Shown: positions 1 through 64,000 of the stretch, piece by piece | How the letters are laid out: the number at the start of each line of letters is the position of its first letter | How positions within the stretch are numbered: position 1 is the first letter of the stretch | Source: Syntrophorhabdales bacterium | GTDB lineage: Bacteria; Desulfobacterota; Syntrophorhabdia; Syntrophorhabdales; WCHB1-27 | Assembly (NCBI GenBank): GCA_035541455.1 | Contig: DATKNH010000013.1 | Span: 4,780-68,779, forward strand | Direction of reading: 5' to 3' | Length of the DNA stretch: 64,000 nt | Translations under genes and position numbers: made by a program | The notes under the pieces: generated by a model | Databases searched by the model: none | Told to the model about the DNA's origin: nothing | The model's input: only the letters and a program-made list of their open reading frames with translations

Positions 1-6
1 TCCTTC

Positions 7-537
7 TTATCCGTACTGCGCTACAAACTGGTCCCACTTGCCCTGTGCCCTTAAAATAAACTCGGCCAGTTCACGGGCTACTCCTCTACCTCCGCCGGCC
101 TTTGTAACGAGGTCAGCGATTGCTCTGGCCTCGGGCGAGCCGTCTGCCGGAGCCACAGAGAAGAAGACCCGCTTCATGATCCCGAGGTCGATCATCTCAT
201 CGCCCACGTAGCATATGTCGTCGTCCTTCAGCCCCGACTGCTTCTCGAACTCGTCGAGCCTTGCCATCTTTGCTGAACTCCCCCAGAGCATATCAGGTGG
301 AACACCGTAAATTGTTGCCATCTGTTCCACGTCTCTCGCGACCTTGCTTGTCAGGAAGGAAACGCCGACGCCGGAATCCATGAGTGCCTTGATACCGATG
401 CGGTCATGGAGGCAGAACGCTTCAGACTTCACGCCGTCCTGTGTGTAAAAGAGCGTGTTGTCTGTGAGTATGCCATGAATATCGAAGATAACGAACTTCA
501 CTTTTTTTGCTTTTTCGGTTGCATCTGCCTGGCTCAT
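7..537 (-). CDS. HAD-superfamily IIIA (KdsC-like) phosphatase-fold protein; candidate PpcD-like (delta) subunit of a phenylphosphate-type carboxylase
   Basis: 176-aa ORF. KdsC-like layout with motif I region KFVIFDIHGILTDN and motif IV-like YVGDEMIDLGIMK. Tandem paralog of 551-1108. Same strand and downstream of a UbiD-family gene. Confidence 0.7.
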   Translation of the reverse strand: MSQADATEKAKKVKFVIFDIHGILTDNTLFYTQDGVKSEAFCLHDRIGIKALMDSGVGVSFLTSKVARDVEQMATIYGVPPDMLWGSSAKMARLDEFEKQSGLKDDDICYVGDEMIDLGIMKRVFFSVAPADGSPEARAIADLVTKAGGGRGVARELAEFILRAQGKWDQFVAQYG

Positions 538-550
538 AGACTCACCCCCC

Positions 551-1108
551 TTATTTGTAACCCATCTTTGTTACCTTCTCCACCCACTCATCCCACTTGC
601 CCATTGACCGCAGGATGAATTCACATACTTCCCTTATCGGGCCTTTGCCCCCTGGCGCTGCGGTCACGTAGTGGGCCAACTCTTTCACTTCTGGAATGGC
701 ATCGGCCACGGCCACCGCAAATCCTGCTTTTTTCATCAGCGGGATATCCGTCAACTCGCAACCGATGTAGCCGATCTGCTCGTCTGTCAGATTCAAATCT
801 TTCTTCAACTCTTCCAGTTTGGCCGCTTTGTCCTTGACTGCAAAATACATCTTGTCCAGCTTCAGCTCCTTCGCCCGATACAATCCTTCCCCATCAATAG
901 AGGTGGAATCGAGGAAAACAGGCTTGATGTCATTTGCCATCATCGACAGATCGCCAAAGCCGTCCATGTGCCAGAAGGCGTAGCGCCTGTTTCCTTCCAC
1001 ATCGCAGAAGACCGTATTAGTCGTCAGTACGCCGTGAATATCATGGGCAAACAGCTTTATCTTCTTTGCTCTCTCTTTCGCAGCGTTCATATCCTTTTCC
1101 GATGCCAT
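551..1108 (-). CDS. HAD-superfamily IIIA (KdsC-like) phosphatase-fold protein, second PpcD-like paralog
   Basis: 185-aa ORF. Motif I region KLFAHDIHGVLTTN, motif IV-like YIGCELTDIPLMK, C-terminal EFILRSMGKWDEW parallel to AEFILRAQGKWDQF in the neighbour. Confidence 0.7.
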   Translation of the reverse strand: MASEKDMNAAKERAKKIKLFAHDIHGVLTTNTVFCDVEGNRRYAFWHMDGFGDLSMMANDIKPVFLDSTSIDGEGLYRAKELKLDKMYFAVKDKAAKLEELKKDLNLTDEQIGYIGCELTDIPLMKKAGFAVAVADAIPEVKELAHYVTAAPGGKGPIREVCEFILRSMGKWDEWVEKVTKMGYK

Positions 1109-1248
1109 CGCTTCTCCCCCTTAGTCTATTAATGGGGCTCGCGTCGCCCCCTCCATCGGCAAAGCCGCCGGAGCCTCCCCTTCTCGCTCGCGGCGCTCGC
1201 TAGATAGATTTCGCGGCCGATCCGCAAGCGGGTCCGGGCTCGCGCTAC

Positions 1249-2667
1249 TCAATCTATTCCATACTCAGCCCATCTGGCCTTCACTTTAGAAAGCATGCCT
1301 TCCGAGAGTTTGATCTCTGAAGGTTTGACCTTCCAATCAAACGGTATGGTGGCGTCCATGATGATGCGTGACGTGATGAACTTGTTTTCGTCGGCGCCGA
1401 TTGCCGGGTCTAGAGGAGTTGACCTTCCCCTGTTGATGATCTGTGTGCCGCGCGAAGGGCTGTAACGCGTCCCCAGCGCCCACCAGACTCTCGGGAGATC
1501 GTCTGCGTCAATATCGTCATCTACGATAATAACGCATTTAATGCCGTAGGTGCCCGTATTACTCGCGATGACCGCAGCCCCTACCTGATCCGCGTGACCG
1601 GGGTACATCTGCTGGACCGAGACCACTACAATGAAACGTCCTGAGCCTTCCGGCAATGTGTAAACCGATTTTATGCCGGGGATCTCCATCTTGGTAAGAT
1701 CGGTCCACAGGGATGCATTACGCGTGAAGGCGTAGAGCATGTGCTGATCACCTACGGGCCTGCCCACGCTTGTCTCCCACAGAATGGGATTGTTTCTGAA
1801 ATAGACGCGCTGTACGTTAAGTGCCGGCTTTGGGATAGGCTTTATCAGCTCCTCCGTGTAGTACCCGGTGTATTCACCGAAGGGCCCTTCGTTACGGAGC
1901 TGCTGCGGGTCGATCTCTCCTTCCAGAACTATCTCCGCAGCAGCGGGAATGGGCAGGCCTGTGAGCTGCCCCTTCACCACTTCAACGGGCTCACCGCGCA
2001 GAGAGCTCACAACATCGTACCCGCTCTTGGCCTTGACGGTCGCAGCGCTCGCAAAGATATGGAGGGGATCCCCGCCTATGATGGCACACGCCGGCATCTT
2101 CTTGCCGGCCTTGCCATACTTCTTCATGATCCGGTCTCCGGTTTTCCCTTTGAGTATCTGGACTCCTATAGTCTTGTTGTCGAGGATGCCCATACGATAG
2201 GTGCCCAGGTTTATGTTCCCCGTCTCCGGGTCCTGCAGAACCATGAATACTGCGGTGCCGAAGTAGCGTCCTCCGTCCAGCTCATAGAATTTCGGAGAAG
2301 GAAAGGCAAACGTGTCCACTTTATCAGCCTCGACGATGTTTTCGAAGATAGGGCCGTCTTTCACTTCCTTCGCCCGAAGCACCTCTTTGACTGCGATATT
2401 CACCCATTCCTTTGTGAGCTGCACCATGGAGAGGTCCGGGTTTTTGCCGAGTATCATCGCCAATCTCTGCGTTGTACCGAACGCACCGGTCAGGACGGGA
2501 CTCTTATATCCCTTCACGTTCTCAAATAGAAGTGCAGGGCCACTTTTCTCTTCAACGATCTTTGCGACATGAGAGATTTCCAGATCCCAATCAACCTCGG
2601 CCTTGACTCTCTTCAGTTGACCTACCTTCTCACACTGTGCCACGAAATCCCGAAGATCCATAGACAC
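1249..2667 (-). CDS. UbiD-family (prFMN-dependent) (de)carboxylase; phenylphosphate carboxylase alpha/beta-like
   Basis: 472-aa ORF. Length and N-terminus (DLRDFVAQCEKVGQLKRVKAEVDWDLEISHV...LFENVKGY) are typical of the UbiD family. Clustered with pps-like and PpcD-like genes. Confidence 0.85.
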   Translation of the reverse strand: MSMDLRDFVAQCEKVGQLKRVKAEVDWDLEISHVAKIVEEKSGPALLFENVKGYKSPVLTGAFGTTQRLAMILGKNPDLSMVQLTKEWVNIAVKEVLRAKEVKDGPIFENIVEADKVDTFAFPSPKFYELDGGRYFGTAVFMVLQDPETGNINLGTYRMGILDNKTIGVQILKGKTGDRIMKKYGKAGKKMPACAIIGGDPLHIFASAATVKAKSGYDVVSSLRGEPVEVVKGQLTGLPIPAAAEIVLEGEIDPQQLRNEGPFGEYTGYYTEELIKPIPKPALNVQRVYFRNNPILWETSVGRPVGDQHMLYAFTRNASLWTDLTKMEIPGIKSVYTLPEGSGRFIVVVSVQQMYPGHADQVGAAVIASNTGTYGIKCVIIVDDDIDADDLPRVWWALGTRYSPSRGTQIINRGRSTPLDPAIGADENKFITSRIIMDATIPFDWKVKPSEIKLSEGMLSKVKARWAEYGID

Positions 2668-2675
2668 CCCCTTTT

Positions 2676-2800
2676 CAGTGAACAGTTAATAGCGAGCAGT
2701 TGAAAGGAACAAACATCCGGTAAACAGTAAATGTATCAGCCGGATCAAGAGAAACGCTGCAGTGTTTACGGCTGCTCACTGCTTACCGCTCACTATTCCA
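2676..2800 (-). repeat. Long imperfect inverted repeat forming a structured 5' leader of the UbiD operon
   Basis: AGTGAACAGTTAATAGCGAGCAG (2677-2699) matches the reverse complement of 2772-2794 at 17/23 positions. An inner pair CCGGTAAACAG (2717-2727) / CAGTGTTTACGG (2760-2771) is also present. Lies between the predicted TSS (about 2802) and the start codon at 2667. Confidence 0.55.
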
Positions 2801-2808
2801 TTTTACCC

Positions 2809-2871
2809 ATTCTATGATATCTGCTTGACATGTCAATTTATTTGTTCTTATATTCTATAAGTAAAACTTAT
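2809..2871 (-). promoter_or_regulatory. Sigma70-type promoter plus LysR-type T-N11-A box for the UbiD/HAD operon; overlaps the divergent LysR promoter and start codon
   Basis: Minus strand reads TTGACA (2836-2831), 16-nt spacer, TAGAAT (2814-2809). The palindrome ATAAG-TAAAA-CTTAT (2857-2871) is centred about -62. The 12-bp perfect palindrome TTGACATGTCAA (2825-2836) also gives a plus-strand -35, followed after 17 nt by TTATAT, for the LysR gene. Confidence 0.6.
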
Positions 2872-3757
2872 GCTTTCCTATTCCCTTGGCTCTCTCATTG
2901 TCTTTTCCAGAGTGGTTCAACACAGAAGTTTCTCCAAGGCGGCGGATGCCCTCCTTATGACGCAGCCGGGAGTTTCGAATCACGTTGCGCAGCTGGAGGC
3001 GCAGACGGGCCTGAAGCTCCTGAAGAGGGACAGGGGAAAATTTGAGCTTACCAAGGAAGGCAGGGTGATCTATCGTTACGCGCAGAAACTGGAAAAGATG
3101 GCAGAGGATCTGGAGAATACTCTGCGCACGTTGCACAAAGAACTGCGCCCTTATCTTCGCATAGGGACTGTGCCTACGTATTCGAGGATCATGATGCCCT
3201 ACGTGCTGGGAGATTTTCAGAAGACGTATCCAAACATAAAGATAAGGCTGGACGTGGGCTCTTCCAATGAAATGAAAAAAAGCCTCGTCGCCGGCCAGAA
3301 CGATATCGTTATCGCAGCCACGCTTCACGTCTCGAAGAAGATGCAAGCCTTCCCGGTCCTGAGGGAGGAACTCGTATTGATAACGGCCAATGGTCACCCT
3401 CTGGCACGCAGGAGGACAGTCTCTCTATCCGACATTAAAGCCTACCCTTTGATTATCAGGGAGGAGGGTTCTGCAACCCGGGATGTGGTGCTTGCAGCCT
3501 TTTCACGAATTGGCATTGCTCCTTCCGTGCTGATCGAAGCAAAAAGTACTGAATTCATCAAGGAGTGGGTAGCGCAAGAAAAGGGTGTTTCCATACTTAT
3601 CAGGCGTGCCGTGAACGAAGAAGAGGATAAGTCCATCACCCGTATCTCTTTACGCGACCCCCTTTTCCTGGAGGTTTCTGTCCTCTTCCTCAAGGCGAGG
3701 CGCTATGATCCTTCAATCCAGAAATTCGTCAGCCACGTGAGAGAACTGCGGTTGTAA
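2870..3757 (+). CDS. LysR-family transcriptional regulator
   Basis: 295-aa ORF with N-terminal wHTH (VVQHRSFSKAADALLMTQPGVSNHVAQLE) and a C-terminal substrate-binding-like domain. Divergent from the UbiD operon. Confidence 0.9.
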   Translation: MLSYSLGSLIVFSRVVQHRSFSKAADALLMTQPGVSNHVAQLEAQTGLKLLKRDRGKFELTKEGRVIYRYAQKLEKMAEDLENTLRTLHKELRPYLRIGTVPTYSRIMMPYVLGDFQKTYPNIKIRLDVGSSNEMKKSLVAGQNDIVIAATLHVSKKMQAFPVLREELVLITANGHPLARRRTVSLSDIKAYPLIIREEGSATRDVVLAAFSRIGIAPSVLIEAKSTEFIKEWVAQEKGVSILIRRAVNEEEDKSITRISLRDPLFLEVSVLFLKARRYDPSIQKFVSHVRELRL

Positions 3758-3771
3758 GCGTCCGATGGAGT

Positions 3772-4191
3772 CTACGTTCTAGTTTTGCATTTCTTGATGA
3801 TTTTTTCTGGAAGCTCGCTGCAGACTTCCTGAACAATCTTTATCTCATCCTCCGTCAGCTTATCCCAGTGAATACCTGCGGTGACTACAGCATTGCGGTT
3901 GAGTCTGCGGGCGAGTTCCTCGGCAAGCGGTTTGACCAGCAGGTCTTCCTTGTGGCCCGCAAATGTGAAGACTGAGCTGGTAGCCGATGTCTCTTCAGGG
4001 TCTTTGAGGCTCTGGCGCGGCTGGGCCATTCCGACGGCGCCTACGTGAGGGTATGTGCCGCCCCATACGGCCACCAGGATGTCCGGACCCATCTCGTAGA
4101 TGATTGCGCTTACCTTGAACTTCCCCTTTCTTACGGATACTGCGCCAGATTTTACAGAAGATGAAAGACCTGTGCCGGGAGCGGCTGCCAC
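3772..4191 (-). CDS. Small conserved soluble protein; possible LpdD-like prenylated-flavin chaperone (tentative)
   Basis: 139-aa ORF (GTG start 1 nt after the upstream stop). Core VAVWGGTYPHVGAVGMAQP. Assignment rests on my recollection of the LpdD family plus UbiD context, so it is weak. Confidence 0.35.
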   Translation of the reverse strand: MAAAPGTGLSSSVKSGAVSVRKGKFKVSAIIYEMGPDILVAVWGGTYPHVGAVGMAQPRQSLKDPEETSATSSVFTFAGHKEDLLVKPLAEELARRLNRNAVVTAGIHWDKLTEDEIKIVQEVCSELPEKIIKKCKTRT

Positions 4192-4192
4192 C

Positions 4193-5425
4193 TTACAGTG
4201 TCCCCGCCCGTGAGGCTCTTATCATGCCGTCAAGAATATCGACCGCCCGCTCTGCGAAAGCAGGTTCGCTTATGTGTACGTCGAGTTCTTCCACGGGTAT
4301 GCGTGGATCAAGGAGCGATTTGAGCTTTTCTGTAAAGATGCGATCAACAGCAGGATCAAAGAGTGCCATACCTTGCTTGTCTGCATCCGACCAGCCTTTC
4401 GTGGGGATGAGCACCCGAGCGGGACCTCTACCTTTATTCAGCTTCTCTGCCACTATGCGAGCAAACTTTTCCATTTCAGGAGCTTCCATGCGCACACAGA
4501 ACCGAGTGTCATGGCCGTGAATTCTTCTTCCCTTCAATTCGTCAGGCATAGGATAATACGGGCTGAATACGGCGTTGTCAAGCCCACCCGGCGCGAAGAT
4601 AAGCGGGATGCCCATTCTGCCCGCGGTCTCAAGCCGCTCCGGTCCTATTCCTTTGCAGTACCCTCCGAACATCTCATCGGCTATCTCATGAGGATTGAAA
4701 TCGAGCGCACCTGCAATGAGGCCTTCTGCGATCATCTCTTCCATCGCCATACCGCCGCAACCATTCGCATGAAAACCGATCATATCGTATCCTCGCGCAT
4801 CCAGAAGCGGCTCTGCGAGCACTGCGCAGCCGGAATTGATCCCGTACGCAGTAACGCCGACCATAGGCCGTTCTGTTCTGATCGTGCTCTCCTTTTCCAT
4901 CATGCCGCAGACGGCATAGGCTGCCTGGGCGAGGATATGGCGCATGAAATCGTTAAACCCCAGAAGGTCTGCTACCGAGTGAAACATCAGGATATCTTTT
5001 GTCCCGACATACTCTCTGACGTCCCGTGACGCGACCGTAGACACGGCCACCTTGGGGAAACCGAAGGGCAGCGACCGCATGATTGAAGTTACTATAGCGG
5101 TTCCCGTACCGCCTCCGAGACCTATGACGCCGTCTATCTGACCTCTTTGTTGAAGGCGCGTTGCGATGATGGCCCCGCCCGTTTGAACGGTCCTGACTGC
5201 ATTTGACCTGGTCTGCTTTGTGATGCTCGCAGCCAGATCTGAGCCGGCTGCAGATGCAAGATCGTCACGCGTAAGGTCGGGAGGCGCCTGGGGTGGGCCG
5301 AGGGTTCCCACGTCCATGAGCATTGTCTTGACGCCCCGCCCCTCGGCGCACTCCTTGATGTAGGCTGCCTCCCGCCCCTTGGTGTCCAGTGTGGCAATAA
5401 CAAGAAGTCTTTTTCGTGAACTCAT
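4193..5425 (-). CDS. UPF0261 / Tm-1-like ATP-binding domain protein
   Basis: 410-aa ORF. N-terminus RLLVIATLDTKGREAAYIKECAEGRGVKTMLMDVGTLGPP matches the characteristic UPF0261 start (xxGTxDTKGxE...vDvg). Confidence 0.7.
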   Translation of the reverse strand: MSSRKRLLVIATLDTKGREAAYIKECAEGRGVKTMLMDVGTLGPPQAPPDLTRDDLASAAGSDLAASITKQTRSNAVRTVQTGGAIIATRLQQRGQIDGVIGLGGGTGTAIVTSIMRSLPFGFPKVAVSTVASRDVREYVGTKDILMFHSVADLLGFNDFMRHILAQAAYAVCGMMEKESTIRTERPMVGVTAYGINSGCAVLAEPLLDARGYDMIGFHANGCGGMAMEEMIAEGLIAGALDFNPHEIADEMFGGYCKGIGPERLETAGRMGIPLIFAPGGLDNAVFSPYYPMPDELKGRRIHGHDTRFCVRMEAPEMEKFARIVAEKLNKGRGPARVLIPTKGWSDADKQGMALFDPAVDRIFTEKLKSLLDPRIPVEELDVHISEPAFAERAVDILDGMIRASRAGTL

Positions 5426-5468
5426 GCAAGCCTGATAGAATTCTCCGCTCGGTTTACTGCCCCTCTTC

Positions 5469-6620
5469 CTAGACGCTTTGGTCTGGCGGTGGGGTTCCGG
5501 GCGGTGTAGGTAGCGTCAATGGCCATCTCAGAAAAAAGGCGTTGTGGGCAATAAAGCCCGGTGCCAAAATACAAAGGTTGAGATAGATGATGAGTATGTT
5601 TATGTCTGCAGGAAGCTTGGCAGCTGCTACACTGTCAGCCACTGGTCCCAATATCACATTGCAGATGGCTATCCAGATGGCGCTGATCACGATCACTATT
5701 ACGAAGGCCGCAACCGCCCTTGCCGCTCCCGTAAGCTTCGTGATCCCCCAGAACTGAAAATGCCAGGAGTAAAAGAGCGACCAGGTGATTATAGAAGAAG
5801 CCACGGCCCCAAAGGAGAACGAGGGGCTGACACCAAGTGCCAGGCTCCCCTGCCAGCAAATCAACGCGAGAATGTGCGAAAGGATGGTCTGGCCTATAGC
5901 TGCTCCGGGATGCCCCCATTTCCTGAACGGCCAGCCCTGCGTTACAAACACCGGGCAGAACACGAAAAACCAGGCGATTGCCCATACAATGTATCCGGTA
6001 AGCCAGTTCACATTGAGAGGACCTTTATGGTCCATCGGGGCATTGGCAACAGGTGTTCCGTCAAGATTGGTCAGGAAATTCCAGACTAGGATGGTAACGA
6101 CCATGACAACAATGAACCCTGCCACCATAGTGCCCCAGGGATGGAGTCGTCCTTTAAAGGGCCAGGTGTTCCAGTTCTTGCCGTAGAGGAGCGTACACCA
6201 GAACCCTATTGCGCCAAACCAGAGATAGAGAGGCCCTATCGGCCACTGCGGATAGACGAACCGCATGAAAAGCAAGATGACAAACGTGAATATGCCCCAC
6301 AGGATGGTCATTTTGACTCCCACTGCGAAGCGAGACATTGCAGGCGTCCAGTTACCTGCAGGAGGCGCGCACGGAAAGCAATCCCCTATAAGTACCAGGT
6401 GCCCTTCCGCGATGAGCATGATAAGAATGGCAGGCAGAAGTTTCAGTACAAGCAATGCCGGCGGCACGGCGTACACAAAAAGAATTGTGCCAAGGATGGT
6501 GAGACCGATGAATTGGATGAGGCCACCCAATCTCCCTTCGGGACCAACACCGATCTTCGATTTCGTATCGTCTCCAAGTACCTCCCCCGCGCCAATTGTT
6601 GCCTCTCTTTCATTCCCCAT
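5469..6620 (-). CDS. Polytopic Trp-rich integral membrane protein, unknown function
   Basis: About 10 hydrophobic segments. Start chosen at MGNEREAT (6620), preceded by GGGGAGAGGAG. The 30-aa basic extension in the ORF track has no RBS. Confidence 0.6.
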   Translation of the reverse strand: MGNEREATIGAGEVLGDDTKSKIGVGPEGRLGGLIQFIGLTILGTILFVYAVPPALLVLKLLPAILIMLIAEGHLVLIGDCFPCAPPAGNWTPAMSRFAVGVKMTILWGIFTFVILLFMRFVYPQWPIGPLYLWFGAIGFWCTLLYGKNWNTWPFKGRLHPWGTMVAGFIVVMVVTILVWNFLTNLDGTPVANAPMDHKGPLNVNWLTGYIVWAIAWFFVFCPVFVTQGWPFRKWGHPGAAIGQTILSHILALICWQGSLALGVSPSFSFGAVASSIITWSLFYSWHFQFWGITKLTGAARAVAAFVIVIVISAIWIAICNVILGPVADSVAAAKLPADINILIIYLNLCILAPGFIAHNAFFLRWPLTLPTPPGTPPPDQSV

Positions 6621-6777
6621 AATCTCCTCTCCCCTTTTTTGTGCACTTGTTCGATGCCTTGCACTATGCGCCGCTTGCCGTTCCCCTCGCGGTCGCTTGC
6701 ATCGCCCCATCTCTACCGATCAGCCGCTTCGAAACCTGCCGCTCTCTTGATCATCCGATGCGATTGAGCATGCGAAC

Positions 6778-7842
6778 CTATTTTATCCTCACCCCCGTCA
6801 GTAACTGGCCTAAGATGCGGTCCATGGCATCTTTCTTCTGTTCAGTTTTTGGCGCAACCTCCTTCTTGCTCCAGACGGATTCAGGTCTCACCTGGAGAAT
6901 GATGATATTTTCGGGGAACTGAAAATCGGCATCGATCCCGAACTCGATGTCGTAAGGTTTTCCATAATAGTTCTCGATCAATTTTCCGACGCGGGCAAGC
7001 TCTTTCAATTCAAAGTGTGTGAGACAGGGAACACACCTCATCTCCTCAGGCACTTCTGTCTGCAGGATGTCGCTCCCATTCTCCCGGTAAACGCATTGGG
7101 TCTCTTTGCTGCCTATGGTTGTCTTTATGGTGTCGAGGGTGATCTTGTCGACAAGGTATGTGTCTGGCGTTACCATGCCGCTGACTACAGCCTCTCCGAG
7201 ACCGCAACTCGCATCAATCGAAATTTTTGAAAGATCGCCGTTCACGGGGTTAATGGTAAAGATTATCCCCGATACTCTGGAGTTGACCATCTTAGGGATA
7301 CCGACGCCTATATTGAAGAGGAACGGCATTCCCTTGTTCATGCGGTACATGATAGCTTCGACATTGTAGGCACTGGCCCAGCATCTCTTGACGTAGTCGA
7401 TAAGGTCCTTTTCTCCGCGTATATTGAGATATGTCTCCATCTGGCCCGGCATGGATACGGCGCCACTCGATCTGACTGCCACAGGACAGACGCCCGTCTT
7501 GCTCCTTTCGCAAAGCTTCTTGTAATTGGCGAGTATATCTTCTTCTATGTCGGATGGTACCTGCGCGTTTTCAATTAAGCGAATGCCTGTTTCGCTTGCC
7601 TGCTTTGCGGTTTCAAATGTCACCTGACCAAGCTCAGTTAGCAGTTTCTCCAGCTCTGATTTTATTCCCGTATCAACAATAAATTTCTCGTTGGCATAAA
7701 TGGTGATGCAAAATCCCGGAGCGACCGGTATGCCCGCTTTGATCATTTCTCCGAGATTGGCATTTTTCTTACCGACGAGTGGAAAGTCGTTACCGTCCAT
7801 TTCGTCGTACCAGATGGTGAGCCTTTTTTCTTTTTCTGTCAT
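6778..7842 (-). CDS. PEP-utilising enzyme, N-terminal ATP-binding (PPDK_N) module; phenylphosphate synthase beta (PpsB)-like
   Basis: FPLVGKKNANLGEMIKAGIPVAPGF resembles the PEP synthase/PPDK nucleotide-binding N-terminus. About 354 aa, with no His-swivel domain. Start at MTEKEK has a GGGGG RBS; the longer start would lie inside a repeat element. Confidence 0.8.
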   Translation of the reverse strand: MTEKEKRLTIWYDEMDGNDFPLVGKKNANLGEMIKAGIPVAPGFCITIYANEKFIVDTGIKSELEKLLTELGQVTFETAKQASETGIRLIENAQVPSDIEEDILANYKKLCERSKTGVCPVAVRSSGAVSMPGQMETYLNIRGEKDLIDYVKRCWASAYNVEAIMYRMNKGMPFLFNIGVGIPKMVNSRVSGIIFTINPVNGDLSKISIDASCGLGEAVVSGMVTPDTYLVDKITLDTIKTTIGSKETQCVYRENGSDILQTEVPEEMRCVPCLTHFELKELARVGKLIENYYGKPYDIEFGIDADFQFPENIIILQVRPESVWSKKEVAPKTEQKKDAMDRILGQLLTGVRIK

Positions 7843-7861
7843 CTTGTTACCCCCGGACTCT

Positions 7862-7953
7862 GAGGCTAAGGCCAAGGTCGAGGTTATGAAATAATTGCAT
7901 GATGCGAAGCGCTGATCTTTTCGTTTTTCTCAACCTCAACCTTAGCCTCAACC
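7862..7953. repeat. Intercistronic hairpin repeat, copy E1 (AAGGNN / NNCCTT word family)
   Basis: Left arm GAGGCTAAGGCCAAGGTCGAGGTT (7862-7885) pairs with right arm AACCTCAACCTTAGCCTCAACC (7932-7953). Shares TTTCGTTTTT (7919-7928) and ACCTCAACCT (7933-7942) with copy E2. Confidence 0.75.
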
Positions 7954-7962
7954 TGTTCTAAC

Positions 7963-9804
7963 CTATTTTGCTCTTTCCAGTATCTGCACTAACCCGGTGT
8001 CGCCGTTGATCCGGAGCAGATCACCCGTTTTTATCAGCTGTGTGCCCTTGCCTGTCCCGACAACGGTCGGCAATCCGTATTCCCTGCAGACAATGGCAGC
8101 GTGGCACATAGGGCCACCCACGTCGGTCACGGCCCCTGCAATCTTGACGAACGCAGGTGCCCAACTGGGCGACGTGGTGGTCGCCACCAGTATCTCTCCC
8201 TCTTGAAGATCAGCAAGCTGGTCCACGGTCTTCAGAACCCGGGCCTTTCCTTCGACCACACCGGATGAGCCTGCAGAGCCCTGGATCTCATTCTGCGCTC
8301 CTCCTTCTGCGGGGCCGGCGAGCCACTTCTGGAGGGCATCGTTGGTGACTCCCCAGAGGACAATGGTGAAGGGCTCTGTCACAACGTCTGGTGGCACGCC
8401 AAGCGCCGGCGGCGGGGTCCACTGTTTGAACTTTTCGTAAACACCCTTTCTCCAGGCAATCTCTTTCGGCCAGTAGGAAGGTCCTCTCGCCCTCACCCCC
8501 GTTGCCCAGGAGGTGACATGATCCCAGAGCGCCTGTTTGATCTCATCACGCCTCAGGAACCAGATGTCCTCGTCGGCATTTTCGATGAATCCCGCATTCT
8601 GAAGGATCTGGCCCACCTGGCGGACCTTCCCCCAGAAAAGGCTGTGAAACCAGTGCTCCACGTAGAAATTATGATCCTCAGCGTAAGGCAACACCAACCG
8701 AGCTATAGCCAGGCCTTGATCGAATGCCTCTCTGTCAGCATCGGTCTTTATCAGCTTCCTGTACTCACCCGCGATCCGATCACGCTCCTTGAGAATCTGG
8801 GCCGTCGGTCTGCCGATCTCCTTGCCTGCTTTAAGGGTTTTAATGTTAGTCCGGATATTATCGAAGGGAACGTTAAGATTATCATTCCAGCTGATATGTG
8901 TGTGATACCAGCCTGTGCCTGTAGACATGTAGAACCACGGGTAGCGCGCTTTTTCCAGTTCCTTGAGCCACTCCTTGCCCACAGGATGCTTCTCCAGTTC
9001 CTTCATGAGCTCATCGGCTTTCAATGGTTTGGCGAATATGTCTTCGATACCGACTTCGATAGCGAGTTTCGCCAGCCTTATCAGTTCAGCATCGGGCTTG
9101 AAAAGGATAGGATCAAAACCGGCCGACATCTTGACCAGCGTTGATATCGGTACATCTGGAAAAATCTGGTTAGCCGTGCCGAAGAAAGTCACCTGCGCAG
9201 CGTAACACAGGTTCAGGAATTCAAAATGATACTGCCAGCACAGCAGGCCAAGGTCGATCAGCTCATCGTATCTTCTGAGGAGCTCGTAGCCGCTCCCCTT
9301 TCCAAGCCCGTCCTTGATGACGCTGATATCCTCCATCACGGGAAGGTCGGTAAAGTTCATTGATTCGAGTTTATCGATCGTGGCGGTCATCTTCTTCTTC
9401 CAGTTTTCATACAACCTGTCCCAGTTCTGGAAATAATACCCTGCGCGCTCCATAAAATGCGGCACCCGCTTTCCCACTTCCTCAGGGTCGGGAACGCCGA
9501 CAGGGCTGATGTACACATACCCGTTAACGATCCTGTGGTCGATGCCGAGGGCGGGCGGGATGATGTAATGGCGGGTGTTATATTGCGAAAGAGCCAGAGA
9601 CCACGCTTCATCCCAGATGAGATCGAAAGGATAATGAGGCTCCGGGTAATGGAGGCCATCATAGAACCATATCTGGCTGCTCTCAAATTTGGCACGTTCA
9701 GGATCTTCTTTGGAGAAGATATACTGATAAGGGTACAGCTTCTCCCAGCCTTCCGTTCCCGGAATCATTGGTACATCGTGTGGGTCCGTAAATGTTTTCG
9801 CCAT
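7963..9804 (-). CDS. PEP-utilising enzyme with C-terminal phospho-histidine swivel domain; phenylphosphate synthase alpha (PpsA)-like
   Basis: 613-aa ORF. C-terminus GEILVATTTSPSWAPAFVKIAGAVTDVGGPMCHAAIVCREYGLPTVVGTG is the PEP-utiliser mobile domain with the catalytic His. Large non-PPDK N-terminal part, as in split phenol-phosphorylating enzymes. Confidence 0.8.
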   Translation of the reverse strand: MAKTFTDPHDVPMIPGTEGWEKLYPYQYIFSKEDPERAKFESSQIWFYDGLHYPEPHYPFDLIWDEAWSLALSQYNTRHYIIPPALGIDHRIVNGYVYISPVGVPDPEEVGKRVPHFMERAGYYFQNWDRLYENWKKKMTATIDKLESMNFTDLPVMEDISVIKDGLGKGSGYELLRRYDELIDLGLLCWQYHFEFLNLCYAAQVTFFGTANQIFPDVPISTLVKMSAGFDPILFKPDAELIRLAKLAIEVGIEDIFAKPLKADELMKELEKHPVGKEWLKELEKARYPWFYMSTGTGWYHTHISWNDNLNVPFDNIRTNIKTLKAGKEIGRPTAQILKERDRIAGEYRKLIKTDADREAFDQGLAIARLVLPYAEDHNFYVEHWFHSLFWGKVRQVGQILQNAGFIENADEDIWFLRRDEIKQALWDHVTSWATGVRARGPSYWPKEIAWRKGVYEKFKQWTPPPALGVPPDVVTEPFTIVLWGVTNDALQKWLAGPAEGGAQNEIQGSAGSSGVVEGKARVLKTVDQLADLQEGEILVATTTSPSWAPAFVKIAGAVTDVGGPMCHAAIVCREYGLPTVVGTGKGTQLIKTGDLLRINGDTGLVQILERAK

Positions 9805-9838
9805 AAATTCCTCCTCCCCTTTTTTTTAGTGGCGCTAA

Positions 9839-10486
9839 CTAGAGTCTGAACCATCGCGGTTCATCGAACCGCTCGGTACAACGCAGCACACGGCTCGCGT
9901 AGTTCAATACATACTTACCCTTCAGCTTTAGGTTGAGTTTTCTAAACTCCTCGTTATTCAGGAGGCGCCCGATGTCCACCGGATCTTTGAAAGTGAACTC
10001 GCTGACGATTTCGCTGACTCCACCAAGAACAACGTTCCATCCGCCTGTCACTTCCATGTAATCTATTTTTTGGATAGTGGGCAGGTATTCCTTGACGATG
10101 AAGTCCGCGTACTCTTTTTTTACTCCCGGCTTCAGGTCGTAGTACTGATTAAATTTCCACACACCTTTCTGAATAGTGTATGTTTCTCGCTTTACCCTGC
10201 CGGTCGGCTCGAGGACGGTGGTCCTGTAGCTGTAGACAAGCGATTTAACATTTAGTGAAAGCTGTTTGAATCGTTCACTCGTAATAACGCGGGAAAGCAG
10301 TTCGAGGTCGGTTGCCAGGTTGACGCCTATCACCCTTGGGCCAAAACCGACCTCAACGTAATAGCCTCCGACCGGCGTGAGCCCTGTAGCTGCTAACTCC
10401 TTCAGGTAGGTACCGGCGATAAAATTCGCGTATTCGTCCTCTTTCCCCGGAATGATGTCATAGGCTGTAGTGAACAGAACAGACAT
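9839..10486 (-). CDS. Internally duplicated protein of unknown function (two alpha+beta-barrel/NIPSNAP-like halves, tentative), first gene of the pps-like operon
   Basis: 215 aa. Half 1 is YDIIPGKEDEYANFIAGTYLKE...ERFKQLSLNVKSLVYSYRTTVLEPTGR. Half 2 is YYDLKPGVKKEYADFIVKEYLPT...EEFRKLNLKLKGKYVLNYASRVLRCTER. AAGGAGG RBS. Confidence 0.5.
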   Translation of the reverse strand: MSVLFTTAYDIIPGKEDEYANFIAGTYLKELAATGLTPVGGYYVEVGFGPRVIGVNLATDLELLSRVITSERFKQLSLNVKSLVYSYRTTVLEPTGRVKRETYTIQKGVWKFNQYYDLKPGVKKEYADFIVKEYLPTIQKIDYMEVTGGWNVVLGGVSEIVSEFTFKDPVDIGRLLNNEEFRKLNLKLKGKYVLNYASRVLRCTERFDEPRWFRL

Positions 10487-10604
10487 AAAAACCTCCTTGG
10501 CTCATCGTGACATTACTTTGCGTGGATCTCATCTCCACACTTGACTAAGGCAGTTCTGACTACGATTGATTTGAATTTTGTGCAAAAACAGAAACATAAC
10601 TGCA

Positions 10605-10667
10605 ATTGTATAATGAGCAGTGAATATGTCAACTAATTTATTTTTATGCTATATAAGAAAAACTTAT
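10605..10667 (-). promoter_or_regulatory. Sigma70-type promoter plus LysR-type T-N11-A box for the pps-like operon
   Basis: Minus strand reads TTGACA (10632-10627), 16-nt spacer, TACAAT (10610-10605). The palindrome ATAAG-AAAAA-CTTAT (10653-10667) lies exactly 20 nt from the -35, the same geometry as at 2809-2871. Confidence 0.6.
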
Positions 10668-10893
10668 ATGAATTTTGACAGACTTGTCCGCAAAAGAGTT
10701 GAGCCGGTAAATCGTAATCTGATAAACTGCGTCATGTCGCCAAAAGATCAGGCTCAAGGTTCAAGGCTAAAGGTTAAAGACAGGGGAGATGCTGGGTTTC
10801 GGCCGCAAACTCGTAGCCCACAACTGGTAAATCGTAACGGTTCTCTAAAGGCTCACCAAGGGATTCTCGGAATAGGCGGATCCGGGTAACCCC

Positions 10894-12132
10894 ATGGCCA
10901 TCCGCCTTCGCCCCTACCTTGAAGTCTACCGCAGCCGGCGTATCGGCCTGATGCTCATCTTCGGTTTCTCGTCGGGTTTGCCCTTCGCTCTCACGGGCGG
11001 AACACTCCAGGCATGGATGACCGTATCAGGAGTGAATCTCCGGACCATGGGCATCTTCTCGGCAATAGGTCTCCCGTATGCGCTCAAATTCCTCTGGTCG
11101 CCTCTTATGGACCGATTCGCAGTGCCGTGGCTGGGAAGACGAAGAGGATGGATCGTTTCCATGCAGGTCCTTCTCTTGCTGGCCATTGTTACCATGGCGT
11201 TTGCATCTCCCGAGCATGGGTTGGGGGTGTTGGCTTTTCTGGCGTTCTCAGTTGCATTCTTTTCTGCTTCACAGGACATTGTGATCGATGCGTACCGGAC
11301 CGATTTGCTGCAAGAGGCCGAACGGGGCGCCGGGACTGCAGTCTACGTGACCGGCTATCGGATTGCCATGCTGGTCTCGGGGGCGGGAGCCCTCATCGTA
11401 TCGGAACGTGCCGGTTGGAGGAATACCTATCTTCTGATGGCCTTTATGATGGTCGTGGGCATGATCGGCACGTTTATGGGGCCTGAACCGGATGGTACGT
11501 GGAGAGCCCCAAGGACGCTGCGGCAAGCCGTATGGGGACCGCTTAAGGATTTTTTCTCCCGCAATCATGCATGTGCCATGCTCGTATTCATTGTGCTGTA
11601 TAAATTGGGAGACGCATACGCCAGCAGCCTGACCACAGCATTCCTCATCGGAGGCATGGGATTTTCCCGGAGCGATGTCGGAGAGGTGAACAAGGCGTTC
11701 GGAATGGTTTCTCTCATTATCGGGGCAGGTATAGGCGGCTCGCTCATGGTACGGCTCGGGCTTTTTCGTGCGCTCCTCTATTTCGGGATTCTTCAGGCGG
11801 TCTCGATCCTTTCGTTCACCGCCCTTGCGCTTGCGGGGAAAAGCTATCCCATGCTTGTATTTGCAGTGGGATTCGAGAATCTCACCGGGGGTATGGGCAC
11901 GTCAGCCTTCGTGGCCTTTCTCATGGGACTCTGTGATCATCGCTACAGCGCGACGCAGTTTGCGCTGCTTTCGTCATTAGCCGTCCTCGGTCGGGTTCTC
12001 ATTTCGCTCTCCTCAGGCCTTGCAGTGGAATTGATAGGGTGGCCGAATTTTTTTCTCCTTGCCACTCTCAGCGCGTTGCCCGGGCTCGCACTTCTCTGGT
12101 GGATGCGTGACGCAGCGATATTCAAGCATTGA
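10894..12132 (+). CDS. ampG: AmpG-family MFS permease (muropeptide / acetyl-CoA transporter family)
   Basis: 412 aa, 12-TM-like. N-terminal signature GFSSGLPFALTGGTLQAWMTVSGVNLRTMGIFSAIGLPYALKFLWSPLMDRF. Confidence 0.8.
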   Translation: MAIRLRPYLEVYRSRRIGLMLIFGFSSGLPFALTGGTLQAWMTVSGVNLRTMGIFSAIGLPYALKFLWSPLMDRFAVPWLGRRRGWIVSMQVLLLLAIVTMAFASPEHGLGVLAFLAFSVAFFSASQDIVIDAYRTDLLQEAERGAGTAVYVTGYRIAMLVSGAGALIVSERAGWRNTYLLMAFMMVVGMIGTFMGPEPDGTWRAPRTLRQAVWGPLKDFFSRNHACAMLVFIVLYKLGDAYASSLTTAFLIGGMGFSRSDVGEVNKAFGMVSLIIGAGIGGSLMVRLGLFRALLYFGILQAVSILSFTALALAGKSYPMLVFAVGFENLTGGMGTSAFVAFLMGLCDHRYSATQFALLSSLAVLGRVLISLSSGLAVELIGWPNFFLLATLSALPGLALLWWMRDAAIFKH

Positions 12133-12161
12133 AATAGTGGCAATAATGGATATGTTTACAC

Positions 12162-13535
12162 ATGCGCCGCATTTCGGCAATACTGTCTTCATTCCTTCTC
12201 CTTGTCGTCCTTTATAACTGCGCCAGCCTCCCCGATGCAAATGACGTTATATACGGCCCGTTAGACCTACGCTCGCCCACAGTGGTCGGCCCTCGGGGTG
12301 AACTCTCGCCCGAGCAAAGCAAGCACATTCTGGACCGACTCGGACGACAGTCCGGGTCGACTGATCTCCTCACGCGGCAGACCATCGTACTCGAGGAAAT
12401 CAGTGGAAGTCCCCTCATTGCCGGGAACAAAGCCACTCTGCTTATAGATGGAGGAGCCACATATGGAGCGATGATGCAGGCGATTGATGGTGCCAGGGAT
12501 CACATCAATTTCGAGACGTTTATCTTCGAAGATGATGATATAGGCCGGCGGTTCGCGGATCTCCTGGTGGAAAAACAGGGACAGGGTGTTCAGGTCAATC
12601 TTATCTATGACAGTGTCGGATCTATGCACACGTCGACCGCTTTTTTTAAGCGCCTGCGGGACTCCGGGGCCAAAGTGCTGGAGTTTAACCCGCTGAATCC
12701 CCTGAAAGCGAAGAAGGTAGATTTCCTGACGCATCGGGATCACCGGAAGATATTGATTGTGGATGGCAAAATAGCGTTTACAGGTGGTGTGAACATAAGC
12801 GGTGTCTATTCCTCCAGTCCCTCCAGTCCTACCTCCAGCGGCAAAGAGCCGTGGCGTGACACCGATGTTCAGATAGAAGGTCCTGCAGTGGCTGAATTAC
12901 AGAAACTCTTTCTGGATACCTGGAAACGGCAGAAGGGCCCGGAGCTTGCGCAGACAAATTTCTTCCCGGAGCTCAAGCGGCAGGGAAGCGACCTGATACA
13001 GGTAATCGGAAGTACGCCGGGTGAGAGTAACCGGGAGACGTACATCATGTATATATCAGCGATCACATTCGCAGAAAAGAGTGTTCACCTGACCGACGCA
13101 TATTTTGTACCGGACAGTCAGACCATGACAGCACTTACCGATGCGGCGAAACGCGGTGTGGACGTGAGATTGATTGTTCCAGGGGTCAGCGACAGCGACC
13201 TTGTCTTTTATGCGGGAAGGTCCCACTATGAGGATCTTCTGGAATCAGGCGTGAAACTGTATGAGCGGAAGGGTGGCATGCTCCATGCCAAGACAGCAGT
13301 GATCGACAGTGTCTGGTCCACGGTTGGTTCAACTAACCTTGACCTCTGGAGCTTCGCGAGAAACGACGAGGTAAATGCAATCATTATCGGCCAGGACTTT
13401 GCCGTTGAGATGGAAAGCATGTTTGCCGCTGACATACAGGCGTCGCAAGGAATCACGCCGGAGGAATGGAGACACCGGGGGGTGATCAATCGCATCAAGG
13501 AGTGGTTCTCGCGTCTCCTTTCGTACTGGCTTTAG
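12162..13535 (+). CDS. Phospholipase D-family cardiolipin synthase-like protein with N-terminal signal/anchor
   Basis: Two HKD motifs: HRKILIVDGKIAFTGGVNIS and LHAKTAVIDSVWSTVGSTNLD. Confidence 0.85.
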   Translation: MRRISAILSSFLLLVVLYNCASLPDANDVIYGPLDLRSPTVVGPRGELSPEQSKHILDRLGRQSGSTDLLTRQTIVLEEISGSPLIAGNKATLLIDGGATYGAMMQAIDGARDHINFETFIFEDDDIGRRFADLLVEKQGQGVQVNLIYDSVGSMHTSTAFFKRLRDSGAKVLEFNPLNPLKAKKVDFLTHRDHRKILIVDGKIAFTGGVNISGVYSSSPSSPTSSGKEPWRDTDVQIEGPAVAELQKLFLDTWKRQKGPELAQTNFFPELKRQGSDLIQVIGSTPGESNRETYIMYISAITFAEKSVHLTDAYFVPDSQTMTALTDAAKRGVDVRLIVPGVSDSDLVFYAGRSHYEDLLESGVKLYERKGGMLHAKTAVIDSVWSTVGSTNLDLWSFARNDEVNAIIIGQDFAVEMESMFAADIQASQGITPEEWRHRGVINRIKEWFSRLLSYWL

Positions 13536-13544
13536 GCGAGGTGT

Positions 13545-14219
13545 ATGATGGAAAAAACAATTGGGTCGTTTGAGTTCAAGCAGTGTGTAATCGTCCCCAA
13601 GTCCACGGGTCAAAGCGCGGCAAACCTCCGCCAGTTAAGAACGCTGTTGACCAGTGTGAGCGATGAGTCGATATTCCACCACACGTATCAATACTTCCTG
13701 TCAGGTCACGTCCTGGAGTATACGAACGCCTTTGCCCATTGGGTTGCGGAGAGCCTTGGCGAAAAGGCGCTTTCGGAGCACTTGTCAAACATTGATCCCT
13801 ATTCCTTTCCTAACATCGAAGCGTTTCGGCACGAGTTGTTGAAAGCGATAGACCTCCGGCTGGAAGCACTCCCTGAGCCTCGCGACGCGATGGTTGGGGA
13901 GGAGTTTTTCTTTAGTGAGGCATTAACCCTCATCTTTCCGTTGCATGTGAGGGCAAGAAATCTCGCAGAGTTTCTCATCGCGATCCGTTACATCGATAAG
14001 AGTTCCATCTACTATCATTTCTATGAGGCGAGGATGCGGCTTGGGGGCGGAACAGATGACTTTTCGAAATGGTTCAGTAACTCCGTTGGCCAGGAGAGCT
14101 TGGGCGAACGACTAAACGCAATAGACCCTTTCATGCACACCCTCGAAGGAATAAGGAATCACATTGTCGAGGCGGTGGAGGATGAAGTGAGAAGGGCTAT
14201 GGAAGAGATAACGTCATGA
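13545..14219 (+). CDS. Conserved hypothetical protein with internal duplication, co-transcribed with treT (DUF5752-like, tentative)
   Basis: 224 aa. Repeat 1 is FHHTYQYF...FAHWVAESLGEKALSEHLSNIDPYSF. Repeat 2 is YYHFYEARM...FSKWFSNSVGQESLGERLNAIDPFMH. Its stop overlaps the treT start (ATGA). Confidence 0.45.
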   Translation: MMEKTIGSFEFKQCVIVPKSTGQSAANLRQLRTLLTSVSDESIFHHTYQYFLSGHVLEYTNAFAHWVAESLGEKALSEHLSNIDPYSFPNIEAFRHELLKAIDLRLEALPEPRDAMVGEEFFFSEALTLIFPLHVRARNLAEFLIAIRYIDKSSIYYHFYEARMRLGGGTDDFSKWFSNSVGQESLGERLNAIDPFMHTLEGIRNHIVEAVEDEVRRAMEEITS

Positions 14220-15436
14220 TTACCGATTATGCAGGTATTTCGCCGAAAGGTGATCTGTTGCTGCTCCAAAAGCTCGGCGAGAGATTGAGCGGTAAATCCT
14301 TCCTTCACATCAACTCGACACGGTTGGGCGGCGGCGTGGCCGAAATTCTGCAAAGAATGGTGCCGATTCTCGCGGAGCTCGGCATCGAGGCGCGCTGGGA
14401 TATCATAGAGGGCGACCAGAGGTTCTTCGACATAACAAAGAAGATTCACAACGCCCTTCAGGGCGACCAGGTGCAGATTTCAGCGGAGATGTGGGACTAC
14501 CACGCCGAGATCAACAAGAAGAACGCTGAAAGGCTGAACCTGGAAGCAGACGCGGTCCTGATCCATGACCCCCAACCGGCACCCTTGATTGAGTTCAGAA
14601 CAGGCGGCAAGTGGATCTGGCGGTGTCATATTGATCTATCCAACCCGGCCAAAGATGTGGCTCATTTTCTTAAGGGGTACTGCGAGAAGTATGACGCAGC
14701 GATTTTTTCAGTGGCAAAGTTTGTCATGCCCATGACCATAAACCAGTTTATCATTTTACCATCCATTGACCCTCTCAGCGAGAAGAACAGAGAGGTGACA
14801 AAGGAGGAAATAGAGGAGACCGCCGAAAGGCTCCATATCCCTGCAGACAGGACCATTCTTCTTCAAGTCTCTAGATTCGACCTTTTCAAAGACCCCGTCG
14901 GCGTTATCCAGGCCTACAGAATGGTCAAGAAATACAACGATTGCATCCTCATACTTGCCGGGAGCCCCGCGACAGACGACCCGGAAGGGGAGGCTGTTCT
15001 GGCAGCTGTCAGGGAATTTGCAGCGGATGACCCGGACATATATATCCTGATGCTGCCAGCGAACAGTGATAGAGAAATCAATGTATTGCAGCGGATGGCC
15101 ACGGTGATTCTCCAGAAATCTCTCAAGGAGGGATTCGGCCTTACCGTGGCAGAAGGCATGTGGAAAGGAAAGCCTGTTATAGGCGGAGCAGCGGGCGGGA
15201 TCCCCATGCAGATCGTAGACGGCCTCAACGGCTTTCTTGTTCATTCGGTGGAGGGGGCGGCTTTCAGGGTAAGACAACTTCTCAATAACCCTGAAATGTC
15301 CCGGGAGATGGGTCAGCGCGCGAAGGATCACGTGAGAACAAACTTTCTCATAACGCGGCAGATACGGGACTATCTCGCTGTCTGGTATTCTCTGGAGCAG
15401 GGAGGAAGAACGGTCCTGGAGCTGTGGCAGCATTAG
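14216..15436 (+). CDS. treT: Trehalose glycosyl-transferring synthase (TreT-type GT4 glycosyltransferase)
   Basis: 406 aa. N-terminus INSTRLGGGVAEILQRMVPILAELGIEARWDIIEGDQRFFDITKKIHNALQG closely parallels archaeal and bacterial TreT. Confidence 0.8.
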   Translation: MITDYAGISPKGDLLLLQKLGERLSGKSFLHINSTRLGGGVAEILQRMVPILAELGIEARWDIIEGDQRFFDITKKIHNALQGDQVQISAEMWDYHAEINKKNAERLNLEADAVLIHDPQPAPLIEFRTGGKWIWRCHIDLSNPAKDVAHFLKGYCEKYDAAIFSVAKFVMPMTINQFIILPSIDPLSEKNREVTKEEIEETAERLHIPADRTILLQVSRFDLFKDPVGVIQAYRMVKKYNDCILILAGSPATDDPEGEAVLAAVREFAADDPDIYILMLPANSDREINVLQRMATVILQKSLKEGFGLTVAEGMWKGKPVIGGAAGGIPMQIVDGLNGFLVHSVEGAAFRVRQLLNNPEMSREMGQRAKDHVRTNFLITRQIRDYLAVWYSLEQGGRTVLELWQH

Positions 15437-15455
15437 AAAGTCGCGAGACTGGATC

Positions 15456-17300
15456 ATGTGGGAGCTGGACATAGGGGCATCGGTTGTTGCGGGAGAGGCG
15501 GTATACTTCAGGGTTTGGGCACCACGCGCAAAAACAGTTTGCGTCAGGCTTTCATCTCGCACTCATGGTGGAGAAGTTCCGCTCCACAGAGATAAGAAAG
15601 GCTACTTTGAAGGAGAGGCCGGAAGCGTATCCGCGGGAGAGCAGTACTTCTATGTCCTGGATGATGAAATCGTGCGGCCCGATCCTGCGTCACGGTATCA
15701 GCCCGAAGGCGTCCACGGCCCGTCCCGGATAGTCGATCCTCGCGGATTCTCTTGGGCTGATGAGGACTGGAAAGGGATACCGTTGAAGGAGTTCATCATG
15801 TATGAGCTCCACGTGGGCACCTTCACGCGGGAGGGCACTTTCGAAGCGATCGTCGAACATCTGAATTATCTCACGGACCTGGGAGTTACTGCCGTGGAAA
15901 TGATGCCGGTCGCACAGTTCCCTGGCAGCAGGAATTGGGGTTACGACGGAGTCTATCCTTTTGCACCGCAGAATACGTATGGGGGTCCCGAAGGCCTGAA
16001 AAGGCTGATTAATGCCTGTCACAGAAAGGGGCTGGCGGTAGTGCTCGATGTCGTCTACAACCATCTGGGGCCTGAAGGCAACTACCTTAGCAGTTTCGGC
16101 CCGTATTTCACAGACAGGTATAAGACGCCGTGGGGTGAAGCGATCAACTTCGACGGACCATGCAGCGACCAGGTGCGGCATTACTTCATCAGCAATGCGC
16201 TTTACTGGATAACGGAATACCATGTCGACGCTCTCAGGATCGATGCCATACACGGTATATTCGATTTCGGAGCACGCCATTTCCTGGAGGAGCTTGCACA
16301 TGCCGTACACTCACTGGCTGTAGCCTTGCGACACCCTATTTACGTGATTGCCGAAAGCGATCTTAACGATGTGAGAGTTATAAATCCGACGGCCATCGGT
16401 GGCTACGGACTCGACGGCCAGTGGAACGACGATTTTCAGCATGCCCTTCACGCTCTGATCACGGGCGAGACTAACGGCTACTATCAGGACTTTGGCGGGC
16501 TGGCCCACGTGGCTAAAGCGATGTCGGAAGGTTTTGTCTATTCAGGCCAGTACTCGTCATACAGAAAGCGGAGACATGGCAATTCTTCAAAAGAGAGGCC
16601 CGCCCATCAATTCGTCATTTTTTTTCAGAACCACGATCAGGCAGGCAATAGACCGGACAGGGTGAGCCGGATTCTGTCGCTCGAGCAGATGAAGCTCGCC
16701 GCAAGCGTGGTGCTGCTCTCTCCGTGCATTCCTCTTCTGTTTATGGGAGAGGAATACGCCGAGAAAGCACCATTTTACTATTTCGTAAGCCACTCGGATC
16801 AAACCCTCGTCGAAGCAGTGCGCAACGGCAGGAGGGAAGACTTCGGGAGATTTGGCTGGGCATCGGAAGTTCCTGATCCGCAGGCAGAGTCGACGTTTCT
16901 CACGTCAAAGATCGACCTCTGCGGTTATCGGTCGGACGAGCAGGTGCACCTGTCCGACTTCTATCGGGCGCTGCTGCACATGAGAAAGGAAACTCCTGTA
17001 CTTGCAGATCCTGTCGGAGAACAGATGGAAATAAGAGATTATGAAGACAAAAGGGTACTTTTTGTAAGAAGGTGGTTTTCGGGAGAGAATCTTTCCTGTC
17101 TCTATAATTTCAATGTCGAAACTATACGTGTTACCGTGACGCTTCCCGAAGGGAAGTGGGTCAAGGCAGTAGACTCTTCCTCGGGAAAGTGGGGTGGCCC
17201 CGGGGAATTGGCGCCGCTCCGCATCGTCTCTGGTGGAATAGAAGACCAGATAAACCTCAATCCATACAGCGTTGTTCTTTACCGGACAAGTGAGTGCTAA
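15456..17300 (+). CDS. treZ: Malto-oligosyltrehalose trehalohydrolase (GH13)
   Basis: 614 aa. YFRVWAP...DPASRYQPEGVHGPSRIVDP...YELHVGTFT...NWGYDGVYPFAP...VLDVVYNHLGPEGNYL is the TreZ pattern. Confidence 0.9.
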   Translation: MWELDIGASVVAGEAVYFRVWAPRAKTVCVRLSSRTHGGEVPLHRDKKGYFEGEAGSVSAGEQYFYVLDDEIVRPDPASRYQPEGVHGPSRIVDPRGFSWADEDWKGIPLKEFIMYELHVGTFTREGTFEAIVEHLNYLTDLGVTAVEMMPVAQFPGSRNWGYDGVYPFAPQNTYGGPEGLKRLINACHRKGLAVVLDVVYNHLGPEGNYLSSFGPYFTDRYKTPWGEAINFDGPCSDQVRHYFISNALYWITEYHVDALRIDAIHGIFDFGARHFLEELAHAVHSLAVALRHPIYVIAESDLNDVRVINPTAIGGYGLDGQWNDDFQHALHALITGETNGYYQDFGGLAHVAKAMSEGFVYSGQYSSYRKRRHGNSSKERPAHQFVIFFQNHDQAGNRPDRVSRILSLEQMKLAASVVLLSPCIPLLFMGEEYAEKAPFYYFVSHSDQTLVEAVRNGRREDFGRFGWASEVPDPQAESTFLTSKIDLCGYRSDEQVHLSDFYRALLHMRKETPVLADPVGEQMEIRDYEDKRVLFVRRWFSGENLSCLYNFNVETIRVTVTLPEGKWVKAVDSSSGKWGGPGELAPLRIVSGGIEDQINLNPYSVVLYRTSEC

Positions 17301-17339
17301 GAGCGACCATGTCTAGGCGTGTGTACGATAGGTCAGAAA

Positions 17340-20300
17340 ATGGATACCGATAACGTGACTCTCCCCAGAATTCCCGTGTCCACGTACAGGCTGAACTTCA
17401 ATAACGGGTTTACTTTCTCGGATGCGACAAAGATCCTCCCCTATATGGACGAACTGGGGATCAGCGACGTCTACGCATCTCCCTGCTTTGCAGCTCGTAA
17501 AGGAACTGTTGTCGGTTATGATGTTGTCGATCCTACGAGGCTCAACCTGGAGATCGGCACGGAGAAGGATTACAACCGATTTACAAACGAGCTGCAGAAA
17601 CGCAAGATGGGGCAGATTCTGGACATCGTACCGAACCATATGTACATAGAGCATGAAGACAATGGCTGGTGGATGGATATCCTTGAGAATGGCCCTGCCT
17701 CTCCGTATGCAGCCTTTTTTGATATAGACTGGCACCCCGTCAAGAGAGAGCTCGAGAATAAAGTGTTGATCCCGATTCTGGGCGATCAGTACGGGACGGT
17801 GCTGGAGCGCCGGGAACTGAAACTGATATTTGAGAAGGGTACTTTTTCTCTAACCTACTACGACCACAGGCTTCCGATATTGCCTGAAACGTACATGTAC
17901 GTACTGAGACACGGCATAGAGAAGCTGGAATCGCTCTTGCCCGTCGATGACGCGTCACTGGTGGAGCTTCTAAGCATTTTGACAGCCCTCAGCTGTCTGC
18001 CTTCATACACGGAAAGAGAGCAGGTAAAGCTCACCGAGCGAAGCCGTGAGAAAGAGATCATAAAGAAACGGTTATACAAGCTTTATAGAGAAAACCGGAT
18101 AATGCGGGACCTCGTCGACGAGAACCTTCGCACCTTCAACGGAAACGAGAAAGAGCCCCACAGTCTTGATCTTCTCGATGACCTGCTGAGCAGGCAGATC
18201 TGGCGGCTCTCCTATTGGCGCGTCGCCACGGAAGAGATCAACTACCGGAGGTTCTTTGATATCAACAGCCTTGCCGCCATTAAGATGGAAAACCCGGTGG
18301 TTTTCCAGAAGACCCATGAACTGCTCCTCAAGCTCATTGGTGAAGGCAAGATAACCGGACTGAGAGTTGACCACCCTGACGGTCTCTACAATCCTTCCGA
18401 ATACATGAAAAGATTGCAGCGCGAGTCGTTTCTCCGTGTGCGCCTTTCGGATGCGGAAAGAGAAAAAAGGAAGAAGCCCGGAGTCACGGACGAAACCGAT
18501 CTGGAATCGCAACTGCTGAAGGATTATGCGGAGATGATCGTCCTGGATCCGCAGTTCAAGCCTTTTTATATCGTAGGAGAAAAGATTCTCATAAAAGGTG
18601 AGAAGCTGCCCGAAGACTGGCCTGTCTTCAGCAGCATCGGCTACCAGTTCCTGAATCCGGTGAACGGAATATTTGTGGATACGGCAAACAGCAAAATCTT
18701 TGAGCGGCTGTATGAGAGATTTACCGTATTGAAGATGAGCTATCAGGATCTGGTCTACGAAAAGAAACGGCTGATTATGCTCGTCAGCTTGTCTGGTGAA
18801 ATCAATACACTCGCCCATTATCTCAACCGCCTCTCGGAAAAAAACAGGCACACGAGGGATTTCACACTCAACAGCCTGAGGGGCGCGATCATGGAGACCA
18901 TTGCCTGTTTTCCAGTCTACAGGACCTACATAACACAGGAGGGCGTGAGCGAAAGAGACCGGCGCTATGTTGAGCAGGCGATAGCAAAAGCAAAACGGAA
19001 GAACCCAACCTTGAGCCAGAGCGTCTTTGATTATCTCAAACGTGTCTTATTGATCGATTGTCCAGACGATTTTCAGGAATCGGACAAGATGGAATGGGTC
19101 GAATTTACAATGCGACTTCAGCAGATCACAGGGCCGGTGATGGCCAAGGGCGTAGAAGATACTGTCTTCTATATCTATAACCGGCTCATTTCCCTTAATG
19201 AGGTGGGCGGGAACCCTGAGGCGTTCGGCACTTCACTGGAGGCCTTTCACGGACAGAATTTGGAAAGGGCGAGATCGAGACCCCATTCTTTTCTCACTAC
19301 GTCAACCCACGACACGAAACGAAGTGAAGATGTCAGAGCACGAATCAATGTGCTTTCTGAAATTCCAGGCGAGTGGCAAAGATGTCTTGGAAGGTGGGCC
19401 AGGCTAAACGTGAAGAAGAAACCGATCATCGATGGGCAACAGGTACCCGACCGTAACGAGGAATACCTGCTGTATCAGACGTTAGTGGGCTCTTGGCCCG
19501 GTCCCGGTCACCGCATGGATGATGTGAAATACGAAGATTTCAAGAGAAGGATCAGGGAGTACATGGTAAAAGCGATCAGAGAGGCCAAGATTAACAGCAG
19601 CTGGATTAACCCCGACACGCCTTATGAAGAGGCGCTCACCAATTTTATAGATTCGATCCTGCAACGGTCAGAGCGCGATCCATTCATCGAAGACTTTACT
19701 CTTTTCCAAAACAAGATCTCTTATTTCGGCATGTTTAACTCTCTGTCACAGACCCTCCTTAAGATCACCTCGCCGGGCGTACCCGATTTTTATCAAGGCT
19801 GCGAGTTGTGGGATTTCAGTCTGGTAGACCCTGACAATCGAAGGCCGGTTGACTTTACCGCAAGGCAGGAAATGCTCAACAGGTTGAAGAAAGGGATGAA
19901 GCGTGCGGGCGGGATGTTCACGGACTTCGCTGGCCGCCTCTTTGCCTCCTGGGCAGACGGCGCAATTAAACTCTACGTCATCTATTCAGCCCTTACCTAT
20001 CGAAAGGAACATTATCCACTTTTCAGGCATGGAGCCTATGCGTCGCTCGCTCCAGAAGGGGTTCTTAAGGAACTCGTGTGCGCCTTTGCCAGGGTCGGAG
20101 ATGATAATGTCGCAATCACGGCGGTTCCGAGGTTTTTGACACGCATACTAAGGAGCGTGGACGAGAAGCCTTTCGGCAATGAGCTATGGCAAGACACAAC
20201 AATTCCGATCCCTGACGAGATCCAACCGAAGGCGTATTACAACATCTTCACGGGCGAGACCATCACCGCAGTTGAACGGGATGGCGCGATGCATCTGCGC

Positions 20301-20369
20301 CTAGGCGAGGTGTTTGCAAACTTCCCCGTAGCGCTCTTGAGTTCTTCCCTCTTCACTAGTCAAGGATAG
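17340..20369 (+). CDS. treY: Malto-oligosyltrehalose synthase (GH13)
   Basis: About 1009 aa from MDTDNV. STYRLNFN...LPYMDELGISDVYASP...GYDVVDP...ILDIVPNHM. Follows treZ. Confidence 0.85.
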   Translation: MDTDNVTLPRIPVSTYRLNFNNGFTFSDATKILPYMDELGISDVYASPCFAARKGTVVGYDVVDPTRLNLEIGTEKDYNRFTNELQKRKMGQILDIVPNHMYIEHEDNGWWMDILENGPASPYAAFFDIDWHPVKRELENKVLIPILGDQYGTVLERRELKLIFEKGTFSLTYYDHRLPILPETYMYVLRHGIEKLESLLPVDDASLVELLSILTALSCLPSYTEREQVKLTERSREKEIIKKRLYKLYRENRIMRDLVDENLRTFNGNEKEPHSLDLLDDLLSRQIWRLSYWRVATEEINYRRFFDINSLAAIKMENPVVFQKTHELLLKLIGEGKITGLRVDHPDGLYNPSEYMKRLQRESFLRVRLSDAEREKRKKPGVTDETDLESQLLKDYAEMIVLDPQFKPFYIVGEKILIKGEKLPEDWPVFSSIGYQFLNPVNGIFVDTANSKIFERLYERFTVLKMSYQDLVYEKKRLIMLVSLSGEINTLAHYLNRLSEKNRHTRDFTLNSLRGAIMETIACFPVYRTYITQEGVSERDRRYVEQAIAKAKRKNPTLSQSVFDYLKRVLLIDCPDDFQESDKMEWVEFTMRLQQITGPVMAKGVEDTVFYIYNRLISLNEVGGNPEAFGTSLEAFHGQNLERARSRPHSFLTTSTHDTKRSEDVRARINVLSEIPGEWQRCLGRWARLNVKKKPIIDGQQVPDRNEEYLLYQTLVGSWPGPGHRMDDVKYEDFKRRIREYMVKAIREAKINSSWINPDTPYEEALTNFIDSILQRSERDPFIEDFTLFQNKISYFGMFNSLSQTLLKITSPGVPDFYQGCELWDFSLVDPDNRRPVDFTARQEMLNRLKKGMKRAGGMFTDFAGRLFASWADGAIKLYVIYSALTYRKEHYPLFRHGAYASLAPEGVLKELVCAFARVGDDNVAITAVPRFLTRILRSVDEKPFGNELWQDTTIPIPDEIQPKAYYNIFTGETITAVERDGAMHLRLGEVFANFPVALLSSSLFTSQG

Positions 20370-20499
20370 GACAGAGAGTGACGGTCGTAAACACGTATCA
20401 GTCCCCGTCCGCTTCGACGAGGGCTTGAGGATGGGCTGCGCCGTCGTCGATAACAATGGTTGTCCTATAGATGATTGTCTGTGTCACCTGGCGCTCGCT

Positions 20500-22413
20500 T
20501 CAGCCCTTGATCACCGACCGGAGTTTCGGCAGGCCGGAGACTGCGGCTTTCAGGTCCGGTTCACGCTCTATTGCCTCTACCAGTTTCTTTGTTATCTGAT
20601 CATCAATCTCTGAGGCACGGCGGATCTCCACCGGATAGCGGGCAACGAATTCCAACCCGGCATCGGTGAACCGCAATTGCCCGTGTGGTGCGGGCGTGGG
20701 CACTTCGGCATCGATGATCCGTTCGAGTGCGCCGTGCTGGCGTTCAAGATTATGGTGGTACTGGCTACAGACACCGTTCACTGCCTCGAGGATATTTTTT
20801 TCTGCGAGAGAGTGGTCGGCTCCCGGGTTAAGCATGACTGCGGCTTCGTGCCAGGTGTAGGCCGTGCCGGGGATTTGCTTGAAAAGCGGAGAGGCCTGGA
20901 AGAGCACCGAGTTCGAAAAGACAACCACCCGTCCCGTAGGGTAGAGATCGATCCCCGTCCCTGAGAGTTCCAGGAGGTGCAGGCGCAGCAGTCCTATATC
21001 AATCACGTCCCCGGTGACACCCGACACTGTCACGCGGTCGCCGACACGCACGCCGTATCGACCGATCAGGAAGAAATAGGCGGCGATCGAGAGGATTACC
21101 GCCTGAAGGGCAACGGCGATGCCGGCGGTAAGGAAGCCGGCGAACGTCGCGAGCGAACTGAACTCACTGACGAAACCGAGAATAATGACGACTGCCATGC
21201 AAGAGCCTGTGACGAACCGGCGCAAAAGCAGCAGTTGCCGGCGCCTCCGGACTTCCCTCACGTACCGGTACGTGGTGCGGCGCCAGACCTCGGAGAAGAG
21301 CACCACCAGGGCGAGGGCGACGAGAATGGCAAGCACGTGCACGAGTAGCGAGCGCAGAACGGCGCCGTATTCTCTCTCGACGGACGTGTGCCACTCCAGA
21401 AGGTTGGCCCGGACCTGGTCGAGTAGCAGGATCTCCTGACGGAGGGGAAGTGCAGCTTCGGCAACCTTCTTGAACCGCGCTGTCATCGCCTCGAACGCTT
21501 GCCGTGTGCCACCGCCCTGGGACGCTGCGGCCGGCTGGTTGACGGCGTCGCGTCCTTCCTGTAGCAGGCCCCTCAGGGAGTCGCGCATGGGCTTCTGAAG
21601 TCGCTCGGCGGTATCGCGCAGCTTCAGTGTCTCTTTCAAGAGCTCATCGATGGCCCGCACGTCACCGATCTGACTCAGGAGAATGGATACTTGGCCGATC
21701 AGTCCCGAGGCATACGCCCTGCTCGATTTCGAGGCTTGCGCCCCGGACTGCTTTCCACCCGCTGCCGTTGTCGAGGCAAGTTCCGGGACGGATGCTTTCA
21801 AGGCGTTGATTTGTCCTGCAAGGCCTATGTATTCGGTGCTTATGAAACTGGAGATTTTTGCGATCCCCCCCTGGAGTGCCTTCTCCAAGTCGAGTTCGCC
21901 CTGCAGCGCATTGCGCTGATCAAGGAGATCTTGGCGCCTCTTTCCCACCGCGGCCCTGATATTGTTGTTGAGTGCATCGATGCGCGCCTGGGTTTGTTCG
22001 ATCCGGTTAGCGACGTCAGCCGCTGCTTTAGCGATCTTCTCCTGATCCGTGCTCTGCTCGGATGAAGCTTTCGCGGGAGCGGCTTGTTCTATCAGTGCCG
22101 CTTCTTCCCGGGCCGACTGAAAAGCCAACTGCAGCGCCTGCAACGCTTGAGTTCGCGCATTCTGCAGATACAGCGCGTCGCTCGGACTGCCTGCGGTAGC
22201 ATCCACGCTTGCCAGGTGACGATACCAGCTGATTGCCGCGTTCAGGTGGTCGAGAACGGCTGCGGATTCCGTGTTGATCGATGGTGTCTGTGCGGGTAGG
22301 GCAACTCTCGGCAGGGCTGGTGCACTGAGGGCAACGGCACAGACTACGAGGATCAATCTGGCGTAAGTTTTCGTAAATGACCCGCCACTAATGGATGCGC
22401 AAAGGGAAGACAA
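20500..22413 (-). CDS. MscS/MscK-type mechanosensitive channel with long N-terminal periplasmic coiled-coil domain
   Basis: 637 aa with a signal peptide and Ala/Gln-rich coiled coil. C-terminal MscS core is FLTAGIAVALQAVILSIAAYFFLIGRYGVRVGDRVTVSGVTGDVIDIGLL. Confidence 0.85.
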   Translation of the reverse strand: MSSLCASISGGSFTKTYARLILVVCAVALSAPALPRVALPAQTPSINTESAAVLDHLNAAISWYRHLASVDATAGSPSDALYLQNARTQALQALQLAFQSAREEAALIEQAAPAKASSEQSTDQEKIAKAAADVANRIEQTQARIDALNNNIRAAVGKRRQDLLDQRNALQGELDLEKALQGGIAKISSFISTEYIGLAGQINALKASVPELASTTAAGGKQSGAQASKSSRAYASGLIGQVSILLSQIGDVRAIDELLKETLKLRDTAERLQKPMRDSLRGLLQEGRDAVNQPAAASQGGGTRQAFEAMTARFKKVAEAALPLRQEILLLDQVRANLLEWHTSVEREYGAVLRSLLVHVLAILVALALVVLFSEVWRRTTYRYVREVRRRRQLLLLRRFVTGSCMAVVIILGFVSEFSSLATFAGFLTAGIAVALQAVILSIAAYFFLIGRYGVRVGDRVTVSGVTGDVIDIGLLRLHLLELSGTGIDLYPTGRVVVFSNSVLFQASPLFKQIPGTAYTWHEAAVMLNPGADHSLAEKNILEAVNGVCSQYHHNLERQHGALERIIDAEVPTPAPHGQLRFTDAGLEFVARYPVEIRRASEIDDQITKKLVEAIEREPDLKAAVSGLPKLRSVIKG

Positions 22414-22744
22414 AGGTGATTCCCGGTGGAGGGTATACTACTCGAGGAGGCGGATAGACAGGTGCCGGGTAGTAGTAACCGTAAGGGTAGTAGTAACCGT
22501 AAGGAGGGTAGTAGACGTAGGGGCCATACCAGTGATACCGCCCATGTCCGTAGTATGGCCTATACCCGTAGTAGCGGCCATGCCCGTGGTACCCGTCCTT
22601 CGCAAGAGCTGGTACTATAGAGATTCCGAGGATGGTGAAGACAAGGGCGAGAACGGTCACGATCCCCGTAGCCTTCCTGGCAACGCTGACTCTCGTATGT
22701 GAACTCTTCACGGCTTCCTCCCTTATTGTGTACCTTGGTTTCAT
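22388..22744 (-). CDS. Small exported Tyr/Gly/Pro/His-rich low-complexity protein
   Basis: 118 aa with a TM/signal segment. The rest reads KDGYHGHGRYYGYRPYYGHGRYHWYGPYVYYPPYGYYYPYGYYYPAPVYPPP. Its start overlaps the upstream stop (ATGA at 22741-22744). Confidence 0.55.
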   Translation of the reverse strand: MKPRYTIREEAVKSSHTRVSVARKATGIVTVLALVFTILGISIVPALAKDGYHGHGRYYGYRPYYGHGRYHWYGPYVYYPPYGYYYPYGYYYPAPVYPPPRVVYPPPGITFVFPLRIH

Positions 22745-23220
22745 TTTTTCTTTGATCTCCGCTGGTCATGTTTCGTGAAAATCGTATCGGCGATCTTCTT
22801 CTGCTCATCAGACATACTGGCATAGAGGGGCTCAAAGGCCGCAATGAAATTCTTCAGCCCTGTAGCATGTGCGTCCGTGATCGTGCTATAGGACCTGAGA
22901 TCTTCGACGGCGTTCAACTTGTTTCCCTTCTCTCTCCTGGCCTGTATGAGTGTCTCCATCGTAGTGGCATTCTCACGCATAACCTGGGCAACCTTGCTCC
23001 ATTGTTCTTCCTGTGCCGGTGTGATTTTGAGCTTGGCATGAAGTTCATTGATGCGCGCCTCGGTCCGGTCAATTTGGGACGCCTTCGGCTTACTTTCAGG
23101 GGAAGTGGTCTCTGCTGCCCTTGATGGCAGCGGACGTGCGAGAACGATGCTCATGCAAAAACAGACAGCCGCAATAAAAACTGCTGTGGAGCAGGTGAAT
23201 CGACAATTGATGCGTTTCAT
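22741..23220 (-). CDS. Spy/CpxP-family (LTxxQ-motif) periplasmic chaperone-like protein
   Basis: 159 aa with a signal peptide. Two LTxxQ-like motifs (ITPAQEEQW, MSDEQKKIA) in a helical charged protein. Confidence 0.65.
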   Translation of the reverse strand: MKRINCRFTCSTAVFIAAVCFCMSIVLARPLPSRAAETTSPESKPKASQIDRTEARINELHAKLKITPAQEEQWSKVAQVMRENATTMETLIQARREKGNKLNAVEDLRSYSTITDAHATGLKNFIAAFEPLYASMSDEQKKIADTIFTKHDQRRSKKK

Positions 23221-23254
23221 GGTCTACCTCCTTCGGGAATGACGCTAAGTTCGG

Positions 23255-23458
23255 CTACCTGGACGATCCCGTCTTCTCTCCCTCGAATGTTACAGAGCCA
23301 GCAGGATCAATCACCATGTGAATCCGGTCGCCTGATTTTTTGAGCGTGCTGAGCTGAGCAATCTCCTCCTCGGTACCGGTGAAGAAGGCTGCAAGTACGG
23401 TCACAAAGCCTTTCCCAAATACAACTTCCTCCATTTTGCTCATCTTCATGAGTTCCAT
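23255..23458 (-). CDS. Small hypothetical protein
   Basis: 67-aa ORF with a strong AGGAGG 5 nt upstream of ATG. No family recognised. Confidence 0.45.
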   Translation of the reverse strand: MELMKMSKMEEVVFGKGFVTVLAAFFTGTEEEIAQLSTLKKSGDRIHMVIDPAGSVTFEGEKTGSSR

Positions 23459-23575
23459 AACTACCTCCTGAGCTTAGCTGGGAATTAAGGCAACACCTAT
23501 CGAACCCAGCAGGTACACGGCCGATCAGAACGCGTAACATTCCTCTTCCACCGTCTCGCATTTTCCCGAGAGGGA

Positions 23576-24193
23576 TTACAGTGCTTGGAACGATTTCATG
23601 ATCTCGTCGAACTCAGTCTTCATCTTGGTAAAGTCCTGCCGTTTGGTTGAGGCAGCAGCGAAGAGCAGGAGATGATCCGGCGCCTTCTGCACCAAGTACT
23701 CGACATAACGCTCTCCCGGTTCATACGCATCGGCCACCATGTAAAGGGCCGGAGCATTTCCAAGAGTAGTGAGGCGGCACTCGTAGACCTTGACCGGCGC
23801 CTTGGAAAGCTTCGAAAGCTCTCCGGGAAGGGTACGGCACGTTTCCTCGGCGGCCTGGCCGGACTGCGGAATGGTCCCCGGCTGCTGGAAGACGGATATA
23901 CTGAAGCTTGGGCCGTCAGTTTTGTGGTAGTACTCCACCTCACCACCTGCGATCTTCTCCTTCAGCTTGGCATAGAGCTCCTCAGGCATGTCCAGGAGTG
24001 TCCGGTTCTTCTCGGCGGCCTCGAAGACCGCCTCCACAAACTCCGGCTTTTCCTTCACGCCTGTTTTATTCACGACCGTCCAGCCCGAGGGTAGTTCGAT
24101 GCGAAACCCGAAATCGCTCTGGTAGACGGCTGCGAATGCGGTCAATGCCCACAAGAGAGCCGCGAGCAACCCTCCGGATAGGATCTTCTTCAT
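23576..24193 (-). CDS. Secreted protein of unknown function
   Basis: Start at MKKILSGGLLAALLWALTAFAA (signal peptide), preceded by GAGGAGGAGG. The upstream 56 aa in the track lack support. Confidence 0.55.
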   Translation of the reverse strand: MKKILSGGLLAALLWALTAFAAVYQSDFGFRIELPSGWTVVNKTGVKEKPEFVEAVFEAAEKNRTLLDMPEELYAKLKEKIAGGEVEYYHKTDGPSFSISVFQQPGTIPQSGQAAEETCRTLPGELSKLSKAPVKVYECRLTTLGNAPALYMVADAYEPGERYVEYLVQKAPDHLLLFAAASTKRQDFTKMKTEFDEIMKSFQAL

Positions 24194-24221
24194 GGTGGAC
24201 CTCCTCCTCATGTACTTTCTG

Positions 24222-24455
24222 CTAGTGCCTCCGTTTCGATTGATCGTAAATATAGCCACCCACGGCTCCTGCAGCGGCGCCAATCGCTGCTCCTCCGGCA
24301 ATGCTGTGGCCGGTGATGGCACCGAGTGCGGCACCGGCACCCGCGCCGATCGCCCCGCCACTCAGGGTTCGCTGTTGCTGGGGGGTCATGTTTGCACACC
24401 CCGCAAGTAACCCCAGCACCACCATGATGGCCGTGAGTGTCCTGATTACTTTCAT
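24222..24455 (-). CDS. Glycine-zipper (YMGG/17-kDa-antigen-like) lipoprotein
   Basis: MKVIRTLTAIMVVLGLLAGC lipobox, then GGAIGAGAGAALGAITGHSIAGGAAIGAAAGAVGGYIY. AGGAGG RBS. Confidence 0.75.
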   Translation of the reverse strand: MKVIRTLTAIMVVLGLLAGCANMTPQQQRTLSGGAIGAGAGAALGAITGHSIAGGAAIGAAAGAVGGYIYDQSKRRH

Positions 24456-24577
24456 GTCGCGCCCTCCTTTGCCCCGCAAACGTATCGCAAGCCCTAACCC
24501 GATTGCAACGCGTTACGCAGTGCTGATGTGCTGGAGTGCTCTCTTTGCGCACCCTGCTTTTCGTCTTACTCCTTGTC

Positions 24578-24606
24578 GTATTATGTACTTATCAGCTCCT
24601 TGTCAA
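24578..24606 (-). promoter_or_regulatory. Candidate sigma70 promoter for the glycine-zipper lipoprotein gene
   Basis: Minus strand reads TTGACA (24606-24601), 17-nt spacer, TAATAC (24583-24578). Confidence 0.4.
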
Positions 24607-24705
24607 GAGCGGTGATCTGACATCAATCGACAGGCTCTTGCGCCTGAGACCAGATCGTCTGGAGTATGAACAGAAATTCGTTTCCTTGTTCTTACCTCTC
24701 TCCCC

Positions 24706-25674
24706 TCAAAAACGATACCCGATTCCCGCCAGAAATATGTCACTATCCCGGTTGTTGGTCGTGGTCACCCGGTGCCATGTGGCGCGGAGTATCCAGTGCT
24801 CGGTGAACCGGATATTGCTCGACAAGGACACCAACCAGTCGAGTTTCGTGACGTTGTTCGGTCCGCTGGAGTCGTAGGCGAGATAGGGGCCAACCCCTAT
24901 CTCCAGCCCGAACCGGTCGTTAAGAAAGGTGCGGCCTGCCCAGATCTCCGTGGCGGGACCCGTGCGCGAAATGGGATTATGCTCGTTGAGCCAGCCGACT
25001 GTCCAGTCAACATGGGCTGCGAGGTTGCGCCGGTACTGGAGGTACTCGGCGGGAGCGGATGAATCGTTATTCGAGTTGGCGACCGTGCGTCCGGCGAAGA
25101 AGGTCACTTCGTTCTTCAGGTCCTGCACCGGAGCCGGGCTCGGTCCGGTGGCCGGGCCCGGTGTCGCCTGTTTATCGAGCTGGTAGCCGAGCCCGATGGT
25201 CGCGCTGAGGGTGTTGATGCTGTTGGCTGTGACGACGTAATTCACTTTCCCCTGGATAATAAAGCGGCTGTCGGTGTACCAGTTGGCTGCGGCGCTGAAG
25301 ATCGCACCCACCCCGTGTTGATCCGAATAGGTGGGCCCGGTGGTTGCCAATACGGTATCCCAGTAGAGATAGGGGCCGACCCCCACACCCAAGGAGAGGC
25401 GCCGGTTGAGCACGTTGATGCGTGCCCAGCCCTGAAAATCGAGGCCATCCCGTTTGTGGTTCGGAAAGTGACCCTCGTTGAGATAGCCGATGCTCCATGC
25501 CAGGTTCTCCCCGAACCCCTGAAAGTAGGAGACCCCGTAGGAGTAAGTCTGGGAGCTTTTCGTGGCGCCGGTCTCGCGCGTTTCTCCCCCGCGTATGTAC
25601 ACTTCCTGGGCTCCCACGAGATATGGTACTGCAACAACGCCGAGCAAAAGAAGAGCAAACAGAACGGTGCGCAT
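24706..25674 (-). CDS. Outer-membrane beta-barrel protein with tandem internal duplication
   Basis: 322 aa with a signal peptide, alternating beta-strand pattern and C-terminal GIGYRF. Two homologous halves are joined by the linker KQATPGPATGPSPAPV. Confidence 0.65.
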   Translation of the reverse strand: MRTVLFALLLLGVVAVPYLVGAQEVYIRGGETRETGATKSSQTYSYGVSYFQGFGENLAWSIGYLNEGHFPNHKRDGLDFQGWARINVLNRRLSLGVGVGPYLYWDTVLATTGPTYSDQHGVGAIFSAAANWYTDSRFIIQGKVNYVVTANSINTLSATIGLGYQLDKQATPGPATGPSPAPVQDLKNEVTFFAGRTVANSNNDSSAPAEYLQYRRNLAAHVDWTVGWLNEHNPISRTGPATEIWAGRTFLNDRFGLEIGVGPYLAYDSSGPNNVTKLDWLVSLSSNIRFTEHWILRATWHRVTTTNNRDSDIFLAGIGYRF

Positions 25675-25784
25675 GGGTTGCCTCCAGGTCAGATAGCATT
25701 GTGCGTCGCTTTCGTCTTCGTGCGTACGCTGAGCACGCTACGGAATCGAGCACTTCATGGAGCTTATGCAAAGTGCTTCTCTGC

Positions 25785-26096
25785 TCACTTCGTCTGGATC
25801 ATCAGTTTGCTGGTGACGGACTTGACACCCTTGACGCTGTTCGCGAGCGCTATGAGGCGGTCTTCAGACTCCTTGTTGGGCACCACGCCGAGGAGGGTGA
25901 CGTTGCCGTTGAACACGTCGGTGTTGATCTTGAGGATGCTCAGGTCCTTGTCCTCGACAATCTTCGTCCTGATCGTGTTCGCGATGGTCGTATCGTCAAC
26001 CATCTCGCCGGCGGTCCTTCCCGTAGTTGATTGGCAAGCGTAACAAAGGGACAATGCGAAACCGATAAGGAATGTAGCGTAGATAATCTTTTTCAT
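25785..26096 (-). CDS. BON-domain lipoprotein (OsmY-like)
   Basis: 103 aa with signal and Cys (LSLCYAC). DDTTIANTIRTKIVEDKDL...VFNGNVTLLGVVPNKESEDRLIALANSVKGVKSV is a BON domain. Confidence 0.75.
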   Translation of the reverse strand: MKKIIYATFLIGFALSLCYACQSTTGRTAGEMVDDTTIANTIRTKIVEDKDLSILKINTDVFNGNVTLLGVVPNKESEDRLIALANSVKGVKSVTSKLMIQTK

Positions 26097-26247
26097 GGCG
26101 TACCTCCTAGCCAGAGAGAATTCCTTAGCCTTTCTTTAAGGTCTGCAGTGAAGCCTGTCAAGGCAGGAGAGGGATCTTGTTTGGGATGAGCAAGATAAGA
26201 TATTGGATGATTCCTCGGCATCAGCAGTGCGCACGCGCGAACCAGCC

Positions 26248-26382
26248 TTATCGGACCAGACCAAGCAGGCCGATGATGATCAGGTATATCGCCACAATGT
26301 AGTTGAGTAACCTTGGAATGATAAGGATCAGGATACCGGCCATCAACGAAATGATTGCGTGATGCATGGGCGCTACTGTCAT
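26248..26382 (-). CDS. DUF3096-like small membrane protein
   Basis: 44 aa from MTVAPMHHAIISLMAGILILIIPRLLNYIVAIYLIIIGLLGLVR. AAGGAG RBS. The N-extension in the track is unsupported. Confidence 0.6.
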   Translation of the reverse strand: MTVAPMHHAIISLMAGILILIIPRLLNYIVAIYLIIIGLLGLVR

Positions 26383-26643
26383 ACGTAGACTCCTTTTCTT
26401 TGCTCGCTCGAGACCCGGGAACAGGGCCAGCAGCCTATGTATCGCTCTTCGCCGCACCCAGGTCTGCCTCTCGGGTCGCCGAGAGTCATCTCATTAATCT
26501 TGTTGTCCAAGAGTCTGTTTGTCAACCTCCGGCGGTCTTGCAATCTATGAGGCTCCGACAATCGAATAAGGTAGAATCTTGGGTGCGAATGACAGGGCCG
26601 TTTCCTGCCTTGCTCAATTGAGTTTCAAGAATTATGATTCAAG

Positions 26644-27342
26644 ATGAGCGAGAACCTTGGGTCGTGTGCCAGGAGAGAATGGCCGCTGATTACGCCGCTG
26701 GTACTCGACAGATGCAGGCAGTATGGGCCCATAGCACAGATATCAGGTATAGTTTGTCTTGCGGCATTCCTTGTTGCCTGCCATGGGAGCGGCAGCGCGC
26801 AGGCCGATAAAGAGGAGCGCGCCAAGAACAAAGCCGCGGTCGAGGAGAAAGCGGCAGGCAAGGGCAGTAACGCACCAGCGGCCGATGCGATCACGAAGAG
26901 CGAAGCTCAGGCAGTTGATCCCGCCGGCAAAGAGCACCTGGATGATGCCATCACGTGTCTTGCGCGCACTATATATTGGGAAGCCAGGAGCGCAGGCGTT
27001 GCTGACATGGAAGCCATCGCCAATGTCGTCATGAACCGGCTCGGCCACGAAGGTTTCCCGAGCACTATCTGTGAAATCGTCAAAAAAGGGCAAAAGCAGC
27101 GCACCTGCCAATTTTCCTGGTGGTGCGATGGACTTCCGGACACGGCGCAGGACGAGAAGTCCTATGCGGTTGCCAAAGAAATTGCACGTAAGGCGCTCAA
27201 CCGGGAACTGGTCGATGTGACCAGGGGGGCTCTCTACTTCCGCGGTAAAGGATCATCTCCCGCCTGGGCGAAGAAATATATGAGGACCGCCACCGTCGGC
27301 AGCCACGTATTCTACAAGCCGCGTGGTGGCAAGGCGAAATGA
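26644..27342 (+). CDS. SleB-type cell-wall hydrolase (Hydrolase_2) family protein, probable lipoprotein
   Basis: C-terminal LARTIYWEARSAGVADMEAIANVVMNRL...CQFSWWCDG...ALYF. LVAC lipobox-like segment. Start uncertain. Confidence 0.7.
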   Translation: MSENLGSCARREWPLITPLVLDRCRQYGPIAQISGIVCLAAFLVACHGSGSAQADKEERAKNKAAVEEKAAGKGSNAPAADAITKSEAQAVDPAGKEHLDDAITCLARTIYWEARSAGVADMEAIANVVMNRLGHEGFPSTICEIVKKGQKQRTCQFSWWCDGLPDTAQDEKSYAVAKEIARKALNRELVDVTRGALYFRGKGSSPAWAKKYMRTATVGSHVFYKPRGGKAK

Positions 27343-27469
27343 GAGAGGCGACAGCGCATCATTGTACTGGCTCGCTAGATACCGCAGGGTGCTGCAGAGC
27401 TCGCAAAGGAACCGTTGGGCGAGTGCGTGACGGGTCATATCAAGAAATGCAAGATATAGGGAGGTTGTC

Positions 27470-27640
27470 ATGCTGTACTGGGCTCTTGTTTTCTTTATTG
27501 TTGCGATCGTCGCGGCAGTCTTTGGTTTTACTGGCATTGCTTTGGCCGCAGCAGGAATTGCCAAAGTCTTTTTCGCTATCTTTCTTGTGCTCTTCCTCAT
27601 CAGCTTGCTGACGCACCTATGGAAACGCCCCAGAGCTTAA
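27470..27640 (+). CDS. UPF0391 (DUF1328, YtjA-like) small membrane protein; absent from the supplied ORF track
   Basis: 56 aa: [65 protein letters not shown] 5-6 nt upstream. Below the track length cutoff. Confidence 0.8.
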
Positions 27641-27666
27641 GCTAGCTGGACGGAACGGAGAATCAC

Positions 27667-28140
27667 GTGGCCATGAGGCCGCTCAGGTCGCACCTCTTCT
27701 ATGTTCTGCCCGCTGTGGGCTTGGGCGCTCTGACCCTGCTGTTTCTGATTTTTGTTCTTCGGTATGTTGACCTGAAGCCGCGGGTGGATCAAAACTTTTT
27801 CTTTTCCAGCCATGATCCTCAACTTCAAGCTGACCGGCAGATTTCCAGGATCTTCATGCAGGAACCGCAGCTCATCCTGAGCGCGGGGGAGAGATTCATT
27901 CTCCACGTTATCTGGGCAAGGTCAGAGCGCTAACGAATGAACTCGGAACGTTCCCGGAGATAGACACGGTCGAGTCCTTGACGCAAGGTCCGCACGATGT
28001 CGAGGAGGCCCTGAGAAGCCCTTCGTGTGCCCATAGACATCATTTCGGCGCCGGGCGCCAACATTGCAATCGGCATTGGTGTGGACGCAACGATCCACGT
28101 GCTTATCTGGGTGCGGCGCCACCCATCCGGCACGCGCTAG
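27667..28140 (+). pseudogene. Remnant of an MMPL/RND-type exporter (N-terminal part fused to extreme C-terminus, frameshifted)
   Basis: Frame 1 gives an N-terminal TM plus LKPRVDQNFFFSSHDPQLQADRQI. A second frame gives RYLGKVRALTNELGTFPEIDTVESLTQGP. A third frame ends IAIGIGVDATIHVLIWVRR. The roughly 700 aa normally between these parts are missing. Confidence 0.6.
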
Positions 28141-28240
28141 CGGACGGCGCGGAAAACCTCAACTTGAGCACTGAAAGAATTTGAGCCTGGGACATTGACT
28201 GTCGCGCGGGAGACATTAAGATTATGATGTTGAGAATGCG

Positions 28241-28849
28241 ATGAGCAGGCAGCAGAAGTTGCTATTGTTGAAGAAGTGCGCATTTTCGTTAATACTCCTC
28301 GCTTTGCTCATTGTAACACGCTGTGCTCCGGTGGAGAAACGCGTTGACCTCACCTATGGAAGCTCTGTCAAAGCCACGGGAGGCTCAGGCGAGGTACTCG
28401 TTGCGCAGCCGGTGATGAAGCAGAATCTGGCGGTACTTCCCTCGGGCAGGCAGATCATAGGAAAGTCAGGGGACATAGACATAGTCATAGGAGAGAATCC
28501 TGCCAACTGGCTTCTATCGGCCCTCAAGCTGGAGCTGTCTGCTGCTGGATACGACGTGAAGACTGTCCCGACGCTTCCAGCAGGCGTTTCAAAAGGAATA
28601 AACACGATTTTTCTGACCCTCTCCGCAAATCAGTCCTCCAAGGTGCTGACCATTGTTACAACCACTGACGTTAAACTGGAGGTACAACTCTGGACCCATG
28701 GGCAGCTCGCGAAGACGCTAACCGTGTCGGCCCAAGACTACGAAGAGGGGGCGGACCGTTCTTCAGAACCAATCCGGCTGGCCCTTGAAAAAACGCTGAA
28801 TCGCGTCATGCAGGAGCTTCTTCCTGACATCATCAAAGGACTGCAGTAG
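28241..28849 (+). CDS. Putative lipoprotein (YajG-like, tentative)
   Basis: 202 aa with an N-terminal hydrophobic segment ending in Cys. Overall layout recalls YajG. Confidence 0.4.
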   Translation: MSRQQKLLLLKKCAFSLILLALLIVTRCAPVEKRVDLTYGSSVKATGGSGEVLVAQPVMKQNLAVLPSGRQIIGKSGDIDIVIGENPANWLLSALKLELSAAGYDVKTVPTLPAGVSKGINTIFLTLSANQSSKVLTIVTTTDVKLEVQLWTHGQLAKTLTVSAQDYEEGADRSSEPIRLALEKTLNRVMQELLPDIIKGLQ

Positions 28850-28910
28850 TTCTTATCAGGTTACGAGAGGACCAGGACCGTAGACACCCTGATGCCGCTT
28901 CCGGTTCTGC

Positions 28911-29363
28911 TCACTTGAAGTACGACGCAGCCTTGTCGTACGCTTTGTGAAGATCATCCCGGGCAGTATCGGCCTCAGCCTTGGTCTTCTCCCACGCTTT
29001 TGATGAAAGAGCCTTCGCTTTGGCTTTTGCTGTCTTCTGCTTTGCTTTCAGGTCATTCCAGCTTTCCTTTGTTTCAGCCTCCAGCTTTGACCCTTGCTTC
29101 TTGACCTTCTTGCTGAGCGCCGCGATCTTCTTATCCATTGCCCGGAGGTCCTTTTCCAAATCCTTCTTGTAGGCTTCCATCGTTCCTTTCGACTCCTCAG
29201 CCCCCGCGGTGCTCCCCTTCATCCCGGGTTTGCCCTCTTGTCCTGTCGCCATGGACTTCTGGGCTGACTCCCCGCTTTGCTGCGAGTACGTTGGAAGCGC
29301 CCAGGCCGTCGCGAGCAGGCATACCGTCAACAAGAACAATCCAAAGACTTTGCAACGTTTCAT
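28911..29363 (-). CDS. Secreted Lys/Ala/Glu-rich helical protein (LEA/apolipoprotein-like stress protein)
   Basis: 150 aa with a signal peptide, then amphipathic low-complexity helices (KKDLEKDLRAMDKKIAALSKKVKK...KAKQKTAKAKAKALSSKAWEKTKAEAD). Confidence 0.5.
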   Translation of the reverse strand: MKRCKVFGLFLLTVCLLATAWALPTYSQQSGESAQKSMATGQEGKPGMKGSTAGAEESKGTMEAYKKDLEKDLRAMDKKIAALSKKVKKQGSKLEAETKESWNDLKAKQKTAKAKAKALSSKAWEKTKAEADTARDDLHKAYDKAASYFK

Positions 29364-29559
29364 TCACATACCTCCCCATCCGTATTTGCGACCCGCGTAA
29401 TCAGCCAGTCAATGAGAGAGAATCTCCACTCGCGGATGGCTGGACTGGGCGTGCACTACGAGACGGTCGCATAGTGACAGGTTGTGTTCGGACCGGGACA
29501 AAGTCAATAGCAGCGGTGATCCATCTCTCCATCAAGCTGAGGCATGAAAATGCGTTGGA

Positions 29560-29871
29560 TTACCCTTCCGCTGGTTCCTGTTTCTTTTTTTCGTATGCTT
29601 CTATACCGGCCTGGACTGCGCTGGTAATACGCCGTTTTTTGTCCTCAATGAGGCCTTTTCCGTTCTCCAGCGTGGAAATGACCGCATCTTTGATCTGCCC
29701 GTAGTAATCGTCGGCCTTCCTCCTCGCATCCCCCGCGAAGCCCCTGATCTGCTCGCGTGTTTCCTTGCCGGTCATCGGAGTAACCAGTAGCGCGACACCT
29801 GCGCCGATCAGTCCGCCCAGAAGGAACGAAGATACCACCGAACATACCCCGCTTGATCCTTCGTGTTCCAT
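29560..29871 (-). CDS. YtxH-domain general-stress protein
   Basis: Start at MEHEGSS with an AGGAGG RBS. LLGGLIGAGVALLVTPMTGKETREQIRGFAGDARRKADDY is the YtxH pattern. Confidence 0.7.
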   Translation of the reverse strand: MEHEGSSGVCSVVSSFLLGGLIGAGVALLVTPMTGKETREQIRGFAGDARRKADDYYGQIKDAVISTLENGKGLIEDKKRRITSAVQAGIEAYEKKKQEPAEG

Positions 29872-30043
29872 AGCAACCCTCCTTTTGTTCTGCTGTTGTG
29901 TCCTGGAAGCGTTATACAAACTACCTTTCTTTCATTGCGCCTTCACTGGAAGTAAAGGCAGGGAGTGCATCTTCCCGCTGCTAGCCTTCGGAGAACGCGC
30001 TGTCAGGGCGTTCTTGAAAGTGCCGGGTTTCGGCCGCACGGCG

Positions 30044-30613
30044 TCAGTGATGCCCTTGTCCTTCATGCTGGTGGTGTCCTCCTCCATGTTCTTCCCCGCC
30101 TCTTCCTTCACCACCCCCGTGCCTCTCTTCTCCGTGTCCCATGCCCCGCTCTTCGGGTTTTCCATGCCAGCCCTCTCGCCATTGCCTATCGCGGGCCCAG
30201 TATTGCTGGCGTTCCCATCCTGCCCAGTTTTTTTTCATCTGTCCGTACGGTATCCGGCGGTATCCCGGGGGCACTCTACGATAGTCCGGAGGAAGCCGCA
30301 GGAGCGGTGGGGGCACCCTTTCCGGTGGAAGATTGAGCCATGGGCCATTATAGGAGTGAGCCCTGAACCAGTGGCCTTCATATGGACGATACCAAAAACC
30401 CCCGTAAAAGAAAATCTCCGCGGTAATGTCAGGTATCATGTAAACGTAGGTTCCCGGTATGACCACGACCGGAGGGGACGCAGGTATGCTGTACGGGGGC
30501 GGAGGACCTATATGGATATCCACGCTGACCTGGGCATCACTTGCTGCAGGTATCCAGACGGCGAACAGAAGTAAAGCTCCGGTCAGAAAGACGCGCGACT
30601 CATTTCCTCTCAT
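30044..30613 (-). CDS. Secreted Pro/aromatic-rich protein with His/Gly/Glu-rich C-terminal tail
   Basis: Start at MRGNESRVFL (signal peptide, AAGGAGAGGA RBS). Centre is FFYGGFWYRPYEGHWFRAHSYNGPW...PPDYRRVPPGYRRIPYG. Tail is GMGHGEERHGGGEGRGGEEHGGGHHQHEGQGHH. Confidence 0.55.
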   Translation of the reverse strand: MRGNESRVFLTGALLLFAVWIPAASDAQVSVDIHIGPPPPYSIPASPPVVVIPGTYVYMIPDITAEIFFYGGFWYRPYEGHWFRAHSYNGPWLNLPPERVPPPLLRLPPDYRRVPPGYRRIPYGQMKKNWAGWERQQYWARDRQWREGWHGKPEERGMGHGEERHGGGEGRGGEEHGGGHHQHEGQGHH

Positions 30614-30826
30614 ACGACGTCCTCTCCTTTTGCATGAATGTCGCATTCGTACATAGATTAATCACTCATCAGCCTCGCTGCAAGGCCAGCCGAAAGCATC
30701 AGAATATGTATCGACCAGCCGTTGAGCCTACTTGATGCCCCCAATGAACATACATGAAGAGGTCATTACATGGACGTCGAATTGCGAACGCGGCAAAATG
30801 AAAAGGTGGGAATGTGCGGCGTTGAC

Positions 30827-31582
30827 CTAGTGCTCTCCTGCCTGCGGCCTCAGTACGATAATACCGGGTTTGCCCGTTATGTATGCTCTGAAATCCTGGT
30901 CGATCACCTTTCTCTGGGATGGCAAAGAGCAAGCGTGGCGGAAACAGACAGTCCTCCTTCTTTTGATCAGAATGCCCACGTGTGACACGTCGAGGCCTCG
31001 CGTCTTCGCATATATGCCAATGTAATCGCCTGTTCTTAAGCGGCGAATGATTTCGATATCAATTTCTTTGCGTGGAATGTATGCGATGTCGCGCTCCTCC
31101 GGGCTTATTCCGGGGAGAAAGTAGGTTCCATCCCCCCGATCATTGAGTCTCTTGCGAACGTGCCTGACATGTTGCCTGCCGATATCGGCGGTTACGTCAC
31201 AGACCCGGGAGTTTCTCTGGGTCCAGTCAGTGAAAAAATGGTTCCTGGTCTCGTATCCAGCGTTGCCTCCACGGTATCTGATCACCCGCAGCCTCTGTTT
31301 GAAAGATTTGAAACTGTCAGACTGGCGCATGGCTTCGACGTAATCGAGGTACGTGAAGCAATCAACAGCCTCCAGGTTGACGGTAAAAACTTCTGGCGTG
31401 CTTACGCCACCCGTCAGAGTGGATTCCCTGTAGGGAATACCCAGGAACTGCGCAGAGAGAAACGCTACCCGTCTGCCTGCAGGTGAGATCTTTTCAGCAG
31501 CAGCAAGCATGTCATCAAGATCATGCCGGCTCCACTTGCCGAGCAAGACCCTTACCCTCTGCCTTTGCGCTTGTGTAGTCAT
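30827..31582 (-). CDS. DUF1460-family protein (amidase/peptidase-like, cell-wall related)
   Basis: 251 aa. FLGIPYRESTLTGG...EVFTVNLEAVDCFTYLDYVEAM matches the DUF1460 N-terminal pattern. Confidence 0.6.
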   Translation of the reverse strand: MTTQAQRQRVRVLLGKWSRHDLDDMLAAAEKISPAGRRVAFLSAQFLGIPYRESTLTGGVSTPEVFTVNLEAVDCFTYLDYVEAMRQSDSFKSFKQRLRVIRYRGGNAGYETRNHFFTDWTQRNSRVCDVTADIGRQHVRHVRKRLNDRGDGTYFLPGISPEERDIAYIPRKEIDIEIIRRLRTGDYIGIYAKTRGLDVSHVGILIKRRRTVCFRHACSLPSQRKVIDQDFRAYITGKPGIIVLRPQAGEH

Positions 31583-31689
31583 GGTGGACCAGTCCGATAG
31601 TATACCACGCTGTGACCGCTTCCGACGGATTGACTATTCTGTTGCATAGATGGAGTGATTGTGAGAGAAATAAGAACAGCGCACCTGCC

Positions 31690-32568
31690 ATGAAAGTCGT
31701 CGACGTTCACACCCACGGCATAGACGGATTCGACACGAGAAGCAGCACTGTTGATGGTATGTTACGAATAGCAGAAATCCACGGTGCAGCAGGTGTTTCG
31801 AAAATCGTGCTGTCAATCTACCCCGCACCGATACGGGAAATGCGGCGGCAGATAGAACTGGTGCGAGAGGCAATGGAAAGGCAGGTTCACGGGTCAGGAG
31901 TCGCTGTTCACGGAGGCGGAGCCCGTATTCTGGGTGTTCATCTCGAAGGGCCATTCTTGAACCCGACACGGTCTGGCGCGCTTAATCCCTCTTTCTTTAT
32001 TGATCCGGAAGAGCGTGTATTTCGTGAACTCATAGAAGGGTTCGAAGATAGCATCGTAGTTATCACGGTCGCCCCGGAGCGAAAGGGGGCTGGTGCACTC
32101 ATACGAAAAGTTTCCGACCTGGGTATCGTGGTCAGCATGGGTCACTCTGACGCTACGTACTCTGAAGCAGAGGCTGGTTTTAATGCAGGGGCTCGCGGGA
32201 TCACGCATCTCTTTAACGGGATGAGAGGATTTCATCACAGGGAACCGGGGCTGGCAGGCTTTGGGCTATTGAACAGGCATATCTACGTGGAAGTCATAGC
32301 CGATCCTTTTCATCTGCATGACGCAACACTTAAACTGATCTTTGAAATGAAGGAGCCCAATAAAATAGTCCTGGTTTCCGATTCAGTGAAGGAGACGCGC
32401 ACGGCTGGGGGATATGGAAGAATAGATGATCCTTCGGGCAGACTCCAGGGCGGCAGCATGACCATAACCGAGTCGGCTCGAAGACTTGTGGCGCTGGGTT
32501 TGCGCGAAAATACGGTCATGAATGCTGTTACGAATAACCCGAGGCAATACCTGATGCTCAAAGCCTAG
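31690..32568 (+). CDS. NagA-like amidohydrolase (N-acetylglucosamine-6-phosphate deacetylase family), catalytic barrel only
   Basis: VVDVHTHG, GVHLEGPFLNP, SMGHSDATYSEA, ITHLFNGMRGFHHREPGLAG. Lacks the N- and C-terminal beta-sandwich segments of E. coli NagA. Start at the ATG (MKVVD) is preferred over the GTG at 31612. Confidence 0.7.
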   Translation: MKVVDVHTHGIDGFDTRSSTVDGMLRIAEIHGAAGVSKIVLSIYPAPIREMRRQIELVREAMERQVHGSGVAVHGGGARILGVHLEGPFLNPTRSGALNPSFFIDPEERVFRELIEGFEDSIVVITVAPERKGAGALIRKVSDLGIVVSMGHSDATYSEAEAGFNAGARGITHLFNGMRGFHHREPGLAGFGLLNRHIYVEVIADPFHLHDATLKLIFEMKEPNKIVLVSDSVKETRTAGGYGRIDDPSGRLQGGSMTITESARRLVALGLRENTVMNAVTNNPRQYLMLKA

Positions 32569-32592
32569 TGCGAAACCCCAAATTCCAAGCGT

Positions 32593-32683
32593 GAAATTCC
32601 AAACAAATATGCGAATATCAAATGTCCCAAGACTTAAACGCCGTCTGAGAGAATTTTGAATATTAGGACTTGTTTAGAATTTC
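32593..32683. repeat. AT-rich imperfect palindrome in a convergent intergenic region
   Basis: GAAATTCCAAACAA (32593-32606) matches the reverse complement of 32670-32683 at 13/14 positions. Inner arms are AATATCAAAT / AATATTCAAAAT. AAATTCCAA is also directly repeated. Confidence 0.6.
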
Positions 32684-32703
32684 GATATTGCGATTTAAAA
32701 TTT

Positions 32704-32728
32704 AACGTGGATGAATTTCATTCACGTT
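32704..32728 (-). terminator. Rho-independent terminator-like hairpin after the HAD phosphatase gene
   Basis: 10-bp stem (AACGTGGATG / CATTCACGTT, including one G-T pair) with loop AATTT, followed on the minus strand by AAAUUUUAAAU. Confidence 0.5.
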
Positions 32729-33374
32729 ACCAGAGCGTGGTGACAATATCGATCAACTCAGGAAACGTGTCCAGGGTAAAATCTGCGCCGTCGGTGAAAC
32801 CTGACGAACCGTACCCGTAGGTGACAGCCGCAGTCTTTACGCCCGCGCCGCGGCCGGCCTCAATATCATAAGAGGTATCGCCTACCATTAAGGTTTCTTC
32901 TGCCGGAACGCTGAATTTTGAAAGTACAGAGAGTATGGCCTGAGGACTCGGTTTCCGTTCAGGGCCTGAATCTCCTCCCACAACCAGATCGAAATATTGC
33001 AGAAGCCGGAGTTGTCTGAGTGTCTTCATGGTGAATACTTCCAGCTTGTTCGAGACAACAGCCTTCTTGAAATCCTTCAGTCGCTGGAGGGTATCCTCCA
33101 CCCCCGGGTAGGGCGCGGAATAGACCGCTATGTGTTCCAGGTAATATTCTCTGAAATGCTTGCGGATAGTGGCGGGGTCAACCCCCAGGCTTTTCCACTC
33201 GTCAAATTTCTTCATAATGAGGGTCATGCCTTCACCCAGTATAGTTTCTATCTCGGTGCGCGAGATAGGCGGGATCCCGTGCAGACCTATCGAGTAGTTA
33301 AACGCGTTGGCGATATCGGTTGCCGAGTCCACGAGGGTACCGTCGAGGTCAAAGAGTATTAGCTGGAGGGCCAC
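32727..33374 (-). CDS. HAD-superfamily hydrolase, phosphoglycolate phosphatase (Gph)-like
   Basis: LILFDLDGTLVDSATDIANAF (motif I), VVSNK (motif II), MVGDTSYDIEAGRGAG (motif IV). A GTG start at 33374 is proposed; the track N-extension is unsupported. Confidence 0.75.
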   Translation of the reverse strand: MALQLILFDLDGTLVDSATDIANAFNYSIGLHGIPPISRTEIETILGEGMTLIMKKFDEWKSLGVDPATIRKHFREYYLEHIAVYSAPYPGVEDTLQRLKDFKKAVVSNKLEVFTMKTLRQLRLLQYFDLVVGGDSGPERKPSPQAILSVLSKFSVPAEETLMVGDTSYDIEAGRGAGVKTAAVTYGYGSSGFTDGADFTLDTFPELIDIVTTLW

Positions 33375-33502
33375 GCAATAATGTAATGGAATTGTTTCGA
33401 ATGCGCAAGCAGGCAAGATGGTAAAGGGGGAAGAGCGGTCAGCCCGCCACAAATGCTTCCACTTTCTTTGTTTCTGCCATTTGCCTCACCGTATATGAAT
33501 AG

Positions 33503-33811
33503 TTATTTCTTGCGTTCATCAGTCCTATCCTTAAGGTATTTCTTGTACTCCTTCAACAGGATATAGGCATACTCTCTACGGACGCGGCCTGAGGAAGGGA
33601 TATAGTTCCTCATCGCTTCCAGCCTTGTGATGATCTCCTCTGCAGTGGCATCGTTGGCTTTGCGGTCCTCTGCGTGGAGTTCGGCCAGTATTTCGTCCAG
33701 GCCAAACACGCCGGCCTGCGTATCATCAGCAAATTTCAATATGCGCCAACTAACTGGTGGCGGGGTGTAGTCGTCCCCTCAGTCTGCTCAACCGGCATCA
33801 AAGTGTGCCAC
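33503..33811 (-). CDS. Candidate small selenoprotein with N-terminal U-x-x-U motif (two in-frame TGA codons)
   Basis: GAAGGAGG lies 8 nt upstream of GTG 33811. The frame reads VAHFDAG-TGA-AD-TGA-GDDYTPPPVSWRI and runs in frame into the 78-aa track ORF. That ORF has only a TTG start and no RBS. TGA codons are at 33790-33788 and 33781-33779. Confidence 0.45.
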
Positions 33812-33847
33812 AGGTACCACCTCCTTCAGGGTTGCCCTTTTTGCTGC

Positions 33848-34189
33848 TCATCTCGGGTAAGCCGCAACGACAGCGATGAAGGCATTATCTTTGCCTGTAT
33901 TGGTGAACGCATGGGGTACGCCTGCGGGGAGCCATATCGCATCCCACGTCTTCACCGCTCTTTCTTCGTCGCCCACTTTCATCGACCCTTCGCCTGAAAG
34001 CATGAAATAGACTTCCTCTACAGCATCCACATGCTCTTCGAGGGTATTGCCGGGTGGCACCACTGCCCACGCAAAAAATTCCATGGATTTCATAAAATGA
34101 GAAGTAAGCAGCATGCGGGCAATGCCTCCGCGATGAGCTACGTAAGTTGTTCTTTCGGCTTCCGGGCTTTCTACATTCACGACGATCAT
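33848..34189 (-). CDS. Cupin-domain protein
   Basis: 113 aa from MIVVNVESPE (AAGGAG RBS). GNTLEEHVDAVEEVYFMLSGEGSMKVGDEE...IWLPAGVPHAFTNTG is a cupin motif pair. Confidence 0.75.
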   Translation of the reverse strand: MIVVNVESPEAERTTYVAHRGGIARMLLTSHFMKSMEFFAWAVVPPGNTLEEHVDAVEEVYFMLSGEGSMKVGDEERAVKTWDAIWLPAGVPHAFTNTGKDNAFIAVVAAYPR

Positions 34190-34341
34190 TTCTTGTGCTC
34201 CTTTGGATCGGGGTTGCTGAATTATAGCATCCGCTGAGACGGTGTCAAGCGTGCTGCGAGCCCTATGCAATCCATATTCAATCATTGACAACAGGGGCGG
34301 GAGGCGCAATACTAACATAGAAAAAATGAATCGACACGGAC

Positions 34342-34367
34342 GCAGACAACAGAAGCAGACAACAGAA
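34342..34367 (+). repeat. Perfect 13-bp tandem duplication in the 5' UTR of the Sec-glutaredoxin gene
   Basis: GCAGACAACAGAA occurs at 34342-34354 and again at 34355-34367, immediately before the GGAGGTG RBS. Confidence 0.9.
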
Positions 34368-34380
34368 TAGGAGGTGAAGT

Positions 34381-34623
34381 ATGGAAAGCGACAAGAAGGT
34401 TCTGATCTACTCGACGCCGACCTGACCGCACTGCAAGAGGGCGAAAAAGTTCCTCGAGGAGAATGGTATCTCCTTTCAAGACGTGGATGTTGCAGCAGAT
34501 AAAACAGCACGCGAAGAGATGTCCCGGAAAGCAGGACAGATGGTAGTACCTGTTTTCGATATCAACGGAACAATTGTGGTCGGATTTTCTGAGAGCAAAT
34601 TGAAGGAAGCTCTCGGGCTCTAA
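34381..34623 (+). CDS. Glutaredoxin-like (NrdH/YruB-type) selenoprotein, redox motif U-P-H-C
   Basis: MESDKKVLIYSTPT-TGA-PHCKRAKKFLEENGISFQDVDVAADKTAREEMSRKAGQMVVPVFDINGTIVVGFSESKLKEALGL. TGA (34423-34425) sits at the first Cys position of CPxC. GGAGGTG RBS. The frame stays open to TAA at 34621. Confidence 0.8.
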
Positions 34624-34647
34624 TCTCTCTTTTCTGTGGGGTCTTAC

Positions 34648-35559
34648 ATGTACGATGTGGCCATCGTCGGCGCCGGACCTGCGGGCCTGACAGCAGCAGT
34701 CTATAGCGCAAGGAAGAAGCTGAGCGTACTCTTGATCAGTAAGGATGTGGGCGGCCAGACACTCTGGACGAACGAGATAGAAAACTATATGGGTTATCAG
34801 TTTATAGAGGGAGCGGAGCTCATTGAGAAATTCGAGAGGCAGGTACGCCAGTTTCCCATAGATGTGAAAATAGAAGAAGAGGTTGTCGGTTTAGAAAGAG
34901 TGGAGGGCGGCTTCGGGTTACAAACGGCAGGAGCAGGAAGCTACCAGGCAAAGACAGTGATTATTGCCAGCGGTAAACGGCCTCGGTCGCTTGGCGTTCC
35001 AGGAGAAGAGCGCTTGCGGGGTCGGGGAGTCACCTACTGTTCCACGTGTGATGGCCCGCTGTTCGAGGGAATGAAAGTGGCTGTGATCGGCGGCGGCAAC
35101 TCGGCCGTAGAAGCGGTCATCGATATGCTGAAGATTGCAGAACATGTGTATATGATTTCGCTTACGCCCCTGACGTGCGACCAGATCCTTCATGAACGGG
35201 TCAAAGAAGGCACGAATGTTACAGTCTTCACTGAACACGAAACCCAGGAGGTGCTGGGTGATTCTTCTGTGTCAGGCATCCGCATCAAGGATCTCAAAAC
35301 GGGTGAGGAGCGGACACTGGAAGTACAAGGAGTCTTTGTTGAAATCGGATTAATTCCCAACTCTGATCTGGCGAGGGACCTGCTCGGGCTCAATAAGGTT
35401 CGTGAGATCGAGGTGAACTGTTCCGGAGAGACCGGGGTTCCGGGTTTGTTTGCAGCCGGAGACGTCACTGATGTTCCTGAAAAGCAGATTGTTGTTGCAG
35501 CAGGCGAGGGAGCCAAGGCTGCCCTGCAGGCCTACCGTTATCTTCAAAAGTTCGGATAG
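34648..35559 (+). CDS. Thioredoxin reductase / AhpF-C-terminal-like FAD pyridine-nucleotide-disulfide oxidoreductase
   Basis: MYDVAIVGAGPAGLTAAVY (FAD), redox motif GVTYCSTCDG, VAVIGGGNSAVEA (NAD(P)), GLFAAGDVT. Starts 25 nt after the Grx-like gene. Confidence 0.8.
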   Translation: MYDVAIVGAGPAGLTAAVYSARKKLSVLLISKDVGGQTLWTNEIENYMGYQFIEGAELIEKFERQVRQFPIDVKIEEEVVGLERVEGGFGLQTAGAGSYQAKTVIIASGKRPRSLGVPGEERLRGRGVTYCSTCDGPLFEGMKVAVIGGGNSAVEAVIDMLKIAEHVYMISLTPLTCDQILHERVKEGTNVTVFTEHETQEVLGDSSVSGIRIKDLKTGEERTLEVQGVFVEIGLIPNSDLARDLLGLNKVREIEVNCSGETGVPGLFAAGDVTDVPEKQIVVAAGEGAKAALQAYRYLQKFG

Positions 35560-35577
35560 ATTCACGCTTACTCTACC

Positions 35578-35605
35578 GGGCCTCTCAGGAAGTCACAAGA
35601 GGCCC
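35578..35605 (+). terminator. Hairpin after the TrxR-like gene
   Basis: GGGCCTCT (35578-35585) / AGAGGCCC (35598-35605) with a 12-nt loop. The downstream T-tract is weak. Confidence 0.4.
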
Positions 35606-36088
35606 TCCTTCCGCAAGGCCATTTTTCGCCCGAATGGGCGGGTCAAAACCGGGTATCGCCAAGTTGCCATAATCAAAGGTGATTTTTTCTGAGCATTTTC
35701 CTGGCAGGTAATCATATCAGAATATTCAGTTTACCGGATATTAGTTGAAACCATTGGGCTTTTGCGATTGCCACACCATGGGGCAAATTGAAAAAACGTT
35801 AGTAAAAATGGGCGCTTGCGCATCTATCTCGACAAATTTTTTACAAGTTTTCAACAGGATTTGTGGAAAACTTCTCTAACTCAGCGAGTTTTCAGATGTA
35901 TCCCTTAGATCTGCCTGCGGGATATGGAGTACGTGTGAAAGGTCAAAGTTTGTGGTGTAGTGTGACCCGAACGACGCAGCACATTTGCTTAGCTAAAATA
36001 TGCTGCTAGCCGATAATTCTTGTGAGATGGGCGAAGCGTTCGGACTGAACCGGTCAGCCAGCGCACTGTTTTGAAATAAGGATTGGTC

Positions 36089-37081
36089 ATGGAGAAAATC
36101 TCCCTTGTCCGAAGGAGAAAACAGGCCGCGGAGCGGCCCGCGCCTGATCCTGTCGTTGAGAAAGAGGCCCAGAAAGAACCCACGCAGTCCAAGAAGACGG
36201 CACGGCAGTGGTTTGAGGAAGGTATGGCCTGCGATGGTGCCAGGGCAACATCGGACAAAGCGATTGAAGCCTACAAACAGAGTCTGCAACTGGACGAGAA
36301 TCTAACCGATGCGCACGTTAACCTCGGGTTTGCATATCTTGAAAAAGAACTCTACGAAGAAGCCTTGAAATGTTTCACCAAGGTAGCCGAACTCGAAGGC
36401 GATAATCCCGAATCATACAACAACCTCGGCTACGTCTATGAGAAGATGGACCGGCTGGGTGCCGCAAAGCAGATGTACGAGAAAGCGCTGCAGGTGCGGC
36501 CTGATGATGTCGAAGCATTGATCAACCTCGCCCACATCGCGGACCTGCAGGGGGACTATCAAGGCTCCCTCGGCTACTATCAGATGGCAATCAAAGCCCG
36601 TCCTGATGCAGTGTCAGCGCATTTCTGTCTTGCCACATTGTACGATCGCCACGATATGTTCGATGAAGCCGTCGAAGAATATCAGAGGGTTGTCAAGTTG
36701 GATCCCGCACATGTAAAGGCTCTGCTCAACCTGGGAAGCCTGCTGACCAAACAGGGCCAGTACCGAAAAGCTATAGAGTGCCTCCAGCGCGTGCTGGGGG
36801 TATCAGGGGACAATGCGGACGCACACAATAACCTGGGTGCGATTTACGAAGAACTGGGAAGATACCATGATGCGGTGACAGCGTACGAAAAGTCTATCTC
36901 TATAGACTCTTTCCACGAAGATGCTCATTTTAACCTCGCCAGGCTCGAGTATTACCAGTATGCCGCAAACCCCGGGGCTTACAAGAAGGAACCGATCGCA
37001 CGGCGACTCCAGTTCGTGCTTTCCATGAACCCGAAGAATGCGAAAGTGGAACAGCTCCTCCAGAAACTTCAGCAGACGTAA
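36089..37081 (+). CDS. TPR-repeat protein
   Basis: About 330 aa with 7-8 consecutive 34-aa TPR units (e.g. AHVNLGFAYLEKELYEEALKCFTKVAELEGDNPE). Confidence 0.85.
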   Translation: MEKISLVRRRKQAAERPAPDPVVEKEAQKEPTQSKKTARQWFEEGMACDGARATSDKAIEAYKQSLQLDENLTDAHVNLGFAYLEKELYEEALKCFTKVAELEGDNPESYNNLGYVYEKMDRLGAAKQMYEKALQVRPDDVEALINLAHIADLQGDYQGSLGYYQMAIKARPDAVSAHFCLATLYDRHDMFDEAVEEYQRVVKLDPAHVKALLNLGSLLTKQGQYRKAIECLQRVLGVSGDNADAHNNLGAIYEELGRYHDAVTAYEKSISIDSFHEDAHFNLARLEYYQYAANPGAYKKEPIARRLQFVLSMNPKNAKVEQLLQKLQQT

Positions 37082-37111
37082 TAGTGGACAGGAAATGAGG
37101 AATTGATAACG

Positions 37112-37171
37112 CGAAGAAGCGGACCGGTCTGTTAAGTGTTGTGCAGCCTATTGAACCCGCCCGCTTCTTCG
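37112..37171. terminator. Bidirectional terminator-like inverted repeat between convergent genes
   Basis: CGAAGAAGCGG (37112-37122) is perfectly complementary to CCGCTTCTTCG (37161-37171), with a 38-nt loop. Confidence 0.5.
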
Positions 37172-37198
37172 GTTCTTCTCAGATGTTCGCGCTCACCG

Positions 37199-38221
37199 CT
37201 AGTGCGACTTTAGATACTCGAGGCAAAACTTAAGGACTTCATCGCCGGGAAGTCCTTTTGCCTTCATGTTATTCGCGTACTCATCCAGCAGGGGCCTTAC
37301 CTGGGCAGCCCATCGCGCGTCTTCCTCTTTTGAGAGGGCTATGATTTTGCTACCCCGCGCCTGTACCAGATCCATGGCTTCTTTGTCTATCTCATCCCAT
37401 GCCTTGCCCTCTTTCTCGATCCACTCCTCGTTGATCTTCTCGATTATTTTCTGATCCACAGGAGAGATGGAATTCCACTTCGCCTTGTTCATGACGACAA
37501 AATGTGCAGAGGTGTAAGCCGCCCCGTAATCCAGCGTATGGCTGCTGACGACTTCTGCCAGCTTCCATCCTTTCATCGCCTCAAAAGGACAAAGAATGGC
37601 ATCTGCGACGCCTTTGGAGAGGGCGTCGTATGACTCACCCATTGGCATGCCGACAGGCGCGCCCCCAAGAGCCAGAGCAATGTTCGCTGCTACACCTTGA
37701 GATCTGATCTTGAGACCTTTGACATCTTCGAGCTTCATGACCGGTTTCTTGCTGTGAAGGAGACCCGGGCCGTGGCTGTAAAAATAGAGGACCTTCGTCT
37801 CATCCCATTCCTTAGGCTTAAACTTGTTGTAGAATGCATTGGTCATGTGCGTTGCCTGCGTGGCGCTCTTGTAACCGAGAGGGAGACCGACAACCTCGGT
37901 GAGCGGAAACTTTCCTCTGGTATAGGCCGCATCAGCGAGACCGATGTCGGCGATGCCCTTAACCAAGCTGTCGTATGTCTGCACGGCAGGCGTAAGCGTG
38001 TTGTTGGGGTACACCGTTACCTTCACCCGTCCATTGGTCCTCTTTTCAACCTCCTTACACCAGTCATTGACTACCTGACTCTGCCGGTGCGGAGCCGGAA
38101 ACATGGTCGAATAGCGGAGCGTAATGGTTTTTTCTTCGGCTGCGCCTCCCTGACTAGGGATGAGGCAGATAAGAAAAGCCAGCATGATAAGACCGATGCC
38201 AACAACAGAAAACTTTTTCAT
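37199..38221 (-). CDS. dctP: TRAP transporter substrate-binding protein, DctP family (divergent member)
   Basis: 340 aa with a signal peptide. TLRYSTMFPAPHRQSQVVNDWCKEVEKRTNGRVKVTVYPNNTL is DctP-like. AAGGAGG RBS. Confidence 0.8.
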   Translation of the reverse strand: MKKFSVVGIGLIMLAFLICLIPSQGGAAEEKTITLRYSTMFPAPHRQSQVVNDWCKEVEKRTNGRVKVTVYPNNTLTPAVQTYDSLVKGIADIGLADAAYTRGKFPLTEVVGLPLGYKSATQATHMTNAFYNKFKPKEWDETKVLYFYSHGPGLLHSKKPVMKLEDVKGLKIRSQGVAANIALALGGAPVGMPMGESYDALSKGVADAILCPFEAMKGWKLAEVVSSHTLDYGAAYTSAHFVVMNKAKWNSISPVDQKIIEKINEEWIEKEGKAWDEIDKEAMDLVQARGSKIIALSKEEDARWAAQVRPLLDEYANNMKAKGLPGDEVLKFCLEYLKSH

Positions 38222-38247
38222 AACAATTCCTCCTTCGTAGTGAATAC

Positions 38248-38373
38248 AGGTTAAGGATAGAACAAGGTGAAGGCAGAAGCAGGCAGAGGAAAAAACGAAA
38301 TAAAGGTTGAGACAAAGCGTACACCACTTTCGTTTTTATCTTAACCTTCGCTTCAGCCTTTACCTCAACCTGC
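38248..38373. repeat. Intercistronic hairpin repeat, copy E2
   Basis: Left arm AGGTTAAGGATAGAACAAGGTGAAGGCAGAAGC pairs with right arm CGCTTCAGCCTTTACCTCAACCT. An inner AAAAACGAAA / TTTCGTTTTT pair is present. Shares 10-mers with E1 (ACCTCAACCT, TTTCGTTTTT) and words with E3 (AGGTTAAGG, AGGTGAAGGC). Confidence 0.75.
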
Positions 38374-38397
38374 TTTATCTTTTTCCTGTTTTCTGTC

Positions 38398-39792
38398 TTA
38401 GACCAGGTCCTCCGGATTTGGAATAAACTTCTTCAGATCTATCCGTTTCATTACATCCTCAGGTATAGCTGCCACAGGGGGCAGATCCTTGCGGAACGGC
38501 TTTGCGGTCGCGTCTATGCCCACTTTTGTCACGACAGCCTCTTGCGCTGACGACAGATCAAGGTCCGTACCGAGCACGCCCGGCAGGATCATTACGTCCC
38601 TGTCTGCCTGCACCCTTGTGGCGAGCGCCCAGGTCATTTGGGCACCATTGTCCAGGTCGATGTCGGTATCAACGCAGACAACGTACTTGAGGTACAGGTC
38701 ATTGGCAAATGCCGCAAGGATAGCCTGTTTTGGCTGCCCCGCATGTTTCTTATCGATTTGAATAAACCCGTACCACCAACCTGCTGCCGCGATGAATTTG
38801 AATTTCTTTACGTCGGGTACGGCCTCTTTAATTTTGCGGTTCATAAAGGAATGTTGCGGGATACGGCCCATCAGCATACCCTTGCTCGGCCAGGCTCCCA
38901 TGTCGTGCACGATCGGGTTCTTCCTATGGGTTATCGCTGTGATCTTTACAGGGTGGCGCATGGCCACCTGGTGGTACTTGGTGAAATCACCCCACGGGCC
39001 TTCCTGCTCCCGGACACCCGGGGGGATGACGCCTTCTATGATGATCTCGGCACGTGCGGGCACAAGTACGTCGCTTGTCTCGCATCTCACCACCTCAAGG
39101 GGCTCTCCCATCAGGCTTCCCGCAATGTCAAATTCTGAAGGTGGATGGCTCACACGGCTCTGAAAAGCGGTAGCCCACGCAGGATGAAGCCCTATGGCAA
39201 ATGCGATAGGCATCGGCTCGTTGCGTTCCATGTAATCATTATAGATGTGCCAGAAATGACGACCGGGCGTGATGTGAGTTACACCGAGGTGCGGCTTTTT
39301 TACCATGAAGCGGTAGTGAGAGCAATGGGGAGCATTTATCTTTCTATCCATCACTATGCCCACCGCCCTTGTGAGATAAGGCGCTTCGCCCTTGTGATGA
39401 GTGATAAAAGGGAAACGCGTCATATCCGCCTTTTTGCCCGTGAGTACAACATCCCTGCAAGGAGCATCTTCTTTCTTGATCTCCTTTGCGGGATACTTAT
39501 TCAGCCGGATTGCCTCCTCTTCCTTCTCGCCGTAAAAGTCTTCAACTCTTTGCGGAGGGATACCAAGGGCGAGGCTGTACTTGGTGGCGCTGGTCTCGGT
39601 ATTACATACGACAGGCGTGCTGTACCCTTTCACCTTCTCGAAGAGAACCATGGGGTATTTGCCCATAAGGTCCAGTTTCTTTACTATTGCGGTGATCTCA
39701 TACTTGGGATCAACCTCCCGCGTGACCCTCACGAACTCCTGCGGCAGCTCTCTTTCGCAATCCGCCATGAACGTCCTTAAATCTCTCGCCAT
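38398..39792 (-). CDS. UbiD-family (prFMN-dependent) decarboxylase, second distant paralog
   Basis: About 464 aa from MARDLRTFMADCE (AGGAGG RBS). UbiD-like N-terminus ...YPMVLFEKVKGY and family-typical length. Confidence 0.85.
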   Translation of the reverse strand: MARDLRTFMADCERELPQEFVRVTREVDPKYEITAIVKKLDLMGKYPMVLFEKVKGYSTPVVCNTETSATKYSLALGIPPQRVEDFYGEKEEEAIRLNKYPAKEIKKEDAPCRDVVLTGKKADMTRFPFITHHKGEAPYLTRAVGIVMDRKINAPHCSHYRFMVKKPHLGVTHITPGRHFWHIYNDYMERNEPMPIAFAIGLHPAWATAFQSRVSHPPSEFDIAGSLMGEPLEVVRCETSDVLVPARAEIIIEGVIPPGVREQEGPWGDFTKYHQVAMRHPVKITAITHRKNPIVHDMGAWPSKGMLMGRIPQHSFMNRKIKEAVPDVKKFKFIAAAGWWYGFIQIDKKHAGQPKQAILAAFANDLYLKYVVCVDTDIDLDNGAQMTWALATRVQADRDVMILPGVLGTDLDLSSAQEAVVTKVGIDATAKPFRKDLPPVAAIPEDVMKRIDLKKFIPNPEDLV

Positions 39793-39833
39793 TAATAAGC
39801 CCTCCTTAAGGAACACATTTCACGCTAGAGTAA

Positions 39834-40811
39834 CTACTTCTTCCAAGCGCCGATTTCTTTCAGATATTTTTCCGCTCCCGGGTGAAAAGGAACAGGTGTG
39901 GCCTTCGTCATATTCTCAATTGTAAAATCACCTGTTGTCGAAGCGTGGATCGCATAGTAGTCCTGCCGGTGTTCCCAGAGATTTTTCAGGAATCGATATA
40001 CAAGATCTTCACTCACGTCAGCATGCGTGAAGATGCTGGTGGCAAATCCGTAGACCGGCGTATCCTGGTCCATTCCTTTGTATGATTTTGCTTTGATGAT
40101 CCTCTTGTAATAGTAAGGGTGTTCCGGAAGTATCTTGTTAAATGCCTGTTCATCCACCGGTACCACGCGTGCGGGCGTAAGCTGTGAAAGCTCCATGTAG
40201 GAGGGCATCGGATAAGCTCCTCCAAGAAAGCCACCGTCCAGGCTCCCGTTCTGTATGCCCTCGACTACTTCTTTGAAGACATAGTAGTACGGTTTGAAAT
40301 CGTTTTTTGTCACACCATGCGCTTCAAAAAAAAGAAGAGCGCTTGTGGAGACAGTGCTGCCCGGCCCTCCGATGCCTATGCGCTTGCCTTTGGCATCTGC
40401 AAAGGATTTGATGGGGCCCCTGGCAGGTACAGCAAAGTACTGGTCCGATCCGTTGATAAAACATATCGCCCGCAATGTTGAGAAGGGCTTACCCGCGTAT
40501 TCGCCAAGCCCCTTATACGCACGATAGCCGTCAGGCGTGCCGAAAAGAGCGAATGCCGGTTTTTTGCCTGCCTCCCTCTGCATCATGCGGCGGACCATCT
40601 CCATGGTTCCTGTGGCTGCCTCATGAACGAAGTTGACATCGGTCATGTATTTATTGGTAACTGCCGCCACCCCGGCGCCGAGCACGTAGACTGTTCCCCC
40701 TGAGGGCGGCGTATATAAAGGAGCAAGTTCCGCAGCTCGGGATGTGCTCGTTGCCAGTACCGTGACTGCGAATATTAAGCTCACTAAGGTGATCAGGATG
40801 ATATCTTTCAT
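39834..40811 (-). CDS. TAXI-family TRAP solute receptor
   Basis: Start at MKDIILI (GGGAGGA RBS) with a signal peptide. GGTVYVLGAGVAAVTNKY...RIGIGGPGSTVSTSALLFFEAHGV is the TAXI/NMT1-like pattern. Confidence 0.75.
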   Translation of the reverse strand: MKDIILITLVSLIFAVTVLATSTSRAAELAPLYTPPSGGTVYVLGAGVAAVTNKYMTDVNFVHEAATGTMEMVRRMMQREAGKKPAFALFGTPDGYRAYKGLGEYAGKPFSTLRAICFINGSDQYFAVPARGPIKSFADAKGKRIGIGGPGSTVSTSALLFFEAHGVTKNDFKPYYYVFKEVVEGIQNGSLDGGFLGGAYPMPSYMELSQLTPARVVPVDEQAFNKILPEHPYYYKRIIKAKSYKGMDQDTPVYGFATSIFTHADVSEDLVYRFLKNLWEHRQDYYAIHASTTGDFTIENMTKATPVPFHPGAEKYLKEIGAWKK

Positions 40812-40905
40812 TTTGATCCTCCCACGCTCTTGCTGGTCGCTTGTCTCCTGCAAGATGCTCAAGGCTGTTCACCGCTTACCCCTGACTGCTCACTTGCTGC
40901 TGCTC

Positions 40906-42201
40906 TTAGGCCACTCCCGGTATGATATTGCCCCCTGAGGGGAAGATCGCAACATCAGCCTGCGGCATCTTGTTCGCAGCCATATCCACTGCCTCGGGGA
41001 GCGTGCGAGCGTGAGTGAACTTCATCATCCGTACGGTCTCTGTCGGCAGCCCTTCGGTGACGTGTATCACGTCAAACTTCTCTGCGAGTTCCTTGAAGAA
41101 GACCACCTGCATAATATACGAGATGCCAAACGAGGTTAGCTGGTCGGGAATCTTCCCGGCGATCAACCTGCGGTGAAAATCAGTGGCGGTTTCAGAACTC
41201 GCCATCTCCTGGACGAGAGGCAGTATCGGACCGGCCTCCTTTTGAGGGGCGACCCAGATGATGATGCCTCCCGAACGGGTGCAGTAGCCGGCCATGGTCA
41301 GGGCCTTGGTAGCCTGCACGGCGATTTCCAGGGGATACGCCGACGTGATCGTCACATCAGCGACCTTGGCAAGAGGAACGAAGTAAAGGGACGCCGCGAA
41401 CTTGGCAGCCTCTCTGTGCTCAGCCACCGTTTCTCCTGCGAACGCGCGAATGATTTCTTTCCTGTCGTTGATGACGAGATCGAGCTTGAACGCGAGCCGT
41501 GCCAGTCGTCCTGCGTCGGTGATCTCTTCGTAAAAAGGATTGCCGTCCATCACGTTTACTTTGGCATATCGATGACGAATCCAGGCGAAATGATGATCTG
41601 CTACTGCCCGATAGGAACAGACGCCGGGCATTATAATCTTGTTTCCGCCACCGAAGCCTGCAGTGGGATGCGGCATACACTCACCAACGCCCACGATCAG
41701 GTCAGCAAAGGCCACGTGAGGGTTGATCTCGATCAGAGCGCCCCTGTGGGTTCGACCGATGACAACGTTTTGTGTGGAGTAGGGATCGTGGGAGACGAGC
41801 CGTTCACCCAACCGTTTTGCGACTTCCTCGCCCGCCTTTTTCTTCAGCTGTTCATATGATAGGACCGGGTGTGTTCCCAGGGCACATACCGCAGTCATGC
41901 GCGAATCAGGAATCCCCGCGCGGTTAAGGCGGTTCATCAATTCAGGCAGCGCCAGGTGTGCGGGTGTCGGCCGCTGAAGATCGTCGAACAGCAGCACGAC
42001 ATCCATCCCGGGCTTAGCAAGCTCCTCCAGCCTTGGCCCTCCTACGGGATTGTCGAGCGCCCTCTTGATTTCGGCTACAGGATCGGCTACGCCTGGAACT
42101 GTCGGCTTGTCCTGATCAGAGAGTACTTTCCACCCCGGGGGTAAAGAGAAGCACATCTGCTTTCCCTCGCAGATGACGTAACGTTCACGTGCCTCGGCCA
42201 T
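40906..42201 (-). CDS. LarA-family (nickel-pincer nucleotide-dependent) 2-hydroxyacid racemase/epimerase homolog
   Basis: 431 aa. ALGTHP plus CMPHPTAGFGGGNKIIMPG correspond to the LarA catalytic His and the H..GF.GG.K cofactor-tethering Lys motif (DUF2088 domain). Confidence 0.75.
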   Translation of the reverse strand: MAEARERYVICEGKQMCFSLPPGWKVLSDQDKPTVPGVADPVAEIKRALDNPVGGPRLEELAKPGMDVVLLFDDLQRPTPAHLALPELMNRLNRAGIPDSRMTAVCALGTHPVLSYEQLKKKAGEEVAKRLGERLVSHDPYSTQNVVIGRTHRGALIEINPHVAFADLIVGVGECMPHPTAGFGGGNKIIMPGVCSYRAVADHHFAWIRHRYAKVNVMDGNPFYEEITDAGRLARLAFKLDLVINDRKEIIRAFAGETVAEHREAAKFAASLYFVPLAKVADVTITSAYPLEIAVQATKALTMAGYCTRSGGIIIWVAPQKEAGPILPLVQEMASSETATDFHRRLIAGKIPDQLTSFGISYIMQVVFFKELAEKFDVIHVTEGLPTETVRMMKFTHARTLPEAVDMAANKMPQADVAIFPSGGNIIPGVA

Positions 42202-42204
42202 CTA

Positions 42205-43209
42205 TCACCTCGTCTTGGTAAGTAATTTCTTCAACTCGGGAGTTGTCTTGGGAGCTTTTTCCATCAACTCTGCCCATCCCGCATCATACGCTGTTTTCAG
42301 GAATTTTTCGCTTTCAGCAGGGGAGAGTTGGATGACCTCGATGCCTTCCTTCTGCAGTATAGGGCGTTCCTTCTTCTTCAGATCGTCGAAGAGTGCGACT
42401 GCTTTTTTCTCGCCTTCCACTGCAGCCTCATTCAGGATATCCTGAAGCTTCTTCGGCAAACCATTGAATGTCTTCTGGTTGATGAGGACGGGATTGGGCA
42501 CGTTGTAGAACCCCGGCTCGACGACGTATTTCGTTACCTTGTCCCAGCCCCAGTCGCGGATCCCGACAGAGGGCCAGCAATAACCGTCCACAACATGGCG
42601 TTCCAGTGCCGCGTATACTTCTGTCGGTGGTATCACCACCGGGTTCCCGCCCAGGGTCTTTATTGCCTGCAGCTGGTTTGCAGATACCCTGATGTTCAAC
42701 CCTTTTAAATCGGCGCTCTTGATCGGCTTAACCAGATAAAGGTGAAATTTGAGATCGAGTCCGAGCCTCGCCTGGTAACGAAGCCCTAGCCTCTGTTCAT
42801 GGAGCGTGTTAAAGTACGCCCAGGCTCCGCTCGCCCTTTCCTCCATGGGTGTCATCGTGGAAAGCTTCATTGCATCCGCTTCGGGGAGCACCGAGAGATA
42901 GTAGGCGTTTGTAGTGAAGACCATATCCACCATGCCGCGCTGCGCAGCTGCCACCTGCTCGTTTGTCTTCACAGCTTCCGGGCCGCCGATGTACTGAATT
43001 TTCAACTCACCCGGCGCCTTCTTCGCTACAAGCTGTTCGACCAGGTCGGTGAAAATGAAGAAAGCCTGGTTATCTGTGGCTGTTTTTGGCCAGGCGGTCA
43101 CTGCCTTGAGGGTGACAGATTCAGCAGCCCGAGCAACAGGGGTGTGGACGGTAAATACAGAAGCCATGAAAATAACTGTGCAGAAAAGAATGAATGATCC
43201 CTTTTTCAT
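42205..43209 (-). CDS. dctP: TRAP substrate-binding protein, DctP family (paralog group member 1)
   Basis: 334 aa with a signal peptide. Close paralog of 43290-44294 and 57166-58158 (shared blocks GGPEAVK, LGGNPVV, VVDGY). Confidence 0.85.
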   Translation of the reverse strand: MKKGSFILFCTVIFMASVFTVHTPVARAAESVTLKAVTAWPKTATDNQAFFIFTDLVEQLVAKKAPGELKIQYIGGPEAVKTNEQVAAAQRGMVDMVFTTNAYYLSVLPEADAMKLSTMTPMEERASGAWAYFNTLHEQRLGLRYQARLGLDLKFHLYLVKPIKSADLKGLNIRVSANQLQAIKTLGGNPVVIPPTEVYAALERHVVDGYCWPSVGIRDWGWDKVTKYVVEPGFYNVPNPVLINQKTFNGLPKKLQDILNEAAVEGEKKAVALFDDLKKKERPILQKEGIEVIQLSPAESEKFLKTAYDAGWAELMEKAPKTTPELKKLLTKTR

Positions 43210-43289
43210 CGGTGGCCTCCCTTCAAGTTTCTGTGCAGCCCGTATTTGTCTGAGCCGGACCGCCTTTACTCTACCGTGATATACCTGAC

Positions 43290-44294
43290 TTACTTTCCGG
43301 TCTTCTTTGTCAGTAACTTTTGCAGTTCAGGGCCTGTTTTCGGGTTGTTCTTTATCACGTCTTTCCAGCCCTCGTCGTAGGCTATTTTGAGGAATTTCTC
43401 CTTCTCGGCCGGAGGAAGCTCGATCACCTGGATACCGGCCTTTTTCAGAAGAGGGATCTCTTTCTTGCCTTCCTCCTCATAATAGGCGACAGTCTTTCTT
43501 TCCGACTCCATGGCGGCCTCTGTGAGCACATCCTTGAATTTCTTAGGCAGCGCATTCCATGCTTTCAGATTCATGATGAGAGGATGCGGTCCTGAATAAA
43601 ATCCCGTATCGACGATGTACTTGGTCTGCTTCTCCCATCCCCACTCCCGGATCGTCACGAGGACAAAGCAATATCCATCTACCACTTTGCGCTCGAGCGC
43701 CTGGTACACGTCGCTCGGTGGAATGACCACTGGATTACCGCCAAGGCCCTTGATGACCTGAAGATACATGGGAGAGACTCGAATGTTGAACCCTTTAAGG
43801 TCGGCCGTCTTTATCGGTCGTGTCAGGTAAAGGTAAAACGGCGCATCTATACCGAGTCTACCCAGAAGGTAAAGGCCTTTCTTTTCGTGCAAGTCATTGA
43901 AGTACGCCCAGGCTCCGTTTGCCCTCTCCTCCCATGGTTTGAAGTCCGAGAGCTTCATAGCATCGACCTCGGGAACTTCAGAGACATAGTACGCGTTGGT
44001 CGTATGGACGATATCAACCATGCCGGTCTGAGCAGCGTGCGCCTGGTCCTGGATCTTGACCGCTTCGGGACCACCGACGAGGTTCAGTTTCAGCTCGCCG
44101 GGATATTTCTTCGCCACCTGTTGCTCGACGCTGTCCATGAAATAAAAAAGTGATTTGTTGTCGGTGGTGTTTTTTGGCCAGGCAGTGACGACCTTCAGCG
44201 TGATTGTCTGTGCGTTGGCGATACCGTGTATCGTACAAGCAAAAAAGAATAAGGCAACGACTGCAGCAAAAAGAAAGCCTGCTTTCTGCTTCAT
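43290..44294 (-). CDS. dctP: TRAP substrate-binding protein, DctP family (paralog group member 2)
   Basis: 334 aa. Collinear similarity with the two other members along the full length. Confidence 0.85.
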   Translation of the reverse strand: MKQKAGFLFAAVVALFFFACTIHGIANAQTITLKVVTAWPKNTTDNKSLFYFMDSVEQQVAKKYPGELKLNLVGGPEAVKIQDQAHAAQTGMVDIVHTTNAYYVSEVPEVDAMKLSDFKPWEERANGAWAYFNDLHEKKGLYLLGRLGIDAPFYLYLTRPIKTADLKGFNIRVSPMYLQVIKGLGGNPVVIPPSDVYQALERKVVDGYCFVLVTIREWGWEKQTKYIVDTGFYSGPHPLIMNLKAWNALPKKFKDVLTEAAMESERKTVAYYEEEGKKEIPLLKKAGIQVIELPPAEKEKFLKIAYDEGWKDVIKNNPKTGPELQKLLTKKTGK

Positions 44295-44364
44295 AATTCC
44301 TCCTCATTTATTGTTTTCTGCCTCACTAGACCCGTGTCCCTTGACCCCTGATCCTATTTTTCAG

Positions 44365-45687
44365 TTACTTCACCATACCCATAAGTGCCGGAACCACAGT
44401 TGCTATTGATGGTACGGCGAGCACGATCCCAATGCAGAGCAAATCTATTATGACGTAAGGGGTTACCGCCCTCCATATATCTCCCATCGTTACGTCGGGA
44501 GGCGCCACGCCTTTCATCACGAAGAGCGTAACACCAAAGGGTGGGGTAATCAAGCCTGTCTCAAGGGCGATCAGCATCATCACGCCGAACCAAACCGTGT
44601 TGAACCCGAGCGCAGTGACCACGGGCATGTAGATAGGAATGGTGATCATCATGATCGCCACCGTTTCCATGAAACAGCCCATGATGAGCACGACCACGAG
44701 CATACCGACGAGTATTATCAACGGGTGAATGCTGAGGCCGGTGATATAGCCGGTCATACCGGCAGCGGCACCGGTGAAGGCCAGTATCTCGCCATACGTG
44801 CTCGACACGATGATGATCATGAATATCATGGACGTCACTTTCACCGTGCCCATGACCGACTTCTTCATTATGTCCCACGTGAGGCGTCTGTAACATATGG
44901 CAAGGATGAAGGAGCCCAATGTTCCTGTTGCCGCAGCTTCGGTCGGCGTTGCCACACCTAGGAAGATAAGGCCTATGACCATGAAGATGATGAAGCCAAG
45001 AGGCAGCAGATAGACGAAAGTGACCCGTATTTTTTCCTTCAACGGCACGTGTGCGACTTCATACATAGGCGCTTCATTGGGGAAGAGATGGCACCATCCC
45101 AGGACATATACAAAATAGAGGGATGACATGATAATGCCCGGCAATATGCCGGCGATCAGGAGCTGCCCCACATCGATATTCGCGAGGCTCGCAAGCACCA
45201 CCGTGAGGGCGTTAGGAGGGATAAGGGCGTCTACCGTTCCAACTCCCATGAGTGGGCCGAGGCTCATGTTCTTGCTGTACCCCCTTTTCAGCATATCGGG
45301 AAGCAGGATTGTACCGAGGAGTGCGCATGTGGCAATCGTGGAACCGGAGAGTGCTCCTATGATCACTCCCATGATGACTGCAAGGATCGAGAGCCTGCCT
45401 TTGAGCTTGCCGAGCCATTTGTCAAGGACATTGACTGCATCGAGTCCCATGCCCGAGTGAAAGATAAGCTCTCCCATGAGAATGAAGAAGGGCACGGGGA
45501 GCAGGGTAAATGTGGTGATGGAGGTGAAAACACCCGTGACCACGCCTATCAGGCCCGGTATCCCGCCGAGGAAGAAGTAGGCGGCCACCATGTTGACAAT
45601 GAGAAAGGCAAAGGCTATGGGCACGCCTGTGAGGAGCAGGAATACCATGCCTCCGAAGAGTATACATATGGTCGTATACCATTCCAT
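44365..45687 (-). CDS. dctM: TRAP transporter large permease
   Basis: 440 aa, highly hydrophobic. Typical DctM length and N-terminus (MEWYTTICILFGGMVFLLLTGVPIAFAF). Confidence 0.9.
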   Translation of the reverse strand: MEWYTTICILFGGMVFLLLTGVPIAFAFLIVNMVAAYFFLGGIPGLIGVVTGVFTSITTFTLLPVPFFILMGELIFHSGMGLDAVNVLDKWLGKLKGRLSILAVIMGVIIGALSGSTIATCALLGTILLPDMLKRGYSKNMSLGPLMGVGTVDALIPPNALTVVLASLANIDVGQLLIAGILPGIIMSSLYFVYVLGWCHLFPNEAPMYEVAHVPLKEKIRVTFVYLLPLGFIIFMVIGLIFLGVATPTEAAATGTLGSFILAICYRRLTWDIMKKSVMGTVKVTSMIFMIIIVSSTYGEILAFTGAAAGMTGYITGLSIHPLIILVGMLVVVLIMGCFMETVAIMMITIPIYMPVVTALGFNTVWFGVMMLIALETGLITPPFGVTLFVMKGVAPPDVTMGDIWRAVTPYVIIDLLCIGIVLAVPSIATVVPALMGMVK

Positions 45688-45690
45688 GGG

Positions 45691-46185
45691 CTACCTCCCC
45701 GCCTTGATTTCGGCAACCCTGCTCCAGGCCATTCGGAAGAACTGGATGGTAAGGAGGATGCTCCCCACAGGGATAATGACAAAGACGGTCCATTTCGGGA
45801 TGGTAACGGCGCGTACGTCAGTGATGCCGCGCTGGATGCACTCTATCATGTAGGTGATGCTGAAATAGACCATGACGATACAGGCAACTCCGGAGATTAT
45901 GAACATGGTGCAGTCAAGGTAACCTCTTGTCTTGTCATTGAGGTGGCTGTATATGATGTCCGTGGTGATGTGACCGCCCTCTCTGAGAAGCCACGTGGTT
46001 CCGAGGAAGACGATCCATAGTAATGCATATTCGGTCGTCTGCATGATCCATATTGTCGTGCGCGTGAATAAGAACCGCATGCCTATCGTGTAGCAGACGG
46101 CAGCACAAATGAAGACCAGTATCACACCCGCAAGCGCAGCCATTATATCCAGCAATCTGTCGAACCCTTTCCAGAAACCCGCCAT
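45691..46185 (-). CDS. dctQ: TRAP transporter small permease
   Basis: 164 aa with 4 TM segments, immediately upstream of dctM. Confidence 0.85.
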   Translation of the reverse strand: MAGFWKGFDRLLDIMAALAGVILVFICAAVCYTIGMRFLFTRTTIWIMQTTEYALLWIVFLGTTWLLREGGHITTDIIYSHLNDKTRGYLDCTMFIISGVACIVMVYFSITYMIECIQRGITDVRAVTIPKWTVFVIIPVGSILLTIQFFRMAWSRVAEIKAGR

Positions 46186-46239
46186 AGTCAGTTCCCCCTG
46201 CGTCGTCTTAAAATAACCGGACCTTCATCCGGTGCCTCA

Positions 46240-46935
46240 TCACGTCTGTCTTCGTTTGATCTTTTCCTCCCCATGCTCGCGGAACGCGTAAAACAGTATG
46301 TCTTTCTTTGATTGCTCGAGGTGATTCCTGATGGCCTTTGCAGCTGTCTCCACATCGCCTGTCACGATCGCTGCCAGTATCTCCTTGTGGCCGTTTATTC
46401 CCCGGATAACATTGTCCGGCGCATAGATGCTCTGGATCCTGTAACGCACCATGTGGCGCCTCAGGGTCTGTGCCAGTTCCAGGAGTCTCCTGCTTCCGCT
46501 CAGTCCAGCGATAATTTCATGGAACTGGGCATCGAGGTCCACGTATGCTTTCACCTCGCCCTGCATCACCCGCTGCTCGGCTGTCGCAATGTTTTTCTTG
46601 AGCTCCTTGACTAATCTCGCGTGGGCCTTTTCCATAGCCCATCGAACAGCCAGGGTTTCGATGACTGTTCTGATCTCGCATATTTCCTCGACTTCCTGGT
46701 CGCTCACCGTATTTACTTTATAGCCGACACGGGGTATCGATTCCAGAAGGCCTTCCATTTCGAGGGTGTGAAGAGCCTCTCTGACGGGTGTCCTCGATGT
46801 GCCTATATCTTTTGCGATCTTCGCTTCAATGAGGCGCTCTTGCGGACCTATCTCACCGCTGAGGATCTGCTCCCTCAAATACGCATGGACCTTCTTGCGG
46901 ATGGTGGTGCTATCGGTGATGATGAGTTTTTTCAT
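46240..46935 (-). CDS. GntR-family (FadR/FCD subfamily) transcriptional regulator
   Basis: wHTH region RLIEAKIAKDIGTSRTPVREALHTLEMEGLLESIPRVGYKV plus a helical FCD-like C-terminus. Start is either the ATG at 46935 or the TTG at 46944. Confidence 0.85.
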   Translation of the reverse strand: MKKLIITDSTTIRKKVHAYLREQILSGEIGPQERLIEAKIAKDIGTSRTPVREALHTLEMEGLLESIPRVGYKVNTVSDQEVEEICEIRTVIETLAVRWAMEKAHARLVKELKKNIATAEQRVMQGEVKAYVDLDAQFHEIIAGLSGSRRLLELAQTLRRHMVRYRIQSIYAPDNVIRGINGHKEILAAIVTGDVETAAKAIRNHLEQSKKDILFYAFREHGEEKIKRRQT

Positions 46936-46964
46936 AAGAACCAAGCTTGAAGCTTACGGCTCGA

Positions 46965-47075
46965 GGCAAAAGGTTAAGGGCCAAAGGTGAAGGCCAAAGG
47001 CCAAAAGTTAAACGCTAACAGTTACAAGTTCTGTATGTTTCTCCCGTTAGCCGTGGGCCGTCAGCCGTTAACCGT
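46965..47075. repeat. Intergenic word-repeat element, copy E3 (weaker hairpin)
   Basis: Left arm AGGTTAAGGGCCAAAGGTGAAGGCCAAAGGCC shares AGGTTAAGG and AGGTGAAGGC, in the same order, with E2. Right arm CCGTTAGCCGTGGGCCGTCAGCCGTTAACCG is only partly complementary (about 12/18 over the best stretch). Confidence 0.55.
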
Positions 47076-47079
47076 CTTT

Positions 47080-47985
47080 TCAACAGATTCCTCTTTCCTG
47101 CGCTACCAGGTGTTCCCAGTCTTCATCCACCTGCTTCTGTAGCCTTGCCACATCCTCATTGGTAAAGTGGCGGTATCTGCCCTGAATCTTCGTGTATTCG
47201 CTCACCGGCAGACCTTGAGGCTGGTGCGTAATCCGGTATTCCCTTCCATCTATGATCTCGTAGAGCGGGAAGATCTTTGTCTCGACAGCAAGCATTGCTG
47301 ATTTCGCGGAGAGTTCTTCAGGCATTCTCCAGCCCGTGGGGCAGGGTGTCAGCGTATGAATGAAGCGTGTGCCCTTGATTCTTTTCGCCTTTTCCACCTT
47401 GGCCATGAGATCGTGAGGATGACCGAAAGACGCGGTGGCTGCGTAAGGCATGCGATGCGCGGCAATGATCTGCATGAACTTCTTTTTCTTGCCGTGCCTG
47501 CCGCCGGGTGTGGTCATGGTCCAGACGTTCTGGGGGGTCGACGAGCTGGACTGGATACCTGTGTTCATGTACGCCTCGTTATCGAGGCAGATATAGATGA
47601 AGTTGTCATCCCGGTCTGCTGCGCCCGACAGAGATTGGAGCCCTATGTCGAACGTGCCGCCATCGCCTGCAAATGCAACAGGAATAATATCATCTCGTCC
47701 CTGGACTTTGAGCGCGTTGGCTATGCCGGCTGCTGTGGGTGCGGCGATCTCGAACGCCGAATGAAAGCAGGGCACCTCAAAGACACTGTTGGGGTAATTT
47801 GCACTGATGGGACCCACGCATGAAGGGATCATGACCACGATTGTATTCTTCCCCAACACCTTCATGACGAGCCGAATAGTGCTGGCGAGGCCGCACCCCG
47901 GGCAGGCCATGTGGCCTGACCGCATATATTCCATCTCCGTGCCCATGTCTAGTGTTTCTGTAGCCATGTTTCTCTCCTTACCCAT
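47080..47985 (-). CDS. 2-oxoacid:ferredoxin oxidoreductase beta (TPP-binding) subunit
   Basis: CPGCG near the N-terminus, then AFAGDGGTFDIGLQSLSGAADRDDNFIYICLDNEAYMNTGIQSSSSTP (TPP motif). The exact start is uncertain because it overlaps the alpha-subunit stop. Confidence 0.85.
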   Translation of the reverse strand: MGKERNMATETLDMGTEMEYMRSGHMACPGCGLASTIRLVMKVLGKNTIVVMIPSCVGPISANYPNSVFEVPCFHSAFEIAAPTAAGIANALKVQGRDDIIPVAFAGDGGTFDIGLQSLSGAADRDDNFIYICLDNEAYMNTGIQSSSSTPQNVWTMTTPGGRHGKKKKFMQIIAAHRMPYAATASFGHPHDLMAKVEKAKRIKGTRFIHTLTPCPTGWRMPEELSAKSAMLAVETKIFPLYEIIDGREYRITHQPQGLPVSEYTKIQGRYRHFTNEDVARLQKQVDEDWEHLVAQERGIC

Positions 47986-49118
47986 ACTGGTAAATCGGTC
48001 GGTTTGTCATGCTGTAGAGCTTCGAGCACCATGTCTTCAATCATCTCCGGTGAGACGTCTGCGCCGCAGATGCCCGCAATGTAGCCAGTCACGGTAGGTC
48101 TTTTTACGAGCGGATAGAGTGCCGACTTTAATTCGTGGCAGAATATGCCTTCCTTGCCAAGGGATATATTCCGGTCGAGCACAGCTACCTTCGGTACATT
48201 CTTCAAAGCCCCCTGCACTTCTTCTGTAGGGAAGGGCCTGAAGGCTTTTATCTTGAGGAGTCCCGCTTTGCAGCCTTTGCTTCGCAAGGACTCTATCGCT
48301 ACACGTGCAGTGCTCGTCATGGCGCCGCTCGTCACCAGGACGATTTCGGCATCGTCAGTATTCACAGCCTCCACCACACCGTACCCCCTCCCCACGATCT
48401 GGCGGTATTCCCTGTTTGCCTCCTCAATGACAGGCCGCGTCTTCTCCATATCCCTGAAGCTTGTCTCCCGATAGACCATGTACTGCTCCGGGCTCACCAC
48501 GTTTGAAATGAACGCGGGGTCTTCAATGTTAAATCTGGTGGGAATGCTGAAGGGCGGCAGAAAGGAATCCACTGCCTCCTGGCTCGGTAACTCAATTGGT
48601 TCCATGAAGTGAGATGTGAAAAAGCCGTCGATTGCCACCATGACGGGGAAGAGCGTCTGTTCTGCTATCTTATATGCTTGGATGACCGTGTCGAGCGCTT
48701 CCTGGGCGTCCTCGCAGTAGAACTGCAGCCACCCGGTATCGCGCTGGGAGAGGCTGTCCGATTGATCGCTGCCGAACGCCCAGGGAACAGCGACTACACG
48801 ATTCACATTGCACATGACAATAGGCACTCTGTTTCCAGAAGCAAAGTGGAGCATCTCATGCATGAGGGCGAGCCCCTGAGAAGCTGTGGCGGTAAAGGTG
48901 CGCACGCCCGTGAGGGAGGCGGCAATGCAGGCTGCCATAGCAGAATGTTCCGATTCTGTCCGCATCATCACGCCGGTCAACTTTCCTTCAAGCTCCATAT
49001 CAGAAAGCTTTTCGTAAATAGGCGTTTGCGGGGTGATGGGGTATGCGGCTACCAACTGAACTCGTGCAAGGCGAACGGCTTCAGCCACTGCGTAATTTCC
49101 CTGAAGAAGTTGTTTCAT
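47949..49118 (-). CDS. 2-oxoacid:ferredoxin oxidoreductase alpha subunit
   Basis: Start at MKQLLQGNYAVAEAVRLARVQLVAAYPITPQT. The ATG overlaps the stop of the upstream gene (ATGA at 49115-49118). Confidence 0.85.
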   Translation of the reverse strand: MKQLLQGNYAVAEAVRLARVQLVAAYPITPQTPIYEKLSDMELEGKLTGVMMRTESEHSAMAACIAASLTGVRTFTATASQGLALMHEMLHFASGNRVPIVMCNVNRVVAVPWAFGSDQSDSLSQRDTGWLQFYCEDAQEALDTVIQAYKIAEQTLFPVMVAIDGFFTSHFMEPIELPSQEAVDSFLPPFSIPTRFNIEDPAFISNVVSPEQYMVYRETSFRDMEKTRPVIEEANREYRQIVGRGYGVVEAVNTDDAEIVLVTSGAMTSTARVAIESLRSKGCKAGLLKIKAFRPFPTEEVQGALKNVPKVAVLDRNISLGKEGIFCHELKSALYPLVKRPTVTGYIAGICGADVSPEMIEDMVLEALQHDKPTDLPVWVRRETWLQKH

Positions 49119-50884
49119 GTGCCAGCTCCTGTGGTTGCTCCTATCTCTATCACATTGCGTGGGCAGCTCGTGGCGCAAATGCTGCAACCCTTGCAGTAGT
49201 CCATCTTAACGGTGTAACCTTTTTTGCCTTCCTTCACCAGAGAGATGTCAGGACAGAGCAGGAAGCAAAGATCGCACTCTGTGCATGTCCCACACTTGAA
49301 GCATCGCTCGATTTCGTTCGTCATCTGCGACGGATCAATGCCGCCCGCGACCTCTTTAAAGCTCTTTACCGCTCGCTTCGGCGAGAGCCGGTCAGGCGCC
49401 ATTGCACGTTCTCCGCGAGAGAAACAAAGGGTGTTTATCTTCTCATACGGAACGACTTTCTTGAGATCAATCTGGTAATCTCCCTGATGCATAATACTTT
49501 GGAATGAGAAGGCGGGTTTCTCACCAATTTGATGGCTTTGAAACTCTTGTCCGAAATCGATGCCTTCGATGTAGCAATGTATGGCCAAAGCGCCTGTCTT
49601 TCCGCTCGCAATGGCATCTGCAACGAATGCCTTCGTTCCTGCGCTATCTCCGCCAGCGAATATCCCTTCGATATTCGTTTCCGCGCGTTCAGGAGAAATA
49701 GCGATAACGCCGTTTCTGCCCAAACGAATTCCAACTCCATTTGTGAACTGGAGATCCGGCACCTGTCCTATGGCTCCGATGACGGTATCTGCCGGCAGAT
49801 CGAATTCAGATCCCGGAAGAGGAAGGGGCTGTGCTCTTCCGCTTTCGTCTAGTGCTCCCAATGTCATGCGCATGCACTCGATTTTCGAAAGCCGGGTACC
49901 ATCACCGATCAGCCGTTTCGGCGCAGCAAGGACATCGATCTTTATCCCTTCGCGCTCCACGGCTGCCACGTCTTCGGGGAGAGCCGGCATCTCTTTTTGT
50001 GAGCGGCGGTATATGATGGTCACTTCTTCTGCGCCAAGACGCCGTGCGACCCGCGCACAATCAATGGCCGTGTTGCCGCCTCCTATCACAGCTACTCTCT
50101 TGCCCACAGCTATTTGTTCCCCGAGATTAACACTCCTGAGAAAACCCATGCCTTCCATCACGCCGGGGAGTTCCTCTCCCTCGATGCTCAGGCGCATTCC
50201 CTTATGGGCGCCTGCGGCAATAAAGATGGCCTGGTGCTTGTCTCTAATCTGTTCGAGAGAAATGTCGTTGCCGACGCGAACTCCCGTTGTTATCTGCACG
50301 CCCAATTGCTCTATGTAACCTATCTCCTTGCGCAGGATAGCTTTCGGTAGTCGGTATTCTGGGATGCCATAACGGAGCATGCCCCCTGCTTCAGGCAGAG
50401 CCTCGAAGATTGTGACAGGATAACCAAGTCGCGCCAGATGGTAGGCAGCGCTCAACCCCGCCGGTCCGGAGCCGATTACAGCGACTTTCGCCTTTCTTTT
50501 TTGGACCTGAATTTCCCTCTTTGTGTCGACTTTGCCGTGGTCGGCCAGAAAGCGCTCGAAGCCACGAATGTTGATCGCTTCATCAAATTCTTTCCGGTTG
50601 CAGTCAGATTCGCACGGGTGATAGCAGACCCTCCCGCAGACACCGGGTAGAGGATTATCCTGACGAAAGATGCGTAATGCAGCGTCGTGGTTACCCAGAG
50701 ATGCCTGACTGAATGCACGGGCAATATCATTGCCTATAGGGCATCCTCGCCGGCAGGGCGATGTCTTCTCCGCGTAAAACGGTTTCTTGCTGCTCCAGTG
50801 ACCTGTAAAAAAAACCTCGGTGGTTCCTCTGGAGAAGGGAATTATAGGCTCTATGTCTTTTATCCCTATGGTGCGATGGCTCAT
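49115..50884 (-). CDS. Fusion protein: GltD/NfnB-like NAD(P)H flavoprotein plus C-terminal 2x[4Fe-4S] OFOR delta-subunit-like domain
   Basis: 589 aa. The N-terminus has Cys clusters and VAVIGSGPAGLSAAYHLARLGYPVTIFEALPEAGGMLRYGIPEYRLP (GltD pattern). A second dinucleotide fold is VAVIGGGNTAIDCA. The C-terminus is CFKCGTCTECDLCFLLCP...CKGCSICATSCP. Confidence 0.8.
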   Translation of the reverse strand: MSHRTIGIKDIEPIIPFSRGTTEVFFTGHWSSKKPFYAEKTSPCRRGCPIGNDIARAFSQASLGNHDAALRIFRQDNPLPGVCGRVCYHPCESDCNRKEFDEAINIRGFERFLADHGKVDTKREIQVQKRKAKVAVIGSGPAGLSAAYHLARLGYPVTIFEALPEAGGMLRYGIPEYRLPKAILRKEIGYIEQLGVQITTGVRVGNDISLEQIRDKHQAIFIAAGAHKGMRLSIEGEELPGVMEGMGFLRSVNLGEQIAVGKRVAVIGGGNTAIDCARVARRLGAEEVTIIYRRSQKEMPALPEDVAAVEREGIKIDVLAAPKRLIGDGTRLSKIECMRMTLGALDESGRAQPLPLPGSEFDLPADTVIGAIGQVPDLQFTNGVGIRLGRNGVIAISPERAETNIEGIFAGGDSAGTKAFVADAIASGKTGALAIHCYIEGIDFGQEFQSHQIGEKPAFSFQSIMHQGDYQIDLKKVVPYEKINTLCFSRGERAMAPDRLSPKRAVKSFKEVAGGIDPSQMTNEIERCFKCGTCTECDLCFLLCPDISLVKEGKKGYTVKMDYCKGCSICATSCPRNVIEIGATTGAGT

Positions 50885-50918
50885 CTATCCACTCCTTATG
50901 GGCCCTTGTGAAGGCAAA

Positions 50919-51461
50919 TCAGTAAAAGAGTTGCGTCAACTCGTAAGCCTTTTTTGCCGCAGCTACGTTGGCCGAAACTTTTGCCGGGACCGACTCCTTA
51001 ATTACTTCTTCCAAAAGATCCATGGGCACCGCGTTGCTGGCTTTTGCATAAGCGCCCAGCATAGCTGTATTGATCGTAGCCCCCAATCCCAGAGACTCAG
51101 AGACGGAGAGTGCGTCGATAAGAGCCAAACGAAACTTCTTCAACGCTTGAAAATCTCTGTCGGTCAGAGCATTGTTTATGAGCAGGAGCCCTCCGGGCTT
51201 AAGCATTGACTCAATCTCTCTTTCGTCCACAAGATCAGGCGCCATGTAAATCATCTGGTCCGGTGCGGTGATCTCGCATTTCAGAAGGATCTTCTTGTCG
51301 TCCACCCTGAGAAAGCTGGCAACCGGGGCGCCTCTGCGTTCGCCGCCGAAAACGGAGAAGCACTGAGGGTACTTCCCCATGGTGAAAAAAACCCTTGCAA
51401 GGATCTGAGACGCGATGACCGCGCCCTGTCCTCCTCTGCCGAAGAACTTTATCTCAATCAT
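50919..51461 (-). CDS. 2-oxoacid:ferredoxin oxidoreductase gamma subunit
   Basis: MIEIKFFGRGGQGAVIASQILARVFFTMGKYPQCFSVFGGERRGAPV is the canonical gamma-subunit N-terminus. Confidence 0.9.
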   Translation of the reverse strand: MIEIKFFGRGGQGAVIASQILARVFFTMGKYPQCFSVFGGERRGAPVASFLRVDDKKILLKCEITAPDQMIYMAPDLVDEREIESMLKPGGLLLINNALTDRDFQALKKFRLALIDALSVSESLGLGATINTAMLGAYAKASNAVPMDLLEEVIKESVPAKVSANVAAAKKAYELTQLFY

Positions 51462-51505
51462 CTGGGCCTCTGCTTTATTTCAAAGAATGGGGGATGTTTA
51501 TTGGG

Positions 51506-51604
51506 ATACTGTACCCCAATAACCGGGGTGTGTCAAGGAAGGCGGAAAGAAACGTCTTTCGCCCTGGCAAAACCTTTTGACACCCGAGCAAAAATACTGT
51601 ACCC
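51506..51604. promoter_or_regulatory. Divergent promoter region with two copies of an 11-mer candidate GntR operator
   Basis: ATACTGTACCC occurs at 51506-51516 and 51594-51604. The first copy is embedded in TTATTGGG-N9-CCCAATAA and overlaps a minus-strand TTGACA-N17-TACAGT. The second follows a plus-strand TTGACA (51577-51582). Confidence 0.5.
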
Positions 51605-51626
51605 TAGATGCGCTACAAGAAAGACA

Positions 51627-52313
51627 ATGAAGCAGCATATCATCAACTTCAAAATAGAAAAGCAACCCCACCTGCGGAAAATCGTTTATGAACGGTTGAA
51701 AGATGCAATTCTTACCGGTTCGATTCCGAAAGGTACGAAACTCTACGAATCAAAAATTGCAGAGGAGACGGGCATAAGCCGGACTCCGGTGAGGGAGGCG
51801 CTTCATGCCCTCGAGCGGGAACTGCTCATCACTGCAATCGACAAGGTGGGTTATCAAATAGTCGATGCAGATGTCCAGGACCTTGAAGAGATCTCGGTAC
51901 TAAGAAAAACCGTCGAGACCCTTGCCCTAAAAAAGGCGATTGACAGTATAGGGGAGACTGAGATACGCAGGCTGGAGACGAATCTCAAGCAGGCGGAAAG
52001 AGCTTTGAAAGAGTACAAAGGTGATCTCTTTATCCAGCTGGATGCGGAGTTCCATCAGGTATTATGCTCCCTGAGTCATAGCGAGCGCCTGATAAGGATG
52101 GCAGATGCGCTGCGGAAGGAAATGCACAGATTCAGAAGGCGTACAAAACTGGACCACGAACTGGCTGAGGAATCCCTCAGGTACCACCAGAAAATAGTCA
52201 ATTTCCTGAAACTGAAGGATTATAGAAACGCGAAGAAAGCGCTGAACGACCATATCGATCACGCAAGAAGAAAGACCGAGAAGGAGTTCCTGGGAGGGTT
52301 GAGAGTGCAATGA
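51627..52313 (+). CDS. GntR-family (FCD) transcriptional regulator
   Basis: Start at MKQHIINF. wHTH region KLYESKIAEETGISRTPVREALHALERELLITAIDKVGYQI. Its stop overlaps the next gene start (ATGA). Confidence 0.85.
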   Translation: MKQHIINFKIEKQPHLRKIVYERLKDAILTGSIPKGTKLYESKIAEETGISRTPVREALHALERELLITAIDKVGYQIVDADVQDLEEISVLRKTVETLALKKAIDSIGETEIRRLETNLKQAERALKEYKGDLFIQLDAEFHQVLCSLSHSERLIRMADALRKEMHRFRRRTKLDHELAEESLRYHQKIVNFLKLKDYRNAKKALNDHIDHARRKTEKEFLGGLRVQ

Positions 52314-52867
52314 AAGAGATACGGTTACACGGCAGGGGAGGGCAAGGGGTAGTGATGGGCGCTGAAATGCTGGCATACGCGTTTGTCCTCGAGGGCAAGT
52401 ACGCTTCTTCGTTCCCGACCTTCGGGGCAGAACGCAGAGGAGCGCCTGTGGCGGCTTTTCTTCGCTGCGATGAAAAACCGATAAGGGAGACTCACCAGAT
52501 TTATGATCCCGATTGTATTATGTGCCTGGATCCTTTTATAGGAAGATCGCAAGAGATCTTCAACGGATTGAAAGGGGACGGCATTGCAATTATTAATACC
52601 CCGAAGCTGAAGCTGGAGAAATGGCCTGACGCGCTCAAAATGCTGGGCCTGATTGATGCAACCGCCCTGGCTCTTGATGAGATAGGCAGGGCGATCGTCA
52701 ACACGTGCATGCTCGGCGTGATAGCAAAGGTTACGGGATGGGTAAAGCTGGAATCTGTGATAGCAAGCCTCGACATGAACTTCGAAGGAAAGTTGTTGCA
52801 GAAAAACATAGACCTGGTGAGACGCGGCTACGACAGTGTCGCAATTTCAGTAAGGAGCACCACATGA
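52310..52867 (+). CDS. OFOR gamma subunit; PadE-like (phenylglyoxylate:NAD+ oxidoreductase-type operon)
   Basis: [47 protein letters not shown]. 185 aa. Confidence 0.85.
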   Translation: [185 protein letters not shown]

Positions 52868-53130
52868 AATTCATCAGCAAATTTGAAGGACCCTGGTCGA
52901 CACCAAGTGAGCCGCTCGATGTCAAAACAGGGGAATGGAGGTCGCAGAGGCCGGTTACAAGGAGTGAGAAGTGCCGTCAGTGCGGCTGGTGCTTCATCTT
53001 CTGTCCGTGCGGCTGCAGGAAAGAAACAGGACATTTCTTTTCTGCTGATCTCGATTATTGTAAAGGCTGCGGAGTCTGTGCCAGAGTCTGCCCGGCCAGA
53101 GCAATTGCACTGGTGAGGGAGGAAGTCTGA
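52864..53130 (+). CDS. OFOR delta subunit (2x[4Fe-4S] ferredoxin); PadF-like
   Basis: 88 aa from MKFISKF (ATGA overlap with gamma). CRQCGWCFIFCP and CKGCGVCARVCP. Confidence 0.8.
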   Translation: MKFISKFEGPWSTPSEPLDVKTGEWRSQRPVTRSEKCRQCGWCFIFCPCGCRKETGHFFSADLDYCKGCGVCARVCPARAIALVREEV

Positions 53131-54335
53131 TGGCGACAATGGATCTGAGAGGCCAAACGAGAGTGCTGGACGGGAATCGCGCAGGCGCGTACGGCGTGCT
53201 CCTCTCGCGACCCGATGTGATTGCCTCCTACCCGATCACCCCGCAGACACCGCTGCTCGAAACGATTTACAAGTTCGAGGCCGAGGGATTACTCAACGCG
53301 GAGATGGTAGAGCCCGAAGGTGAGAATTCGGCGATGGGCGTCCTGCTTGGTGCATGCGCGGCTGGCGGACGCACGTTCACCGCCAGTTCTTCCCAGGGCT
53401 TGTCGTTCATGAATGATGCCTATCTTCTTGCTGCGGGAAACAGGTTCCCTATCGTAATGGCGATCGGTATGAGGGAGCAGGTAAGCCCGCACGGTGTAGT
53501 GGCAGGACAGCAGGATGCTGTGATGGTGAAGGATCACGGCTGGGTCCAGATCTACATGGAATCCTGCCAGGAGATACTTGACACTATAATGATGGCCTAT
53601 AGGCTGGCGGAAGATTCAGACGTGCTCCTTCCTGTTAACGTGTGCTACGAGGGATTTTTTCTCTCGCACCATTCACAGAGAGTTGAGATACCGACGCAAG
53701 AGCAAGCGGATCTCTTTCTAGCTCCGCTCAAGAACATGGAACGCCCCAAGTGGAGCCTCGATGATCCCATGGTTTTTTCAAGCTACACGGTTCCTGCGGA
53801 GCTTTTCACCGAATACCGGTATAAGGCGTGTGCAGCCCACCAGAGGGCAAAAGGAAAGTTCGATGAGATCGACAGGGAGTTCGGAAAGCAGTTCGGCCGC
53901 AGCTATGGCGGTCAGATAGAGGAGTACAGGACCGAGGACGCCGAGGTGGTCATTGTCACCATGGGTTGCTCCACGGGAACGGCAAAGGTTGTTGTCGACA
54001 AGAAACGCGAGGAGGGGCTGAAGGTTGGGCTGATCAAGATACGGATGTTCCGGCCCAGCCCTAAGGAGCGGTTGATCAAGGCCCTCAACGGGAAGAAAGC
54101 CATAGGAGTGGTCGACCGAAACGTATGCTACGCGTGGAACTGCGGCCATAACTTCATCGAGTTGAAAACCCTGTTGAGCGATCTGGAGACACCGGCCCCG
54201 AAGCTGGTTGACTTTATAGGGGGACTGGGCGGAGCAGACATTACCGCGCTTCATGTGGAACGCGTCATCGAAAGAACGTATGCTGCGGTCAGGGGTGAAG
54301 AGCAGCCAGTTGTTACGTGGCTGTCGTTAGAATAG
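53130..54335 (+). CDS. OFOR alpha subunit; PadG-like
   Basis: 401 aa. LDGNRAGAYGVLLSRPDVIASYPITPQTPLLE. 1-nt overlap with the delta-subunit stop (TGATG). Confidence 0.85.
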   Translation: MATMDLRGQTRVLDGNRAGAYGVLLSRPDVIASYPITPQTPLLETIYKFEAEGLLNAEMVEPEGENSAMGVLLGACAAGGRTFTASSSQGLSFMNDAYLLAAGNRFPIVMAIGMREQVSPHGVVAGQQDAVMVKDHGWVQIYMESCQEILDTIMMAYRLAEDSDVLLPVNVCYEGFFLSHHSQRVEIPTQEQADLFLAPLKNMERPKWSLDDPMVFSSYTVPAELFTEYRYKACAAHQRAKGKFDEIDREFGKQFGRSYGGQIEEYRTEDAEVVIVTMGCSTGTAKVVVDKKREEGLKVGLIKIRMFRPSPKERLIKALNGKKAIGVVDRNVCYAWNCGHNFIELKTLLSDLETPAPKLVDFIGGLGGADITALHVERVIERTYAAVRGEEQPVVTWLSLE

Positions 54336-54341
54336 AGTGAG

Positions 54342-54423
54342 GGGCTAGCGCTAGCGGCAAAGGGCTAATGGCTCATGGCTTCAAACCTTTTGTCCTTGGG
54401 CCCTTTGCCTTTAGCCGGTTTTT
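54342..54423 (+). terminator. Intra-operon hairpin followed by a T-run (attenuator/terminator-like), word-repeat style
   Basis: GGCAAAGGGC (54356-54365) is perfectly complementary to GCCCTTTGCC (54400-54409). An outer pair GGCTAG / TTAGCC is present. It is followed by GGTTTTT and then the GAGGAGAG RBS of the next gene. Confidence 0.55.
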
Positions 54424-54437
54424 AGAGGAGAGATGCT

Positions 54438-55715
54438 TTGGAAAAGAAAAAACATGTCATAGTAGGATGCGGCACTGCAGCCCTCTCGGCATTAAAGCGG
54501 ATGAGGCAGAACAACGCCGCAGACGATATTGAAGTGGTGTCGATGGAGCCTCACCTTCCATATTCTCCCACGTCTCTTCCCTACCTCATCTCAGGGAAGA
54601 TACAGGAATCTGAAATTTCCATGGTGACGGAGAGTTTCTTTGACCGGATGCGAGCAGTGTGGGCCAGGGGCAGGGGCAAACGGGTGGAGCGTCTCGATAC
54701 AGGCAAGAGCCAGGTCATTTACGAGTCTGGTGAGCGGGAGGCGTATGATTCCCTCCTGATCGCAACGGGCAGTGAGCCTGTTGTCCCGTCAATCCCGGGC
54801 CTGAAGCAGGAAGAGGCGTTGCAGTTGAGGACCCTGGATCACGCCAGGGCTCTGATAGACAAAATAAAGGGAACCAGGACCGCAATCATTCTCGGCGCCG
54901 GGTTGATCGGTATGCATGTGGCTCAATGCCTGGCTGAAAAGGGAATGAAGGTGAAGGTTGTGGAGATGCAGCCGCGCATTCTGCCCTCCTATTTCGACGC
55001 AGACGCCTCCCCAATGATCCAGCGGGTGCTGGAGCAGCATGGCATAACTTTTTTTGTCAACAAGCAAGTTGCTGAAGTGTACAGCAAGAAAGGCTTCGTC
55101 GGGGTAGCATTGAAAGGGGGAGATGCCCTGGAAGCGGACCTGCTGCTGGTTGCTACGGGCGTAAGGCCGCGGACCTCTCTCGTAAACGGAAGCGGTATAG
55201 AAGTGGACAACGGCATACTGGTCGACCGCCAGATGAGAACAAATGTCAGCAACGTGTTTGCAGCGGGCGACGTCGCAGCAGCCAAAAGCTTTTTTACAGG
55301 GAAGCATGGTCTGAATCCTATTTTGCCCAGCGCGGCCGAGCAGGGCAACGTTGCGGGCAGCAACATGGTGGGTGAGGTCAAGGAGTACGAAGGCTGGCTG
55401 CCGATGAATACCTTCAATTTCTTCGGTCATCGTGCTGTGTCCGTCGGAGAGACGACTCCTGTCGAAGGCGATGAGGTGCTCGCGGAAGCAAATGGAAAAA
55501 AGGAAACATACAGGAAGCTGATCTACAGGCAGGGTAAACTTGTGGGAGCGACCTTCCTCAGTACAGACGTGGATGCCGGTGTGTTTCAGTACCTGGTACG
55601 CAAGCGGGTGGAGATTAGCCAGTACAAAAATTCTCTTCTCGCGTTGCCGAGAGAAACGAGTCTGTGGCTCATGCGTGAAGCGGAACGAAAAGAAACCGTT
55701 TCAATAGAGGACTAG
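54438..55715 (+). CDS. FAD-dependent pyridine-nucleotide oxidoreductase (NADH oxidase / rubredoxin-reductase-like); PadH-like
   Basis: 425 aa with a TTG start after GAGGAGAG. HVIVGCGTAALSAL (FAD), TAIILGAGLIGMHVAQCL (NAD), FAAGDVA. Inserted between the OFOR alpha and beta genes. Confidence 0.75.
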   Translation: MEKKKHVIVGCGTAALSALKRMRQNNAADDIEVVSMEPHLPYSPTSLPYLISGKIQESEISMVTESFFDRMRAVWARGRGKRVERLDTGKSQVIYESGEREAYDSLLIATGSEPVVPSIPGLKQEEALQLRTLDHARALIDKIKGTRTAIILGAGLIGMHVAQCLAEKGMKVKVVEMQPRILPSYFDADASPMIQRVLEQHGITFFVNKQVAEVYSKKGFVGVALKGGDALEADLLLVATGVRPRTSLVNGSGIEVDNGILVDRQMRTNVSNVFAAGDVAAAKSFFTGKHGLNPILPSAAEQGNVAGSNMVGEVKEYEGWLPMNTFNFFGHRAVSVGETTPVEGDEVLAEANGKKETYRKLIYRQGKLVGATFLSTDVDAGVFQYLVRKRVEISQYKNSLLALPRETSLWLMREAERKETVSIED

Positions 55716-55728
55716 AAGAGGGCTGAAC

Positions 55729-57087
55729 ATGAAGAGTTTCTATGACACCTTGAGGATTGAAGAGAATATATGCCCGCCCGATTGCAAGGCGTGCCACACA
55801 CGGTGCACCGAGGTCAAGAAAGAGAAGGGCCAGCAAGGAACCGGCATCCTGGAAGTTCATTTGCCCGAATTGGGTGTCCATACTGCCAATACGTGTAACC
55901 AGTGCTCGGAACCGGCCTGTCTCGATGTCTGTCCCACAGGCGCGATCATAAAGAATCAAGACGATGGAATTGTCCGGATAACGCAAACCAAGTGTCTCGG
56001 GTGCGGCCTGTGCGATCTTGCGTGTCCTTATGGCGGGATCGATTTCGATGCAACCTCGAAACAGGCGTCAAAGTGCGATCTCTGCGAAGGGGAACCGCAG
56101 TGCGTGGAAGCGTGCCCGGTCAAAGCCATTTCTGTTATGAAAGCCCGCTCGGTTGTTAAACATTTTCATGAGGACCCTTTGCTGATGGGGTCATCCTTGT
56201 GTGTAGGTTGCCCGGCAGAAACCACGCTTCGTTTCGTGCTCAGGGTGCTCGGGAAAGATACCTATCTGTTCGGAGCCCCGGGGTGTGCGACCAACGTGAT
56301 TAACGGCATGGGAATACGGACCATGGTTCGTATTCCGAGCCACATGTCGAACATGACAACAGTACCCTCCACCATGACCGGTGTGAAGAGATACCACAGG
56401 AAAATGGGCAGAGATGTGAGGTGTGTTGCGTTCGTCGGAGACGGTTGCGCAACGGACGTGGGATTCCAGCCGCTCTCAGGTGCGGCCGAAAGGAACGAGA
56501 ACATCATCTTCATAACGTACGACAACGAAGGCTACATGAATACCGGTATTCAGAGAAGCAGCACCACGCCCTACGGTGGGTGGACAACGACCACTCCGGC
56601 TATGGGGAAGAGGAAAGGGAAGCGAATGAGTTCCAAGAATGTGCCGCTCATCATGGCGGCGCATGACATCCCTTACGTGGCCACTGCGGTCATTGCCTAC
56701 CCGGAGGACCTTCTCATGAAATTGCAGAAGGCCATGGCCGTCAAAGACGGCATGTCCTACATCCACATATTGAGCCCGTGCATTCTCGGCTGGGGGTACA
56801 GCATATCGCAGTCTCTGGATATACTCAGGGCAGCTGTCGAAACAAACTACTTCCCCTTGTGGGAGTACGAACGGGGAGAGTACCGGATGACTCATGTTGT
56901 TGAGAAGCCGAAACCTATAACCGAATATACCGCACTCTTGAAGAAATTCGCTCATCTGGATAAGGAGGAGCTGGATGAGCTGCAGAAGATTGTCAACAAG
57001 CGCTTTGACCGCATCAGGGCTCTTACGATGATGGAAGGGGCAAAAGACGGAAAAACTAGAGAGGTAAAAACAGCCGGTGGCTTATGA
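55729..57087 (+). CDS. Fusion: N-terminal multi-[4Fe-4S] ferredoxin domain plus OFOR beta (TPP) subunit; PadI-like
   Basis: 452 aa. The N-terminal 150 aa carry CNQCSEPACLDVCP, CLGCGLCDLACP and CDLCEGEPQCVEACP. These are followed by CVGCP...VAFVGDGCATDVGFQPLSGAAERNENIIFITYDNEGYMNTGIQRSSTTP. Confidence 0.8.
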   Translation: MKSFYDTLRIEENICPPDCKACHTRCTEVKKEKGQQGTGILEVHLPELGVHTANTCNQCSEPACLDVCPTGAIIKNQDDGIVRITQTKCLGCGLCDLACPYGGIDFDATSKQASKCDLCEGEPQCVEACPVKAISVMKARSVVKHFHEDPLLMGSSLCVGCPAETTLRFVLRVLGKDTYLFGAPGCATNVINGMGIRTMVRIPSHMSNMTTVPSTMTGVKRYHRKMGRDVRCVAFVGDGCATDVGFQPLSGAAERNENIIFITYDNEGYMNTGIQRSSTTPYGGWTTTTPAMGKRKGKRMSSKNVPLIMAAHDIPYVATAVIAYPEDLLMKLQKAMAVKDGMSYIHILSPCILGWGYSISQSLDILRAAVETNYFPLWEYERGEYRMTHVVEKPKPITEYTALLKKFAHLDKEELDELQKIVNKRFDRIRALTMMEGAKDGKTREVKTAGGL

Positions 57088-57165
57088 GCGATGGAACATG
57101 AAGGGGCTGAATTGAAAGCGTCGCTGAAAGCTCACGACTGAAACGCTCAAAATAGGGAGGTAGCA

Positions 57166-58158
57166 ATGAAAAAGATAGTAGCTCTTGTCTGGTTCGCAGT
57201 TGCAGTTCTGGTTTGTGGATCGGTACCCTTGTCGGCGGCTGAGCCCTATACTTTGAAGGCTATTTCTGCGTGGCCTCAATCAGCAGTCGAGTACAAAGCC
57301 TGGACGACGTGGATAGACCTGGTGGACCAGATGGTTGCGAAGAAGGCCCCCGGGGAACTGAAGATACGGTACCTGGGCGGGCCGGAGGCTGTGAAGACGC
57401 CCGACCAGGCGTCCGCCCTGCAGCGTGGTCAAGTCGACATACTCTACACCTCGGGTGCTTACTACACGAACGTGCTCCCTGAAATCGATGCTCTGAAACT
57501 GTCGGTCTACACTCCGGCCGAAGAGAGATCGAACGGAGCACAGGCGTTCCTTAACGATCTGCACCAGAAGAAGCTGGGGGTCTATTATCTGGGAAGACTG
57601 GGTCTCAACGTTAAGTTCTTTGTCTATTTGAAAAAACCGGTAAAGAGCGCGGATTTTACAGGTCTTAATATTCGGGTTTCGCCTCTCTATCTGCAGGCGA
57701 TCAAGGGTCTTGGCGGAAATCCTGTCGTCATGCCCCTTGGCGATACGTACCTTGCGCTGGAAAGAAATGTGGTGGATGGCGCCTGTTCGCCAGGGGTCGG
57801 ATTGCGTGAATGGGGCTGGCAGAAACAGTTGAAATATGTTGTGGAGCCGGGATTCTACACGGTGCCCAACCCGCTACTTATAAACCTGAATGCATGGAAT
57901 CACCTCCCGCAGAAGCTCAAGGACATCCTCAGGGATGCCACCATAGAAGGGGAGAAGAAAGTGGTTGCCGACTTTGAAGAGATGGCAAAGAAGGAGCGCC
58001 CGGCACTCGTGGCAGAGGGCATCCAGGTCATCGATTTGCCCCCTGCGGAAAAAGAGAAGTTCCTGAGAATAGCCTATGATGAAGGCTGGAAAGATATAAT
58101 CCAGAAGAATCCGCAGACAGGACCGGAGTTGAAAAAGCTGCTTTCAAAGAGCAAGTAG
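57166..58158 (+). CDS. dctP: TRAP substrate-binding protein, DctP family (paralog group member 3)
   Basis: 330 aa with a signal peptide. Collinear with 42205-43209 and 43290-44294. GGGAGG RBS. Confidence 0.85.
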   Translation: MKKIVALVWFAVAVLVCGSVPLSAAEPYTLKAISAWPQSAVEYKAWTTWIDLVDQMVAKKAPGELKIRYLGGPEAVKTPDQASALQRGQVDILYTSGAYYTNVLPEIDALKLSVYTPAEERSNGAQAFLNDLHQKKLGVYYLGRLGLNVKFFVYLKKPVKSADFTGLNIRVSPLYLQAIKGLGGNPVVMPLGDTYLALERNVVDGACSPGVGLREWGWQKQLKYVVEPGFYTVPNPLLINLNAWNHLPQKLKDILRDATIEGEKKVVADFEEMAKKERPALVAEGIQVIDLPPAEKEKFLRIAYDEGWKDIIQKNPQTGPELKKLLSKSK

Positions 58159-58166
58159 TCATACCA

Positions 58167-58185
58167 GGGGGGTGAATAGCCCCCC
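58167..58185 (+). terminator. GC hairpin after dctP
   Basis: GGGGGG (58167-58172) / CCCCCC (58180-58185) with a 7-nt loop. A T-rich tract follows only after about 15 nt. Confidence 0.45.
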
Positions 58186-58247
58186 TCTCTCAATCCCTTT
58201 ATTTTCAAGGCTGTCCCGCTTTTCGACATGGACCTATCCCTGCTTCC

Positions 58248-58790
58248 TTAGTGGGATTGTGCCCGTAATTGTGCCTGTTCAACTTCTGCCTTCATCTGTT
58301 CATGAGCGGTTGAGAGGCGTTCACAGGCCGCTCTTAAATCTTCTTCGTTGACGATGTTGTAACGATCAAATACCGATCTTGTCTTGTGGCCGCTGATCTT
58401 CATGGCTACCCGTTCGGGTGTGCCGGTGCTTACCATGTTCCTTACTGCCGTTCTTCTGCAATCGTGAAACAGTTTTCCGGCCATCCCGGCTCTTCCACAT
58501 CACGGGTCTTCGCGTGGAACTAACCGGCATGGCGAACCCGGTCCCGATTCCGGCCACTCTACCGCCCTTGGGTTCCGGCCTCTTAGGGTTTATGGTGGTG
58601 AGGAGAAGGTTCAAGAAGTAGCAGTCTAACTGTGAAGAACACCGGAGTGAGAAGACCTGCTTTCCAGGCTCCGTTAGGACGATTTCACCTACGAAGTTGT
58701 GAATTGACGGCTTTCGTTTCTGGCCGGCATTACCATCGGGAAGCGCGCAAAACGTGTATGGTGAGAAAGAAACGCACCACAGACTCATTG
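58248..58790 (-). pseudogene. Decayed tyrosine recombinase (phage-type integrase) remnant
   Basis: The intact-looking C-terminal 78 aa read [16 protein letters not shown]...[18 protein letters not shown] (H-x-x-R, H and Y catalytic positions). The upstream integrase-like sequence (..[14 protein letters not shown]..) is in another frame and separated by a TGA. The extent beyond 58484 is uncertain. Confidence 0.6.
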
Positions 58791-58872
58791 GCCGGATCGC
58801 CGCAGGCTCCGCGGTGCAGTCTGAGAATGTCTTTCTCCGGACGCGTCAGCCGCGTTCGACGAGAACTCTGAT

Positions 58873-61782
58873 TTACTCCTTCGCCTCTTCCTCCAGGCCC
58901 ATCAGAATGAAGGGGAGCCTCAAGCTCTCGGAAGTCATTACCGTGCGCGCATTCAACAAGATCCTCTTTTGCTGTCCGCCCGGAAGATGGTACATCGTCG
59001 CGTAGTTCTCGATGAACGAGTCTTTGGGAAGGACCTGCTCCAGGAGGCGCCGCAACTCGGGGATATCGAGCTGGCTGCCCGCGATCTCGTAGATGAGCTT
59101 GCCTTCGGCCCCGCGCTCATCCAAGCCTAACATCCTGTAGAAGGAGCGGTTAGCCGTGACAACACTGAGGTCTTCCGAAAGAGTAACGAGCGGCTGTTTC
59201 ACGGTATCGACCGTGGCTTGAGCAAAATCCCGGGCCACGCGCACTTTTTCAACCATGGCCGTCTCTTCTGCCGCCTTTTTGATTGCAGTGATGCTGTTGA
59301 AGGTTATGACGGCCCCGCCGATCTGGTTCTCGCCCGTCCTGTAGGGCCGGACCCGCATGAGGTACCACTCGCCGTTTTTAGTCTGGACGTCCTTTTCCCT
59401 GGCCTGCAGTGTTGCAAGCACATTCCGTGCTTCTTCGGTAAGATCGATGTCCGAAAGAGTCGTTGCAATGTCACGGATTGGGCGGCCGACATCCGAAGGA
59501 AGGAGATTGGCGACTTCCTTGATGTCTGTGGTGAAGCTCCTGATCTTCAGTTCGGTATCCACGAAAATGGTGCCCACATTCACGCTGTCAAGAAGATTTT
59601 TTATATCGGATTCCGCGCGGGCCAGTTGCCGGACTTTCTCCTCGAGCTCCGAGTTGACCGTTACCAGCTCTTCATTGATCGACTGGAGCTCTTCCTTGGA
59701 TGTTTCCAGCTCTTCGTTTGTCGACTGGAGCTCTTCGTTGGACGACTGGAGCTCTTCGCTCGTCGACTTCTGCTCCTCCACCGCCGTCTGCAGCTCCTCT
59801 ATCGCAATCTGGAAGTCTTCCCTGGTGCGCCGCAGTTCCTCCTCCAGCTCGCTCACCCGTTTGTCGTCCTGCCCTTTCTTGCCGACCGCGCCCCGCCGTG
59901 CGCCCTCTTGCGGCTTCGGCAGGCTCACCTCTTCGAAGACCACAATATACAGGCCTTCAACGTTGGAGAGCGATTTTGCCTTCAATCGTACCCCGATCTG
60001 CCCGCCGTTCTGGTCAATCCTGAGTTCCGGTGATACGGCTTCCGTCTTCTGCGCGATGGCCTTATGCAGCGCCGCATGCAGCCCGGTCCGCAGGCCCTTC
60101 TTGGCCATGTCGTAAATATTGAAGCGGGGCCCGCCGGGGGCAGGTTCGAGAAAACGCGCGGTCTGGCCCTGGATGTGCACAATGCCTCCGACTTCATCCA
60201 CTACAACGCACGGAGGGGAGAAATGCTCGAGGATCTCCTGTTTCGCCGCCTCTTTCGCCGTAACTTCCTTGGGCTGGCCGTCGGCAAGGGACGCGGGCTG
60301 GCGCCGGTAGACGCCTGCCGCGGTGTCCGTCTGAAAGACCGGAAAGCCCTGCCTCGGTTTCGCCTCGCAGAACTTCCACTTCCGTCCGATCACCTCGAAG
60401 AGATCGTTGCGGCTCCCTACGGTCTCCGATGCGCCGAGGAAGAGGATCCCCCCGGGATTGAGGCTGTAGTGAAACGTTTCGAGCAGCCGCTTCTGGGCGT
60501 CGGTCCGTAGATAGATCATGAGGTTCCGGCAGGAGACGAGGTCGAGCTTGGTGAAGGGCGGGTCCTTGAGCACGTTCTGCACGGCGAAGACGATCTTGTC
60601 CCGCTGCTCTTTCTTGATCCTGTAGCCGTGATCCTCCGCCGTGAAGTAGCGATGCAGCCGCTCCTCGCTCACGTCCGCGGCGATATCCAGCGGGTAGAAA
60701 CCGATGCGGGCCTGTTCCACCGAGGATTCATCAACATCCGTCGCGAAGAGGTGGATCTCGAAACGCTTGCCGACCAATCGGCCGAATTCGTCGAGCAGCA
60801 TCGCGAGGGAATAGGCTTCCTCTCCGGTCGAGCAGCCGGCCACCCAGCCCCGGATGACATCGCCCTCCTGACGCTTCGCCAGAAGCTTCGGCAGGATCTC
60901 CTCCGCGAACGCCCCGTAAGCGCCCGGGTCCCTGAAAAAACTGGTGACCCTGATCAGGAGATCCCGAAGCAGCAGCGGCGCCTCTTCACGGTGTTCGTCC
61001 AGGTAGGTCAGATACTGTTCGGGCTCGCGGATATCGAGCACGTTCATCCGGCGGCGCACGCGTCTGAGGACCGTGTTCATCTTGTAGAGGGAAAAATCGT
61101 GTCCCGTGGATTGCCTGAGGCTGGCGAAAATCCGGGACATCACGGGTTCGACCTGCTCTGCCGTCACCGGGGACTGGACCACCGGGAGCTGCTGCACGTA
61201 GCGTTCGAGCAGTTGTCCGATTTGTTCCGGTGTCACAATGTGGTCGGTAATGCCGGTGCTGATCGCGCTTTCAGGCATCTGCGCGTACTGCGCGGAGGCC
61301 GGCTCCTGTACGATGGTGATGCCTCCGGCGCCGTGTATCTCGCGCAGGCCTATGGTGCCATCGGAACCGGTGCCCGACAGCACGATGCCGATGGCCGCTT
61401 CGCCTTTTTCTCTCGCCAGAGCGCGGAAGAGGAAGTCGATCGGCATGCGCACCCCGTCGGCCGGGGGGGAGCTCAGACTCAGGACCCCTTTGTCGAGGGA
61501 GAGGAACTTGCCCGGCGGGATCATGTAGGCGTGGCCGGATTCGATCTTCATTCCCTCTCTCGCTTCCAGAACGGGCATCTTGGTCATCCTGGAGAGAATA
61601 TCGACAAGCATGCTCGGCCGGTCGGGCTGGAGGTGCTGGACAAGGATAAATGCCGCCTCAAGTTTCGGAGAAAGCGTGGAAAAGAGTGCCTGGAGGACCT
61701 CGACGCCGCCGGCGGACGAGCCGATGCCGACAACCGGAAAGACGCTCCCCTCAGGTTTCTCGTGCTGATCCTTTTCTTTCAT
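58873..61782 (-). CDS. CheB methylesterase - CheR methyltransferase - PAS - coiled coil - PAS fusion protein
   Basis: 969 aa. FPVVGIGSSAGGVEVLQALF (CheB-type), a CheR SAM-dependent domain (VAGCSTGEEAYSLAMLL), the heptad run EELQTAVEEQKSTSEELQSSNEELQSTNEELETSKEELQSINEEL, and PAS-like modules. Confidence 0.85.
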   Translation of the reverse strand: MKEKDQHEKPEGSVFPVVGIGSSAGGVEVLQALFSTLSPKLEAAFILVQHLQPDRPSMLVDILSRMTKMPVLEAREGMKIESGHAYMIPPGKFLSLDKGVLSLSSPPADGVRMPIDFLFRALAREKGEAAIGIVLSGTGSDGTIGLREIHGAGGITIVQEPASAQYAQMPESAISTGITDHIVTPEQIGQLLERYVQQLPVVQSPVTAEQVEPVMSRIFASLRQSTGHDFSLYKMNTVLRRVRRRMNVLDIREPEQYLTYLDEHREEAPLLLRDLLIRVTSFFRDPGAYGAFAEEILPKLLAKRQEGDVIRGWVAGCSTGEEAYSLAMLLDEFGRLVGKRFEIHLFATDVDESSVEQARIGFYPLDIAADVSEERLHRYFTAEDHGYRIKKEQRDKIVFAVQNVLKDPPFTKLDLVSCRNLMIYLRTDAQKRLLETFHYSLNPGGILFLGASETVGSRNDLFEVIGRKWKFCEAKPRQGFPVFQTDTAAGVYRRQPASLADGQPKEVTAKEAAKQEILEHFSPPCVVVDEVGGIVHIQGQTARFLEPAPGGPRFNIYDMAKKGLRTGLHAALHKAIAQKTEAVSPELRIDQNGGQIGVRLKAKSLSNVEGLYIVVFEEVSLPKPQEGARRGAVGKKGQDDKRVSELEEELRRTREDFQIAIEELQTAVEEQKSTSEELQSSNEELQSTNEELETSKEELQSINEELVTVNSELEEKVRQLARAESDIKNLLDSVNVGTIFVDTELKIRSFTTDIKEVANLLPSDVGRPIRDIATTLSDIDLTEEARNVLATLQAREKDVQTKNGEWYLMRVRPYRTGENQIGGAVITFNSITAIKKAAEETAMVEKVRVARDFAQATVDTVKQPLVTLSEDLSVVTANRSFYRMLGLDERGAEGKLIYEIAGSQLDIPELRRLLEQVLPKDSFIENYATMYHLPGGQQKRILLNARTVMTSESLRLPFILMGLEEEAKE

Positions 61783-61820
61783 CGCACCCTCCTTTCTTCC
61801 GATGGGCGATCGCTCACTGC

Positions 61821-61950
61821 GTTCGCTAGGACGACCGCTTACGCTAGGACGACCGCACTACGTTGCCTAGGACGCAAAAAGCTTTTTCGTCCATCGTCCT
61901 AGGGAGCGAAAGCGACCGGTCGTCCCTCGTCCATCGGTAATTATCGTCCC
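61821..61950. repeat. Composite direct and inverted repeat structure in the kinase / CheB-CheR intergenic region
   Basis: GCTAGGACGACCGC occurs twice (61825-61838, 61843-61856). CCTAGGACG (61866-61874) faces CGTCCTAGG (61895-61903) around the perfect palindrome AAAAAGCTTTTT (61876-61887). Further CGTCC copies start at 61888, 61921, 61928 and 61945, and CGGTCGTCC lies at 61917-61925. Confidence 0.8.
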
Positions 61951-61965
61951 TCTTCCATCTGTCTT

Positions 61966-64000
61966 TTACTTCCCACCCCCTTCGAGCGTCTGTTTCACCA
62001 CGACAGCCAGCTGTTCGCGGGTAAGAGGCTTCATGAGAAATCCCTTGATACCCGCATCTTTGGCGGTCTTCTCATCGACCGTCGCGCTGTAGCCGGTGCA
62101 CAAGAGTATCGGGATGTCCGGCCGCACCTGCAATAACCGCTTGGCAAGCGTGAGGCCCGTCATGCGGGGCATGGCCTGGTCCGTGATCACAAGGTCGAAG
62201 CGGCCGGGCTCTCGCGAGAAAAGCTCCACTGCCTTCTGGGGGTCTGTCTCGGCGTGGACTCTATAGCCGAGCCCCGAGAGCGACTGCTCCACCATGGAGG
62301 CTATCAGCTCTTCATCATCGACAACGAGTATGCTGCCGCTGCCCGTGGGAAGAAGCGCCGGTTTTGCCGCAGCATCTCCAGGGGCACGCTCCTCTCCCTT
62401 GGGAAGAAAGACCCTAAATGTGGAACCCTTCCCCTTTCTGCTGGATACCGTGATAGCTCCTCCATGCGACTTGACGATACCATAGACTACGGAAAGGCCG
62501 AGGCCTGAGCCCTTGCCCTGACCCTTGGTGGTAAAGAAGGGCTCGAAGATCCTCTGCCTGACTGAATCGTCCATGCCTTCGCCGGTGTCGGCAACGGAGA
62601 GCACGAGATAGTCGCCGGTATTGAGATCGGGGTCTGGAAGCAGATTCTGCGTATCAAGGGTGATCTCGCGCAGCGCAATCGTCATCACCCCTCCCTCGGC
62701 CATTGCCTGGGCTGCGTTCGTCGTGAGGTTCAGGAGCACCTGCTGCATCTGCGTGGGGTCTGCGATGACGGTGTCGTGCTCGGCTTCCAAATCGAGCCGT
62801 ATGTCTATTGTGGTGCTGATGGTGCTGCGCAGCAGCTTTGCCGTCTCTGTTATCAGAGGCATGAGACTGAGCGGCTGCGCGTGCTGAGCCGATTTGCGGC
62901 TGAAGGCAAGTATTTGCTTGACGAGATCGCGGCCCCGGAGTGCCGCAGTGAAAACCCGTTTGAGTTGGTGGGAACCGGGGGAGCCTTCCGGCATGCCGTC
63001 GAGCGCAAGCTCCGTATTGCCGATGATGATCGCAAGGAGGTTGTTGAAATCGTGGGCTATGCCGCCGGACAGCGTGCCTACGGCTTCCAGCCGCTGCGAC
63101 TCGCGAAGCTGCTGCTCAAGCTCCGCCTCACGGGTAATGTCGCGTGCCAGGACAACATATGTTATGACGCCTGATGCGTCTTTGACCGGCGAGACCCGCA
63201 CGTCGCATTGCGACCCGGCGCCGTCCTTCCTCGGCAAGCTCATGCGGCCCGACCAGGGCTCACCCGTGGCGATGGCGTCGACGATGGAGCGCATCACCGG
63301 AGAAGCGCCGTCCTGCTCTGCAAGGGCTTCGATTGTGTTGCCTTCCAGCTCGGTTTTCTCATGTCCCGCTATAGCACCAAAAGCGGTGTTAACGTAGCGC
63401 AGCGCGCCGTCCCGCTCCACTACGGCGATCCCCTCCTCTGCAGCCTGGATTGCCGCCGCAAGCTTCCGACGGGTCTCTTCCTCCTCCCTTTGCCGCGTCA
63501 CGTCTGTGGCGATGACGAGTACGGACGCAATGCGCCCGTTGACGTCGATCTCGGGCGCCGCTCTCCAGGAGAAATACTTTCTCCCTTTCTTTGTGGCGAT
63601 CTCCAGATCGGTCGATACTACATCCCTTGTCCTGAATGCTTCCCTGATGGCCGTATCTAACCGGTCGGCGGTCTCCGGGGGAAGGCCGAGCCGTTGGTGC
63701 GTCTTTCCGATCGGCTTACTCGGATCGATGCCGATAAAGCGCTGGAACGCTCTGTTCGCGAACGTACAATGAAGGTTCCCGTCGAACCGCAGGATCAAAT
63801 CCGGGGCGTTGTCGGCGAGCGATCGATAGTCCTGCCAGAGCCTCGCCGTTATCTCCTCATTCTTCTTCTCTTTCGTGATATCACGAAGATAGACAAGGAG
63901 CCCGCGGCTGTCCGACGGATAGGCGCGCACATCAAGCCACCTTCGGGCGACCAGGGAGAAGTCTTGAAACGCGACAGGCCTCCGCTCTGTCAGCGCCTGG
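61966..64000 (-). CDS. Hybrid sensor histidine kinase (PAS-PAS-HisKA-HATPase-REC), 5' end beyond the window
   Basis: HisKA is GGIAHDFNNLL. HATPase is DTGEGMD...GSGLGLS. The C-terminal receiver is ILVVDDEE...DLVITDQAMP. The reading frame stays open upstream of the track start (GTG 63930) to position 64000. Confidence 0.85.
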   Translation of the reverse strand, partial: QALTERRPVAFQDFSLVARRWLDVRAYPSDSRGLLVYLRDITKEKKNEEITARLWQDYRSLADNAPDLILRFDGNLHCTFANRAFQRFIGIDPSKPIGKTHQRLGLPPETADRLDTAIREAFRTRDVVSTDLEIATKKGRKYFSWRAAPEIDVNGRIASVLVIATDVTRQREEEETRRKLAAAIQAAEEGIAVVERDGALRYVNTAFGAIAGHEKTELEGNTIEALAEQDGASPVMRSIVDAIATGEPWSGRMSLPRKDGAGSQCDVRVSPVKDASGVITYVVLARDITREAELEQQLRESQRLEAVGTLSGGIAHDFNNLLAIIIGNTELALDGMPEGSPGSHQLKRVFTAALRGRDLVKQILAFSRKSAQHAQPLSLMPLITETAKLLRSTISTTIDIRLDLEAEHDTVIADPTQMQQVLLNLTTNAAQAMAEGGVMTIALREITLDTQNLLPDPDLNTGDYLVLSVADTGEGMDDSVRQRIFEPFFTTKGQGKGSGLGLSVVYGIVKSHGGAITVSSRKGKGSTFRVFLPKGEERAPGDAAAKPALLPTGSGSILVVDDEELIASMVEQSLSGLGYRVHAETDPQKAVELFSREPGRFDLVITDQAMPRMTGLTLAKRLLQVRPDIPILLCTGYSATVDEKTAKDAGIKGFLMKPLTREQLAVVVKQTLEGGGK

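Follow-up and report, generated by a model that had tools for sequence, protein, structure and literature searches.

What is the long hairpin, built of tandem AGG and CCT words, that lies in the spacer between a ppsA-like and a ppsB-like gene, and why do similar words recur in other spacers of the same DNA? The question arose in a stretch of 64,000 nucleotides (64 kb; the window) from an uncultured Syntrophorhabdales bacterium, in which an initial annotation had read this hairpin (E1) and further elements, E2 and E3 among them, as related, REP/BIME-like structures. The sequences that it gave at 7862-7953 (E1), 38248-38373 (E2), 46965-47075 (E3), about 10765-10790 (a solo stretch), 54342-54423 and 2676-2800 were recovered as described, together with their gene context: PEP-utilizers and PPDK_N genes around E1, a UbiD gene before E2, a TPP_enzyme_C gene (OFOR beta) before E3 and an MFS/Acatn permease gene 3' of the solo stretch. 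On balance we favour the view that E1 and E2 are copies of a lineage-specific dispersed repeat family, and that these copies are probably mRNA stem-loops that are remodelled by slippage.

Table 1. Word-built elements located in the window, with the genes that flank E1.
Feature	Positions	Strand	Context
xACTGxT heptamer hairpin	2676..2800	-	5' UTR of UbiD gene; ends just 5' of SD
E1 flanking genes	6778..9804	-	PEP-utilizers ppsA-like gene 7963-9804; PPDK_N ppsB-like gene 6778-7842 (Pfam, identical contigs)
E1, palindromic copy	7858..7957	-	between ppsA-like stop codon 7963-7965 and ppsB-like ATG 7842
Solo direct array	10750..10779	+	CAAGGTT CAAGGCT AAAGGTT AAAG; 5' of MFS/AmpG-like gene
AAATTC-type word-built long hairpin	32575..32724	.	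spacer of convergent amidohydrolase and HAD-hydrolase genes
E2, full-length copy	38256..38389	-	between UbiD gene (stop codon 38398-38400) and DctP-type gene (ATG 38221)
E3, degenerate heptamer sub-type copy	46960..47078	-	between OFOR beta (TPP_enzyme_C) and GntR/FCD regulator genes
Heptamer sub-type copy	54342..54423	+	between OFOR alpha and Pyr_redox_2 genes

Definition, detection and spread of the element family

Shared words: E1, E2 and E3 are flanked by minus-strand genes throughout, which means that the strand first read has to be reverse-complemented to give the sense mRNA. In the 64 kb window the 10-mers TTTCGTTTTT (3 matches against 0.12 expected) and ACCTCAACCT (2 against 0.15) were found only in E1 and E2, and AGGTGAAGGC (2 against 0.22) and AGGTTAAGG (2 against 0.41) only in E2 and E3; the initial annotation had named the same pairs of elements as sharing them.

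Architecture and placement: A full copy is an imperfect palindrome of 100-150 nt, the consensus 5' half of which reads CAGGAAAAAGATAAAGCAGGTnGAGGTAAGGACTAAAGCnAAGGT... and the 3' half of which is complementary; copies overall measure 90-150 nt and have 38-47% G+C. Tandem words of 6-7 nt make up the arms: the 5' arm repeats AGGYNR, the 3' arm the CCT words that pair with it, and the number of words per arm (2 to 5) differs between species. The likeness of the arms to Shine-Dalgarno (SD) and anti-SD sequences, pointed out earlier, is real as far as the letters go (GAGGU against ACCUC). The family consensus, computed with RNAalifold, contains 41 pairs over 137 model positions. Loops measure 40-50 nt, and A5/U5 occurs at the stem base only in some copies at convergent gene ends (L213a; L numbers denote relatives). 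All strong copies gave z -4.7 to -9.6. By a strict regular expression, AGG arrays preceded CCT arrays in four pairs in the clade against none in the reverse order; the count is too small for interpretation, and a palindrome is AGG-first on both strands anyway. Dispersed structured palindromes directly after stop codons had been proposed inside or between operons, and this holds: copies start 3-13 nt past a stop codon, inside operons as well as at operon ends. Copies inside operons end just before the next SD; in the sense orientation, E1-E3 terminate about 20-30 nt ahead of the next start codon and leave the SD free.

E1 and E2 in the window: The sense 5' arm of E1 (7931-7954) reads CAGGTT GAGGCT AAGGTT GAGGTT (TRF period 6) and faces a 3' arm at 7863-7886; the SD (GGGGG) follows the stem and precedes the ATG. 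For the sense RNA the predicted fold has an uninterrupted run of 24 pairs, five of them G.U, at -45.7 kcal/mol (z -5.3, with dinucleotide shuffles as control); the antisense RNA reaches only -36.5 kcal/mol. E2, flanked by the UbiD gene (38398-39816) and a DctP-type binding-protein gene (37199-38221), folded at -47 kcal/mol (z -4.7); in the window it favours the antisense RNA (+6.8 kcal/mol). The claim that every element forms a long hairpin thus stands for E1 and E2; it fails for E3 and for the regions 54336-54437 and 2668-2810, which are treated below.

Covariance models: Model R1 was constructed from three E1 orthologues only, model R2 from E2-type copies. R1 matched E2 of L208 (E = 7e-6), E2 of the window (6e-4) and E3 of L065 (0.015), and revealed previously unseen copies at L213 11074-11143, L213 20036-20137 and L211 2495-2585. 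R2 matched E3 of L064 (1e-24) and L213a (1e-11) as well as E1 of L009 (6e-5), of the window (1.6e-3) and of L248-L251 (2.5e-6 to 7e-5); E1 itself scored 98.7 bits with R1, the R2 match being independent. Each model detects the elements of the other, and E1 and E2 are therefore homologous. The new L213 and L211 copies share about 55 nt with the 5' half of E2 (GGAAAAAGATAnAGnAGGTnGAGGTAAGGACTAAAGCnAAGGT), and their folding energies range from -49 to -63 kcal/mol (z -5.3 to -9.6); since they lie between convergent genes and 3' of other genes, the family is dispersed and extends beyond orthologues. The E1, E2 and E3 slots together with L213a, L213b and L211 are distinct loci, with intergenic copies in both orientations. 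E3 of L064 scored best with R2 on the strand opposite its genes, so that orientation relative to transcription is not fixed.

Taxonomic range: Outside the clade the best R1 match had E = 4.7 (about 295 kb of loci from other lineages), and a search with R2, which covered about 740 kb, gave no match with E < 0.1. Scanning relatives with covariance models, as the initial annotation had suggested, revealed further copies at other loci with both models, and in the clade only. The family is real, clade-restricted and dispersed, with 10 distinct loci in 236 kb of clade DNA; within the DNA searched it is confined to the uncultured Syntrophorhabdales MAG from which the window derives and to its closest sister species. 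No Rfam family matched at gathering scores. The only Rfam match with E < 1 was to a plant MIR408 precursor; E2 scored 21.9 bits where the threshold is 64, and the match was rejected as a chance one between long hairpins. So far as the Rfam and literature searches show, the family is undescribed; its general kind is known, and its tandem-word architecture is unusual. The manner in which copies spread is something that we infer. Their termini are CAGGTAAGG...CCTTACCTG, of the CAGG...CCTG type; inspection of the flanks revealed no recognisable target-site duplication or terminal TA, among loci that included no clean pair of empty and filled sites.

Orthologues, heptamer copies and other word arrays

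Change of word number: The ppsA-ppsB spacer was gathered from 46 relatives and then from four further close relatives; together they yielded eight E1 orthologues. A stem of 20-24 bp is retained in seven of nine species although the words change. Arms contain two words in L015 and four in the window, L009, L014 and L248; in the near-identical pair L250 and L249 the 5' arm alone has gone from four words to five, or the reverse. The E1 slot of L013 holds two direct AGG arrays and neither a complementary arm nor a hairpin. For E2 and E3, the regions and the paralogous DctP loci were taken from four sister species in GTDB. Orthologues of E2 were obtained from L064, L065 and L208, the last with a nested double element; the L207 slot has only a two-word remnant. 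Given these two cases, L013 and L207, the hairpin is dispensable in some lineages. Whole units are gained and lost by slippage over times comparable to those in which species diverge. Within the population itself eight contigs could be compared, and where they align with the window they are 99.8-99.9% identical to it; E1 was identical, and word number was unchanged in E1 and the solo array (eight contigs) and in the 2676-2800 element (the five contigs that reach it). The elements are therefore not fast contingency loci.

Covariation: Covariation is weak. Compensatory double changes were seen at three pairs of E1, with 93% of cells paired in three orthologues; 145 of 500 shuffles reached these values as well, which with so few sequences is not significant. 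E2 has compensatory changes at two pairs (TTGA/TCAA against TCAA/TTGA in L064).

Heptamer sub-type: We read E3, the 54342 element and the solo stretch as heptamer relatives of the E1/E2 family that have decayed further, and in which GGCTAAN words face CCTTTAG words. Neither R1 nor R2 detected these copies in the window; they are linked to the E1/E2 type by the word style in common and by intermediate copies in relatives. E3 (TRF period 7) has a sense 5' array of NACGGYY words at 47044-47076 and a 3' array of CCTTTGG-type words at 46964-47005. In the window it folds no better than shuffles (z -0.9 sense, -1.6 antisense); the orthologous spacers fold at -53 kcal/mol in L064 (z -4.8) and at -45 kcal/mol in L065 (a value without shuffle control). 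The 54342 element contains an 11-bp core stem, GGCAAAGGGCC/GGCCCTTTGCC, followed by GGTTTTT, and its best alignment is to a non-orthologous copy, E3 of L065, with which it has GGCTTCAA-CCTTTGTCC...GCCTTTA-CC in common; the region 54336-54437 folds no better than shuffles (z +0.4). The solo array (TRF period 7, 4.3 copies) is without a complementary arm. Its spacer carries an unrelated array, (TGACCCA)x4.9, in L009 and no array in L013.

Other word families: The elements at 54342-54423 and 2676-2800 had been listed as similar in style. Both are indeed word-built, and neither gave a significant fold (region 2668-2810, z -1.7); the 2676-2800 element moreover belongs to a separate 5'-UTR heptamer family that follows the same construction. 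A promoter-like TTGACA-16-TAGAAT lies at 2836->2809. Orthologous UbiD 5' UTRs contain ACTGATC x10.7 in L009 and x3.9 in L013; in the window such words form a weak hairpin instead. The AAATTC-type hairpin at 32575-32724 folds with z -3.3 and -2.6 on its two strands; in relatives the orthologous spacer contains (CGGGTCA)x4 instead. Arrays of the types (TGACCCA)n and (CGGGTCA)n occupy similar slots in clade genomes.

Array census: Tandem arrays of period 5-9 were intergenic in 46 of 90 cases, intergenic DNA making up 14%, and 25 of these 46 had period 7. An inverted-partner test (G.U allowed, 14 of 16 matches) returned 26 of the 46 arrays and 18 of 46 shuffled controls and is too permissive. Unrelated Desulfobacterota MAGs have hairpins composed of 7-9 nt words of their own. 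A broader conjecture, which we consider improbable, is that the AGG/CCT family is the local form of a wider, largely undescribed process: spacers in Syntrophorhabdales and other Desulfobacterota might acquire hairpins of balanced, locus-specific arrays of 6-9 nt words. These would lengthen and shorten by slippage coupled to the hairpin, possibly dependent on transcription and RNase III as at H. influenzae hmw, and would tune cistron stoichiometry in catabolic operons in an evolvable way.

An mRNA-level role weighed against its rivals

Slot equivalence: A significant hairpin was found in the ppsA-ppsB spacer of 15 of 22 relatives, against 21% of all co-directional spacers (about 16% when these 15 are removed). 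Beyond the close clade, where protein identity drops below about 86%, the hairpin is an unrelated GC-rich stem of 10-15 bp, its sequence being lineage-dependent. Similarly, family copies lie 3' of one DctP paralogue in L213 and L211, and L210 has at the same position a canonical terminator with A-tract, GC stem and U-tract (z -5.7). Because family copies exchange with ordinary stem-loops and a terminator in relatives, the family sits at ordinary mRNA stem-loop sites.

Terminator and promoter scans: Intrinsic terminators were rejected as an identity for E1, E2 and E3, since the scan revealed no short GC-rich stem with a 3-8 nt loop and U-tract; the earlier remark that a clear U-tract is lacking is borne out, none of the elements being a canonical stem with U-tract. 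The scan likewise gave no promoter-like or terminator-like site in the three spacers, which, with the neighbouring genes on one strand, is consistent with read-through and with a presumed co-transcription of these genes.

Strand bias: In seven of the eight E1 orthologues the sense RNA is 3.8-19 kcal/mol more stable than the antisense RNA; the E1 of L250 folds at -44 kcal/mol sense and -25 kcal/mol antisense. An alignment of six E1 sequences has 24 G.U cells against four A.C cells. In L249 and L250 each GGTTGA word stands opposite CCTTAA, so that every word contributes one G.U pair to the sense RNA and one A.C mismatch to the antisense RNA. Among 229 co-directional spacers the sense RNA was the more stable in 38 hairpin spacers (antisense 14) and in 104 non-hairpin spacers (antisense 57). 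The sense advantage extends to non-hairpin spacers and is thus partly a general property of spacers in clade genomes; the global test is not diagnostic for this reason, and only the much larger E1 differences were used.

Proposed mechanism: The best-supported reading is that the family is an ERIC/REP-like transcribed palindrome which would serve as an intercistronic or 3'-end mRNA hairpin. An mRNA-level role had been suggested at the outset, and the positions of the copies, their equivalence to hairpins and terminators in the same slots and the sense-biased pairing of E1 all point to it. Copies would fold into hairpins of 20-40 bp in the mRNA and could block 3'-5' exonucleases, so stabilising the upstream cistron; by presenting a duplex of RNase III length they might uncouple the decay of adjacent cistrons, and at convergent gene ends they may act as terminator-like structures. 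Replication slippage within an arm would shift the word number and, with it, the length of the stem.

Chance and neutral origins: Resemblance by chance among unrelated low-complexity hairpins might be suspected, for generic arrays of four AGGYTR words are common (viral contigs, among the matches listed) and a 17-base E1/E2 pattern has 19 matches in viral contigs. For E1 and E2 it is refuted by the cross-detection of two independent models (E = 1e-3 to 1e-24, clade only) and by common 10-mers that occur nowhere else in the 64 kb window; it could apply to the link between E1/E2 and E3 or the 54342 element, and overall we find it hardly conceivable. The main rival is that the elements are selfish or neutral DNA, either MITE-like palindromes or slippage arrays tolerated in spacers, with the hairpin as a by-product. 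This explanation, doubtful in our judgement yet a serious one, is kept alive by variable presence and absence and by decayed copies. Close species differ: L207 has a remnant, L013 nothing but direct arrays and L210 a canonical terminator. Two copies (E3, the 54342 element) have decayed, copies occur in both orientations to transcription, with E3 of L064 scoring best antisense, and the same spacers hold different word arrays in different species; the intergenic arrays, moreover, are mostly of period 7 (25/46), a period ascribed to polymerase slippage. Tolerated by-products would not be expected to keep a 20-24 bp E1 stem in 7/9 species through changes of word, to have nearly all E1 mismatches as G.U on the sense strand or to stop short of the SD, and the pps spacer has a hairpin across distant lineages.

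DNA sites and protein platforms: The palindromes might instead act as DNA, as sites for gyrase, IHF, nucleoid proteins or transposases or as cruciforms that affect supercoiling or recombination. Like the REPs of Pseudomonas (PMC3184786), they are palindromes in either orientation and intergenic, also at convergent ends, so that the case is one of analogy. Many G.U positions are A.C mismatches in DNA, however, which would make for poor cruciform arms, and neither the window genes scanned with Pfam nor the annotation of the identical contigs contained a transposase or RAYT gene. By this analysis a DNA-level role would be quite improbable. We rate as more improbable still the idea that a protein which binds single-stranded RNA, of the CsrA, TRAP, HutP, S1 or Csp type, uses the AGG words as its platform, or that the words are decoy SD or anti-SD sequences for ribosomes. 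TRAP and HutP sites consist of words that recur every 6-7 nt, and the words of the family recur in the same way. Direct arrays without a partner arm exist (the solo array of the window; L013), GAGGU and ACCUC resemble SD and anti-SD, and S1, Csp and Csr proteins have been proposed as binders of TAACTGA repeats (PMC4679880). Against such a platform, the words are paired within a stable stem in most copies and vary by locus and by species. The earlier comparison of the arms with CsrA-type sites had to be given up. CsrA/RsmA sites are A(N)GGA motifs exposed in a hairpin loop or a single strand; their GGA core is absent from E1 sense RNA, and its AGG words lie hidden within the stem.

Significance: If the hairpins act on mRNA, as we prefer to read them, uncultured syntrophic degraders of aromatic compounds would set relative subunit expression after transcription, for genes of phenylphosphate synthase, UbiD-type carboxylases, TRAP transporters and 2-oxoacid oxidoreductases. 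For annotation of the family, R1 and R2 offer a practical means, and the elements are possible strain markers for the clade.

Comparison with known repeat systems

Dispersed palindromes: The elements unite two kinds of repeat that are usually kept apart, the dispersed palindromes of the REP/ERIC kind and the tandem heptamers of the STRR/SSR kind. On the first side stand the MITE-like ERIC, YPAL and Correia elements of Enterobacteriaceae, Yersinia and Neisseria. Both these and the window family are imperfect palindromes over their full length of about 100-160 nt, and both are dispersed in intergenic DNA in either orientation, often at 3' ends; co-transcription is the part of the likeness that we infer for our family. 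The RNA hairpins of ERIC (through RNase E) and of Correia elements (through RNase III) alter mRNA decay (PMC3184786, PMC2649163). The family shows two marks of an ERIC- or MITE-like element, namely a single long hairpin from an imperfect palindrome of about 100-170 nt and dispersed, non-orthologous intergenic copies in both orientations. It differs in that there is no sequence relation and in that its arms are tandem 6-7 nt words of varying number.

REP and BIME elements: Like the REP/BIME elements of E. coli and pseudomonads, the copies are extragenic palindromes that follow stop codons in operons or lie between convergent genes; a REP has been described as an mRNA stabiliser at malE-malF (Stern et al. 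1988, as cited in PMC3184786). Membership in REP/BIME, as first proposed, does not hold. REP units are GC-rich, linked to a RAYT and 20-40 nt long with a conserved head, none of which was seen in the window family: its copies measure 90-150 nt, have 38-47% G+C and no GTAG-type head and are accompanied by no RAYT among the genes scanned or annotated. REP/BIME elements number tens to hundreds of extragenic copies per genome; the count for the window family is 10 loci in the 236 kb of clade DNA.

Tandem heptamers: TAACTGA direct repeats (Beggiatoaceae, cyanobacteria, Bacteroidetes) and the heptanucleotides of Geobacter metallireducens resemble the family in being intergenic tandem heptamers; they often lie just 5' of start codons in many copies per genome, and their function is unknown (PMC4679880, PMC2700814). 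Intergenic heptamer repeats are also known from cyanobacteria (PMC2408588), and Mrazek et al., as cited in PMC4679880, ascribed the period of 7 to polymerase slippage. These repeats are mainly direct repeats of one word, whereas the arrays described here are mostly inverted hairpin pairs with varying words.

Closest precedents: Cyanobacterial STRR hairpins and the hmw heptamer hairpin of Haemophilus influenzae come nearest. STRRs, too, are tandem heptamer words able to form a hairpin between two cistrons of an operon; such hairpins lie between hupS and hupL, and the proposal that they stabilise the transcript or couple translation is unproven (PMC2670836). The family has the tandem 5-11 nt units in intergenic DNA by which STRRs and long SSRs are defined (period 6 in the E1 arm; period 7 in E3, the solo array and the L009 and L013 arrays) and likewise changes by whole units between relatives, and the ACTG-type words of 2676-2800 match STRR words such as CCACTGACTACTGAC (PMC2408588). 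STRRs belong to a different phylum and their words are not AGG/CCT; the family adds a long consensus beyond the words. The orthologue series, with its gain and loss of whole words, may help to explain how heptamer-repeat hairpins such as the cyanobacterial STRRs and TAACTGA repeats originate. In the 5' UTR of H. influenzae hmw1A, RNase III cleaves a heptamer hairpin and the repeat number sets expression (PMC12721329). That system is a single contingency locus with rapid phase variation, and here there are many dispersed copies with a word number constant in eight contigs; in both, a tandem repeat (of 7 nt in hmw1A) forms one arm of a long RNA hairpin, which makes hmw1A the best mechanistic precedent, above all for the UbiD 5'-UTR element at 2676-2800.

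Word-built arms outside the AGG family

The tandem-word architecture of the arms extends beyond the AGG family (clade-restricted palindromes of AGG/CCT words in operon spacers), because MAGs from outside the clade, for the most part labelled delta proteobacteria, build hairpins or long perfect arrays from 7–9 nt words of their own; one such example, made of GTGGCCA/CACTGAC words, folds at −57 to −68 kcal/mol. In the window, a palindrome of CTAGGACGAC / GTCGTCCTAG words separates the beginning of a gene for a CheB-CheR-PAS fusion from the end of one for a PAS histidine kinase/receiver; its folding energy is −66 to −71 kcal/mol, with z between about −3 and −3.7.

AGG-family copies are also adjoined by a second, unrelated repeat with the terminal inverted repeats GTGCAAACGCGTATTCGCG ... 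CGCGAATACGCGTTTGCAC. A similar insertion of ∼250 nt splits the spacer of E2, the AGG-family copy between the UbiD and DctP-type genes, at locus L065 of another genome.

Coordinates of word-built elements and associated repeats (L-numbers, loci from other genomes)
Feature	Locus	Positions	Words
Non-clade hairpins/arrays	L215	8022-8117; 1214-1293	
Non-clade hairpins/arrays	L239	11140-11234	
Non-clade hairpins/arrays	L219	697-791	
Non-clade hairpins/arrays	L052	3639-3709	
Non-clade hairpins/arrays	L053	3553-3614	
Palindrome	window	61783-61965	CTAGGACGAC / GTCGTCCTAG
Second repeat and similar insertion	L213	11165-11295	
Second repeat and similar insertion	L210	11100-11240	
Second repeat and similar insertion	L065	9790-9960	
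Spacer 1	window	10750-10779	AAGGYTN ×4
Spacer 1	L009	7049-7082	TGACCCA ×4.9
Spacer 2	window	32575-32724	AAATTC-word hairpin
Spacer 2	L064	15280-15308	CGGGTCA ×4
Spacer 2	L013	2483-2510	CGGGTCA ×4
Direct repeat	window	10706-10717; 10826-10837	GGTAAATCGTAA
UbiD-gene 5′ UTR	window (minus strand)	2676-2800	xACTGxT
UbiD-gene 5′ UTR	L009	15078-15152	xACTGxT
UbiD-gene 5′ UTR	L013	15155-15181	xACTGxT

Apparent replacement of arrays in orthologous spacers

Two orthologous spacers are occupied by unrelated word arrays in different species; spacer 1 carries no word array in L013 (7040-7130). From the sequences compared, the slots appear to be kept and their array content replaced over time. The spacer 1 array of the window, a solo AGG array, is flanked on both sides by GGTAAATCGTAA and belongs to the divergent promoter region that separates the pps (phenylphosphate synthase type) operon from the MFS gene. 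[quoted passage not shown]

Phenol-degradation locus and UbiD leader

Two close relatives (L248 and L249) carry a NiFe-hydrogenase gene cluster between the LpdD-chaperone and LysR genes of the phenol-degradation locus; this cluster is absent from the window (1-20400 compared).

The Shine–Dalgarno sequence of the UbiD gene is directly preceded by xACTGxT heptamers in the 5′ UTR. These are in tandem in L009 (10.7 copies) and L013 (3.9 copies), whereas in the window they form only a weak hairpin. The words match CACTGAC/TACTGAC, which are STRR words of cyanobacteria, as well as the Beggiatoaceae TAACTGA repeats.

Follow-up and report, generated by a model that had tools for sequence, protein, structure and literature searches.

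The redoxin gene and the flavoprotein behind it

The window, by which we mean the whole 64-kb stretch analysed (all positions are counted from its first letter), carries on its forward strand a short gene for a glutaredoxin-like protein with one in-frame TGA, followed directly by a gene for a flavoprotein:

34285..34313, + strand: promoter-like TTGACA-17-AATACT ahead of the redoxin-flavoprotein operon (consensus scan, 10/12; a consensus match only)
34370..34376, + strand: ribosome-binding site GGAGGTG, 4 nt 5′ of the ATG (read from the sequence)
34381..34623, + strand: predicted selenocysteine (Sec) glutaredoxin-like redoxin of the YruB/Cp9 type, 80 codons (translation, Pfam, NCBIfam TIGR02196, aligned Cys and Sec orthologs)
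34423..34425, + strand: in-frame UGA at codon 15, predicted Sec (conserved TGA; TGC in Cys orthologs)
34648..35559, + strand: low-Mr thioredoxin reductase (TrxR)-family flavoprotein, 303 aa, similar to the C-terminal half of AhpF (Pfam, NCBIfam and PDB matches)
35038..35049, + strand: redox disulfide motif C131-S-T-C134 (sequence)
35155..35178, + strand: I-S-L-T-P-L-T-C at the position of the NADPH 2′-phosphate motif H-R-R-x-x-x-R (alignments to E. coli TrxB and to AhpF)

The redoxin frame starts with the ATG at 34381 and ends with a TAA at 34621-34623. An earlier note on this DNA had described an 80-codon frame with a GGAGGTG ribosome-binding site and a full-length glutaredoxin (Grx) fold, in which a TGA, in the place of the first Cys codon of a CPxC motif, is the sole internal stop and gives U-P-H-C. 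All these statements hold: apart from the TGA at 34423-34425, in the context S-T-P-T-U-P-H-C-K, the frame has no internal stop, and the 80-aa product would have the active site U15-P-H-C18, the cis-Pro motif V56-P57-V58 and G68-F. With U replaced by C, the protein matched Pfam Glutaredoxin (E 4e-19) and passed the YruB model, NCBIfam TIGR02196, with 94.0 bits (curated cut-off 88.55). YruB proteins are defined by 75-80 residues, a C-P-[YWH..]-C type site after strand 1, a conserved Pro and G-F (PMC3720550), and the redoxin agrees with the YruB/Cp9 description in size and motifs, V-P-V and G-F included. Identity as an NrdH-redoxin was rejected on score (50.5 bits, cut-off 85.75), on the U-P-H-C motif and on the lack of nrd genes nearby; the score for classical Grx3 (TIGR02181) was likewise too low for membership (57.7 bits, cut-off 90). 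The C-terminal Sec of the UXX-star kind was absent from the whole Sec-redoxin family.

The flavoprotein ORF starts 24 nt after the redoxin stop. It matched Pfam Pyr_redox_2 (9e-44) and contains a GGGNSA nucleotide-binding motif and no N-terminal redox domain. Against NCBIfam AhpF (TIGR03140) it scored 335 bits, over model positions 213-512 only and with a cut-off of 502.9. We rejected full AhpF identity for a protein of 303 aa, as against ~520 aa, that has no N-terminal double-Trx-fold CxxC domain. TrxB (TIGR01292) was not assigned either, the score being 300.5 bits for a cut-off of 343.45 and HRRxxxR being absent. The best PDB match was 1fl2, the AhpF catalytic core, with 254.7 bits, as compared with 214 for the best TrxR. 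Two structures, 6gna and 5j60, which we take to be ferredoxin-dependent or NADPH-independent homologs, were distant (~122-125 bits).

At the NADPH site, S-L-T-P-L-T-C of the flavoprotein aligns with H-R-R-D-G-F-R of E. coli TrxR, and AhpF has L-E-F-A-P-E-M-K-A at this position. Because the flavoprotein is closer to the C-terminal half of AhpF than to TrxR and is devoid of HRRxxxR, motif comparison and analogy make NADH a likelier donor than NADPH.

A flavoprotein of 303 aa with C-S-T-C had been announced behind the redoxin, and it is present, with the motif at residues 131-134. As a diagnostic motif, C-S-T-C did not survive comparison: orthologous partners carry CATC (L006, 79% identical), CAIC, CAVC, CEVC, CSIC and CSVC. 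Since both middle residues vary among orthologs, we rejected C-S-T-C as the mark of a special reductase.

Reading of the in-frame UGA

Four independent assemblies (L001-L004) agree on the redoxin TGA, which is retained in the 85%-identical orthologs L006, L007 and L049 as well as in L052. At least 120 species genomes, from Chloroflexota, Deltaproteobacteria/Syntrophaceae, Bacillota and Gemmatimonadota, match the pattern TPT-TGA-P-x-C...VPV, and all of those listed (120/120) are intact in-frame Grx-like ORFs, well above what chance would give. The TGA is thus genuine and not an assembly error. In the Sec column of the alignment, Cys was found in 16 of 17 protein-search homologs, the 17th (P0002) being a call with W for TGA; L008 and L209-L211 carry TGC.

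The frame is also conserved beyond the UGA. For redoxin codons 34-80, comparison with L006 gave dN 0.11, dS 1.59 and dN/dS 0.07, and across ortholog comparisons dN/dS was 0.05-0.07, that is, strong purifying selection. A dN/dS of ~0.07 in these codons indicates that the peptide 3′ of the TGA is translated. The redoxin accordingly presents two marks of a bacterial selenoprotein, a UGA where homologs carry Cys and a conserved frame downstream. From these sequence data we infer that Sec is inserted at the redoxin UGA.

Could the TGA simply terminate, the frame being either misassembled or a pseudogene in decay, so that only a peptide of 14 residues, or a C-terminal fragment of 46 aa (from the GTG at 34483), is made? 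Public gene calls look as this would predict: at L001-L005 standard callers give no gene or a fragment of 46-56 aa. The window, moreover, contains no selA, selB, selD or tRNA-Sec (ARAGORN; Pfam scans of 30 large ORFs), and the Sec-decoding capacity of the genome has therefore to be deduced from the redoxin and a neighbouring gene with two UGAs. To this reading are opposed the same TGA in four assemblies, its presence at the catalytic residue in at least 120 species with the frame always open to a full-length Grx fold, the low dN/dS downstream, and an RNA-level constraint on synonymous sites after the TGA (see below). We give termination next to no credence.

Read-through of the UGA by other means, with a near-cognate Trp or Cys or in a reassigned code, would yield a thiol or inactive redoxin. 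In its favour, the JGI caller translated the orthologous TGA as W, and Sec insertion into the redoxin is so far a prediction. The standard genetic code applies in the window, since TGA is the ordinary stop of 8 of its 35 long ORFs; a CxxC redoxin with Trp in place of its nucleophile would be inactive, and in homologs the Sec position aligns only with Cys. Downstream of the UGA, moreover, there is a hairpin under selection whose loop carries a G-U motif at a constant distance, as is typical of bacterial SECIS elements. At a distance of 600 bp a second gene contains two in-frame UGAs, with a conserved hairpin of its own. Such read-through is very improbable, if slightly less so than termination, and Sec insertion stands as the preferred reading.

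The second gene belongs to a divergent group upstream of the redoxin:

34221..34248, - strand: divergent promoter-like TTGACA-16-TATAAT with TG extension, for the cupin/U-x-x-U operon (consensus scan, 12/12)
33848..34189, - strand: Cupin_2 protein, 113 aa (Pfam Cupin_2, 4e-14), neighbour
33503..33811, - strand: predicted two-Sec protein, 102 codons, G-U-A-D-U-G (UGAs at 33788-33790 and 33779-33781), neighbour outside the redoxin system

Both ORFs that the earlier note had mentioned, the cupin (34189 to 33848) and the U-x-x-U frame (33811 to 33503), are present; the conserved SECIS-like hairpin of the latter lies at 33744-33762. A scan for split ORFs around TGA found no further selenoprotein genes in the window. 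The U-x-x-U gene represents an apparently undescribed two-selenocysteine family that often occurs in arsenic-resistance (ars) operons.

The same note had proposed that the redoxin-flavoprotein pair may serve the cupin and U-x-x-U proteins. This did not find support: by tblastn there was no U-x-x-U homolog among the 120 Sec-Grx loci listed, and we rejected a service to that protein on this ground. The cupin is syntenic only in L006, L210 and L211, and cupin/HAD synteny is confined to the immediate lineage.

It had also been claimed that no standard gene caller would report the redoxin. The ENA callers indeed skip it or give a 46-aa fragment; the JGI caller, on the other hand, reports an ortholog at full length, with W at the TGA. 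In every public gene call examined the gene is thus missing, cut to a fragment or given W for U, which makes the YruB-type U-P-x-C gene, with its occurrence in many species, a matter for annotation.

Two adjacent hairpins in the SECIS zone

Nucleotides of this region are numbered from the U of the redoxin UGA.

34426..34479, + strand: desert of synonymous substitutions, codons 16-33, the SECIS zone (substitution counts, dS)
34437..34455, + strand: hairpin A, nt 15-33, GAGGGC-GAAAAA-G-U-UCCUC (folds, recoding test, position of the family hairpin)
34456..34475, + strand: hairpin B, nt 34-53, GAGGAGA-AUGGUA-UCUCCUU, with a GGU loop (folding, recoding test, clade conservation)

Differences were depleted in the SECIS zone, with 1-2 in 57 nt as compared with 38-45 in the 180 nt outside (Fisher p ~1e-4). 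Codons 18-33 showed no synonymous change at all among the window, L006, L049 and L008. Values of dS were 0-0.11 in the zone and at least 1.6, up to saturation, in codons 34-80; for the older Cys orthologs dS over the SECIS-zone codons was 0.67-1.29.

A bacterial SECIS is a stem-loop shortly 3′ of the UGA with a G in a small apical loop (PMC1088965), and such a structure is found at the redoxin. The earlier note had put the SECIS at the stem-loop 34456-34475, at the far edge of the usual spacing. That stem-loop, hairpin B, is real and selected, and it does start 30 nt after the TGA. It is nevertheless only one of two hairpins, and the SECIS of the family, with its conserved G27-U28, lies upstream, at the position of hairpin A.

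Hairpin A, whose extended form covers 34431-34461, starts 11 nt after the UGA, an E. coli-like spacing, and contains the family-conserved G27-U28 (34449-34450) in its loop. It is weak (-4.9 kcal/mol) and yet more stable than 98.8-99.4% of synonymous recodings; its core is also kept in the Cys orthologs L209-L211. Hairpin B directly abuts it and, with -8.0 kcal/mol, is the most stable local element, better than 97% of synonymous recodings. Its loop comprises nt 41-46. All Sec orthologs of the window clade keep hairpin B, including L052, and the older Cys orthologs L209-L211 lack it.

Searches against Rfam returned no SECIS or other family, either over the whole window at the gathering threshold or in the region at E<=10, and we ascribed three weak matches to chance. 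RNAalifold returned no consensus for 118 Sec-family sequences because subfamilies shift the hairpin register by 1-3 nt. In its place we counted pairs in a fixed register, searched each sequence for hairpins and tested stability against synonymous recodings. Over 122 Sec-family sequences, structure at nt 12-42 was more stable than the recodings in 61% (median z -2.2), whereas nt 34-63, the region of hairpin B, appeared unselected in the rest of the family (median z -0.14). The family consensus hairpin showed compensatory changes at 6 of 8 pairs, and G27 occurred in 89 of 91 family sequences for 50.8 expected. The window clade forms 2 of the 8 pairs in this register.

Which structure would SelB bind? 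We put hairpin A at an even chance. That the SECIS is instead the distal hairpin B, with hairpin A as a spacer or relic, is a serious if less favoured possibility, for which its stability and its GGU loop speak, a loop of this type being a feature of the E. coli and Moorella SECIS. So does its distribution: it persists in every Sec ortholog of the clade, even in L052 whose hairpin A has lost G27, and is missing from the older Cys orthologs that retain the hairpin A core. The family data point the other way, as selection acts on structure at nt 12-42 and not at nt 34-63, and the selected G27-U28 sits in the loop of hairpin A. The distances do so too, for hairpin A begins exactly 11 nt after the UGA and the loop of hairpin B as far as 37 nt after it. 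A stacked pair as the binding element is the least probable of the three. As parts of a tandem SECIS, with both abutting hairpins selected, the proximal one may serve to place the GGU loop of hairpin B for SelB, twice as far from the UGA as is usual. The window clade presents a SECIS rebuilt as two selected hairpins side by side.

A putative electron relay and its relation to known systems

The redoxin and flavoprotein genes lie tail-to-head, and no terminator was found in the 24-nt gap between them. Of the 99 evaluable Sec loci among the matches listed, 18 have a flavoprotein gene that starts 210-260 nt beyond the UGA on the same strand; for the short 80-aa type the figure is 17 of 48 loci. 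The pairing is seen in both Chloroflexota and Deltaproteobacteria, and the flavoprotein directly follows Cys orthologs too. With ~18% of Sec-redoxin loci having an adjacent flavoprotein, other redoxin subfamilies must use a reductase encoded elsewhere. Neighbour clustering revealed no peroxiredoxin, methionine sulfoxide reductase (Msr) or other third partner that recurs in at least four pair loci.

We consider, with good confidence, that the two genes form an operon for a disulfide reductase relay dependent on selenium. Sec would be inserted at the UGA 34423-34425 by SelB and Sec-tRNA, guided by structure in the ~55 nt of mRNA that follow. The first gene would then provide an 80-residue thioredoxin-fold redoxin of the YruB/Cp9 type with Sec as nucleophile (U15-P-H-C18), and the second an FAD flavoprotein of 303 residues that belongs to the low-Mr TrxR family. 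Electrons would pass from NADH, in preference to NADPH, to FAD, the C131/C134 dithiol and the Sec15-Cys18 selenenylsulfide, and finally to disulfide or sulfenate substrates, for which peroxiredoxin, methionine sulfoxide reductase or other proteins are candidates. The free redoxin would take the part that in AhpF falls to a fused N-terminal domain, and in this it would resemble Cp9, which works with Cp34 in Clostridium pasteurianum. Both this electron flow and the targets of the redoxin are predictions.

A dedicated NAD(P)H to flavoprotein to Sec-Grx chain had already been suggested, and the conservation of the pair across two phyla and in Cys orthologs makes electron transfer from the flavoprotein to the redoxin the best reading; its NADPH part is weakened by S-L-T-P-L-T-C and the AhpF-like core, which favour NADH. 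The flavoprotein might instead be an NADH oxidase or peroxidase or act on another substrate, with the redoxin reduced by the housekeeping TrxR or a low-molecular-weight thiol. Its role as reductase of the redoxin is deduced from sequence, ~80% of the Sec-redoxin loci among the matches listed are without an adjacent flavoprotein, so that the family can use a reductase encoded elsewhere, and NrdH-type redoxins are reduced by ordinary TrxB. The gene arrangement argues against such a separation, being tight, uninterrupted by a terminator and kept in Chloroflexota and Deltaproteobacteria in Sec and Cys forms. So do an AhpF-like core lacking just the CxxC domain that a free redoxin would replace and the precedent of Cp34/Cp9 (PMC3720550). 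We judge a separate reductase improbable and retain the paired relay.

The Sec-YruB/AhpF-like pair may be widespread in strictly anaerobic Chloroflexota and Desulfobacterota and replace glutathione or thioredoxin systems there for particular targets. The two readings, an unusual tandem SECIS and a self-contained NADH-driven system of this kind, are tentative and rather doubtful. For the question of what selenium adds, L049 and P0001 form a natural Sec/Cys ortholog pair that differs in four residues. The redoxin-flavoprotein finding leaves current concepts unchanged, and the adjacent two-Sec family of ars operons is the more novel lead from the window.

Sec-glutaredoxins have been catalogued since 2005 (PMC1088965, PMC1794560, PMC13188914) and figure among the prokaryotic selenoprotein families with experimental support (same sources). 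Like the UxxC proteins of Geobacter sulfurreducens and Alkaliphilus/Clostridium oremlandii (Grx1), the window redoxin belongs to PF00462 and has its SECIS directly after the UGA. It is distant from the C. oremlandii Grx (4tr0, 4tr1; 33-37 bits), which is described as GSH-linked (PMC13188914), and is itself of the YruB/Cp9 subtype, below the Grx3 cut-off and paired with its own flavoprotein. With NrdH/TrxB it shares a small Grx-like fold and the proposed reduction by a TrxR-family flavoprotein, not glutathione. NrdH is recognized by C-[VMI]-Q-C and an nrdHIEF operon (PMC3720550); here the motif is U-P-H-C and there is no nrdIEF operon. Another free Sec thioredoxin-fold protein is thought to partner AhpF-like or TrxR-like reductases (PMC13188914) and is similar in this respect; from the TIGR02187 protein the redoxin differs in family and size (17.4 bits, cut-off 185). 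Along its full length the flavoprotein can be aligned with AhpF residues 213-515, including the CxxC-D-G-P-L-F context and the non-HRR site, but has CSTC for CPHC, no ~200-residue N-terminal double-Trx-fold with its second CxxC, and no ahpC nearby.

The closest parallel is the Cp34/Cp9 system, reportedly described by Reynolds et al. (2002) as a ~300-aa TrxR-like flavoprotein with a YruB redoxin. By analogy, the redoxin-flavoprotein pair is a selenocysteine version of this C. pasteurianum system. Cp9, the founding YruB protein, has its gene between those of an NADH-dependent TrxR (cp34) and a peroxiredoxin (cp20) and carries electrons between these two (PMC3720550, citing Reynolds et al. 2002). 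The window pair resembles this system (PMC3720550) in a TrxR-family flavoprotein of ~300 aa without the AhpF N-terminal domain and a YruB redoxin of 75-80 aa; the likeness to Cp34 is one of published description. The first active-site residue in the window is Sec, the order is redoxin then reductase, and no peroxiredoxin is adjacent. Relative to the Cp34-Cp9-Cp20 arrangement, the flavoprotein adjoins the redoxin, and a peroxiredoxin gene is neither in the window neighbourhood nor a recurrent neighbour. Since both Sec-glutaredoxins and the Cp34/Cp9 pair were known, the system is not new in kind; it extends the idea of the two-component reductase to a selenium version.

A redoxin gene with an in-frame TGA

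The redoxin gene lies on the plus strand (window positions):
34370-34376, plus strand: ribosome-binding site GGAGGTG, preceding the redoxin ORF
34381-34623, plus strand: predicted Sec YruB-type redoxin ORF of 80 codons, frame read from the sequence, ending in TAA
34423-34425, plus strand: in-frame TGA, codon 15 of the redoxin and its sole internal stop

The frame translates as MESDKKVLIYSTPT-U-PHCKRAKKFLEENGISFQDVDVAADKTAREEMSRKAGQMVVPVFDINGTIVVGFSESKLKEALGL. With Cys at position 15, the product matched Pfam Glutaredoxin (4e-19) and passed the curated cut-off of only one NCBIfam family, TIGR02196 (YruB, 94 bits vs 88.55); the NCBIfam NrdH (50.5 bits, cut-off 85.75) and Grx3 (57.7 bits, cut-off 90) models failed. 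The earlier note had correctly read the ORF, RBS, TGA and a flavoprotein with a C-S-T-C motif; of the NrdH/YruB-type fold that it proposed, YruB is retained and NrdH is not.

Three ENA assemblies, independent of one another, carry the 243-nt gene without any difference, and a JGI contig that covers the gene except for its first 24 nt matches as well, TGA included. The TGA was also kept in the orthologs L006, L007 and L049 (85% protein identity) and L052 (77%). The suggested alignment to Cys homologs placed Cys in the U column in 16 of 17 protein-database homologs (the 17th, P0002, is a JGI call with W), as well as in the orthologs L008 (TGC) and L209-L211. TGA terminates 8 of the 35 long ORFs in the window, indicating a standard code there, and purifying selection is strong downstream of the UGA (codons 34-80 vs L006, dN 0.11, dS 1.59). 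Conservation of the TGA, the Cys column, the standard code and purifying selection together make it very unlikely that the gene is a pseudogene, that the assembly is wrong or that the codon has been reassigned. Sec machinery was not found in the 64-kb window.

The Cys ortholog L008 (protein P0001) and the Sec ortholog L049 differ by four residues, and L008 retains both downstream hairpins unaltered despite its TGC. The Sec/Cys switch between them is very recent, and the two form a natural pair in which to test selenium's benefit.

We scanned GTDB species genomes with the DNA pattern T-P-T-TGA-P-x-C...V-P-V. At least 120 species genomes matched; all matches listed were intact Grx-like frames, and they spanned Chloroflexota, Deltaproteobacteria/Syntrophaceae, Bacillota and Gemmatimonadota. 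The prediction that gene callers would not report the redoxin failed for JGI's caller, which wrote the ortholog TGA as W, and held for other callers, which truncate or skip Sec genes. Some public calls likewise give W for the Sec UGA (P0002, from L006/L007, and P0065-P0067); in protein databases, full-length selenoproteins therefore pass for Trp variants.

Many Chloroflexota Sec-YruB members of the scan have a C-terminal extension of ~90 aa matching the DegP/HtrA PDZ region (TIGR02037 positions 226-322). Syntrophaceae members carry a C-terminal tail C-I-K-Q-R-[ST]-E-[VI], their genes usually adjoining a large ATPase, UvrA-like as judged by eye, and Gemmatimonadota members have a D-C-C-x-H tail. 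The flavoprotein is not adjacent in these subfamilies (examples among the scanned loci are L067, L021 and L044).

RNA structure downstream of the UGA

Nearly every family sequence carries a hairpin, typically GCGAAAGA-GUA-UCUUUCGC, with its loop 23-29 nt beyond the U of UGA. With the register fixed, 72% of cells pair, and 6 of the 8 pairs show compensatory changes. Across 122 sequences, nt 12-42 were stabler than synonymous recodings in 61% (median z -2.2), and nt 34-63 were not stabler (median z -0.14). The codon covering nt 25-27, where A or G is possible, ended in G in 89 of 91 cases (50.8 expected), which places a G27-U28 dinucleotide in the loop and agrees with the published rule that the apical loop of a SECIS is small and contains G (PMC1088965). 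In the window clade, only 2 of the 8 consensus pairs form, and two abutting hairpins are present instead:
34437-34455 (nt 15-33), plus strand: hairpin A, -4.9 kcal/mol, begins 11 nt after the UGA and contains G27-U28
34431-34461, plus strand: extended form of hairpin A, -8.2 kcal/mol
34456-34475 (nt 34-53), plus strand: hairpin B, -8.0 kcal/mol, loop AUGGUA

Each hairpin is stabler than 97-99% of synonymous recodings; hairpin B, the candidate of the earlier note, does exist, and hairpin A is selected as well. Codons 18-33 show zero synonymous changes among the window, L006, L049 and L008, and dS is 0-0.11 in this zone vs at least 1.6 on both flanks (near saturation; Fisher p about 1e-4). In the older Cys orthologs L209-L211 it is relaxed (0.67-1.29). 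The four amino-acid changes of L052 in the zone all fall in loops or terminal pairs. Rfam gave no match in the SECIS region. Hairpin stability, the synonymous desert and the ortholog pattern make an RNA element after the UGA well supported in the window clade.

Both hairpins are candidate SelB-binding elements. Bacterial SECIS elements obey a spacing rule of 11 nt, and the bSECIS range is 16-37 nt. Position and the G27-U28 motif point to hairpin A, and the core of this hairpin is retained in L209-L211; the Sec-vs-Cys contrast and a GGU loop speak for hairpin B, which is missing from these Cys orthologs and retained in the Sec ortholog L052, where G27 is lost.

The flavoprotein and the neighbouring genes

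34648-35559, plus strand: low-Mr TrxR-family flavoprotein, 303 aa (Pyr_redox_2, 9e-44), starting 24 nt past the redoxin stop

The redox motif is C131-S-T-C134 as first described, and was rejected as a diagnostic feature: the L006 partner has CATC and others CAIC, CAVC, CEVC, CSIC or CSVC. Among solved structures, the best match was to the C-terminal catalytic core of E. coli AhpF (1fl2, 254.7 bits); the best TrxR scored 214 bits; 6gna and 5j60, which we take to be ferredoxin-dependent or NADPH-independent homologs, scored about 122-125 bits. The NCBIfam scores for AhpF (positions 213-512, 335 bits) and TRX_reduct (300.5 bits) are both under cut-off, so the protein is not a canonical TrxB, and it is not a complete AhpF either. 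It has a GGGNSA motif, and its S-L-T-P-L-T-C aligns with H-R-R-D-G-F-R of E. coli TrxR, which binds the NADPH 2'-phosphate, and with E-F-A-P-E-M-K of AhpF (a presumed sequence of E. coli TrxB being used for the alignment). This replacement would make NADH the likelier donor.

Among the matches listed, 99 Sec loci extend far enough downstream, and in 18 of them a flavoprotein starts 210-260 nt past the UGA, on the same strand; for the short 80-aa type this holds in 17 of 48 loci, the paired loci being drawn from Chloroflexota and Deltaproteobacteria. It also lies directly 3' of the Cys orthologs P0003, P0011 and P0012. Gene structures, conservation and family assignments of the redoxin pair are direct observations. 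Neighbour clustering of the loci revealed no recurrent third gene, and no peroxiredoxin in particular.

Upstream, the window shares HAD hydrolase and cupin genes with L006, L210 and L211, a synteny at lineage level only. The divergent operon and the sigma-70-type promoter-like sites are:
33811->33503, minus strand: U-x-x-U ORF with two in-frame UGAs, 3' of the cupin gene, GTG start 5 nt after GAAGGAGGTGG
34248->34221, minus strand: perfect TTGACA-16-TATAAT with TG extension, facing the cupin/U-x-x-U operon
34285-34313, plus strand: TTGACA-17-AATACT, facing the redoxin operon

The two sites stand back-to-back, 37 bp apart, within a 190-nt divergent spacer, with no inverted repeat or operator between them. 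Among these loci the U-x-x-U gene is present in the window alone, being absent from L006, L210 and L211, and tblastn found no homolog in the 120 Sec-Grx loci among the matches listed; with the lineage-level cupin synteny, this comparison does not support the earlier proposal that the pair serves the cupin and U-x-x-U proteins. The U-x-x-U protein is unlinked to the redoxin pair.

It reads M-A-H-F-D-A-G-U-A-D-U-G-D-D-Y-T-P-P-P-V-S-W-R... Of its 96 database homologs, most are called without the N-terminus, at 77-79 aa; full-length calls have W at both TGA positions. Exactly two in-frame TGAs are present in every one of the 76 metagenome loci with the N-terminus on the contig, in the arrangements U-x-x-U, U-x-D-G-U or U-x-G-G-x-U; Cys forms (CC or CCC) seldom occur. 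The downstream hairpin CCNNC-AGUU[AG]-GNNGG was 80.5% paired vs 21-49% in slid controls; two of its pairs show AU<->GC compensations, and A-G-U-U is invariant in the 5-nt loop. No meaningful Pfam or NCBIfam match and no PDB fold match was obtained, and the family is unrecognisable in the table of the 2026 review (PMC13188914); apparently, this family with two selenocysteines had not been described. Acr3-type SBF transporters, LMW-PTP-type ArsC or ArsR are among the neighbours in 27 of 80 loci (by locus: Acr3-type SBF 18, MauE/DoxX 16, LMW-PTP ArsC 9, ArsR 4), with ThiS-like (9) and Met-rich 73-aa proteins (11), DUF1573, DsbD_TM and thioredoxin. Settings that resemble an arsenic-resistance operon are frequent; the window gene lies outside any ars context. 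Judged by its neighbours, the family would be a diselenol protein, so far undescribed, of arsenic/metalloid resistance operons, and a metalloid-binding role is suggested.

Elsewhere in the window (37199-45687 and 1249-2667) we observed TRAP transporter components (DctP x4 and DctM), two UbiD-family decarboxylases, a LarA-like protein, two 2-oxoacid:ferredoxin oxidoreductase gene sets and a GltD-like Fe-S flavoprotein, a gene set that typifies anaerobes degrading aromatic or organic acids and has no relation to the redoxin pair.

Comparison with known redox systems

According to Reynolds et al. 2002, the YruB protein of C. pasteurianum reportedly serves as the electron carrier that links an NADH-dependent TrxR-like protein to Prx. 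By analogy, we infer the electron transfer, donor and acceptors of the redoxin pair: electrons would pass from NADH to FAD, to Cys131/Cys134 of the flavoprotein, to the Sec15-Cys18 selenenylsulfide of the redoxin and on to disulfides or sulfenates of the substrates. In this scheme the free redoxin would stand in for the N-terminal domain that is fused in AhpF.

Catalogues have included Sec-glutaredoxins (PF00462, UxxC) since 2005, and these proteins are listed as selenoproteins with experimental support (PMC1088965, PMC1794560, PMC13188914). Solved structures exist for the C. oremlandii glutaredoxin, which is only distantly related to the window redoxin (33-37 bits). The 2026 review places Sec-Grx in a restricted set of bacterial species (PMC13188914); the YruB-type U-P-x-C selenoprotein, in at least 120 species-representative genomes, is found in many more. 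The closest functional model is C. pasteurianum Cp34/Cp9/Cp20, the founding YruB protein receiving electrons from an NADH-dependent TrxR-like protein and passing them to Prx (PMC3720550). Unlike Cp34/Cp9, the window locus carries the Sec form of the pair and is missing a Prx gene. Sec glutaredoxins and Cp34/Cp9-type pairs are already known; the window locus adds a Sec version of the pair.

Follow-up and report, generated by a model that had tools for sequence, protein, structure and literature searches.

A UbiD-family decarboxylase repeatedly attached to the gene for a predicted nickel-pincer racemase in an uptake island of a Syntrophorhabdales bacterium

In the lineage considered here an uncharacterised UbiD decarboxylase is repeatedly attached to the gene for a predicted nickel-cofactor racemase, a member of the LarA superfamily. 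The island in which the pair was encountered lies in a window of 64,000 nucleotides, the window being the whole stretch of DNA that was analysed, and the host is an uncultured, anaerobic, aromatic-degrading Syntrophorhabdales bacterium; a phenylphosphate synthase and carboxylase cluster also present in the window and a Syntrophorhabdales MAG as closest named relative are counted in support. The best explanation of the island as a whole, to which we would give an even chance, is the catabolism of hydrophobic, most likely aromatic, 2-hydroxy or 2-oxo carboxylic acids. The initial annotation knew of no described pathway that unites LarA and UbiD, and no paper combining the two was found in the LarA literature searched.

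All nine genes first listed for the island, from the GntR regulator to DctP3, lie on the minus strand in the order given (ORF list, Pfam and NCBIfam; Table 1). The string had been delimited as 37199-46944, but its true start is further upstream, at 51461, with the four genes of a 2-oxoacid oxidoreductase. Nor is a single operon likely, as had been assumed: the string is probably read as more than one transcript, because a terminator-like hairpin separates GntR from DctQ and a strong hairpin occupies the gap between UbiD and DctP3. The latter structure has a minimum free energy of -52.6 kcal/mol (z = -3.7 relative to shuffled sequences) and possibly acts as a terminator or attenuator; in L033, L036 and L012 the corresponding gap is merely 32-51 nt.

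Table 1. Features of the island and of the divergent unit beside it, with positions in the window.
Feature	Position	Strand	Matches and remarks
Inverted repeat	37112-37171		3' of the DctP3 gene
Co-directional string	37199-51461	-	four-gene 2-oxoacid oxidoreductase first, DctP3 last
DctP3	37199-38221	-	TarP/aromatic-acid clade receptor; Pfam DctP, E=2e-52
UbiD-DctP3 intergenic region	38222-38397	-	176 nt; long hairpin, then U-run
UbiD-family decarboxylase	38398-39816	-	predicted prFMN-dependent; three UbiD domains (Pfam); gene-caller start 39792 on identical contigs
TAXI-family receptor	39834-40862	-	NMT1_3; TIGR02122 209 bits (cut-off 84); gene-caller start 40811 on identical contigs
LarA-superfamily protein	40906-42201	-	Pfam Lar_N E=7e-47, LarA_C E=2e-11
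DctP2	42205-43209	-	Pfam DctP; Bpro_4736-type receptor
DctP1	43290-44294	-	Pfam DctP; Bpro_4736-type receptor
DctM	44365-45687	-	Pfam DctM; TIGR00786 280 bits (cut-off 268)
DctQ	45691-46185	-	Pfam DctQ
Terminator-like hairpin	46233-46216		just 3' of the GntR gene, before DctQ
GntR/FCD-family regulator	46240-46944	-	Pfam GntR and FCD domains
Oxidoreductase 1, beta (thiamine-diphosphate) subunit	47080-47985	-	TPP_enzyme_C
Oxidoreductase 1, alpha subunit	47949-49187	-	POR_N, PFOR_II; gene-caller start 49118
GltD/NfnB-like NAD(P)-binding flavoprotein	49115-50884	-	Pyr_redox_2, Fer4_20; C-terminal PorD-like 2x[4Fe-4S] domain
2-Oxoacid:acceptor oxidoreductase 1, gamma subunit	50919-51461	-	POR E=6e-35; TIGR02175 159 bits (cut-off 81); heads the string
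Phenylglyoxylate-dehydrogenase-like unit	51501-58158	+	divergent; includes DctP4
Second GntR	51501-52313	+	divergent unit
PadE-like	52310-52867	+	best NCBIfam PadE, 198 bits, below cut-off
PadF-like ferredoxin	52867-53130	+	small ORF
PadG-like	53130-54335	+	best NCBIfam PadG, 414 bits, below cut-off
PadH-like	54438-55715	+	best NCBIfam PadH, 419 bits, below cut-off
PadI-like	55729-57087	+	best NCBIfam PadI, 409 bits, below cut-off
DctP4	57166-58158	+	best PDB match 4MNC, 178 bits

What kind of enzyme is the LarA homolog? The prediction is a 2-hydroxyacid racemase that depends on the nickel-pincer cofactor and belongs to an uncharacterised subfamily. The motifs initially quoted for it, LGTHP and PHPTAGFGGGNK, are confirmed, and their alignment to the 5HUQ lactate racemase places His108, His174, Lys184, His200, Arg75, Gln295 and Lys298. 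With all seven of these catalytic and cofactor residues retained, and invariant in 13 subfamily members, the protein looks catalytically competent. Its homologues form 1103 clusters, the best 120 of which are 69-94% identical, and its NCBIfam scores stay under all equivalog cut-offs (top match LarAH6, 275 bits against 500); the nearest characterised relative is a malate racemase, and Mar2 (6D6Z, 197-223 bits) is the top PDB match. At the equivalents of LarA1 F175/F176/W358/T359 a profile alignment gives P/T/Y/I; when the protein is aligned pairwise with Mar2 the last two are F and G, the 358/359 assignment being uncertain in that the two alignments pair different residues. Malate racemases bind the second carboxylate with a Lys, and F or Y at position 358 is the rule for hydrophobic 2-hydroxyacid racemases (PMC11770544). 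Because that Lys is absent under both alignments, with Ile or Gly in its place, the pocket appears to fit this rule and to be hydrophobic, not malate-like.

DctQ and DctM are the sole membrane components of a TRAP system that the window encodes. The paralogous DctP1 and DctP2 (59% identity) and DctP4 all have Bpro_4736 (4MNC) as their closest relative; in the PDB the first two match 4MNC/4MNI best, with 178 and 173 bits respectively, and the predicted DctP1 structure (pLDDT 82) agrees with 4MNC at TM 0.8 and 33% identity. The ligand of 4MNC we take to be benzoylformate. For DctP3, where the predicted structure is poor (pLDDT 51) and the sequence ranking is what counts, the PDB relatives are 4N6D, 4NAP/4PGN, 7NSW, 7NR2, 7NQG and 5IGA; their entry titles name hydroxycinnamates, 4-hydroxyphenylacetate or "aromatic acid ligands", and the title of the closest entry, 4N6D, names no ligand in its available part. 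Taken by their relatives, the DctP receptors point to aromatic acids. The TAXI receptor, whose PDB relatives include the glutamate-binding protein 1US4, is an orphan with no cognate permease in the window, where no fused TAXI permease is encoded (DctM scores merely 36 bits against TRAP_fused).

The adjacent oxidoreductases had been described as being of the aryl-2-oxoacid type, a description that suits the PadEFGHI-like enzyme of the plus strand and less so oxidoreductase 1, which is closer to the pyruvate and 2-oxoisovalerate enzymes (POR and VOR) than to Pad. The best NCBIfam match of its alpha subunit is PorA_Arch (426 bits, cut-off 550; PadG 280), and its beta subunit scores highest against the counterparts in VOR (355 bits) and POR (341 bits), in both cases below the cut-off. 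Its flavoprotein (NF009410, 552 bits, cut-off 516; PorD_Arch over residues 529-581) probably passes the electrons on to NAD(P)+. Pad-like oxidoreductases adjoin LarA in the window and in two further loci, L019 and L090.

The island UbiD (TIGR00148, 293 bits, cut-off 245) was said to be only distantly related to the UbiD-family protein at 1249, and the two indeed share 27% identity; the latter is a phenylphosphate carboxylase beta subunit (NCBIfam, 678 bits, cut-off 469). The best PDB match of the island protein is HmfF (6H6V, 271 bits). The UbiD alignment shows no variation at the catalytic-network Arg, Glu and Asp, and the site of HmfF His296 is Gly, as in all LarA-linked UbiDs, which form one clade. 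This histidine, H296/H297, is reported to set furan specificity (PMC7976604). Placed by sequence in the HmfF cluster, the island UbiD lacks the furan-specificity histidine. Ring-carboxylate decarboxylation, the role first proposed for it, found no direct support and is carried below as a conditional step. Among window ORFs of at least 150 aa there is no ubiX, larB, larC or larE, so that to this length the earlier statement of their absence holds.

The relationship between the two enzymes can be read from 88 loci of the LarA subfamily, in 56 of which the sequence extends far enough past LarA for a UbiD gene to be seen. Orthologs of the GntR regulator (45 of the 88), DctP (41), DctM (37), the flavoprotein (35) and the alpha (34), beta (33) and gamma (28) subunits of oxidoreductase 1 recur in at least three gene arrangements. 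The conserved core of the subfamily is the oxidoreductase, the GntR regulator and the TRAP transporter; UbiD, missing from 49 of the 56, does not belong to it. Gene order runs in a series from LarA-DctP3 to LarA-UbiD-DctP3 (L033 and L036, which have no TAXI gene) to LarA-TAXI-UbiD-DctP3, and from this it follows that UbiD and then TAXI were inserted stepwise; UbiD is a later insertion, and both genes were inserted in one lineage. Yet in five genomic settings (the window lineage, L033/L036, L008, L016 and L019) a member of the UbiD clade closest to that of the island comes immediately 3' of a subfamily LarA, in the last three without TRAP genes or TAXI on the same strand, and L018 is the sole locus of this clade, given enough upstream sequence, that has no LarA. 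Since UbiD stands outside the core and its closest clade nonetheless sits beside LarA five times over, the link is real but asymmetric: the association proposed at the outset stands as adjacency, whereas the conserved partner of LarA is the oxidoreductase with TRAP.

These loci also bear on a different explanation, by which UbiD and TAXI would be a separate cassette that landed within a LarA-TRAP operon, UbiD acting on an unrelated heteroaromatic or unsaturated dicarboxylate, for example furan- or pyridine-dicarboxylate, and LarA sharing its regulation and no pathway. This seems unlikely. The rarity of UbiD at LarA loci and the stepwise series speak for it, as do the sister UbiD clade, found with TctCBA transporters and Bbs-like CoA-transferase and thiolase genes and without LarA, the strong hairpin 3' of UbiD, and a transposase gene 3' of the LarA-UbiD pair in L008; five chance insertions beside the same 430-aa gene are implausible, however, and both the three settings free of same-strand TRAP and TAXI genes and the solitary exception of L018 argue in the same direction.

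That the island serves aliphatic hydroxy-dicarboxylates (malate, tartrate, citramalate or 2-hydroxyglutarate) is quite improbable. LarA would here be a malate-type racemase, TRAP and TAXI uptake systems for C4-C5 dicarboxylates and UbiD the decarboxylase of an unsaturated diacid (fumarate, mesaconate or aconitate), a scheme that draws on the malate racemases heading the LarA matches, the glutamate-binding relative of TAXI and a class I fumarase near a related UbiD in L011. Against it, the LarAH6 score lies far below the malate-racemase cut-off, the Lys for the second carboxylate is replaced, the nearest solved DctP relatives bind aromatic acids, and the oxidoreductases are POR-, VOR- and Pad-like, not 2-oxoglutarate enzymes. 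It is very doubtful, too, that the LarA homolog is something other than a simple racemase, its hydride-shuttling cofactor carrying out the missing oxidation or some other isomerisation and the protein passing a 2-oxo acid, or its enol form, straight on to the oxidoreductase or UbiD, even if the authors of a superfamily study held other hydride-mediated reactions to be conceivable (PMC7583248). A 2-hydroxyacid dehydrogenase is absent from the conserved LarA module across dozens of loci, and LarA ends its unit in L043 and L102; both catalytic histidines are kept, however, as in true racemases, and it is simpler to suppose that the dehydrogenase is encoded elsewhere. We know of no LarA-fold enzyme that releases an oxo acid catalytically.

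A pathway for aromatic 2-hydroxy/2-oxo acids is the reading that fits best. The uptake of such acids, as first suggested, accords with the receptors, the Pad-like enzyme and the hydrophobic racemase pocket; the substrates themselves, the dehydrogenase and the role of UbiD are what we infer. Candidate substrates are compounds of the mandelate/phenylglyoxylate or aryl-lactate/aryl-pyruvate type. DctP1, DctP2 and DctP4 (Bpro_4736 type) and DctP3 (TarP type) would capture related acids for the one DctQM permease, and the LarA homolog with its nickel-pincer cofactor would racemise the 2-hydroxy acid such that both enantiomers become usable. A dehydrogenase encoded elsewhere, the gap in the module, would oxidise one enantiomer to the 2-oxo acid, which the thiamine-diphosphate oxidoreductase and its NAD(P)-binding flavoprotein would convert to acyl-CoA and CO2 for the benzoyl-CoA route, with the divergent Pad-like enzyme possibly performing the same conversion of a phenylglyoxylate-like acid. 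The accessory UbiD, inserted between LarA and DctP3, may act on a related aromatic acid, perhaps delivered by TAXI or DctP3, by removing its ring or acrylic carboxyl group, and would either yield a substrate for the LarA route or handle a sister compound.

Compared with the LarA superfamily (lactate racemase LarA 5HUQ, Mar2 6D6Z, LarAH10, LarAH52 and LarAH66), the homolog has the same two-domain fold, catalytic histidines, Lys tether, His nickel ligand and Arg/Gln/Lys carboxylate site, and with the hydrophobic-substrate racemases LarAH10, LarAH52 and LarAH66 it shares an aromatic residue at the W358 equivalent. It differs in having no Tyr294 and in the Pro/Thr that replace Phe175/Phe176, and the 2020 survey, which covers 25 LarAH groups, lists neither an NAD(P)-linked 2-oxoacid oxidoreductase nor TRAP nor UbiD as a partner in any of them. 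With HmfF, the 2,5-furandicarboxylate decarboxylase, the island UbiD shares the three-domain architecture and the catalytic Arg and acidic residues; unlike HmfF it has Gly for the histidine, no adjacent HmfG/UbiX partner gene, and LarA and TRAP rather than hmf genes as its context. DctP3 matches the TarP-type TRAP receptors for lignin-derived aromatic acids (7NSW, 7NR2 and 7NQG, with coumarate, caffeate, ferulate, cinnamate or 4-hydroxyphenylacetate as ligands) at 131-144 bits, although its identity to them is about 25-29%.

In its five-subunit layout the plus-strand cluster matches PadEFGHI, the phenylglyoxylate:NAD+ oxidoreductase of denitrifying bacteria that degrade aromatics; an epsilon subunit linked to NADH and a beta subunit with an Fe-S extension are both present, and the Pad models are its top NCBIfam matches. 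It differs in that every subunit is below its equivalog cut-off and that PadBCD and phenylacetate-CoA ligase genes are absent, and the enzyme co-varying with LarA is the other, four-gene type with a GltD-like flavoprotein. The classical aerobic mandelate pathway consists of mandelate racemase, mandelate dehydrogenase and benzoylformate decarboxylase. The island would follow the same logic, in which an aromatic 2-hydroxy acid is racemised and oxidised and the 2-oxo acid decarboxylated, but without a dehydrogenase gene of its own, with a racemase that would be nickel-pincer-dependent instead of belonging to the enolase superfamily, and with a decarboxylation that would be oxidative and CoA-dependent.

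The minus-strand island that houses the LarA homolog and the UbiD protein has the nine-gene order read in the initial annotation, as confirmed by the ORF list together with Pfam and NCBIfam scans, and four public assemblies, of metagenomes or read sets, contain contigs identical to it in sequence. Upstream and on the same strand the string is extended by a four-gene 2-oxoacid oxidoreductase (oxidoreductase #1), while from position 51501 a divergent unit begins with a second GntR gene, continues with a five-subunit Pad-like oxidoreductase and closes with the receptor gene DctP4. The five-subunit architecture of the Pad-like enzyme is complete, and its best NCBIfam matches, to the subunits of phenylglyoxylate dehydrogenase, all lie below the respective cut-offs (PadE 198/300, PadG 414/700, PadH 419/475 and PadI 409/700). 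The PadEFGHI-like set is completed by a small ferredoxin ORF, which falls below the size of ordinary ORF lists. A CheB-CheR-PAS fusion and a PAS hybrid histidine kinase adjoin the Pad/DctP4 unit, and the unrelated locus L007 has similar genes (13785-21290) downstream of its LarA module, at a distance of a few kb.

Features of the island and of the remainder of the window
Feature	Position	Strand	Remark
Oxidoreductase #1 gamma subunit	51461-50919	-	
GltD-like NAD(P)-binding flavoprotein	50884-49115	-	C-terminal PorD-like ferredoxin domain
Oxidoreductase #1 alpha subunit	49187-47949	-	
Oxidoreductase #1 beta subunit	47985-47080	-	
GntR/FCD regulator	46944-46240	-	
DctQ	46185-45691	-	
DctM	45687-44365	-	
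DctP1	44294-43290	-	
DctP2	43209-42205	-	
LarA homolog	42201-40906	-	
TAXI receptor	40862-39834	-	starts 40811 in gene calls on identical contigs
UbiD	39816-38398	-	starts 39792 in gene calls on identical contigs
DctP3	38221-37199	-	
Pad-like five-subunit oxidoreductase	52310-57087	+	
2x[4Fe-4S] ferredoxin ORF	52867-53130	+	87 aa; PadF slot between PadE-like and PadG-like
DctP4	57166-58158	+	closing gene of divergent Pad-like unit
CheB-CheR-PAS fusion and PAS hybrid histidine kinase	58873-63930	-	
Phenol-activation cluster	7-10486		
HAD-like delta-type ORFs (two)	7-537 and 551-1108		
Phenylphosphate carboxylase beta subunit	1249-2667		678 bits vs cut-off 469
PF21758 ORF	3772-4191	-	139 aa
Phenylphosphate-synthase-like PPDK_N and PEP-utiliser proteins	6778-9804		
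DUF5752 protein, trehalose-synthase-like glycosyltransferase, two alpha-amylase-family proteins	13545-20369	+	no relation to island

By its domains (Lar_N PF09861, E=7e-47; LarA_C PF21113, E=2e-11) the LarA homolog belongs to the LarA superfamily, and the catalytic and cofactor motifs first noticed in the sequence are present on alignment to the malate racemase Mar2 (6D6Z) and to lactate racemases. In the numbering of the lactate racemase LarA1, the catalytic His108 and His174 correspond to H111 and H178 of the window protein, the cofactor tether Lys184 to K188 and the nickel ligand His200 to H203, with Arg75, Gln295 and Lys298 represented by R77, Q296 and K299. All seven residues are invariant across 13 subfamily members of 67-88% identity; Tyr294 of LarA1 is without a counterpart. 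Neither larB, larC nor larE was found among window ORFs of at least 150 aa, and no UbiX/flavoprotein match was obtained in the window ORFs scanned, in agreement with what had been stated for these genes at the outset.

The question of what this protein might racemise relates to four specificity positions, F175, F176, W358 and T359 of LarA1 (2024 survey, PMC11770544). A profile alignment places P, T, Y and I at these positions, and when the protein is aligned pairwise with Mar2 the last two become F and G, the two alignments being out of register such that the W358 equivalent is either Tyr362 (profile) or Phe358 (pairwise). With either alignment a small or apolar residue comes after an aromatic one, and there is neither the malate-racemase Lys nor the lactate, 2-hydroxyglutarate or gluconate pattern. 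The protein scores below the cut-off of every curated equivalog model, including that for LarAH10 (209 vs 540 bits). The best match is to the LarAH6 malate racemases, and a malate racemase (LarAH5/LarAH6) is rejected on that score (275 vs 500 bits) together with the absence of Lys at the T359 position, which is Ile or Gly. Similarly, a lactate racemase sensu stricto is rejected both on score (231 bits vs a cut-off of 460) and on the presence of P, T, Y, I vs F, F, W, E/Q. What the predicted pocket does match, weakly, is the rule for a "hydrophobic 2-hydroxyacid racemase", with Phe or Tyr at the W358 position. Only some members of the LarA superfamily have known substrates, its authors having predicted what roughly half of the LarAHs do, and two studies of the superfamily (PMC7583248, PMC11770544) report racemisation of aryl-lactates and not of mandelate; mandelic acid was purchased for the 2024 work (PMC11770544), in which no mandelate racemisation is reported.

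What accompanies this LarA subfamily elsewhere, and is the UbiD a fixed part of it? Neighbourhoods were assembled from an exact-protein look-up, a genome scan with the UbiD alignment, which gave 18 loci, all in MAGs, and a metagenome scan with the LarA alignment, which gave 389 relatives, the best 80 of which were analysed. Every ORF of these loci (given here L numbers) was compared with the window proteins, and all neighbours were also clustered without prior labels. Across 88 subfamily LarA loci, orthologs of GntR were found in 45, DctP in 41, DctM in 37, the flavoprotein in 35, the oxidoreductase alpha, beta and gamma subunits in 34, 33 and 28, respectively, and DctQ in 26, counts that are lower bounds because many of the contigs are short. 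Gene order varies, with three or more arrangements seen (co-directional, divergent, and oxidoreductase-LarA-DctP), which favours selection over shared descent alone. The conserved functional core is thus LarA, an NAD(P)-linked oxidoreductase and a TRAP system. No conserved 2-hydroxyacid dehydrogenase was present among the neighbours in the 88 loci, and in L043 and L102 the unit ends with LarA. The next commonest neighbour is a molybdopterin-domain protein, in 17 loci; this Oxidored_molyb protein follows LarA in the clade with the divergent arrangement (for example L096 1505-2443). Two close relatives of the window (L012 4489-7597 and L015 4462-7575) carry three tandem receptors of the DctP1/DctP2 type instead of two, so that receptor number is still changing in the lineage.

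The UbiD protein has the three domains of its family (PF20695, PF01977 and PF20696; TIGR00148 293 bits vs a cut-off of 245) and shares 27% identity with the phenylphosphate carboxylase subunit at 1249, the two UbiDs being as distantly related as had been supposed. Only a few UbiD enzymes have established substrates. Among solved structures, the one closest to the window protein is the 2,5-furandicarboxylate decarboxylase HmfF (6H6V, 271 bits), to whose HR and EGPFGE motifs its HYR and EGPWGD motifs align, and the E(D)-R-E network is kept, with R161, E264 and D269 invariant in 12 members. According to a secondary citation in PMC7976604, furan specificity in HmfF is set by H296/H297; the equivalent in the window protein is the Gly of the motif AWPSKGM, and the name furandicarboxylate decarboxylase, assigned automatically by JGI, is therefore rejected.

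The UbiDs nearest to that of the window form one clade with Gly at the HmfF-His site in a neighbour-joining tree, and directly upstream of these genes a subfamily LarA (62-94% identical) is found in five contexts. These are the window lineage; L033 and L036; L008, where the LarA-UbiD pair stands alone and a transposase gene comes next; L016 (4430-14667; also L030), where an LpdD-family gene, LarA and UbiD are followed by a hydantoinase A/B-type pair and a second, distant LarA-like gene; and L019, where the pair is convergent with a Pad-like oxidoreductase. The row in L016, a locus with two LarA paralogs, ends in two short-chain dehydrogenases and an ABC receptor. Within the Gly clade only L018 is clearly without LarA, as L013 and L017 stop at a contig edge. 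A sister UbiD clade (L010, L011, L020, L021), 62-68% identical, carries Tyr, Phe or Leu in place of the Gly and has no LarA at its loci; its neighbours are TctCBA or other receptors, Bbs-like or family III CoA-transferases, a BbsB-like thiolase (576 bits vs a cut-off of 750), a DUF35 protein, a three-part biotin carboxylase and CocE-type esterases, and it looks like a different, also undescribed, pathway.

Viewed from the LarA side, UbiD is present in a minority of loci only. The LarA-UbiD link to which the initial annotation drew attention is hence genuine, and tight from the UbiD side, but UbiD lies outside the conserved core and is a clade-specific add-on to it. The gene orders form a series, from LarA-DctP3 (L005, L007) through LarA-UbiD-DctP3 (L033, L036, where the gaps measure 85 and 32 nt) to LarA-TAXI-UbiD-DctP3 in the window lineage, which argues that the LarA-DctP junction came first and received UbiD, then TAXI, by insertion. 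UbiD-linked LarAs are scattered among UbiD-less ones on the LarA tree, and distance trees without support values do not discriminate between an ancestral pair with losses and repeated recruitment. The PF21758 ORF of the window belongs to a family named LpdD_chaperone in precomputed tables and PAC_bac in current Pfam; the ORF shares 49% identity with the gene that immediately precedes LarA-UbiD in L030, and may bear on prFMN handling. A methyl-ketone route, in which UbiD would yield a vinyl or ketone product, was considered from the carboxylase contexts of L016, L010 and L011 and left as speculation: the L016 hydantoinase-type pair weakly resembles caprolactamase and acetophenone carboxylase subunits, under the cut-offs, and the biotin-dependent set of L010 is most like pyruvate carboxylase or oxaloacetate decarboxylase subunits, with a thiolase like BbsB.

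The nearest clues to substrate come from the receptors. DctP, DctQ and DctM are all present, constituting a complete DctP-type TRAP system. For DctP1, DctP2 and DctP4 by far the best solved relative is Bpro_4736 of Polaromonas (4MNC/4MNI, 173-178 bits), and a confident model of DctP1 (pLDDT 82) superimposes on 4MNC with a TM of 0.8. The ligand in these structures is reportedly benzoylformate, the same compound as phenylglyoxylate, and the position of DctP4 beside the Pad-like enzyme is consistent with such a ligand. DctP3 ranks by sequence, its model being poor (pLDDT 51) and the fold search supplying only the entry titles, among receptors deposited under titles that mention coumarate, caffeate, ferulate, cinnamate, 4-hydroxyphenylacetate or "aromatic acid ligands". 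The TAXI receptor (TIGR02122, 209 bits) has distant solved relatives only. No fused TAXI Q-M permease was seen among the window ORFs scanned, the sole DctM scoring 36 bits against TRAP_fused (cut-off 321); the membrane partner could lie elsewhere, DctQM could be used, or the protein could act as a sensor.

The host, on its gene content, is an anaerobic degrader of aromatic compounds, as indicated by the phenylphosphate synthase and carboxylase cluster at the left end of the window and by the closest named relative of the LarA homolog, a Syntrophorhabdales MAG protein of 94% identity. The phenol-activation cluster also encodes a LysR regulator and a UPF0261 protein.

Transcription of the nine genes as a single operon, as originally envisaged, is unlikely in view of the intergenic regions. 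Gaps of 3-94 nt run through the string up to UbiD; GntR and DctQ are separated by a terminator-like hairpin, the 176-nt UbiD-DctP3 gap (only 32-51 nt in L033, L036 and L012) folds into a strong hairpin (-52.6 kcal/mol, z = -3.7) with a U-run after it, and an inverted repeat lies downstream of DctP3. The 37199-51461 string is thus best described as a co-directional cluster of what appear to be two to four units. A promoter and terminator scan gave matches no higher than shuffled expectation, and Rfam gave no match in 36000-58500. The 11-mer GCCTTCACCTT with CCTTAACCT within the next 4-7 nt is confined to two intergenic regions, one between UbiD and DctP3 and the other between the oxidoreductase and GntR (38248-38274 and 46971-46994, minus strand); since the pair is not conserved in the related loci compared, its reading as a shared operator and as evidence of co-regulation was dropped.

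Uptake and conversion of aromatic 2-hydroxy or 2-oxo acids, as first proposed, is the best available reading of the island, with the amendment that its centre is LarA, the oxidoreductase and TRAP, to which UbiD is added. A more ambitious joint reading, which as a whole is improbable, would place this widespread LarA subfamily at the head of an anaerobic "mandelate-like" pathway, where the racemase feeds the NAD(P)-linked oxidoreductase with no dedicated dehydrogenase in the module, and where one clade is obligately paired with a new prFMN decarboxylase. Within that same joint reading, two rare modified cofactors would perhaps serve one aromatic substrate, with the racemase or UbiD acting directly on the enol or oxo form. 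That the conserved module has no dehydrogenase is puzzling. The analysis defines one LarA subfamily, with 389 metagenome relatives, by its fixed partners (NAD(P)-linked 2-oxoacid oxidoreductase, GntR and TRAP) and one UbiD clade that is almost always found directly after a LarA gene. Both can be cloned, and they offer what may be a nickel-dependent racemase acting on aromatic 2-hydroxy acids and a possible new prFMN decarboxylase reaction; they also hint at how uncultured peat and sediment anaerobes may channel aromatic hydroxy acids of plant origin into the benzoyl-CoA route.

In the literature searched, UbiD is nowhere mentioned alongside LarA and lactate racemase. The gene-context table for 25 LarA groups in the 2020 survey (PMC7583248) includes no UbiD and no 2-oxoacid oxidoreductase COGs, and has TRAP genes only in a sugar-acid group. 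All of the island enzymes come from known families, and what is new is their combination and the two uncharacterised subfamilies.
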